Shown one piece after another: positions 1 to 40,244 of a stretch of DNA of 40,244 nucleotides. Every line of letters begins with the position of its first letter. Position 1 is the first letter of the stretch. The translations under genes and the position numbers were made by a program. The stretch comes from Actinomycetota bacterium. GTDB lineage: Bacteria; Actinomycetota; CADDZG01; JAHWKV01; JAOPZY01. Below the pieces are notes generated by a model, which did not search any database, was not told where the DNA came from, and saw nothing but the letters and a program-made list of their open reading frames with translations. The DNA lies in assembly GCA_025963875.1 (NCBI GenBank), contig JAOPZY010000175.1:1-40244 (forward strand), written 5' to 3'.

Positions 1-10
1 GTGTTCAATC

Positions 11-586
11 CTAGCCGGTCCTGAAGGGGAACCCGAAGGCACCCAACAGCGCCCGTCCCTGCTCGTCGTTCGCCGCCGTCGTGGCGATGGTGATGTCCAT
101 CCCCCGGATCGTCGTCACCTTGTCGTAGTCGATCTCCGGGAAGATCAGCTGCTCGGTCACGCCGAAGCTGTAGTTGCCCTTGCCGTCGAACGAACGTGGG
201 TTGAGGCCCCGGAAGTCGCGGATCCGGGGCAGGGCCACCGACAGCAGCCGGTCGAGGAACTCCCACATCCGGTCACCCCGTATCGTCACCTTGGCGCCGA
301 TCGGCACGCCCTCGCGAAGCTTGAAGCCTGCGATCGATTTCCGGGCCTTCGTCACCATCGGCTTCTGACCGGTGATGATCCGCAGCTCGTTCACTGCCTC
401 GTCGAGCGTCTTGGCTTCCTTGACGGCCTCACCCACGCCCATGTTGACGACGATCTTCACGAGGCGGGGGACCGCCATGATGTTCAGGCCCGTCTCGGCC
501 ACGAGCCTGGGGCGGATCTCGTCGACGTAGCGGCGCTTGAAGCGCGGCTCGTAGCCGTTCGTTGCGGCAACGGTCCCGGTCGCCAT
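11..586 (-). CDS. rplE: 50S ribosomal protein L5
   Basis: [36 protein letters not shown] motifs; ATG at 586 overlaps the rplX TGA (the track's longer start is unlikely). Confidence 0.97.
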
Positions 587-912
587 CAGGCGAGCTCCCC
601 CTCGCACGACCGGCAGATGCGGATCTTCGTGCCGTCTTCGGCAACGGAGAACCCGACGCGGGTCGGGCCGCAGTTGCTGCAGACCAGCGTGACGTTGGAC
701 AAGTCGACCGGGAGCTCCTTGGTGATGATGCCGCCCTCCTGGCCGCCGCCGCGGGCCGAGGGCCGCACCTTCTCGTGGCGCTTCACGCGGTTGACGCCCT
801 CGACGAGCACCCGGTTGCGGGCCGGCAGGACGGCGATCACGCGGCCCTCCTTGCCGGCGTCCTTGCCGGCCAGGACGTGGACCCGGTCACCCTTGCGCAC
901 GCGGGCAGCCAC
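586..912 (-). CDS. rplX: 50S ribosomal protein L24
   Basis: [22 protein letters not shown] motif, VEGVN; spc order. Confidence 0.97.
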
Positions 913-1280
913 TAAAGGACCTCCGGCGCGAGCGAGATGATCTTCATGAAGCGCTTCTCCCTGAGCTCACGGGCCACGGGCCCGAAGACGCGGGTGCCGC
1001 GGGGGTTGTTCTGGTCGTTGATGATGACGACGGCGTTGTCGTCGAAGCGGATGTAGCTGCCGTCGGGGCGTCGCTTCTCCTTGGCCGTGCGAACCACGAC
1101 CGCCTTCACGACGTCACCCTTCTTGACCTGCTGGTTGGGCAGGGCGTCCTTGACCGCGGCGACGATGATGTCGCCCACGCGGGCGTACCGGCGCTGGGAG
1201 CCGCCCAGGACCTTGATGACGAGCACCTCCCGGGCACCCGTGTTGTCGGCCACCCTGCACCGCGACTCCTGCTGGATCAC
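912..1280 (-). CDS. rplN: 50S ribosomal protein L14
   Basis: [14 protein letters not shown]...FDDNAVV...[20 protein letters not shown]. Confidence 0.98.
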
Positions 1281-1543
1281 TTCGCCCTCTCAAGCACTTC
1301 GACAACCCTCCACCGCTTCAGCTTCGACAGCGGCCGCGTCTCCATGATGCGCACCGTGTCGCCGACCTTGATGGCGTTGGTCTCGTCGTGGGCGTAGAGG
1401 TTCTTCCGCCGGCGATAGATCTTCGGATAGAGGGGGTGGCGGATCGTCTGCGTGATCTGCACCACCACGGTCTTGTCCATGCGATCGGACGTCACGATGC
1501 CCAAACGCACCTTGCGCTGCGGTCGCTCCTCGACTTCACTCAC
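1277..1543 (-). CDS. rpsQ: 30S ribosomal protein S17
   Basis: [19 protein letters not shown]...HDE...[18 protein letters not shown]; probable GTG start at 1543. Confidence 0.95.
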
Positions 1544-1934
1544 TCTCTTCAGCCTCCGCCTCTTCTGCAGCCTCTTCGCTCGATCCCGTTGCCTCGGTTG
1601 CCTCGTCCGCAGCCGCTTCCTCCTCCTCGCCGCGCCCACGGCGCAGGCCCCGCCGCCGCCTGGGCTCGGCGCCCGCCTCTTCCTTCTCCCGCTCGCGGCG
1701 GCGACGCCCCCGCTCGACCTCTTCCGGCTCCGGCTCGTGGCCGATGCCGAGGTCACGCTCGCGCTGGATGGAGCGGAGCCGGGCGACGTCCTTCCGGAGC
1801 TGGCCGAGCCGGCTGTAGTTCTCGAGCTGGCCGGTGGCGTGCTGGAAGCGGAGGTTGAACAGCTCCTCCTTCACCTCGTCGAGGCGCGTTTGCAACTCCT
1901 CAGAGGGTAGCTCACGAAGCTCCGCGGTTTTCAA
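1536..1934 (-). CDS. rpmC: 50S ribosomal protein L29 with long charged C-terminal extension
   Basis: [10 protein letters not shown]...[30 protein letters not shown] followed by about 65 aa rich in R/E/A. Confidence 0.95.
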
Positions 1935-2350
1935 ACCTCTCCACCCTCCCGCCGGACGAACCGGGTGTGAATGGGCAGCTTGTGGCCGGCGAGCCGCATG
2001 GCCTCGGCGGCGACGGGCTCGGCGACGCCTGCGAGCTCGAACATGACCCGGCCCGGCTTCACGACTGCCACCCAGCCCTCGGGGTTGCCCTTGCCGGACC
2101 CCATCCGGGTCTCGGCGGGCTTCTTCGTGTACGGCTTGTCGGGGAAGATGTTGATCCAGACCTTGCCGCCGCGCTTGACGTGACGGGTGATGGCGACACG
2201 AGCGGACTCGATCTGGCGGCTCGTGATCCAGCCGGGCTCGATTGCCTGGAGGCCGAAGTCGCCGAAGTTGACCTTGGTGCCACCCTTGGACAGCCCCCGC
2301 ATGCGGCCGCGGTGCTGCTTGCGATGCTTGACCTTCTTCGGGCTAAGCAC
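1931..2350 (-). CDS. rplP: 50S ribosomal protein L16
   Basis: (V)[14 protein letters not shown]...[16 protein letters not shown] start at 2350 with GGAGG upstream. Confidence 0.97.
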
Positions 2351-3320
2351 CGGGGGCTCCTCCCGGCGTCTGGGGCGCCGGCGGCGCCGGCTCCACGGGA
2401 ACGGACGGAGCGGCCGGGACGGCCGCAGGTGCCCGAGCTGGGGCGGTCTGGGCAGCCGGTGCCGGACGGGGCTCGCGCCGCTGACCCCTGCCTCCGCCGC
2501 CACCCGGCCCACCGGAACGGGGGCCGCCCTGGCCACCGCCTCGGCCCGAGGGCCGCGACGGGCGGTCGGTGCCTGCGGATGCCGCCGGTGCAGCCGTCTG
2601 GCCCGCAGCCGCCGCCTCCTGCTCCGCGGCGCGCCGGCGGGCGGTTGCCTCCCGGACCGGGACGACGTCGCCCTTGTAGATCCAGACCTTGACCCCGATG
2701 CGCCCGAAGGTGGTCCGGGCCTCCGTGAAGCCGTAGTCGATGTCGGCCCGGAGCGTGTGCAGGGGGACCTTGCCTTCGTGGTAGCCCTCGCGCCGGCTCA
2801 TCTCGGCCCCGCCCAGCCGGCCGGCGCAGGAGATCTTGACGCCCTGCGCCCCGGCCTTGATCGCCGTGTTCACCGCCTTGCGCATCGCACGGCGGAACGA
2901 CACGCGGGACGACAGCTGCTCGGCGACGGCCTGGGCCAGGAGCTGCGAGTCCAGGTCGGGGGTCTTCACCTCGATGATGTTCAGCTGGACCTGGATGTTC
3001 ACGTCCTTGCCCGTGACGGCGCGGGCTGCCTTGGTCTCCATCTGCTCCAGGGTGCCGCGGATCTCGTCGGCCTGGACACCCCGGCGGCCGATGACGATGC
3101 CCGGCCGGGCGGTGTGGACGTCGACCCGGACACGCTCACGGGTCCGCTCGATCTCGATCCGGCTGATCGCGGCGTGCGGGAGGAGGTTCTTCAGGTACTC
3201 ACGGATGCGGTCGTCGGAGAGCACGTACTGGCGGTACTGATTGCCCTCGGCGTACCAGCGGGACTTCCAGTCGGTGACGATACCCAGCCGGAACCCGTAC
3301 GGATGAACTTTGTGACCCAC
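2343..3320 (-). CDS. rpsC: 30S ribosomal protein S3 with low-complexity C-terminal tail
   Basis: (V)[26 protein letters not shown] motif, [25 protein letters not shown] start at 3320. Confidence 0.97.
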
Positions 3321-3322
3321 GC

Positions 3323-3910
3323 TCAGTTGCCTCCCTTGGCCGGCCTTGGCATCTGGCGACGCCCGCCGCTGCCCTTTGTGTCGCTCTTTTTCTCTGTCTT
3401 CGGTCCGCTTCGTCCGGCCGCCCGCAGTCCGGCCCTGGTCCTGGGGGCCTTCGGCGCTGCCGCCGCGGCGGCACCCTGGCTGCGGCGCCACCGGCGACCG
3501 CCTGCCTCCTCGCCGGTCTGGCGGGCGGAGGTGCGCGGCGCCGGTTCGGTGCCCCGGCGCTCGACGATGATGTGGAGGTGGCTCGTCCGCTTGCGGATGC
3601 GGTACGCCCGGCCGAGCGCTCGAGGGCGGAACCGCTTGAGCGTCGGCCCCTCGTCGGCCTTGACCTCCTTGACGAACAGCTCGTGGGCGGCAAGGTCGTG
3701 GTTGTGCTCGGCGTTGGCGATGGCCGCCTCCAGCACCTTGGAGATCTCGTGGCTGGCGGCCTTGGGGGTGAAGGCGAGGATCCGGCGCGCCTCGTCGATG
3801 TGGGTGCCCCGGATCAGGGCAGCCACCTGGTTGAGCTTCGGCGAGCTGATGCGCAGGTAGCGCGCACCGGCCGTCGCCTGCCGGTTCACTTCGGCCCTCG
3901 TCTTCGCCAT
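3323..3910 (-). CDS. rplV: 50S ribosomal protein L22 with basic C-terminal extension
   Basis: [10 protein letters not shown]...ANAEHN...[29 protein letters not shown] at 3910. Confidence 0.96.
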
Positions 3911-3912
3911 GA

Positions 3913-4197
3913 CTACTTCAGCCTCGAGCTTCGTTCGGTGTGGTGTCCGTGCGTGCGGAACGTGCGGGTGGGAGCGAACTCGCCCAGCTTGTGGCCCACC
4001 ATCGACTCCGTGACGTAGACCGGCACGTGCTTGCGGCCGTCGTGCACCGCCAGCGTGTGGCCCACCATGTCCGGGATCAGCGTCGACCGGCGCGACCACG
4101 TCTTGATGACCCGCTTGTCGCCGCGTTTGTTCAGCTCGTCGACCTTCTTCAACAGATGGTCGTCGACAAACGGACCCTTGCTCAGTGACCTCGGCAC
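3913..4197 (-). CDS. rpsS: 30S ribosomal protein S19
   Basis: [11 protein letters not shown]...IKTWSRRS...[30 protein letters not shown] start at 4197. Confidence 0.97.
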
Positions 4198-4199
4198 CC

Positions 4200-5033
4200 C
4201 TACCCTCCTCGCTTCGCTCCGCGCCGCCGGACGATGGCGGTGTCGGAGTACTTGCCCTTCTTCCGGGTCCTGCCTTCCTTCTTGCCCCACGGCGACGTCG
4301 GGTTCCGGCCACCGGAGGCCTTGCCCTCGCCACCGCCCAAGGGGTGGTCGATGGGGTTCATCGCCACGCCCCGGACGCTCGGCCGCTTGCCCTGCCAGCG
4401 ACTCCGCCCCGCCTTGCCGACCGAGATCAGCTCGGACTCCGAGTTCCCGACCTCGCCGACCGTGGCACGGCACCCGACAGGGATGAGCCGCATCTCCCCC
4501 GAGGGAAGCCGCAGCGTGGCCATGACTGCCTCCTTGGCCACCAGCTGGACCGAAGCACCGGCCGAGCGGGCAATCTTCGCGCCGCCACCCTGCTTCAACT
4601 CCACATTATGAACCACGGTGCCCACGGGGATGTTCTTGAGGGGGAGGGCATTGCCCGGCCGGATCTCCGCCGTGGTCCCGCTCATGAGCATGTCGCCCAC
4701 CGACACCTTGTCCGGGCAGACGATGTAGCGCTTCTCGCCGTCGACGTAGTGCAGCAGGGCGATGCGGGCGGTGCGGTTGGGGTCGTACTCGATGTGGGCC
4801 ACCTTGGCCGGGATCCCGTCCTTGTCCCGGCGGAAGTCGATCAGGCGGTACTGCTGCTTGTGGCCCCCGCCCTGGTGGCGCGTCGTGATCCTGCCGTGGA
4901 CGTTGCGCCCCGCCTGCTTCGGCTTGGGGACGACGAGCGAGCGCTCGGGGTGGTCCCGCGTGATCTCGGAGAAGTCGGCGAACGACATCCCCCGTCGTCC
5001 GGGGGTGGTGGGCTTGGCCTTGCGGATGGTCAT
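4200..5033 (-). CDS. rplB: 50S ribosomal protein L2
   Basis: [31 protein letters not shown]. Confidence 0.98.
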
Positions 5034-5043
5034 GGTCGGATCC

Positions 5044-5331
5044 CTACCGTGTCTCGAAGAGTTCGATCTTGTCGCCTTCGGCGAGCTTGACGATGGCTCG
5101 CTTCGAGCTTGCCCGTGTGCCGGTCATGTTCCGCGTGCGCTTGGTCTTGCCCTTGCGGTTGCTGGTGTTGACGCCGACCACCTTCACACCCCAGATCTCC
5201 TCCACCGCGTGGCGGACGTCGATCTTCGTGGCCTCGCGCGGCACGATGAAGGTGTAGGTATCGTGGTCGATCAGCCCGTAGGACTTCTCGCTGACGACCG
5301 GGCGCAGGATGATGTCGCGGGCGGCGGTCAT
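5044..5331 (-). CDS. rplW: 50S ribosomal protein L23
   Basis: [13 protein letters not shown]...YTFIV...[16 protein letters not shown]...KRAIVKL. Confidence 0.96.
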
Positions 5332-6062
5332 TCGGCCTCACCTGCCTCCGCTTCAGAAAACACTTCCGGGCTCTCGTCCTCAGGGGCGGTGGCCTCAGGT
5401 GCGGCCTCAGGAGCGGCGGCCGCGGTCTCGAACTCGACGTCGGACTTTGTTATCTGCTGCAGCGCCTCCCGGGTCAACACGACGACGTCGGCGGCGAGCA
5501 CCCGGTACGTCGTCGGACCCTGGACCATGAGGACGTTGGGGAGGTTGCGGAACGACTTCCACGTGTCGATGTGCTCGGCGGGGTCGCGGTGGCCGGTCAC
5601 GATCAGCACCTTGCCGCTCGCACCCCACATCTCCAGCAACTCCACGGCTCGCTTCGTCTTCGGCGCCTCGAAGGCGGGAAGGTCGACCACCACGATGCTG
5701 CCCTCGCGGGCGCGGTCGCTGAGGGCCCCCTTGAGGGCCAGGGCACGGGTCTTCTTCGTGAGGCTGAAGGCGTAGTCGCGCGGCTTGGGGCCGTGGGCCA
5801 CACCGCCGCCGACCCACTGCGGCTCGCGGATGGAGCCGTGGCGTGCCCGGCCGGTGCCCTTCTGGCGCCACGGCTTGCGCCCGCCGCCGCGGACCTCGGC
5901 CCGGGTCTTCGTGGAGTGGGTGCCGGCCCGGATGGCGGCGAGGTGCGCCTTGACCACCGCGTGCATGACGGGGACGTTGGGTTCGACATCGAAGATCTCG
6001 TCGGGCAGAGAGACGGTGCCGGCCTGAGCACCCTCGCCGTCGACGTAGGTCGCCACGCTCAT
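5328..6062 (-). CDS. rplD: 50S ribosomal protein L4
   Basis: GTHSTKTRAEVRGGGRKPWRQKGTGRARHGS; ATG at 6062 overlapping the rplC stop. Confidence 0.96.
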   Translation of the reverse strand: MSVATYVDGEGAQAGTVSLPDEIFDVEPNVPVMHAVVKAHLAAIRAGTHSTKTRAEVRGGGRKPWRQKGTGRARHGSIREPQWVGGGVAHGPKPRDYAFSLTKKTRALALKGALSDRAREGSIVVVDLPAFEAPKTKRAVELLEMWGASGKVLIVTGHRDPAEHIDTWKSFRNLPNVLMVQGPTTYRVLAADVVVLTREALQQITKSDVEFETAAAAPEAAPEATAPEDESPEVFSEAEAGEAE

Positions 6063-6718
6063 CAGGCCTTCGCCTCCTTTGCCCGCACGGACGACCGGAC
6101 CAGCACCAGGCAGCCGTTGGGGCCGGGCACGGCGCCGCGGATGAGCAGGAGGTTGCGCCTGGGGTCCGCCTCGACGACCTCGAGGTTGAGGATGGTGACG
6201 CGGCCGGCGCCGAGGTGGCCACCCATCTTCATCCCCTTGAAGATGCGGGACGGGGTGGCGCTGGCGCCGACGGAGCCGGGGGAGCGGTGCTTGCGCTCGG
6301 TACCGTGGCTCGACGAGAGGCCCTTGAAGCCGTGGCGGCGCATGACGCCCGAGAAGCCCTTGCCCTTGGAGTTGGCCACGACGTCGACCCGCTCCCCTTT
6401 GGCGAAGACGTCCGCCAGGATCTCCTGGCCGAGCTCGAAGCCGTCGGTCGTCGCCAGGCGCAGCTCGACGAGGTGGCGCATCGGCGGCAGGGAGACGGTC
6501 TTCAGATGGCCGAGCTCGGGGCGGTTCAGCTTGCGCTCCGGTACCTCGCCGAAGGCGAGCTGGATGGCCGAGTAGCCGTCCTTCTCGGGGCTGCGCACCG
6601 CCGAGATCCGGCACGGCCCGGCCTGGACCACCGTCACCGGAATGACCCTGGAAGCCTCGTCAAAAATCTGGGTCATCCCGATCTTGGTGCCCAGGATCCC
6701 CTTGGTTACGTCAGCCAT
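6062..6718 (-). CDS. rplC: 50S ribosomal protein L3
   Basis: [44 protein letters not shown]. Confidence 0.98.
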
Positions 6719-6728
6719 TGGTTCTCCC

Positions 6729-7043
6729 CTACAGGTTGAGCTTGATCTCGATGTCGACGCCTGCCGGCAGGTCCAGCCGCTGCAGCGAGTCGACCGTCTT
6801 GGGCGTCGGATCGAGGATGTCGATCATCCGCTTGTGGGTCCGCATCTCGAAGTGCTCCCGCGAGTCCTTGTCCTTGTGCGGGGAGCGGATGACCGTCACC
6901 CGCTCGATGCGCGTGGGCAGCGGGATGGGCCCGTGGACACCGGCGCCCGTCCGGGTCACGGTGTCGACGATCTTGCGTGCGCTCTGGTCGATGACCTCGT
7001 GGTCGTACGCCTTCAGCTTTATGCGGATCTTCTGGGTCGCCAT
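6729..7043 (-). CDS. rpsJ: 30S ribosomal protein S10
   Basis: [11 protein letters not shown]...GPIPLPT...[20 protein letters not shown]. Confidence 0.98.
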
Positions 7044-7084
7044 CGTCTTCCTACGGCTCTCTTCTCGTCGTGCGCTCGGTCGTG

Positions 7085-9235
<2,151 letters not shown>

Positions 9236-9310
9236 CGCCTTTACCACCAACCCTTCCAACCCCCCAACGGATATCCCAATCTCGCTACCTTCCTGCAACC
9301 ATTTCCTGGC

Positions 9311-9342
9311 AACAAAACGGCCGGGAGACAGACTCCCGGCCG
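9311..9342 (-). terminator. Intrinsic terminator-like hairpin between rpsG and fusA
   Basis: Minus strand CGGCCGGGAG-tctgt-CTCCCGGCCG followed by TTTTGTT. Confidence 0.65.
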
Positions 9343-9476
9343 GGCGGCTTCGCTGCACGCAAACCTATGTCTGCGAAACCACCCGCTTGCTTCTGACCAA
9401 AGCTGCCCCCTGTACGCGTGTGCGTCGGAAACGTACGTTCCAGGTTACCCCAACACCGGCGTGCCGGCCCGGAGCA

Positions 9477-9947
9477 TCACCACCTGTAGTGCGCGAACGC
9501 CTTATTCGCTTCCGCCATCTTGTGCAGGTCCTCCCGCCGCTTCACGGAAGCACCGACCCCATTTGCTGCATCCATCAATTCACCGGCCAGCCTGGCCTCC
9601 ATCGTCCGCTCTCGCCGTGCCCGCGAGAAGTTGACGATCCAGCGGATCGCCAGCGTCGTCGAGCGCCGGGAGGGCACCTCCATGGGAACCTGGTAGGTGG
9701 CCCCGCCGACCCGCCGCGACTTGACCTCGATGAGCGGCCGGACGGAGTCGGTGGCCTTGCGGAGCGTCTGGGTGGGATCGCCGCCCGTCTTCTCGGAGAT
9801 GATCTTCAGCGCCCCGTAGACGATCTTCTCGGCGAGCGACCGCTTGCCCCGCAACATCAGCCGGTTGATGAACTGCGTCGCCAGCGGGTTGTGGTAGACC
9901 GGGTCGGGCTTCGGCTCCCGCTTGATGGCTGGTCCTTTGCGTGGCAT
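9477..9947 (-). CDS. rpsG: 30S ribosomal protein S7
   Basis: MPRKGP...PDPVY...[15 protein letters not shown]...[16 protein letters not shown] at 9947. Confidence 0.98.
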
Positions 9948-9951
9948 CCCT

Positions 9952-10323
<372 letters not shown>

Positions 10324-10471
10324 CGTACGTCCTTCTTTCTTTCTCTCGTTTCTTCCCTGTCTATTCGCGCGTGTGCCCGCGTCCCAACCGGTATCACGCT
10401 GCTTCGGGCGGCTGGGAGGCAGGCTGCACCTCGTCCGATTCCCCTGACGGGGGGCCGAGGCGCGAGCAATC

Positions 10472-10500
10472 AACGTAGCACCTAGATGATACCTGGTCAA
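10472..10500 (-). promoter_or_regulatory. Housekeeping-sigma promoter of the rpsL (str) operon
   Basis: Minus strand TTGACC-17 nt-TACGTT with an extended -10 TG. Confidence 0.7.
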
Positions 10501-10520
10501 CGGGGGTGGTCGCCGTGGGC

Positions 10521-10561
10521 TGGCAGGGATTTCCCCCACATAGTGTGGGCTTTTCCTGCCA
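10521..10561. repeat. Imperfect palindrome upstream of the AbiEi/DUF559 gene
   Basis: TGGCAGG-7nt-CCCACA-tag-TGTGGG-5nt-CCTGCCA. Confidence 0.6.
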
Positions 10562-10600
10562 CCTGCCCCCCTCCAGAGCAGTTTGTGCTTATCTATACCC

Positions 10601-11509
10601 ATGAACGATATCGAACGTGCCATTATGGCTCTTACGGAGAGGCAGCATGGGGCAATCTCCCGCCGTCAGGCGCTTCGCGGAGGCATGTCGGCACGGGCTA
10701 TCGAGCATCGACTCGCCTCCGGCGAATGGGTCCGCCTGTTACGCGGCGCCTACCGCCTCGGGGGGGCGGAGTGCACCTGGGAGCAAAAGATCATGGCCGC
10801 CACTCTGGTGGCAGGCCCTGGCGCGGTGGCATCGCACCGGGCGGCGGCGGCGCTGGTCGGCATGCCCGGAGTGCCGAGGTGGCTCGAAGTCACCGTACCG
10901 CGACCGCGCCAGGTTGCTGTCGAGGGGGTCATCGCCCATCAGACGCGGCTGCTGGTTCCCGAGGACATTGGCCAGGTAAAGGGCATTCCGGTGACGACGG
11001 CGGGGCGGACCATCGCCGACCTGTCCAGGGTGTACTCGAAGGCGAAGATGGACCCCATCCTCAACTACGCCATGGCGAACCGGCTTGTGACGCGGGCGGA
11101 GATGGTGGGCCGGGCTACCGGACGCAAGCACGACGATGTTCTGCGCAAACTTCTGGCGGAGCGGCCGGCTTCGGCTCGGCCGATGGGGAGTGAGTTCGAG
11201 GCAGCCCTCTTTCGGGCGCTCCGGGATGCCGGCCTGCCGCTGCCCGTGCCGCAGTACCGGATCCTGATGGCGGACGGGGGCGAGGTCTTCCTCGATTTCG
11301 CCTACCCCGAGGTGAAGCTGGCCATCGAGGCGGACAGCTTCATCTGGCACGCCTCGCTGGCAGCCTGGCAGCGGGACCGGGCCCGGAATGGCGACCTGGT
11401 CGCGATGGGGTGGTCGATCCTGCCGATCACCTGCGATCTGGTCATGTTCCATCCGGCCGAGGTGGCCCGCCGGGTGGGTTCCTCTCTCAAGATCCGGCGA
11501 GCGGGGTAG
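10601..11509 (+). CDS. AbiEi-like N-terminal domain + DUF559 (Vsr-like PD-(D/E)XK nuclease) protein
   Basis: N-term [16 protein letters not shown]...[16 protein letters not shown]-term [21 protein letters not shown]...[21 protein letters not shown] at 10601. Confidence 0.8.
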
Positions 11510-11526
11510 GCGGATAGGCTCAGAGC

Positions 11527-11802
11527 ATGGCCCAGCCGCTCCCAAAGACCAACGGCCTGGCCATCGCCGCCGTGGTCATGGGTATATCCGGCGTGCTCAG
11601 CGCCTGGCTCCTGCTTCCCTCGATCCTCGCCGTGGTGTTCGGTCTCGTAAGCCATTCCCAGATCAAGCGCTCAGCGGGGATGCAGGAGGGTCGGGGCCTC
11701 GCCATCGCCGGCCTCGTGCTCGGCGCCGACGGACTGCTGGTGGGACTGATCTGGGTGCTCGTCGTCGTCAGCTTCGGGGGCCTCCGCCTCCTGCCCGTCT
11801 AA
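11527..11802 (+). CDS. DUF4190-like two-TM membrane protein
   Basis: KTNGLAIAAVVMGI...ILAVVFGLVSHSQIKRS....GRGLAIAGLVLG pattern. Confidence 0.75.
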   Translation: MAQPLPKTNGLAIAAVVMGISGVLSAWLLLPSILAVVFGLVSHSQIKRSAGMQEGRGLAIAGLVLGADGLLVGLIWVLVVVSFGGLRLLPV

Positions 11803-11832
11803 AGCAAAGGGGGCGCCCGGAGGCGCCCCCTT
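11801..11832 (-). terminator. Terminator after rpoC (possibly bidirectional with the convergent DUF4190 gene)
   Basis: AAGGGGGCGCC-cgga-GGCGCCCCCTT 11-bp stem with a T-rich tail on the minus strand. Confidence 0.75.
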
Positions 11833-11852
11833 CACCAAAGCTTCGAGGTCCG

Positions 11853-15824
<3,972 letters not shown>

Positions 15825-18800
15825 TTAGGCCTCCATGTCCACGCTCGAGGGCTCCCTGCGGGAGAGATCGATTCCCAGCTCCTCTGCGGTGCGATAAACG
15901 TCCTCGTCGATCTCCTTCATCTCGATTTCCTTGCCCTCGGCCGAGAGGACCTCGACGTTCAGGCACAGCGACTGCATCTCCTTGATCAGCACCTTGAAGG
16001 ACTCCGGGATCCCCGGCTCGGGGATGTTCTCGCCCTTCACGATGGCCTCGTACACCTTCACGCGCCCCAGCACGTCGTCCGACTTGATCGTGAGCAGCTC
16101 CTGCAGGGCGTAGGCCGCCCCGTACGCCTCGAGGGCCCAGACCTCCATCTCCCCGAAGCGCTGGCCACCGAACTGGGCCTTCCCGCCGAGGGGCTGCTGG
16201 GTGATCATCGAGTAGGGACCGGTCGACCGGGCGTGGATCTTGTCGTCCACCAGGTGGAGCAGCTTCAGGATGTAGAGGTAGCCCACCGAGATCGGGTGGT
16301 CGTACGGCTCCCCGGAGCGCCCGTCGAACAGGACAGCCTTGCCGTCGGCGTCCAGCTCCTGCGACCGTCCGGTGAGGTTGGCCCCGTGGAGGGCCTCCAT
16401 GATGTCCTCCTCACGGGCGCCGTCGAAGACCGGCGTCGAGACCCAGATGGTCCCGTCGGGATCGGCGGGGTGGTTCTCGGTCCTCGGGCTGACCCAGCCG
16501 TACTTGGCTGCCCAGCCCAGGTGGCTCTCGAGCACCTGGCCCAGGTTCATCCGGGACGGCACGCCGAGCGGGTTCAGGATGATGTCCACCGGGGTGCCGT
16601 TGGCGAGGAAGGGCATGTCCTCCTCCGGCAGCACCTTGGAGATGACGCCCTTGTTGCCGTGGCGGCCGGCGAGCTTGTCGCCCTCCTGGATCTTGCGCTT
16701 CTGGGCGACGTAGACCCGCACGAGCTGGTTGACGCCGGGCGGAAGCTCGTCCCCGTTCTCCCTTGAGAACACCCGGACGTCGATGACCTTGCCGTTCTCG
16801 CCGTGGGGCACCTTGAGGGACGTGTCCCGGACCTCCCGGGCCTTCTCACCGAAGATGGCCCGGAGCAGGCGCTCCTCGGGGGTCAGCTCGGTCTCGCCCT
16901 TCGGCGTCACCTTGCCGACCAGCACGTCGCCGGGGCCGACCTCGGCGCCGATGCGGATGATGCCGCGCTCGTCGAGGTCCTTGAGGACCTCTTCGCCGAG
17001 GTTCGGGATGTCCCGGGTGATCTCCTCGGCGCCCAGCTTGGTGTCACGGGCGTCGACCTCGTGGGCCTCGATGTGGATGGAGGTGAGGACGTCCTCCTTC
17101 ACCAGGCGCTCCGAGAGCACGATGGCGTCCTCGAAGTTGTGGCCCTCCCACGGCATGAACGCCACTAGCAGGTTCTTGCCAAGGGCGAGCTCGCCCTTGT
17201 CGGTGGAGGGTCCGTCGGCGATGACCGAGCCGACCTGCACCTGGTCGCCTTCCGCGATGACGGGCTTCTGGTTGATGCAGGTGCCCTGGTTGGAGCGCTG
17301 GAACTTGTGCAGGCGGTACTCCCGGCGGTCGCCGCCGATCCCGCGCACGACGACGTAGTCGGCCGAGACCTCCTCGACGACGCCCGGCTCCTCGGCCAGG
17401 ACCATGTCCCCGGCGTCCAGGGCGGTGCGTCCCTCGAGCCCGGTGCCGATCAGCGGCGCCTGGGCCCGGACGAGTGGGACTGCCTGCTTCTGCATGTTGG
17501 CGCCCATCAGGGCCCGGTTGGCGTCGTCGTGCTCGATGAACGGAATGAGCGCCGCGGCGATCGACACGATCTGCTTCGGCGAGATGTCCATGTAGTCGAC
17601 CTCGCTGGCGGGCAGGAAGTCGACGTCACCGCCCTTGCGGCGCACGAGCACGTGGTCCTCGGCGAACTTGCCGTTGGGCTCGAGGGGCGTGTTGGCCTGC
17701 GCGATGACGTGGCGGTCCTCCTCGTCGGCGGTCAGGTAGTCGACCTGCTCGGTCACCCGTCCCTTCTCGACCCGGCGGTACGGCGTCTCGATGAAGCCGA
17801 ACTCGTTGATGCGGGCGTAGGAGGCCAGCGACCCGATGAGGCCGATGTTCGGGCCTTCCGGGGTCTCGATCGGGCACATGCGGCCGTAGTGGCTCGGGTG
17901 CACGTCCCGGACCTCGAACCCGGCACGCTCCCGCGACAGACCGCCCGGCCCGAGGGCCGAGAGGCGCCGGCGGTGGGTGAGGCCGGTGAGCGGGTTGGTC
18001 TGGTCCATGAACTGGGAGAGCTGGGAGGTCCCGAAGAACTCCTTGATCGAGGCGACGACCGGCCGGATGTTGATGAGGGTCTGGGGCGTGATCGCCTCGA
18101 CGTCCTGGGTGGTCATGCGCTCCCGCACCACCCGCTCCATCCGGGAGAGGCCCACCCGCACCTGGTTCTGGATCAGCTCGCCGACCGAGCGGATGCGGCG
18201 GTTGCCGAAGTGGTCGATGTCGTCGACCTCGTAGCCCTCGTCACCGCGGTGCAGCCGGACGATGTACTGGACCGCCTTGAGGATGTCCTCGTAGGTGAGG
18301 ATCGACTTGTAGCCCGGCGCCCGGAGCCCCTTCTGGGCCTCGTCCATGTGGGCGAAGACCTTCCAGCGCTCCTGCTCCTGGGGCTCCTTGCCGGGCTTGT
18401 CGTTCTGGGCGAGCTCCTCGTAGATGCGGTTGAGCACCTGCATCATGTTGGGGTCGGTCGGGCCCAGCTTCTTGTCCACCTTGTAGCGGCCGACCTTTGC
18501 CAGGTCGTAGCGCTTCCAGTTGAAGAACAGGTTGTCGAGCAGCGTGCGCGCCGAGTCGGGCGTCGGGGGCTCCCCCGGGCGCAGTTTCCGGTAGATGTCC
18601 ATCAGGGCGTCGTCGCCCGTCTCGATGTGGTCGCGCTCGAGGGTGGCACGGATCGACTCGGCGTCGTCGAACAGCCAGAGGATCTCCTCCGAGGACAGGC
18701 CCATGGCCTTCAGCAGGACGGTGACGTTCTGCTTGCGCTTGCGATCGATCCGGACCCCGACAGTGTCCTTTTTGTCTGTTTCAAACTCTAGCCAGGCACC

Positions 18801-19286
18801 CCGGGCGGGGATGACCTTGGCGGCGTAGATCTCCCGGTCAGAGGTCTTGTCCAGCGAGCGGTCGTAGTAGACGCCCGGGGAGCGGACAAGCTGGGACACG
18901 ACGACCCGCTCTGTCCCGTTGATCACGAACGTGCCCTTCTCGGTCATCATGGGAAAATCCCCCATAAATACCGTCTGCTCCTTGATCTCGCCGGTCTCCT
19001 TGTTCATGAAGGTGGCCGTGACGAAGAGCGGGGCCGAGTAGGTCATGTCCTTCTCTTTGCACTCCTGGACGGTGTGCTTGGCGGGGTCGAAGCGGTGCTC
19101 GCCGAAGTCGAGCTGAAGGTTGCCGGTGAAGTCCTCGACGGGCGACATGTCGCGGAACGTCTCCTTCAGGCCCTCGTGGAGGAACCAGTCGAAGGACTCG
19201 CGTTGAATGGCAATCAGGTCGGGGACGGGCTGAATCTCGGGAAATCGGGCAAATGAAAGGCGCTGACGGGCGGGCGTGCTGGGCAA
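15825..19286 (-). CDS. rpoB: DNA-directed RNA polymerase subunit beta
   Basis: [54 protein letters not shown] start with AAGGAGG RBS. Confidence 0.99.
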
Positions 19287-19479
19287 GCAATGCCTCCTTT
19301 AAAGCTGGTGGGTCAACGTGACGACAACTATTGAGCGGCCAGGCTGGCCAGGCGTCTTGGGCGCTGGACGGCCCCCCTGGTCGTCCAAATTTGGATCAAA
19401 TAGGTCAAATTTTGATCAAAGGCGCGCCAAAACCGAAGCAACTAGTAGGTTAACTCGCGGGTAAACACGACAAACGGGC

Positions 19480-19509
19480 ATAGTAGCACACTGTGCTACC
19501 GCCCGTCAA
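19480..19509 (-). promoter_or_regulatory. Housekeeping-sigma promoter of rpoBC with overlapping palindrome
   Basis: Minus strand TTGACG-18 nt-TACTAT with TG extension; GTAGCACA-c-TGTGCTAC inverted repeat at 19483-19499. Confidence 0.65.
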
Positions 19510-19685
19510 CAGATTCGTTGGCGCTCGTCGCAGATCTGCACCCGTTTTTCGGAGTCGAGGCAATGGTAGGCCCCCCCGGCTGCTTGTGTCAAATCTTTCC
19601 CAACTCCACCGCCCAGCCTTCACCCCCAGGCCTTCACCCGGGCCGCCGGCTTGGGCGGCTCCGGGCGGAGGCTGGTGCAGACCCT

Positions 19686-20066
19686 CTACTTCAGCTCGAC
19701 GGAGCCTCCTGCGGCCTCCAGCTGCGCCTTGGCCTTCTCGGCGGCTTCCTTCGTCACCTTCTCGAGGACGGGCTTCGGGGCGCCGTCCACGAGGTCCTTG
19801 GCCTCCTTCAGGCCGAGGGACGTGAGCGACCGCACCTCCTTGATGACCTGGATCTTCTTGTCGCCGGCGGCCGTGAGGACGACGTCGAACTCGTCCTTCT
19901 CCTCCTCGGGCTCCGCAGCCGCGGCGGCGGGGCCGGCCGGGCCGGCGGCCGCGACCGGAGCTGCGGCCGTGACGCCGAACTTGTCCTCGAACGCCTTTAC
20001 GAACTCGGAGAGCTCGAGGACGGTCATGCCGCCGATCTGATCGAGCAGTTCCTCAGTGTTTGCCAT
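19686..20066 (-). CDS. rplL: 50S ribosomal protein L7/L12
   Basis: [26 protein letters not shown]...[25 protein letters not shown]. Confidence 0.98.
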
Positions 20067-20097
20067 TGCTACCTCCTTGCATCTTCGAAGTGAATCT

Positions 20098-20730
20098 TTA
20101 CGGTGTCGCTTGAGCTTCGGTGTCCGCTTCCGGAGCTGGGGCCGGTGCGGTGGGTTCTGGGGCCGGCTCTGCCGGGGCGGCCTCGTCGGCGGCGGCCTCG
20201 GGGGCCGGGGCGCCTGCCGTCACCTTCTCGCGGTAGGCACCCAGGGCGTAGCCGAGGCTCCGCACCGGTGCCTGCAGCAGGGCTGCCAGCTTGGACAGGG
20301 GTGCCTGGAAGGCGCCCGCAATCTGGGCGAGCAGGACCTCTCGGGGGGCCACGTGCGCCAAGGCGGCTGCCCGCTCGGCGCTGAGGACCCTGCCGGTGAG
20401 CAGGCCGCCCTTCAGCACGAGGGCCGGGTACTTCCTGGAGATCTCGTCGAGGCCCTTGGCGGCGGTCACCGGGTCGCCCTTCACGAAGGCGATCGCGGTG
20501 GAGCCCTCCAGGAGGGGCAGCAGGTCCTCGAGGCCGATGTCCTTGGCGGCGATCTTCGCCAGGGTGTTCTTCACGACCTTGAAATCGGTCTGCGAGGCCG
20601 CCAGCGAGCGCCGGAGCTCGGTCATCTCGGCCACCTTGAGGCCGCGGAACGAGGTCAGCAGGGCGGCCTGGGACTCACGGAACTCTCCCTTGAGCCGCTC
20701 GACCGCCTCGATCTTCTGCGCCTTTGGCAT
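20098..20730 (-). CDS. rplJ: 50S ribosomal protein L10
   Basis: [10 protein letters not shown]...[13 protein letters not shown]...[10 protein letters not shown]...GSTAIAF; ATG at 20730; Pro/Ala/Glu tail. Confidence 0.96.
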
Positions 20731-20759
20731 AACGTCACTCCGTCTTTTGTGTCTCTGTA

Positions 20760-20885
20760 CGCGAAAAAAACGACCCACCGGAGACGGTAGGTCGCGCGAG
20801 TCGTCCAAACTCTCGACGCCTCGGCGGGCTCCTCCCGGGGTCGGGGGGACTTAGGGCCAGCGGCCACCTGCTGTCTCCGGCAGAT
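20760..20885 (-). ncRNA. Ribosomal protein L10 leader (cis-regulatory RNA) with attenuator
   Basis: Minus strand GGAGACAGCAGG...CTAAG...CCCGCCGAGG core upstream of rplJ, then GACCTACCG-tctc-CGGTGGGTC followed by a run of T. Confidence 0.75.
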
Positions 20886-20927
20886 CCATCATATATGCGG
20901 CCGGGCCGGCCGCGGGGGCCGGTCAGG

Positions 20928-20980
20928 CCGAGCTAAGTCCGCAATCGCGCGTATCTGCGCGAAAGACGACCAACCTGTGC
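20928..20980. repeat. About 53-bp imperfect palindrome, copy 1 (related copy at 36459-36511)
   Basis: Core AATCGCGCGTATCTGCGCGAAA matches the reverse complement of 36474-36495 at 20/22 positions. Confidence 0.6.
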
Positions 20981-21720
20981 TAGGCGGTTGCCCCCACGGC
21001 ATCCGAGGCAGCGCCGTCGGCGGTCGCCTCTTTCAGCCGGGCGACGTCCACCCTGACACCTGGTCCCATGCTCGGAGCCAGAGTGACCGACTTGAGGTAC
21101 TTGCCTTTGGCGGCGGCAGGCTTGGCCCGCAGGACCTCGTCGACAACGGCCAGGTAGTTCACCGCCAGGTCGCCGGCGCTGAACGATGCCTTGCCGATCA
21201 CGGTGTGGACGTTGGCCTGGCGGTCGGTGCGGTACTCGATCTTGCCCGCCTTGACCTCCCTCACCGCCCGGGCGACGTCGGGGGTGACCGTGCCGGACTT
21301 GGGGTTCGGCATCAGGCCGCGGGGGCCGAGGATCTTTCCGAGCTTGCCGACGACCGGCATCATGTCCGGCGAGGCGATGGCCACGTCGAAGTCCGTCCAG
21401 CCCTTCTGGATGCGGTCGGCCAGGTCCTGAGCCCCGACGACCTCGGCGCCCGCCTCCTCCGCCTCCCGGGCCTTCTCGCCCTGGGCGAACACGGCGACCC
21501 GGACCGTCTTGCCGGTACCCCTTGGCAGGCTGACCGAGCCTCGAACCTGCTGGTCGGCCTTCCGGGGATCGACGCCAAGCCGCAGCGTCAACTCGACGGT
21601 CTCATCGAACTTGGCTGTAGCCAGAGTCTTGGCGAGATCGAGAGCTTCGGCCGGACCATAGAACTTCTCCCGGTCATAGATCTCGACCGCTTTCCTGTAC
21701 CGCTTGCCCTTGTGGGCCAT
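20980..21720 (-). CDS. rplA: 50S ribosomal protein L1
   Basis: AKFDETVE...[21 protein letters not shown]...[16 protein letters not shown]. Confidence 0.98.
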
Positions 21721-21751
21721 GTGCATGTCTCCTGTTTCTAACCCTTTTTTT

Positions 21752-22189
21752 CTAACCCTCGACCGCCACGCCCATGGAGCGGGCAGTTCCTGCGATGATC
21801 TTCATGGCCTGATCGATGTCGTAGGCGTTCAGGTCGGGCAGCTTCAACTCCGCGATGCGGCGCAGCTCGTCCCTGCTGACCGACCCGACCCGCGTCTTGT
21901 GCGGATCGGCGGACCCCTTGGGGGCACCGGCAGCCTGCTTCAGCAGGACCGAGGCCGGGGGGGTCTTCAGGACGAACTCGAAGCTGCGGTCCTCGTAGAT
22001 CGTCACCTGCACGGGGACGACCGTGCCGGTCTGGGAGGCGGTCCGCTCGTTGTAGCTGCGGACGAACTCCATGATGTTGACCCCGTGGGGACCGAGGGCG
22101 GTACCCACCGGGGGGGCCGGCGTGGCTTGGCCCGCAGGGATCTGGAGCTTGACCACCGCGCGGATCTTCTTCTTCCTGGGAGTTGCCAT
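21752..22189 (-). CDS. rplK: 50S ribosomal protein L11
   Basis: [29 protein letters not shown]...KTPPAS...GTARSMG. Confidence 0.98.
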
Positions 22190-22214
22190 CGTGACTTCCT
22201 TCCTACTTCAAGAG

Positions 22215-22976
22215 CTACAGCTTGGCGACCTGCTCGAACGAGAGCTCGACGGGCGTCTCCCGACCGAAGATGTTGACGAGAACCTTCAGCTTCGACTGAT
22301 CCACGTTGATGTCCGAGATCGTGCCGGTGAAATTGGCGAACGGCCCCGTGACCACCCGGACGCTCTCGCCCACCTCGAACTCGAGGCGGGGCTTCAGCCG
22401 CTCGACGGGCTTGACCTGCAGGATCTTCTCGACCTCCCGGGTGGCGAGCGGCACCGGCTTGGCCCCCGACCCGACGAAGCCGGTCACCCCGGGCGTGTTC
22501 CGCACGACGTACCAGGAGTCGTCGTCGACGTACATGCGGACCATCAGGTAGCCCGGGAAGATCCGCTTCTGGACCACCTGCTTCTTGCCGCCCTTGAACT
22601 CGATCACGTCCTCGATGGGGATGACGACCTCGAAGATCTTGTCCTCCATGTTCATGGAGCGGATCCGGGTGTCGAGGTTGGCCTTCACCTTGTTCTCGTA
22701 GCCGGCGTAGGTGTGCACGACGTACCAGTCGCCTGGACGCTCTGCGGGAGGGATGAACTCCTCCTCGAAGTCGGCGGGTTCGCCTTCGGCCTCCGCTTCG
22801 GGGTCGGTATCGGCGGCCAGGTCGGCCTCCAACTCCGATTCGAGTTCCGGCTCCAGGGCGGGCTCCAGCCCAGCCTCCACGGGCGCCTCAACGGCGTCGG
22901 TCGGGGTGTCTATCACTTCGGTGTCCGTAGTCAAGGTGTCATTTGCCTCCGGGTCGTCCGGGTCGTTGTCGGGCAT
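22215..22976 (-). CDS. nusG: Transcription termination/antitermination factor NusG with acidic N-extension
   Basis: [39 protein letters not shown] domain, [10 protein letters not shown]. Confidence 0.97.
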
Positions 22977-22985
22977 GGGGTGGGG

Positions 22986-23270
22986 TCAGGCGCCAGAGAT
23001 CAGCTTGACCACCAGCTTGGTGAAGGCGATGTCGAGGCCCCAGATCAGCATCATGAAGAAGGTTACCGACACCACCACAACCAGGGTATACGTGAGGACC
23101 TCCTGGCGGCTCGGCCAGGCGACCCGGGCGAGCTCCCCCCGGACCTCCTTCACGAAGTCCCTGGGCTTGGTGCGCCTCCGCTTCGCGGCAACCTGCTGCG
23201 GCGTGGGCCGCTTGAGCCGGTCCGCGGCGCCTTCCCGCTTCTTCACCATCCGCTTCGTTTCTCGGTTCAC
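22986..23270 (-). CDS. secE: Preprotein translocase subunit SecE
   Basis: FVKEVRGELARVAWPSRQE plus one TM helix; between tRNA-Trp and nusG; GTG start about 23270. Confidence 0.93.
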   Translation of the reverse strand: MNRETKRMVKKREGAADRLKRPTPQQVAAKRRRTKPRDFVKEVRGELARVAWPSRQEVLTYTLVVVVSVTFFMMLIWGLDIAFTKLVVKLISGA

Positions 23271-23309
23271 GCTTCGCACTCCGGAGGTCGATCGGGAGCC
23301 TGGTGGGTC

Positions 23310-23385
23310 TGGCAGGCCCGGAGGGACTTGAACCCCCAACCCCCGGTTTTGGAGACCGGTGCTCTGCCAGTTGAGCTACGGGCCT
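23310..23385 (-). tRNA. tRNA-Trp (CCA)
   Basis: AGGCCCGTAGCTCAACTGGCAGAGCACCGGTCTCCAAAACCGGGGGTTGGGGGTTCAAGTCCCTCCGGGCCTGCCA; encoded CCA end. Confidence 0.97.
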
Positions 23386-23423
23386 GTGTGCGCGCCATCA
23401 TGATGCCCGCTGTGGTTCCACTC

Positions 23424-23452
23424 AGTATAGGGATCGCTCGCAGGTGCGGCAA
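23424..23452 (-). promoter_or_regulatory. Promoter of tRNA-Trp-secE-nusG
   Basis: Minus strand TTGCCG-17 nt-TATACT. Confidence 0.65.
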
Positions 23453-23473
23453 TCAGGGCGCCCTCAAGACGCG

Positions 23474-23499
23474 CTCGAGGGCGCCGGAGCGCCCTCGAG
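23474..23499 (-). terminator. Hairpin downstream of the small membrane protein gene
   Basis: CTCGAGGGCGC-cgga-GCGCCCTCGAG perfect 11-bp stem; weak U-tract. Confidence 0.45.
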
Positions 23500-23520
23500 G
23501 TGAAGCGAAGTTGTGAGAAG

Positions 23521-23763
23521 TTACGCCGTCTTGCCGAAGCGGGTCCAGACCTCGTGCAGGACGCCGGCGATGACGACCGCGGTGCCGAGTGCGAAGACCG
23601 CCCGCAGGACGTCGACGGACAGCGAGCGGTAGAGGAAGTAAGCGGCGACGCCGCCTACCAGACCGAAGATCGCGTCCCAGGTGAGGTTCGACTCCTTGAG
23701 GAAGAGCGCCTTCACGACCAACCCACCGAGAATGCCCATCGCGATTGCGATTCCGATGACCAC
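23521..23763 (-). CDS. Small 3-TM membrane protein (GlsB/YeaQ/YmgE-like)
   Basis: 80 aa, Gly-rich hydrophobic segments (GILGGLVVKAL, IFGLVGGVAA); AAGGAGG RBS before GTG. Confidence 0.6.
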   Translation of the reverse strand: MVIGIAIAMGILGGLVVKALFLKESNLTWDAIFGLVGGVAAYFLYRSLSVDVLRAVFALGTAVVIAGVLHEVWTRFGKTA

Positions 23764-23859
23764 GTCTGCCTCCTTCTTGTCCGGGGTATTGGCCCCGGGC
23801 CTTGTCGGGATCCGTGACCCTTCTCGATTGAGCCGGGCGGTCCCGCTTTCACCACATCA

Positions 23860-23886
23860 GACGTAGGCGAGGCGGGGAAGGTTACA
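23860..23886 (-). promoter_or_regulatory. ECF-sigma-type promoter of the small membrane protein gene
   Basis: Minus strand TGTAACC-16 nt-CGTC; same motif as upstream of the ECF sigma gene. Confidence 0.65.
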
Positions 23887-23924
23887 TGGCGGGGATTTCG
23901 TGGGTCGCAGAGAAAGCCTGGCCT

Positions 23925-24332
23925 TCAGGCGTGGACGGCGGCGGTGCGAAGTCCGCTCACCAGCCGGCGGCGACGGCGGCCCCGGATGAGGACGGCGCCG
24001 GTGGCCAGCCCGGCGAGCAGGATGGCGGCTCCTCCGGCGGCGGCCACCCGAGGGTCGGCGAGGCGGTCGCGCACTTCCCGGGCGGCGGCCACGTGCCGGC
24101 GGAGCCTCACCCGTGAGCGGACGGCGTCGATCGTCGCCGGCAGCAGCCAGGCTGGGGGCTCGATGGTCTGGGTCGCGAGGGCCGCAAGGGCACCCTGCAG
24201 ATCCCGGTAGGCATCCAGCTCGCCCCGGCAGCGGTCGCAGGTGCGCAGGTGGGCGTCGAGGGCACTGGCGGCGGGCCCACCGGACTGGTCGATGTAGGAC
24301 GGGATGTGCTGGGCTGCCTCACGACACTCCAC
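23925..24332 (-). CDS. Zinc-finger (zf-HC2/ZAS) membrane anti-sigma factor
   Basis: MECREA..HIPSYID...HLRTCDRC (HxxxCxxC), C-terminal TM helix followed by RRRRR; directly after the ECF sigma. Confidence 0.85.
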   Translation of the reverse strand: MECREAAQHIPSYIDQSGGPAASALDAHLRTCDRCRGELDAYRDLQGALAALATQTIEPPAWLLPATIDAVRSRVRLRRHVAAAREVRDRLADPRVAAAGGAAILLAGLATGAVLIRGRRRRRLVSGLRTAAVHA

Positions 24333-24334
24333 CG

Positions 24335-24943
24335 CTACTCCTCCTCTCCCTTACTTGGGCCCTTGCCCGGGCCGGTGGCCCTGGCTTGCGCCGGAGCTTC
24401 TTCCACCAGCATCTCCTTCAGTTTCTGGCGGGCACGATGGAGACGCACCTTGGCGGCCCCCTCGGAGATGCCGAGCTGGTTGCCCACCTCTGCGAGGGAG
24501 AAACCGTACACGTCCCGCATGACCACCACGGCCCGGTACCCCGCGGGAAGGGTCAGCAACGCCGAGTCGAGCCGCTCGGCAAGCTGCCGGCGGTCCAGCT
24601 CGGCGCCCGGATCACCCGATGCGGGAGCGTGCCAATCCTGCCACTGCTCGTTCTCCAGCGGAACCTCGTGACGCCGCCGGGCCCGCTTCCGCAGGCTCGT
24701 CATCGCCACGCTCGAGGTCACCCTGTACAGCCACGTCGAGAACTTGGCCTCGCCGCGGAAGGTCTTGATGGAACGCAGCAACCGTAGGTAGGTCTCCTGG
24801 GCGACCTCGGCTGCGTCGTCCGGATTCCCCGTCAGGCGGAGCGCCAGGGAGTACACGTCGCGCTGCGAGAGGCGAATCAGCTCCTCGAACGCTAGGGGGT
24901 CGCCCTGCTGGCATCTCTCGATGACCTCGGTTGGTACGTCCAC
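24335..24943 (-). CDS. ECF-family RNA polymerase sigma factor
   Basis: GDPLAFEEL, DAAEVAQETYLR...FRGEAKFSTWLYRV (region 2), LPAGYRAVVVMRDVYGFSLAEVG..LGISEGAAKVRLHRAR (region 4); GTG start at 24943 downstream of its promoter. Confidence 0.93.
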   Translation of the reverse strand: MDVPTEVIERCQQGDPLAFEELIRLSQRDVYSLALRLTGNPDDAAEVAQETYLRLLRSIKTFRGEAKFSTWLYRVTSSVAMTSLRKRARRRHEVPLENEQWQDWHAPASGDPGAELDRRQLAERLDSALLTLPAGYRAVVVMRDVYGFSLAEVGNQLGISEGAAKVRLHRARQKLKEMLVEEAPAQARATGPGKGPSKGEEE

Positions 24944-24965
24944 ACATTTCCTGCCTATCCCGTTT

Positions 24966-24991
24966 GACGAGCATGGTGGCAAAAGGTTACA
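24966..24991 (-). promoter_or_regulatory. Autoregulatory ECF promoter
   Basis: Minus strand TGTAACC-15 nt-CGTC just upstream of the sigma gene RBS. Confidence 0.65.
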
Positions 24992-25021
24992 GGCACGACC
25001 CCCCGGCCAGAAACGGACACC

Positions 25022-25068
25022 AACATTGGCCCAAAAAGACCCATTTCCGGGCTTTTTGACCCAATGTT
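25022..25068. repeat. 47-bp imperfect palindrome after the SDR gene (terminator or REP-like)
   Basis: AACATTGG..CAAAAAG.CCC-atttcc-GGG-CTTTTTG..CCAATGTT. Confidence 0.5.
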
Positions 25069-25084
25069 CAGCGCTGTGGTCGGC

Positions 25085-25897
<813 letters not shown>

Positions 25898-25904
25898 GCT
25901 GCGG

Positions 25905-26072
25905 CTAGCGCGTTTCCCGGTGGACCCGGTGGCAGCGGCACCAGCGGCAGTACTTCTTCATCTCCAAGCGGCCCTGCTGCTTCTGGCGGTTCTTGGTCGT
26001 GATGTAGTTGCGCCGCTTGCACTCGGTGCAGGCGAGGATGACGTGGGGCCGCTTGTCGGTGGTGGAGGCCAT
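25905..26072 (-). CDS. rpmG: 50S ribosomal protein L33 (Zn-binding C+ form); not in the ORF track
   Basis: Translated by hand: [55 protein letters not shown] (55 aa). Confidence 0.95.
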
Positions 26073-26086
26073 TGGATCTGTCTATT

Positions 26087-26116
26087 CCTATCCGGGGGCT
26101 TGAGGGCCCCCTCGGG
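26087..26116. repeat. 30-nt REP-like hairpin, copy A (tuf-rpmG spacer)
   Basis: CCTATCCGGGGGCTTGAGGGCCCCCTCGGG; 26/30 identical to 27521-27550, with compensatory stem changes. Confidence 0.7.
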
Positions 26117-26119
26117 CTC

Positions 26120-27307
<1,188 letters not shown>

Positions 27308-27391
27308 CGCCTACCTCCAGGCACTTCTCATGTTGTGGAATCCAACCTCTACCTTTTTAGCTCCGACGTTCTGTGGAGCCACACGCTCGGG

Positions 27392-27463
27392 TAGCGGCGG
27401 GCGGATTCGAACCGCCGACACAGCGATTATGAGCCGCTTGCTCTACCACTGAGCTACGCCGCC
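27392..27463 (-). tRNA. tRNA-Met (CAT), probably elongator
   Basis: GGCGGCGTAGCTCAGTGGTAGAGCAAGCGGCTCATAATCGCTGTGTCGGCGGTTCGAATCCGCCCGCCGCTA; no initiator 3 G:C anticodon-stem signature; CCA not encoded. Confidence 0.92.
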
Positions 27464-27520
27464 AGATGCTACCAGACGGGGGGTTCGCCCCCGCCTGGCC
27501 CCAAACCCTAAACCCCTTTT

Positions 27521-27550
27521 CCTATCCGGCGCCTTGAGGGGCGCCTCGGG
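27521..27550. repeat. 30-nt REP-like hairpin, copy B (tRNA-Thr/tRNA-Met spacer)
   Basis: CCTATCCGGCGCCTTGAGGGGCGCCTCGGG. Confidence 0.7.
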
Positions 27551-27594
27551 GTGTGACCAGCCGCGTTCCGCTGTCCGTTTCGTGGCTGGTTCGG

Positions 27595-27667
27595 AGCCCC
27601 CTCGCGGAATCGAACCGCGGACACCGGCCTTACCATGGCCGTGCTCTACCGACTGAGCTAAGGGGGC
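27595..27667 (-). tRNA. tRNA-Thr (GGT)
   Basis: GCCCCCTTAGCTCAGTCGGTAGAGCACGGCCATGGTAAGGCCGGTGTCCGCGGTTCGATTCCGCGAGGGGGCT; CCA not encoded. Confidence 0.95.
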
Positions 27668-27794
27668 CACAAGAAACACAGAGGGCCGCGTGAAAATGAT
27701 AGCCGCTTTGCTGGAGACGCTGGCGGGGCGGTTCGGGGAGGTGCCCGGGGCGGTCGTTGCGGACCCCTCAGCGCGCGATTAGGGTGACGATCGG

Positions 27795-27819
27795 CCCGAG
27801 GCGCCCCTCAAGGCGCCGG
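27795..27819. repeat. REP-like hairpin, copy C (inverted)
   Basis: CCCGAGGCGCCCCTCAAGGCGCCGG is the exact reverse complement of 27526-27550 (25/25). Confidence 0.75.
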
Positions 27820-27852
27820 GTAAAGGGAGACGGGGTCAAAGGAGTCGAGGAC

Positions 27853-29952
27853 TTGCTTCACCGGTGGGCAGACCGCAGCCAGAGCAGGCGCCTCGTCTCC
27901 ATCCCCACACTCATGCTGGTTACGGCAACCACTACCGTCTCGGTCGCCTTCCTCGGGACGACGGCCGCGGAGGCCTCCACCAGCCCCATGACCAGCCTCG
28001 TCGCAGCGCCGGCGAACCTCACGGTGGGACAGTCCACGCAGCTCACGGCGACGATCAGCCGGGCGCCCGCCTTCCTCGGCGACAGCGACGTGGTCGTGTC
28101 CTTCACGATCGTCTCCGGCGGGAATGCCGGGACCTCGATCCCAAACTGCGTCATCCCGGCCCTTTTGGTTCTTGCCGGAACTAGCTGCACCACGAGCTAC
28201 TCCGGCACCCAGTCCGGCACGGACACGATCCAGGCCAGCGCGGGAGCCGGCACCACGTCGGCGACGGTGACGTGGCAGGGGATCCCCTCCTCCATCGTCA
28301 TGAGCCCCGCCGTCTCCTACAACTCGACCGGCCAGACCGCCAACGTCGCTGCCACGGTGTTCGACCGCCAGGGCAAGCCCGTGCAGGGAGCGACCGTGGC
28401 CTTCACGGTGACCGGGCCCGGGGCCATCTCCGGCAGCCACCCCACCGACAACTCGGGCGTCGCCCCCTTCTCCTTCAGCTCCTCGGCCCCGGGCCAGTCC
28501 TCCATCATCGCCAGCGTGGCCGTCGGGTCGGGCTCGATCACCGGCCATGCCCTGGCCAACTGGGCGGGACCCCCGAGCCAGGTGACCCTGAGCCTGTTCG
28601 GAGCCACCCAGTCTGCGGGCGGGCGGGCCCCTCTCAATGGAAATGCCACGGTCGCTGCGGCGGTCACCGACTCCGGCGGGATCCCCGTCGGGGACAACAC
28701 CGCGGTCAACTTCACCGTCACGGGCGCCGGCAGCTCCACCGGGAGCGCGCCAACCTCCGAGGGCAAGGCCGTGTTCTCCTTCGGGTCGGCGGTCACGGGC
28801 ACATCGGTCGTCACCGCCTCGGCCCCCCCGGCCCCGACCTCCAACTCCGTGACCGTCACCTGGGAGACCCCGGTGGCCAAGACCGTCACGCTGGCTCCGA
28901 AACAGACGCGTGCGGCGGTGGGGACGAACCACATTGTCGTCGCCACCGTGACCGACCAGTTCGGGCAACCCTTCCCCGGCGCCCTGGTGCGATTCATCCT
29001 CCTGGGAGCCAACGCCGCCAAGACAACGTCGTCGTTCACCACGCTGGCCGATGGGAGGGCGGCCTTCCTCGACCGGGGGCAGAACGTCGGTATCGATACG
29101 GTCATAGCTTTTGTCGATCTCCAGAACAGCGGCACTCCCGACCCGGGGGACCCCGCCGATACCGCGAACATCTTCTGGCAGCAGCAACCGGGGCAGGGGT
29201 ACTGGCTGGCGGCGTCGGACGGGGGCATCTTCAATTACGGGCCTTCCACGTCGTTCGAAGGATCGACGGGGTCGATCCGGCTCAACCAGCCGATCGTCGG
29301 GATGGCGCGCACCCCGACGGGCTTGGGGTACTGGCTCGTGGCGTCGGACGGGGGCATCTTCGCCTTCGGCGATGCGGTCTTCCGGGGCTCGACCGGGTCG
29401 ACCCGCCTGAACAAACCCATCGTCGGGATGGCGGCGACGCCCGACGGGGGCGGCTACTGGCTGGTGGCGTCGGACGGCGGCATCTTCGCCTTCGGCAACG
29501 CCGCCTTCCAGGGGTCGACTGGGTCGATGCATCTCAACCAGCCGATCGTCGGGATGGCGTCGTCCCCCGACGGCGGTGGCTACTGGCTGGTCGCCACCGA
29601 CGGCGGGGTCTTCGCCTTCGGCAACGCCGCGTTTCAGGGGTCGACCGGGTCGACCCGCCTGAACAAACCCATCGTCGGGATGGCGGCGACCTCGAGCGGG
29701 GCCGGATACTGGATGGCGGCGTCGGATGGGGGCATCTTCAACTTCGGGGATGCCGCCTTCTTCGGCTCCGCAGGTTCGATCAGGCTCAACCAGCCGGTGG
29801 TCGCCATCGGGGCGATCCCCGACGGCAGCGGCTACTACCTGGCAGCATCCGATGGCGGGGTCTTCAGCTTCCCCGCCTCGGCCACCAACTTCGGCTCCGC
29901 CGCGGGGGCCCCGCTGAACAAGCCGGTGGTCGCCGTGGCGATCGCTCCCTGA
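27853..29952 (+). CDS. Secreted/surface protein: signal peptide, about four Ig-like (invasin/Big_1-type) domains, six GYWLVASDGG repeats
   Basis: Hydrophobic N-terminus ending AEA; repeated 'ATV.D..G.PV.G..V.F.V.G' and 'VTW' Ig motifs; six C-terminal repeats of about 42 aa; TTG start at 27853 after GGAG/GAGG (start uncertain). Confidence 0.8.
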   Translation: MLHRWADRSQSRRLVSIPTLMLVTATTTVSVAFLGTTAAEASTSPMTSLVAAPANLTVGQSTQLTATISRAPAFLGDSDVVVSFTIVSGGNAGTSIPNCVIPALLVLAGTSCTTSYSGTQSGTDTIQASAGAGTTSATVTWQGIPSSIVMSPAVSYNSTGQTANVAATVFDRQGKPVQGATVAFTVTGPGAISGSHPTDNSGVAPFSFSSSAPGQSSIIASVAVGSGSITGHALANWAGPPSQVTLSLFGATQSAGGRAPLNGNATVAAAVTDSGGIPVGDNTAVNFTVTGAGSSTGSAPTSEGKAVFSFGSAVTGTSVVTASAPPAPTSNSVTVTWETPVAKTVTLAPKQTRAAVGTNHIVVATVTDQFGQPFPGALVRFILLGANAAKTTSSFTTLADGRAAFLDRGQNVGIDTVIAFVDLQNSGTPDPGDPADTANIFWQQQPGQGYWLAASDGGIFNYGPSTSFEGSTGSIRLNQPIVGMARTPTGLGYWLVASDGGIFAFGDAVFRGSTGSTRLNKPIVGMAATPDGGGYWLVASDGGIFAFGNAAFQGSTGSMHLNQPIVGMASSPDGGGYWLVATDGGVFAFGNAAFQGSTGSTRLNKPIVGMAATSSGAGYWMAASDGGIFNFGDAAFFGSAGSIRLNQPVVAIGAIPDGSGYYLAASDGGVFSFPASATNFGSAAGAPLNKPVVAVAIAP
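29197..29949 (+). repeat. Six tandem coding repeats of about 126 nt (GYWLVASDGGIFxFGxAxFxGSTG..LNxPIVGMA)
   Basis: Directly visible in both protein and DNA. Confidence 0.9.
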
Positions 29953-29964
29953 AAGGTCTCGGCC

Positions 29965-30198
29965 ATGGCAAAGCGTGAGGATCCCCCCGGCGAGCGGGTC
30001 GTGCTCGGGCGCAAGACCCCGGACGGCATGGTCCGGTTCCAATGGACGGGGGTCGAGCCGGAGGGCCTCGACAGCACGGATTTCGCGCTCTCGTGTGGCG
30101 CGGTCTGGGAGGGGGACGAGCTGGTCACCCACAACCTCCTGGCCTTCGAGCACAACATCCGCCACTCGATCGACGGGTTCCTCGAGGACTCGGACTGA
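29965..30198 (+). CDS. Hypothetical protein (77 aa)
   Basis: ATG 12 nt after the upstream stop; GC3-rich codons; no recognised motif. Confidence 0.6.
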   Translation: MAKREDPPGERVVLGRKTPDGMVRFQWTGVEPEGLDSTDFALSCGAVWEGDELVTHNLLAFEHNIRHSIDGFLEDSD

Positions 30199-30779
30199 GC
30201 GCCGGGGAGGACCAGCCGCCGGTCCCGCCCCCTGTCCCGCCCGGCAGCGGGGAGACGATAATCCGGCGTGGCGGCCTTCCGCGGCCGCCGCCTCCCGAGC
30301 CGCCGCGGCCCCCGCAACCACCCGGCTGGCGGCGATGGCGTACCGGGATGCTGGCGATCGGCGCCGTCGCCATCATTGCGGCTGTCATCACCGTCGTGGT
30401 CGTTGGCGGCGGGAAGCCCGGCCCCAAGCCCACGCCCGGCCCCCCGCCATCCCCGGTGGCCTCCGCCGGCGGCCCGACCGGGTTCCGGGCGGAGGACCAC
30501 GGAAGCACCGTGGACCTGTTCTGGAACGACAACTCCGGAGGGGCGGCGAGCTACTTCATCGTGTACCGCAGCGTCGACGGCCCGCAGCAGACCGTCTCCG
30601 TCCCGCAAGGCAGGACCATGGAGGAGGTGACGCAACTCGATCCCACGAAGGGGTACTGCTTCCGCCTCGGGGCGGTCATCCCGCAGGGCTCGGGGACCAC
30701 GACCGCCTCCGCGGACACGAGCGTGCGCGGCTGCATCGCCGCCAGCCCCGGCACGACCCCTTCCAGCACTGCGACGTAG
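30195..30779 (+). CDS. Pro-rich single-pass membrane protein with an extracellular fibronectin type III-like domain
   Basis: Pro-rich N-terminus, TM (MLAIGAVAIIAAVITVVVVGG), PTGFRAEDHGSTVDLFW...Y.IVYR...LDPTKGYCFRLGAV FN3 pattern; start uncertain (CTG at 30195 overlaps the upstream TGA). Confidence 0.65.
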   Translation: MSAGEDQPPVPPPVPPGSGETIIRRGGLPRPPPPEPPRPPQPPGWRRWRTGMLAIGAVAIIAAVITVVVVGGGKPGPKPTPGPPPSPVASAGGPTGFRAEDHGSTVDLFWNDNSGGAASYFIVYRSVDGPQQTVSVPQGRTMEEVTQLDPTKGYCFRLGAVIPQGSGTTTASADTSVRGCIAASPGTTPSSTAT

Positions 30780-30822
30780 GTCCCGGGGAAGCCGGCGGGC
30801 GGCGGCTGGGGGAGATCTCCAG

Positions 30823-30853
30823 TCTTGAGTCCTTCAAGAAGTGCGGCTAAGCT
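30823..30853 (+). promoter_or_regulatory. Promoter of the T7SS-like operon with an inverted repeat over the -35
   Basis: TTGAGT-17 nt-TAAGCT; TCTTGA-N5-TCAAGA at 30823-30839. Confidence 0.55.
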
Positions 30854-30919
30854 GCTTGTCTTGACCGTCTAATCTGGAGGTCTGGCAGGCCGAACCACCG
30901 CCCCAACAAGGAGGTCCCC

Positions 30920-31507
30920 GTGACAGTCATCCGCGTGAACCCCGACAGTGTCCGCCAGTACGCCGGCGCCGCCCAGCAGCAGTTCGACACCATCCGTGTC
31001 GAGCTCCAGGGCCTGGTGAACGACGCGACCACCGTCCGGTACTTCGGGCCCAACTCCGTCGACTTCAAGACCCACTGCGGCCAGATGGCGTCCGACTTCG
31101 GCCGTCGCCTCGCCCAGGATCTCGGCCAGATCGCCGACGCCGTGCGATCCTCGACGACCGCGATCGCCACGTCGCTCGGCGGCGCCCCCATCTCGATGTC
31201 CGTCAACGGCGCGCCGATCCCGCTGCCCACGGTTCCCGCCGGCGACGGTTCGGTGGAGATCGACACGTCCGGACTCGAGGGCCTCAAGCCCGTCGTCGGC
31301 CGCCACATCGACGCCATCACCGCCCAGATCGACGCACACCTCCGCAACCTGCAGAACACCGACTGGCAGGGCCAGGCCAAGGAGACCGCCGTCACCGCAG
31401 TTTCCGGATTCAGCAACGCTGCCAAGAACCTCGCCAGCGACGCACGGACCTCGATCACGTCGTACATCGACAGGCAGATCAACCTCGTGCTCGCCGGGGA
31501 CCGCTGA
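30920..31507 (+). CDS. Tandem double WXG100-like protein (T7SS substrate)
   Basis: Two helical halves of about 90 aa: IRVNPDSV...YFG and VEIDTSGL...DWQGQA, joined by a Pro/Gly linker; AAGGAGG RBS; first gene before an FtsK ATPase. Confidence 0.72.
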   Translation: MTVIRVNPDSVRQYAGAAQQQFDTIRVELQGLVNDATTVRYFGPNSVDFKTHCGQMASDFGRRLAQDLGQIADAVRSSTTAIATSLGGAPISMSVNGAPIPLPTVPAGDGSVEIDTSGLEGLKPVVGRHIDAITAQIDAHLRNLQNTDWQGQAKETAVTAVSGFSNAAKNLASDARTSITSYIDRQINLVLAGDR

Positions 31508-31543
31508 GACGCGGCGTTCGCTCATGGCGGGACCGAGGTAGGC

Positions 31544-34500
31544 GTGGAGCTTCTCGTACGCCTCCGCGCTGAGGGGGCGGAGCACGACCTGCGCATCGAT
31601 GCAGACCCTCAGGTGCGCGTCGATGCGCTGGCCCGCGACCTCGCCGCCCGCTACTCCCGACTCGCACCCGGCGGCCCTCCGCCCGGGCTCTACCGCGGCG
31701 CCACAGGCGAGCGATTGAATCCGGCGGCCTCCCTCGGAGCCGCCGGGCTGCTGTCCGGCGACCTGCTGGTGGGGGGCATGCCGCCCGAGCCCCCGGCCTC
31801 GTCGCCCCCCAGCGGCAGCGACGGGATCTGCCTCGACATCGTCGCCGGGCCGGAGGCAGGCCGCAGCGTCGTCCTGTCGCCGAGGCGGTATCTCGTGGGC
31901 CGGGCCGACGAGGGCGACATCACCATCGCCGACCCGACCGTGTCCCGGCGCCAGCTCACCATCGAGGTCCGGCGGGGGGCGCCTCCGGTCATCACGCCGG
32001 AGCCCGACGTCGCGAACCCGCTGCTGCTCGACGCGGTCCCCCAGACGGCGCAGTTCGAACTCGGCGACGACTCGGTCATCCAGGCGGGGGCCACGGCGTT
32101 TGTGATGCGCCGGTTCACGCGCTCCGTCGAGGAGCCGCGGGACCGCCTGGGCCAGGTGCCGTTCCACCGGACGCCCTACCGCCCCTCCCTGATCACCACG
32201 CGGACCTTCGAGCCGCTCGGCGACATCCCGAAGATGCCGGACCGGCGCCGCTTTGCCCTGCTCACCGCGGTCGCGCCGCTCGGTGGCGGGCTCCTGATGT
32301 ACGCCTTCTCTCGCCAGCCACAGTTTCTCGCCCTCACGGCGCTCACCCCGGTCACCGTGGTCGCGAACTGGTTCGAGGACCGCCGATCGGGCAAGGGGAA
32401 ATACCAGAGCGACGCCAAGCACTTCCGCGAATTGGTGGCCGAGCGGCGCCGGGAGGTGGACGCTGCCCTCCAGGCCGAGCGGGTCGAGCGGATGCGTGCG
32501 GCCCCGGACGTGGCGGACCTCGCCCGGCGTGCGGAGTTCCGGACCATCGACCTCTGGCCCCGCGGCCGCGAGGCGGAGGACTTCATGGCGCTGCGGGCCG
32601 GCATCGGCAACGTGGCCTCCAAGGTCAGCGCCCCCATCGGCGCCCAGGGCGAGAAGGACCTCCGGGACGAGGCGGCCAGGACCCTGGCCGGGCACGAGGA
32701 GCTGCGTGCCGTGCCCGTGGTCGCCGACCTGGCCAAGCTGGGCACGCTCGCCCTCCACGGCGAAGACCCGCTCGTGGAGCGGGTGGCGGCGTCGCTCATC
32801 ATCCAGGCGGCCACCCTGCACAGCCCGGAGGACCTGGTGATGCTGGGCGGCCTGTCGCCGTCACGCCAGCTCACCGACCAACTGAAGTGGGTGCCCCACA
32901 CGAGGACCCTCAACTCCCCCGTCGCCGGGCCGCACGTCGTCAGCGACCCGGAGGGCGTCCAGGCGCTCTGCACCGAGCTCGTGGCCGTGGCCGGTCGCCG
33001 CACCGCCGGCGCCCAGCGCGACATCGACCGGCGGTGGCCGTGGCTGCTCGTCGTCCTCGACGCATCGCTCGAGCCCGACCCCGCCCTGGTGGCCCAGATC
33101 CTCGACCGGTGCCCGTCCGCGGGGATCTCGGTCCTGTGGCTCGGCCGCTCGGTCAGGGTCCCCCGCCAGGCGCAGGCGGTGATCAACTGCATCGCGAGCG
33201 ACATCGGGCCATCCGAGCTGTGGTTCCGGGACCCGGCGATGCCATCCATGCGCCTCGAAGTCGAGCCGGTGCAGCCGTCGGTGACGGACCGGGCGATGCG
33301 GGCGCTGGCGCCGCTGCGGGATGCCAGCGCGGCGCATGCCACCAGCGCCATCCCGCGAACGGTCCCCCTGTTCGCCGCCCTGGGCCTCGACGACGCAGCT
33401 GCCGCGCCGGAGTCGCTGGCCCAGCGCCTCGTGGAGCGCTGGTTGGTGGACCGCGGCTACTCGCTGCAGGCACCCCTCGGCATCACGGCCGACGGCATCA
33501 TGCAGCTCGACCTCGTCAACGACGGTCCGCACGCACTCATCGGCGGGACCAGCGGGTCGGGCAAGAGCGAGCTCCTGGTGGCGCTGGTCGCCGGGCTCGT
33601 CGCCAACTTCTCCCCCACCCGGCTCAACCTCCTGTTCGTCGACTACAAGGGGGGCGCCGCCAGCGCTGCCTTCAAGGACGCCCCGCACACCGTCGGCTAC
33701 GTGACCAACCTGAACGGCGACCTCGCCACCCGGGCGCTGGTGTCGTTGCGAGCGGAGCTGAACCGCCGGATGCAGCTCCTCGAGGGCAGGGCGAAGGACC
33801 TGGAGGAGATGCTCGCCGAGCACCCGGAGGAGACGCCTCCGAGCCTCGTGATCGTGGTGGACGAGTTCGCCACGCTGGTGAAGGAGGTGCCGGACTTCGT
33901 GCCGGGCATCGTCGACATCGCCCAGCGGGGGCGCAGCCTCGGCATCCACCTCATCCTCGCCACGCAGCGGCCGTCCGGGTCGGTCAACGACAACATCCTC
34001 GCCAACACCAACGCCCGCATCTCGCTCAGGATGCTCGACGCTGCGGAGTCCAACTCGATCATCGGCCGTCCCGACGCCGCCACGATCCCCGTCCCGCTGC
34101 GGGGCCGGGCCTTCGCCCGGCTCGGGCCCGGCGAGCTCGTCGCCTTCCAGTCCGCCTACGGCGGCACGCCACTCGAAGCGGAACAGACGCTGCACCTGCA
34201 CATCGACGACTTCGTGGTCGGAGGAGCGGGCGGCGCCGGTGGCCAGAAACGTAGCCGGAGCCCCTCGGGGGCGGGCCGCGCCGGCCCAGCGGGACCGACC
34301 CAGCTCGAAGCGCTGCTCGACGGGGTGGCTGCGGCGTTCGACCATCTCTCGTTGCCGAGGCCCAAACCACCCTGGCTCAACGAGCTGCCGGTTTCCGTGG
34401 GACTCGCCGATGTCCTCACCGGCGTCGAGCCGGGCGGCAGCGGCATGGCCGTCACCTTCGGAATGTACGACAACCCCGTGCGCTCCGAACAGGGGACGGC

Positions 34501-35995
34501 GGTGGTGGACCTCGAGGACGGCGGCGGGCTGCTCGTCTTCGGCTCCGGAGGGTCCGGCAAGACGACGGTGCTGCGGACGCTGGCGGCCTCTGCTGTCCAG
34601 ACCGCCGGGCCGGCGGGAGTCACCATCTTCGCCATCGACTTCGCCTCACGCTCCCTCCGGACGCTCGAAGCGCTCGACCAGACGGCGGTGGTGGCGCCGG
34701 GCGACGACCTCGAGTCGGTGACGCGCGTGATCAGCATCCTGGAGACCGAGACCCGGCGGCGGCGGGCGCTCCTCGGCGGGGCCGAGACGCTGTCGGCCCA
34801 CATCGCCGACGGCGGCACCCCGCTCCCGCGGGTGCTGCTGCTCGTGGACGGCTACACCGCCATGCGGGACACCTTCCAGGGCGAGGGCACCTCCGCCGCG
34901 ATGCAGGGGTACCTCGACCGCTTCCACCGCGTCGTCACCGAAGGCCGCCAGGTCGGCATCCACACCGTGATCACCGCGGACCGGGCAGGGGCGGTCCCGC
35001 CCGTCCTGTACTCGTCGGTGGCCCGCCGCCTGATCCTGCGGCAGGTGGACGAGCGGGGGCTCACGGAACTCGGCGTGCCGCCGGCCCGCGCCAGGGGCCT
35101 GGAACTCGGCCCGGGCCGGGGCCTGCTCGACGCCGAGTTGCTCGTCCAGGTCGCCCACACCGGCAGGGACGGCGACGACGGCGCCGCGCAGGCGGCGGGG
35201 CTGCGGGCAATCGGGTTGTCGGCCCGCGGCAGCGTGCCCCCCGAGCTCGCGGCACGGCCACTGCTGGAGCAGGAGCCGCTGGCCCGACCGCCGGCGAACC
35301 GGCCGATGACGGCCGTGTTGGGGGTGGCCGACGTGACCCACGACCCGGTCGCGGTGGACTTCTCCGAGGGCCATCTCCTCGTCGTCGGACAGAGCAGGTC
35401 CGGGCGGAGCACCGCACTGGCTGCCGTGCTGGCCTCGCTCGTCCAGCGGGGAGCGGACGTCTACGTCGCCGGGCTTGGCTCCTCCCCTCTCCGCCACCTG
35501 GAGCTGCCGGGGCGGACCGCCTTCGGCGACCCCAGCGAGCTGGCTTCCCAAGCGGGCGAGCTGCTCGGGGTCATCCAGACCTACCCCGAGGTCCCGAGGG
35601 TGCTGGTGATCGACGATGCCGACCGGTTGCTGGAGGACACTGCGGTCGCCGCCGCGTTCGACCCACTGGCCAGATCCGATGCCGTCAGGTTCGTCGCGAG
35701 CCTGGAGACCTCGAGCGTCGTGGCCGGGTACTTCCAGAGCATGCTGATGCAGCAGCTCAAGAAGGTGCGGCGCCGCCTGCTGCTGCAGCCGGTGGACGAT
35801 GGCGAGACGCAGACCGTGATCGGCAGCCGCTTCCCCCTGCGACCCGGTCTGGCCATGCCGCCGGGTCGCGGTGTGCTGCTGGCGGACCGGACACCCGTGA
35901 TCATCCAGGTCGGCGTCGGTGCCGCGGCGCTCCATCCCGCCGTCGCAGGGGCACCGGCCGGCGAGGCTCGGATCGGCCGACGAGTCAGGGGGTAG
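31544..35995 (+). CDS. Type VII secretion FtsK/SpoIIIE ATPase (EssC/EccC-like) with N-terminal ubiquitin-like and FHA domains
   Basis: SLGAAGLLSGDLL (YukD/EsaB-like); VGRADEGDITIADPTVSRRQ (FHA); two TM helices; Walker A GGTSGSGKS / GSGGSGKT / GQSRSGRS; VDYKGG, IVVDEF, GRSLGIHLILATQRP. Confidence 0.9.
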   Translation: MELLVRLRAEGAEHDLRIDADPQVRVDALARDLAARYSRLAPGGPPPGLYRGATGERLNPAASLGAAGLLSGDLLVGGMPPEPPASSPPSGSDGICLDIVAGPEAGRSVVLSPRRYLVGRADEGDITIADPTVSRRQLTIEVRRGAPPVITPEPDVANPLLLDAVPQTAQFELGDDSVIQAGATAFVMRRFTRSVEEPRDRLGQVPFHRTPYRPSLITTRTFEPLGDIPKMPDRRRFALLTAVAPLGGGLLMYAFSRQPQFLALTALTPVTVVANWFEDRRSGKGKYQSDAKHFRELVAERRREVDAALQAERVERMRAAPDVADLARRAEFRTIDLWPRGREAEDFMALRAGIGNVASKVSAPIGAQGEKDLRDEAARTLAGHEELRAVPVVADLAKLGTLALHGEDPLVERVAASLIIQAATLHSPEDLVMLGGLSPSRQLTDQLKWVPHTRTLNSPVAGPHVVSDPEGVQALCTELVAVAGRRTAGAQRDIDRRWPWLLVVLDASLEPDPALVAQILDRCPSAGISVLWLGRSVRVPRQAQAVINCIASDIGPSELWFRDPAMPSMRLEVEPVQPSVTDRAMRALAPLRDASAAHATSAIPRTVPLFAALGLDDAAAAPESLAQRLVERWLVDRGYSLQAPLGITADGIMQLDLVNDGPHALIGGTSGSGKSELLVALVAGLVANFSPTRLNLLFVDYKGGAASAAFKDAPHTVGYVTNLNGDLATRALVSLRAELNRRMQLLEGRAKDLEEMLAEHPEETPPSLVIVVDEFATLVKEVPDFVPGIVDIAQRGRSLGIHLILATQRPSGSVNDNILANTNARISLRMLDAAESNSIIGRPDAATIPVPLRGRAFARLGPGELVAFQSAYGGTPLEAEQTLHLHIDDFVVGGAGGAGGQKRSRSPSGAGRAGPAGPTQLEALLDGVAAAFDHLSLPRPKPPWLNELPVSVGLADVLTGVEPGGSGMAVTFGMYDNPVRSEQGTAVVDLEDGGGLLVFGSGGSGKTTVLRTLAASAVQTAGPAGVTIFAIDFASRSLRTLEALDQTAVVAPGDDLESVTRVISILETETRRRRALLGGAETLSAHIADGGTPLPRVLLLVDGYTAMRDTFQGEGTSAAMQGYLDRFHRVVTEGRQVGIHTVITADRAGAVPPVLYSSVARRLILRQVDERGLTELGVPPARARGLELGPGRGLLDAELLVQVAHTGRDGDDGAAQAAGLRAIGLSARGSVPPELAARPLLEQEPLARPPANRPMTAVLGVADVTHDPVAVDFSEGHLLVVGQSRSGRSTALAAVLASLVQRGADVYVAGLGSSPLRHLELPGRTAFGDPSELASQAGELLGVIQTYPEVPRVLVIDDADRLLEDTAVAAAFDPLARSDAVRFVASLETSSVVAGYFQSMLMQQLKKVRRRLLLQPVDDGETQTVIGSRFPLRPGLAMPPGRGVLLADRTPVIIQVGVGAAALHPAVAGAPAGEARIGRRVRG

Positions 35996-35997
35996 AC

Positions 35998-36438
35998 ATG
36001 CAGGCGAACAAGACCGACCTCAAATTCGACTACCAGGGTGCGCTGAATCTGGCCCGCCAGCTCAACAGCCTCGCCGACCAGGTCGCTCACGCTGCCACCA
36101 CCCGCCAGGGACTCGCCGATGTCGCCAAGAAGGACTTCGCCGGGGCCTTCGCCGACCAGTTCAACTCCCGGATGAGTGTCGAGCAGACCAACTTCAAGGC
36201 AGTCGGGCAGGGCCTGCGCAGCGACGCCATGGACCTCGCCACGATGTGGAAGCACGCCATGGAGGAGGAGAACCGGCGCCTGTACGCCCGCCACGTCGAC
36301 GACATGAAGAACAACCGCAGCGTCCTCGACACCATCGGGGACTGGTTCACCGGCTTCCACTACCCCCCGGAGCCGGCGGCCGTCCCGCTTCCGCAGCCAC
36401 CGGCCTTCACCCCGACGGCCCAGCTGGTGCACTACTGA
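35998..36438 (+). CDS. WXG100-like helical protein, likely secretion partner of the Rhs toxin
   Basis: DLKFDYQGALNLARQL...DFAGAFADQF (FxG at the WXG position); Pro-rich tail; 2 nt after the essC-like gene. Confidence 0.65.
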   Translation: MQANKTDLKFDYQGALNLARQLNSLADQVAHAATTRQGLADVAKKDFAGAFADQFNSRMSVEQTNFKAVGQGLRSDAMDLATMWKHAMEEENRRLYARHVDDMKNNRSVLDTIGDWFTGFHYPPEPAAVPLPQPPAFTPTAQLVHY

Positions 36439-36458
36439 TGCGGTTCGGCTCTGGCCGG

Positions 36459-36511
36459 CAGAGGTCGGGAGCGTTTCGCGCGTATACGCGCGATTCCCAC
36501 CCAACTTCGGA
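36459..36511. repeat. About 53-bp imperfect palindrome, copy 2
   Basis: Contains the perfect 18-bp palindrome TCGCGCGTATACGCGCGA (36476-36493) within GAGGTCGGG...CCCAACTTC arms. Confidence 0.65.
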
Positions 36512-36526
36512 ACGGCTGCGCTCCAG

Positions 36527-39500
36527 ATGAGCACCACCTCGGGGGACCCCCGCAACCTCAACCACTTCCTCGAGGGGTCCGGGCCGCTGCGGGGCCGGCT
36601 GAACGAGGCCGCCCAGGCGGCGGTGGCGGCGTTCAACGCCTTCGTCGCCACGGGATCGGCCGCCGGGGGGTCGCTCGGCGGCCTGCAGGCCCTCATCCAG
36701 CTGCTCTCGGACATGGGGGCCAACGAGGCGTTCGTCCACTCGATCACCGAGGCCCTGGCGGCGGCCGACCGAAGCGGCCTCGGGGTCGTCAGCGTCTCCG
36801 ACGCCACGCTGGCCGCCCACCTGAAGGCCGACGGGGTGGGGGCCGCCCCCTCCTACATCACCGTCGGCCCGTCCTCGCTCATGGGCCTCCCGCCCACCTC
36901 GGGGTTCGTGGACGACCCGGTGTGCGCCCTCACGGGCAACTTCTTCCACGCCGAGGTCGACCTGTCGTTCCCGGGCAGGGCCGCCCTGCTCGACCTCGCC
37001 CGCCACTACAACTCGCTCGCATCCGGGCGGGTGGGGGCCTTCGGGGCGGGCTGGACCTCTGTGCTCGACATGGCGCTGGTGGCGGGGGCGGGCGAGGGGA
37101 TTACCGTGGCGCTGGCCGACGGGGCCGAGATCGGCTTTCTCGCCGGCGACGACGGGGTGCTTCGCCCCGAGACCCGCCCGAGCCTCTCCCTCGCGCACCT
37201 CGACGACGGGACCTGGGTGCTCGCCGACGGTCCCGCCTCTGCGGCTGCGGCGTGGCGCTTCGACGCCACCGGCACGCTCACGGGGTACTCCCGGGGCCGC
37301 TCGCAGGTTGCGGTCGAGCGCTCGGAGGGGCGGGTGGTGGCCCTGGTGGAGGCCTCCAGCGGGCGGCGGGTCTCGGTGTCGTGGGAGGGGGGCCGTGTGG
37401 CCTCGGCGACCTCGAGCGACGGGCGGTCGGTGGCCTACGCCTACGACGACGGGGGGCACCTCGTTTCGGTGTCCCGCCCCTCGGGCGGGGTCTCCTACCG
37501 CATCGAGTCGGGGCTCGTCGCAGCCGTGGTCGACGCCGACGGGGTCGAGTTGGTCTCCAACGTCTACGACGGGGCGGGGCGGGTCGCCCGCCAGCGCTCC
37601 TCCTTCGGGCGGGTCTCGCTCTACGCCTACTCCGACCACGGCCTCACGGTGGTCACCGACGAGGCGGGATCGGCCCGCAACGCATTCGTGCACGACCGGC
37701 GGGGCAACCTCACGTCGATGGTCGACGCCTACGGGCGGGCGATGCGGATGCGCTACGACGCCTCGGGACGGGTGGTCGGCTTCACCGAGCGCCGGGGCGG
37801 GACCTGGGAGGTCGCCTGGGACGAGGCGGGGAGCAGGCCGGTTCGGCGGGTGGGCCCGGAGGGCTTCGAGGAGTCCTTCGAGTGGGACGGGTCCGGGCGC
37901 ATCGTGGGCCACCACCTGCCGTCGGGGACCACCCGCTGGTCCTACTCGGCGCCTGGGCACGCCACCCCCTCGCTGATCGTCGACCCCGACGGGGCCTCCA
38001 CGCACGTCGAGGTCTCCGACGACGACCTGGCGCTCTCGGTCACCGACGCCGACGGGGTGCGAGTGCAGATGTCCTACGACGCCGACGGCCAGATCGCCAC
38101 GGTCACCGATGCCCTCGGCAACGTGACGCTTCTCTCCTACGACGCCTACGGCAACCTCGCCGCCTGGCGCTTCCCCTCGTCGATGACGGTGTCCTACGAG
38201 GCGGATGCGGCGGGGCGGGTCCTGAGGGCCGTCACCCCCAAGGCGAGGTGGAGCTACGAGTGGTCTCAGGCGGGCCGTGCGCTGGCGGGGGTGGACCCCG
38301 CCGAGGGGCCGTGGCGGGCGAGCTTCGGGGACCACGGGGCGCTGGCCTCGATCTCAGACCCCACCGGGGCGGCCACGGGCTTCTCCTACGACGCCTACGG
38401 CAACGTCGTCGAGATCGCCGGGGCCGACGGGAGGCTCTACCGCCAGGGCTTCGACGGGCTCTCCCAGCTCGTCTCGGTCACCGACCCCGGGGGCTCCACC
38501 TGGTCCTACGAGCACGACCCCGAGGGCGAGCTGGTCGGGATCGTGGAGCCGACGGGGGCGGCGACGAGGAGGGTGGTCGACCTGCTCGGGCGCACCACCG
38601 AGGAGGAAGACGGCGCCGGGAGGACCTGGCGGCGGGTCTGGGGGGCCGACGGGCGTGTCGCCGAGGTCGTCGACCCGGCGGGCCGGGCGCTCTCCTACCG
38701 CTACGACGCCTCGGGGAGGCTGGTGGAGGTGGCGGACCCCGACGGTCCCCTGGGGGAGCTCTCCTGGTCGGCTGCGGGCAGGCTCTCCTCCCGGCGGGAC
38801 GCCTCGGGGGCCGAGACCCGGTTCCGCTACGACGCCGCAGGCCGGCTGGTGGGCGTCGCCGACGACGAGGGGTCGCTCTCCTTCGTGCTCGACGTCGACG
38901 GGCGGGTGGCGCGCGCCGTGGACGAGCGGGGGCGGGTGCTTGTCGTCGAGCGCGACGAGGCTGGCAGGGTGACCAGGGTGGTCGACCGCCGTGGGCGGGT
39001 GCGCCACGTCGACCTGGACGATGCGGGACGCCCCCGCCGGGCGGGGACCGGGCCCGTCGCTGCGGCGTTCTCCTACGACGAACGGGGCCTGCTGGGCACC
39101 GCCGCGGATCCCCTCGGGGCGACGACGAGGTTCTCCTACGACACCGCCGGGCGCATCGCCTCGGCGACGGACCCGCTCGGGGGGACCACCCGCTACGGCT
39201 ACGACCCGGCGGGGCGCCTCGGCTCGGTCACCGACGCCCTGGGGGCCACCTCCCGGCTCCTGCGGGACCCCACGGGTGAGCTGGTGGGCGTGGCGTGGCC
39301 CGACGGGGGCGGGCGGCGGCGCTGGGTCGATCCGTCGGGGGCAACGGTGGGCTTCTCGGAGCTGGGGTCCTCGCAGCCCTCGGTGACCGTCGAGCTCGAC
39401 CCGGCGGGACGTCCGGTGGGCCTTCCATCTCGTCCCGGGACGGCCAGGCTCCCCCGGCGCAGCGACCCCGGCGAGCTTCCCCTCGACGAGGTGGGGCGCG

Positions 39501-40244
39501 TCTCGGCCAGCCCGGCGGGCGACCTCTACCGCCACGACGCCGACGGCCAGCTCGTCGAGTGGGTGGCCCCCGGCAGGCGGGCGGTGTCGTACCGCTATGA
39601 CCTTGGGGGCCGCCTGGTGTCGGAGGGTACCGGTGCGTCCGAGGTCTCGTACGAGCACGACGCCCTGGGGCGGCTGCTGCGGCGGGTCGACGCCGGTGGC
39701 TCGACCACCACCTACGGCTACAACGCCGCCGGGGAGCGGACCTCCGAGGAGGGGCCTTCGGGGTCGGTCGCCTACACCTGGGACGCCGCAGGCAGGCTGG
39801 CGGGCATCGGCCGTGGATCCGAGCGCACCGGGATCTCCTTCGACAACCTCGGGTTCCCGGTGTCGGTGGGCGGCGTGGAGGTGTCCTGGGACCTGAGCGG
39901 CGCCTGGCCGAGGGTGTCGTGGATCGGGGAGGTCTCCTACGAGTGGGAGGGCAATCAGCTCTTCGCCGTGGGCCCCGACGGCTCCCGGGAGGCCGTGGCC
40001 CTGGACTGGGCGGGCAGCGCCGGGGAGGTCCTCGATCCCTGGGGGACCTCGTCGGGGAGCGGGGTGCGACTCGGCTACCGGGGCGAGCTGTGCATCGACC
40101 ACCTGGTGTGGCTGGGTGCCCGGCCCTACGACCCCGCCACCCGCTCGTTCCTGGCGCCGGACCCGCTCCCGAACCCGCCGGGGGCGCCGTGCGCCGCCAA
40201 CCCCTACCACTACGCCTGGAACGACCCGGTCAGCCTGCTCGACC
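36527..40244 (+). CDS. Rhs/YD-repeat polymorphic toxin (3' truncated by window end; not in the ORF track)
   Basis: Translated by hand from ATG 36527 and spot-checked in frame to the end: helical N-term, GFVDDPVCALTGNF...RHYNS...FGAGWTS (DUF6531-type), many YD repeats, Rhs core LGYRGEL..LVWLGARPYDPATRSFLAPDP...NPYHYAWNDPVSLLD. Confidence 0.9.
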   Translation, partial: MSTTSGDPRNLNHFLEGSGPLRGRLNEAAQAAVAAFNAFVATGSAAGGSLGGLQALIQLLSDMGANEAFVHSITEALAAADRSGLGVVSVSDATLAAHLKADGVGAAPSYITVGPSSLMGLPPTSGFVDDPVCALTGNFFHAEVDLSFPGRAALLDLARHYNSLASGRVGAFGAGWTSVLDMALVAGAGEGITVALADGAEIGFLAGDDGVLRPETRPSLSLAHLDDGTWVLADGPASAAAAWRFDATGTLTGYSRGRSQVAVERSEGRVVALVEASSGRRVSVSWEGGRVASATSSDGRSVAYAYDDGGHLVSVSRPSGGVSYRIESGLVAAVVDADGVELVSNVYDGAGRVARQRSSFGRVSLYAYSDHGLTVVTDEAGSARNAFVHDRRGNLTSMVDAYGRAMRMRYDASGRVVGFTERRGGTWEVAWDEAGSRPVRRVGPEGFEESFEWDGSGRIVGHHLPSGTTRWSYSAPGHATPSLIVDPDGASTHVEVSDDDLALSVTDADGVRVQMSYDADGQIATVTDALGNVTLLSYDAYGNLAAWRFPSSMTVSYEADAAGRVLRAVTPKARWSYEWSQAGRALAGVDPAEGPWRASFGDHGALASISDPTGAATGFSYDAYGNVVEIAGADGRLYRQGFDGLSQLVSVTDPGGSTWSYEHDPEGELVGIVEPTGAATRRVVDLLGRTTEEEDGAGRTWRRVWGADGRVAEVVDPAGRALSYRYDASGRLVEVADPDGPLGELSWSAAGRLSSRRDASGAETRFRYDAAGRLVGVADDEGSLSFVLDVDGRVARAVDERGRVLVVERDEAGRVTRVVDRRGRVRHVDLDDAGRPRRAGTGPVAAAFSYDERGLLGTAADPLGATTRFSYDTAGRIASATDPLGGTTRYGYDPAGRLGSVTDALGATSRLLRDPTGELVGVAWPDGGGRRRWVDPSGATVGFSELGSSQPSVTVELDPAGRPVGLPSRPGTARLPRRSDPGELPLDEVGRVSASPAGDLYRHDADGQLVEWVAPGRRAVSYRYDLGGRLVSEGTGASEVSYEHDALGRLLRRVDAGGSTTTYGYNAAGERTSEEGPSGSVAYTWDAAGRLAGIGRGSERTGISFDNLGFPVSVGGVEVSWDLSGAWPRVSWIGEVSYEWEGNQLFAVGPDGSREAVALDWAGSAGEVLDPWGTSSGSGVRLGYRGELCIDHLVWLGARPYDPATRSFLAPDPLPNPPGAPCAANPYHYAWNDPVSLLD

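Follow-up and report, generated by a model that had tools for sequence, protein, structure and literature searches.

Type VII secretion systems of the T7SSb class in Bacillota comprise the ATPase YukB/EssC, YukD/EsaB, YukC/EssB, EsaA, EssA and EsxA, with LXG toxins and their Lap partners. Rhs proteins, whether in the PAAR-Rhs form of the type VI system with its Eag chaperones or as the Sec-exported WapA, are built from a DUF6531 plug, a shell of YD repeats, an Rhs core that is cleaved at DPxG and a variable C-terminal toxin, followed by a downstream immunity gene. RHS-bearing T7SS toxins of actinobacteria were predicted in 2012, as far as the consulted part of PMC3482391 describes them, and the consulted part of PMC10327511 links a Listeria EssC variant to Rhs cargo. 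The portion of PMC11217815 used here (Garrett, Higginson and Palmer 2024) gives Rhs-T7SS linkage for subtypes a to d, places Rhs with small WXG100-like partners at T7SSb, c and d loci, and describes the T7SSd of Olsenella and Bifidobacterium. The free YukD of B. subtilis acts as a clamp on three domains of YukB, namely FHA, DUF and D1 (excerpt of PMC12637312), and FHA output proteins fused to EccC are described in the excerpted text of the Esx-Esr preprint (Wang et al. 2026; PMC13622651).

The locus compared here lies at the end of the window, by which we mean the whole 40,244-nt stretch of DNA that was analysed. It is no wholly new machine but a compact variant, in actinobacteria, of type VII toxin-export systems already known. 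It encodes an ATPase of the T7SS type and its WXG100 partner, for which an Rhs protein is very likely the cargo, and we consider it likely that the whole forms a compact Esx-type export module carrying a polymorphic Rhs toxin. What we observed, and what this reading draws on, is the set of genes, how D and the N-terminal part of E fold, the conserved linkage, gene fusions and a modular N-terminal domain. Four open reading frames on the forward strand (D, E, F and G, at 30920-40244; GC3 0.92-0.95 each) are separated by spacers of 36 nt (D-E), 2 nt (E-F) and 88 nt (F-G), as expected from an earlier note on this DNA that had described four co-directional genes with short gaps. D starts with GTG, with AAGGAGG 6 nt upstream, and for the single promoter that the note had proposed, a sigma-70 scan of 27300-40244, which is uninformative for high-GC actinobacteria, returned 0 sites. 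Three further genes (A, B and C) lie outside the interval covered by that note, whose start, 30823, is an intergenic position. The features are as follows.

27838..29952, + strand: gene A, secreted Ig-like and six-bladed repeat protein; association uncertain
29965-30198, + strand: gene B, small protein of 77 aa; association uncertain
~30243/30348-30779, + strand: gene C, Pro-rich N-terminus, one TM helix, fn3-like; association uncertain
30920..31507, + strand: gene D, 195 aa, single-chain tandem WXG100 protein
31544..35995, + strand: gene E, 1483 aa, EssC/EccC-family T7SS ATPase
31544..31777, + strand: ubiquitin-like (YukD-like) beta-grasp domain, E 1-78 (model, HMM)
31820..32119, + strand: single FHA domain, E 93-192 (Pfam, model, Foldseek)
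32243..32374, + strand: membrane anchor, E ~234-277 (hydrophobicity, model, sequence)
33488..35995, + strand: three P-loop (FtsK) domains of E (Pfam, Walker motifs)
35998..36438, + strand: gene F, 146 aa, partner protein, candidate targeting adaptor for Rhs
36527..40244 (open 3' end), + strand: gene G, 1239 aa within the window, Rhs/YD-repeat shell protein
36527..36886, + strand: family-specific N-terminal domain of Rhs, G 1-120 (profile)

Pfam FtsK_SpoIIIE matched E in three stretches (E 3e-50). Of the NCBIfam models, EssC scored best (493 bits against a cutoff of 778), followed by EccCa (314 bits against 509) and EccCb (252 bits); none of the three reached its cutoff. Against the PDB, E matched the actinobacterial EccC chain 4nh0 at 213 bits, B. 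subtilis YukB at 207 and EccC5 at 139; its homologues number more than 200 and are mostly from Acidimicrobiia. In the model of residues 1-250 (pLDDT 85), residues 1-78 fold as a beta-beta-alpha-beta-beta unit and 93-192 as an FHA domain, with a helix at 234-248. Within the ubiquitin-like unit the strands 2-9, 12-19, 48-51 and 74-78 and the helix 26-37 were modelled at pLDDT 80-97; Pfam YukD reached E<=1 in 10 of 27 homologous N-termini (best 2.7e-5), and an HMM of the domain matched the ATPase reading frame in 70 of 80 related loci. Pfam placed Yop-YscD_cpl (8e-10) and FHA (2.5e-4) at 99-189, and the top Foldseek matches of the 1-250 model were FHA domains (3po8, E 1.8e-8; TM(target) 0.87-0.90). 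A hydrophobic segment at 237-255 is followed by a weaker stretch at 258-277, read from the sequence, and the anchor has one clear helix and probably two in all. The UBL-FHA-TM-3xFtsK order assigned to E in the earlier note thus agrees with Pfam, the model and the hydrophobic segment. Among the profiles which that note had named for a check, FtsK_SpoIIIE, FHA, WXG100 (at cutoff), DUF6531 and RHS_repeat were matched, and YukD did not reach the window's own ubiquitin-like domain.

The Walker A motifs of E are GTSGSGKS at residue 668, GSGGSGKT at 1000 and GQSRSGRS, with Arg for Lys, at 1282, and the Walker B-like motifs are VVDE (D1), VDG (D2) and IDD (D3), so that only D1 is a fully canonical P-loop domain. 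E would then act as a membrane-anchored EssC/EccC-family translocase in which D1 powers export and the degenerate D2 and D3 probably serve substrate binding or regulation, and its YukD-like domain may contact the FHA, DUF and D1 domains in cis. The FHA domain keeps G119-R120 and the Ser of TVSRRQ, with Gln in place of the family-consensus His; since two residues of the phosphothreonine pocket, Arg and Ser, are retained, the domain could receive a kinase signal. The window holds no kinase or phosphatase to feed it, a point that weighs against the export-module reading.

The AlphaFold model of D (pLDDT 90.7, pTM 0.86) has helices at 8-37, 46-85, 116-145 and 152-194, forming two hairpins joined by a 30-residue linker; hairpin 1 carries YFGPN, and W149-x-G151 of hairpin 2 is invariant among 25 sequences. 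Profile searches of the PDB aligned residues 1-87 with S. aureus EsxA (2vs0, E 0.0077) and 127-194 with EsxB (3fav, E 0.096), while the only Foldseek matches of the model were four-helix bundles of a generic kind, Dps among them (E >= 0.01). The description of D as a double WXG100 protein holds by its model and motifs, with Pfam WXG100 at 27.3 bits, exactly the cutoff. Across the 80 related loci, a tandem WXG100 protein (strong HMM match) adjoins the ATPase in 32, and since it does so with or without Rhs nearby we regard D as a core part. D is probably the EsxA/EsxB equivalent of this core, and it would form a covalently linked EsxA/EsxB-like four-helix bundle serving as co-secreted substrate or cofactor. 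The fusion of normally separate parts, also proposed earlier, is seen both in the YukD-like and FHA domains on the ATPase and in the two WXG100 hairpins per chain.

The synteny comparison that the earlier note had called for shows the D/E/F/Rhs linkage recurring in 12-15 of the 80 loci, which argues that the association is not due to chance. The linkage is not exclusive: Rhs lies within 10 kb in only 15/80, and among the 32 loci with a strong D at least 17 have the core of ATPase and tandem WXG100 but no Rhs inside that distance, so a core "dedicated" to Rhs does not fit. These Rhs-free cores also bear on the possibility that a T7SS core has Rhs and F as mere passengers, brought together by chance or shared regulation, with Rhs released by lysis or by some other exporter, a view that the 88-nt F-G gap, which leaves no translational coupling in the window, would favour as well. 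We consider it very unlikely, because the linkage is kept across ATPases 37-52% identical to that of the window and in four gene orders, F-Rhs fusions exist, other cargo proteins carry the N-terminal domain as a module, the Rhs has no Sec signal, and Rhs-T7SS linkage is in print for subtypes a to d (PMC11217815, portion cited above).

The same loci show what else accompanies the ATPase. Recurrent neighbours in relatives are a Ser/Thr kinase (18 loci), MoxR (17), a transglutaminase (24) and a 1320-aa Big_9/fn3/cadherin protein (17), and PP2C and FHA proteins likewise recur. These families fit the part lists of Esr and T7SSd as given in the consulted parts of PMC13622651 and PMC11217815, and we think it quite possible that the locus is the ATPase and substrate part of a larger, non-minimal T7SS whose partners (T7SSd-type TsdD/TsdH/TsdI, an Esr-type sensor module, or EccB/D/E-type parts) are encoded downstream of Rhs or elsewhere in the genome. 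The window stops inside Rhs and so shows nothing downstream, and in architecture A is TsdI/EsrA-like and C TsdH-like. A has a signal-like hydrophobic segment at 19-40, three Big_1 stretches and six 42-aa repeats encoded by a 126-nt tandem array, and C has a hydrophobic segment and a weak fn3 match (E 0.003); A, B and C recall TsdI, TsdH or EsrA by published descriptions only. Against a larger system, none of the 80 loci holds a homologue of A, B or C, and no kinase, phosphatase, MoxR, vWA or transglutaminase gene, nor any other of the recurrent families, was found in the 40-kb window. Pfam models of EccB/D/E, mycosin, EssA/EssB and EsaA found nothing among 38 representatives of recurrent families or among 76 further neighbours from 16 loci (76 of the 110 unclustered ORFs of at least 90 aa), and the recurrent neighbours look regulatory and not channel-forming. 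The rest of the window encodes ribosomal proteins, rpoBC, fusA, tuf, nusG, secE, an ECF sigma/anti-sigma pair and similar genes, none of them a known T7SS accessory protein; as the earlier note had stated, EccB/D/E/MycP and EssA/EssB/EsaA have no match anywhere in the 40 kb. Its term "stripped-down" holds only at the level of this locus and of the relatives' flanks, and relatives often have kinase, PP2C, FHA, MoxR, transglutaminase and giant Ig-like genes next to the ATPase.

Returning to a compact module with Rhs cargo, its likeness to T7SSd is broad. Both belong to the phylum Actinomycetota and have an EssC-type ATPase with an N-terminal FHA domain keeping the phosphothreonine-pocket residues (compared with TsdC by description), a WXG100 core protein, no separate ubiquitin-like gene, and an adjoining Rhs whose partner is small and WXG100-like; a kinase and giant Ig-like proteins are also encoded close to ATPases related to that of the window (all as far as T7SSd is described in the consulted part of PMC11217815). 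The differences are that the window has no homologue of the TsdD kinase, TsdH or TsdI, that its ATPase carries the ubiquitin-like domain in cis and its WXG100 protein is a tandem single chain, and that its lineage is Acidimicrobiia-like. T7SSb resembles the locus in its FHA-bearing ATPase, in a ubiquitin-fold protein that contacts the FHA, DUF and D1 domains (PMC12637312, in the excerpt cited), in toxins that start with a targeting domain and are preceded by genes for small helical partners, and in the Rhs cargo of Listeria. The locus differs in having one FHA domain instead of two, a ubiquitin fold within the ATPase chain itself, neither EssB nor EsaA nor EssA in the window or the relatives' flanks, and no LXG Pfam match on the Rhs.

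From T7SSa/ESX come the likeness of an EccC-family motor and of a heterodimer-like four-helix WXG100 unit, as well as a ubiquitin-fold domain contacting EccC, which ESX carries on EccD (PMC12637312, same excerpt); unlike the window, ESX has an EccC without FHA and separate EsxA and EsxB genes, and EccB, EccD, EccE and MycP were not found in the window or among relatives' neighbours. Esx-Esr resembles the locus in its FHA domain fused to EccC, in the MoxR, transglutaminase, kinase, phosphatase, FHA and giant Ig-like genes by relatives' ATPases, and in A, whose Sec signal, Ig-like domains and propeller-like repeats are as described for EsrA; the repeats of A, however, are C-terminal, and the preprint, in the part consulted, limits Esr to the class Actinomycetes (PMC13622651).

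These comparisons weigh on the reading of the earlier note, a stripped-down T7SSb-like machine of an undescribed kind dedicated to one Rhs toxin. The top single NCBIfam model is indeed the Firmicute EssC, an FHA domain is present, accessory genes are absent from the window, and our literature search found no paper pairing "Acidimicrobiia" with "type VII secretion". Nevertheless we hold this reading to be unlikely: YukB is no closer to the ATPase than the actinobacterial EccC chain is, and this equal distance, with one FHA domain and not two, means that the ATPase has no special likeness to T7SSb; the core is not tied to Rhs; and Rhs toxins linked to T7SS, as well as an actinobacterial T7SSd of the FHA type with adjacent Rhs, are already published (cited part of PMC11217815), so that "undescribed" no longer applies.

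How the cargo might reach the ATPase is suggested by F and the start of G. F has no Pfam or NCBIfam family; its own family shows the WxG-like motif DWxGxYxxQF (DFAGAF in the window) and a conserved tail PPxFxPTAxLVxY, and its language-model look-alikes in the atlas include T7SS_signal/WXG100 clusters at 0.92, which serves as a lead only. Profile-profile comparison of F with D, and of the N-terminal domain of G with D and with F, gave probabilities of 1% or less, so "WXG100-like" for F, as the earlier note had it, and "LXG-like" for the domain can be used by analogy only. G 1-120 matched no Pfam or curated family, but its profile found 192 representatives at E<=1e-3, and almost every one of the 150 matches listed has the domain starting at residue 1. 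Five of 59 scanned proteins bear it on non-Rhs cargo (Abhydrolase_8 in two, DUF2515 in two, DUF6973 in one). The domain is present in 12 of the 80 loci, with F directly upstream in 12/12, the stop of F abutting or overlapping the Rhs start in relatives, and F is fused to the domain in 12 of the 150 representatives among the matches listed, including the full-length fusions P0283 (1583 aa) and P0285 (1983 aa). From this adjacency, the fusions and the modularity, we propose that F and the first ~120 residues of Rhs may together form the signal by which the toxin docks on the ATPase, much like Lap proteins with LXG domains, which makes G 1-120 a candidate T7SS targeting domain and F a candidate targeting adaptor, functionally analogous to Lap. 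In 7 loci an F-like gene is present although no Rhs N-terminal domain was detected there, and F may therefore have a wider role.

G itself combines DUF6531 (130-204), 14 RHS_repeat stretches and Rhs_assc_core (1170-1239) in a frame still open at the window end, in keeping with the earlier description of an Rhs over 1239 aa. It likewise has no hydrophobic, signal-peptide-like N-terminus and no PAAR or VgrG match, as had been noted, and it differs from the type VI Rhs proteins and WapA in its N-terminal domain and its putative exporter. The window's copy ends ...NPYHYAWNDPVSLLD, just short of the DPxG motif, and is 78% identical over its full length to P0160 (1551 aa), which runs 305 residues further. 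The Rhs shell would enclose a C-terminal toxin cut off at DPxG, with the toxin and an immunity gene predicted beyond the window. The C-termini of relatives' Rhs proteins differ, being Stv, HHH_3, DddA-like or of no family; ankyrin genes lie downstream of Rhs in two relatives (L008 and L026), and a DUF6572 gene adjoins the Rhs end in L043.

The genes studied here lie on a segment of an actinobacterial chromosome of high GC content (64-76%), and the locus they form is a real, conserved module that combines a type VII secretion system (T7SS) with an Rhs protein. The content of the window is listed below; beyond the two tRNA genes all of the genes (A to G) are on the + strand.

Features of the window
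1-27300, - strand: ribosomal protein genes, fusA, rpoC, rpoB, nusG, secE, tuf, an SDR gene and an ECF sigma/anti-sigma pair
27389-27667: tRNA-Met and tRNA-Thr
27838-29952, + strand: gene A, with a signal-like N-terminus, Big_1 Ig-like domains (three stretches) and six 42-aa repeats
29965-30198, + strand: gene B, 77 aa, no family
about 30243/30348-30779, + strand: gene C, with a Pro-rich N-terminus, one TM helix and a weak fn3 match
30920-31507, + strand: gene D, 195 aa, tandem WXG100 protein
31544-35995, + strand: gene E, 1483 aa, EssC/EccC-family ATPase
35998-36438, + strand: gene F, 146 aa, small partner protein
36527 to beyond 40244, + strand: gene G, 1239 aa, open, Rhs protein

The earlier note had read D to G as four co-directional genes, and the ORFs, the Pfam and NCBIfam matches and the models of D and of the E N-terminus bear out both the genes and their domain content. 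The GC3 of the four ORFs is 0.92-0.95, the intergenic gaps D-E, E-F and F-G measure 36, 2 and 88 nt, and a Shine-Dalgarno sequence (AAGGAGG) is found upstream of D. A sigma-70-type scan, which is uninformative for high-GC actinobacteria, gave no promoter-like sites, and the terminator scan gave a single weak hairpin at 30843-30855. The Rfam search returned nothing besides the two tRNAs, and the repeat search returned nothing besides the coding repeats of the Rhs gene and of gene A, the latter forming a 126-nt tandem array at 29197-29950.

E has the hallmark motor of a T7SS, a membrane-bound ATPase of the EssC/EccC family with three FtsK/SpoIIIE P-loop domains. Pfam matches FtsK_SpoIIIE three times along the protein and assigns residues 99-189 to an FHA-type domain, and Walker A motifs are located at residues 668, 1000 and 1282; in the third an Arg replaces the Lys, and a canonical Walker B is present in D1 only. 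The best NCBIfam models all score below their cutoffs (EssC 493 bits, cutoff 778; EccCa 314, cutoff 509; EccCb 252, cutoff 347), and E therefore counts as a divergent EssC/EccC-family protein. Searches against the PDB gave 213 bits for 4nh0 (a chain deposited as 'Cell division FtsK/SpoIIIE', which we take to be an actinobacterial EccC), 207 bits for B. subtilis YukB and 139 bits for mycobacterial EccC5. Because the scores for 4nh0 and YukB are similar, E is no closer to T7SSb than to T7SSa, and the description of the machine as T7SSb-like is not supported: E has one FHA domain, and EssA, EssB and EsaA were unmatched in the window and the relatives' flanks.

The N-terminal 250 residues of E were modelled from a 27-sequence alignment, and in the model (pLDDT 85.3) residues 1-78 form a beta-beta-alpha-beta-beta unit, residues 93-192 fold as an all-beta domain, and a helix starts at 234. 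By Foldseek the all-beta domain belongs with FHA domains (3po8, E 1.8e-8, TM(target) 0.87), and it is the only FHA in the protein. Residues 1-78 (31544-31777 of the window) follow the secondary-structure order of a beta-grasp at high pLDDT in the model; in the Foldseek search of the N-terminus the FHA matches crowded out any ubiquitin-fold match. Pfam YukD (PF08817) was matched by 10 of the 27 homologous N-termini (best 2.7e-5). It did not match the window's own copy. A ubiquitin-like HMM covering residues 1-82 matches the ATPase ORF in 70 of 80 related loci, and 7 of the 10 loci that it missed have an ATPase cut by contig ends; its matches in Arthrobacter, Nocardioides, Aeromicrobium and Specibacter loci are at E 1e-5 to 1e-8. 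FHA-type ATPases with a ubiquitin-like domain thus include those of cultured Arthrobacter, Nocardioides and Aeromicrobium. In B. subtilis the free YukD binds the FHA, the DUF and the D1 hairpin of YukB and makes the complex more stable (PMC12637312); by analogy, a cis version of this contact within E would be structurally sensible.

A T7SS also encodes a WXG100-family helical-hairpin protein together with the ATPase, and D is such a protein. Its model, obtained from a 25-sequence alignment (pLDDT 90.7, pTM 0.86), consists of two helix-turn-helix hairpins (8-37/46-85 and 116-145/152-194) separated by a 30-residue linker, with YFGPN at the first turn and an invariant W149-x-G151 at the second. 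The Pfam WXG100 score, 27.3 bits, is exactly the cutoff, and the D profile gave weak PDB matches to S. aureus EsxA over 1-87 (E 0.0077) and to M. tuberculosis EsxB over 127-194 (E 0.096); Foldseek with the model returned generic four-helix bundles only. We found no tandem single-chain WXG100 protein in the open-access literature searched, and the accessible part of PMC3935865 mentions, for WXG100 proteins, tandem genes only.

G is built as an Rhs polymorphic toxin shell, that is, a repeat shell with a DUF6531 plug and a core reaching up to the DPxG edge. It contains DUF6531, 14 RHS-repeat stretches (RHS_repeat 5e-104) and an Rhs-associated core that covers positions 2-72 of the 76 in the Rhs_assc_core profile; as had been noted before, no PAAR, VgrG or signal-like segment was matched on it. 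The protein ends at the window edge in '...NPYHYAWNDPVSLLD', one residue before the 'P' of the DPxG motif present in P0160, a database protein of 1551 aa that is 78% identical to G across all 1239 residues and that continues beyond the end of G with 'PSGLRP...' and 305 further residues. The toxin C-terminus and immunity gene that go with G would lie beyond the window end; coordinates of C-termini in relatives are listed below.

Post-DPxG C-termini of relatives (L numbers are related loci, P numbers database proteins)
P0160: residues 1247-1551
L006: 7564-8430
L008: 9370-10266
L013: 7750-8883
L023: 7740-8861
P0163

Past the DPxG, most relatives have a conserved stretch (LRPxSxEExDxIRxxEExGRLGQAWEAIKxDPWGT) followed by a glycine-rich hydrophobic segment. 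Both elements, and then variable ends, are found in P0160, P0163, L006, L008, L012, L013, L023 and L044, and L017, L025, L026 and L043 have another linker with a similar hydrophobic stretch. The variable end is thus preceded by the linker and a glycine-rich segment of about 100-150 aa. No Pfam family matched this conserved part, which the shell may carry in its interior as a module for membrane entry or pore formation. On the C-termini themselves Pfam found Stv in P0163 and HHH_3 in L017 and L025; the nine further proteins or C-terminal pieces that were scanned gave no match. A DddA-like deaminase domain is located on the Rhs fragment in L015 (3852-5537). Ankyrin-repeat genes lie just downstream of the Rhs gene in L008 (10271-10897) and L026 (14246-15463), and a DUF6572 gene adjoins the Rhs end in L043 (7255-7605), all three being candidate immunity genes. 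Variable C-termini with such adjoining genes are the usual pattern of polymorphic toxin and immunity genes.

The conservation of the module was examined in the loci of E homologues, of which there are more than 200 at 40-99% identity, those that bear a name being labelled Ilumatobacter, Desertimonas, Microthrixaceae, Acidimicrobiales or just Actinomycetota. The 80 loci came from species-representative genomes, were taken with flanks of up to 10 kb, and were found via a 20-homologue ATPase alignment. With the window proteins as tblastn queries, D matched 28 of the 80 loci, F 12, the Rhs protein 15 and Rhs residues 1-130 nine. The HMM of D matched 43 loci, 32 of them strongly (E<1e-25), beside the ATPase. 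Among the 11 weak matches, six come from Actinomycetes-type loci, Arthrobacter and Specibacter included, and are about 90-150 aa long; five of these six belong to a family of roughly 93 aa whose representative has no Pfam match; the remaining five are ORFs of 200-245 aa in Acidimicrobiia loci. The HMM of F matched 19 loci and that of the Rhs N-terminal domain (residues 1-120 of G) 12, and in all 12 of the latter F is directly upstream of the domain; in the relatives the F stop abuts or overlaps the Rhs start. In the synteny comparison, which the earlier note had advised, the linkage recurs in the varied gene orders listed here.

Gene orders in related loci
L008, L002: D-E-F-G
L017, L025: E-D-F-G
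L006 (Ilumatobacter nonamiensis YM16-303), L012, L013, L023, L003: D-F-G-x-x-E
L010, L015: Rhs, F and D divergent from E
L043: F and D divergent from E, Rhs farther upstream and sharing the strand of E

Since D accompanies E with or without an Rhs gene, we assign it to the core of the system, and the adjacency in 12 of 12 loci indicates that F goes with the Rhs N-terminal domain. The profile of this domain was searched against 1.84 billion representatives and matched 192, 72 and 8 proteins at E<=1e-3, E<=1e-10 and E<=1e-30, respectively, and in nearly all of the 150 matches listed it starts at residue 1. In 12 of these 150 the F domain is found N-terminal to it in the same polypeptide, in the order F domain, N-terminal domain, DUF6531, RHS; such fusion speaks for the two working together. 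The fusions are P0283 (1583 aa) and P0285 (1983 aa), both full-length, P0252, P0292 and eight others. Among 59 carriers of the domain of 230-1100 aa that were scanned with Pfam, 36 have DUF6531 and/or RHS (many are probably fragments), five have other cargo (Abhydrolase_8 in two, DUF2515 in two and DUF6973 in one) and 18 have no Pfam family. Because both Rhs and non-Rhs cargo follow it, the domain is a modular N-terminal tag. Tags of this position are known for T7SS toxins as the WXG, LXG and LDxD domains (PMC3482391), and F with its roughly 120-aa tag may be a previously undefined targeting pair that serves other toxins as well as Rhs shells.

Neither F nor the tag matched a curated family, and no LXG or other Pfam domain was found on Rhs residues 1-120 in any of 12 members, so that any resemblance to an LXG toxin with its Lap partner would be functional only. 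For a sequence-level relation of F and the tag to WXG100 proteins, LXG domains or D, Pfam, the PDB profile search and hhalign gave nothing significant (F against D, 1% probability; tag against D and tag against F likewise null). The WXG100-like label previously given to F accordingly has no Pfam or NCBIfam model behind it: three of 22 members matched WXG100_2 weakly (E about 0.04), none at the curated level. The F family has a central WxG-like motif, DWxGxYxxQF (the window has DFAGAF, with FAG at the WxG), and its C-terminal tail is conserved; T7SS_signal/WXG100 clusters are among its language-model look-alikes (0.92), which we take as a lead only. F-like genes with no detectable Rhs tag nearby adjoin the ATPase or D in L004, L007, L020 and L021 (upstream of the ATPase on the opposite strand) and in L010 and L043, so that F may do more than target Rhs proteins.

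With motor, WXG100 protein and tagged cargo encoded together, we consider it probable that the module exports its Rhs protein. T7SSa (ESX) systems have EccB, EccD, EccE and mycosin, none of which was found in the window or in the relatives' flanks, and an EccC without FHA, whereas E has one. T7SSb systems have EssA, EssB/YukC and EsaA/YueB, for which neither Pfam nor NCBIfam gave a match in the window or the relatives' flanks, and they combine a free EsaB/YukD with an EssC bearing two FHA domains, whereas in E the predicted ubiquitin-fold domain is fused and followed by one FHA. The actinobacterial subtype T7SSd has at its locus the membrane Ser/Thr kinase TsdD, the single-TM protein TsdH and TsdI, a giant Ig-like protein with a signal peptide as well as a TM at its C-terminus; the window has no kinase, but kinase and Ig-like giants are present in the relatives' loci, and this neighbor set overlaps the T7SSd parts reported in PMC11217815. 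According to the same source (Garrett et al.), T7SSd alone has no ubiquitin-like protein. A fused domain on its ATPase TsdC, by analogy with E, may explain the 'missing' component, and the clade may already have been binned into T7SSd there. The relatives' ATPase neighbors also make up the set of components of Esr, a threat-sensing pathway which a 2026 preprint (PMC13622651) links to Esx in Actinomycetes, including FHA output proteins fused to EccC, and describes as effectively confined to the class Actinomycetes. Rhs cargo and small WXG100-like partners linked to T7SS are in print for subtypes a to d (PMC11217815), so the locus is not an undescribed kind of system in this respect; an EssC variant of Listeria has the same Rhs linkage (PMC10327511), and RHS-bearing T7SS toxins were predicted in actinobacteria in 2012 (PMC3482391). 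In the open-access literature searched we found neither a ubiquitin-like-FHA-EccC fusion named as such nor 'Acidimicrobiia' together with 'type VII secretion'.

Families recurring beside the ATPase in relatives
Transglutaminase: 24 loci
Ser/Thr kinase: 18 loci
MoxR AAA: 17 loci
1320-aa Big_9/fn3/cadherin protein: 17 loci
234-aa cytosolic protein: 15 loci
449-aa protein: 11 loci
FHA proteins: 8 loci
PP2C: 5 loci

None of these families occurs in the window. An Esr-like set adjoins the ATPase in Acidimicrobiia as well (L006 14228-24211, L012, L013, L023, L026, L066), with MoxR AAA, transglutaminase and a giant Big_9/fn3 protein; L006 adds PP2C, and L012, L013 and L023 add FHA proteins. EccB/D/E, mycosin, EssA/EssB and EsaA were absent from 38 representatives of the families recurring around the ATPase and from 76 further neighbor proteins of 16 loci (out of 110 unclustered ORFs at least 90 aa long). 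The window agrees with the earlier note in having no EccB/D/E/MycP or EssA/EssB/EsaA match, and it contains no known T7SS accessory protein. The 'stripped-down' machine proposed there is supported at the level of this locus and of the relatives' flanks, where Esr-like and kinase neighbors are frequent. The D to G locus is compact; it may be self-sufficient or only part of a larger T7SS, the rest of the genome lying beyond the window. We think it rather unlikely that the whole translocon of this clade consists of two genes, namely an ATPase into which the ubiquitin-like and FHA scaffolds have been merged and a single-chain EsxA/EsxB, with no EccB/D/E- or EssA/EssB/EsaA-type partner and with cargo recruited via F and the roughly 120-aa tag.

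Acidimicrobiia are abundant actinobacteria of soil, freshwater and marine habitats. The clade is common in Acidimicrobiia; if the ATPase and the tandem WXG100 protein suffice for export it would be the simplest natural T7SS and would lend itself well to studies of the minimal T7SS channel. A motor with ubiquitin-fold and FHA domains fused to it, and EsxA/EsxB as one chain, offer a natural experiment on which contacts are obligatory, and such fusions may account for the apparent lack of a ubiquitin-like protein in T7SSd. F and the N-terminal domain, if they are a targeting pair, would add a new signal beside WXG, LXG and LDxD and aid the finding of T7SS cargo in uncultured actinobacteria. The general picture, in which T7SS export polymorphic toxins including Rhs proteins, is unchanged.

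Genes A, B and C were rejected as conserved parts of the system, with no tblastn homologue of any of them in the 80 loci; their association is left uncertain because the genome collection that supplied these loci lacks the closest relatives of the window, whose ATPases are 77-99% identical. It is in architecture only that genes A and C recall TsdI/EsrA and TsdH, and they are not conserved, and A has no C-terminal TM. Gene A sits just upstream of the T7SS genes, yet has no homologue in the 80 loci, and its language-model look-alikes (0.87) point, as no more than a lead, to a propeller of SMP-30/RCC1 type. Farther away, two + strand genes at 10583-11802 lie between rpsL/rpsG and rpoC, inside the otherwise minus-strand ribosomal/rpoBC cluster, and encode a 308-aa AbiEi_4 and MTES_1575 (REase-like) protein and a 91-aa DUF4190 membrane protein. 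Between secE/tRNA-Trp and the SDR gene, the - strand encodes an ECF sigma factor (24335-24982) together with its neighbor, a zf-HC2 anti-sigma factor (23925-24332).
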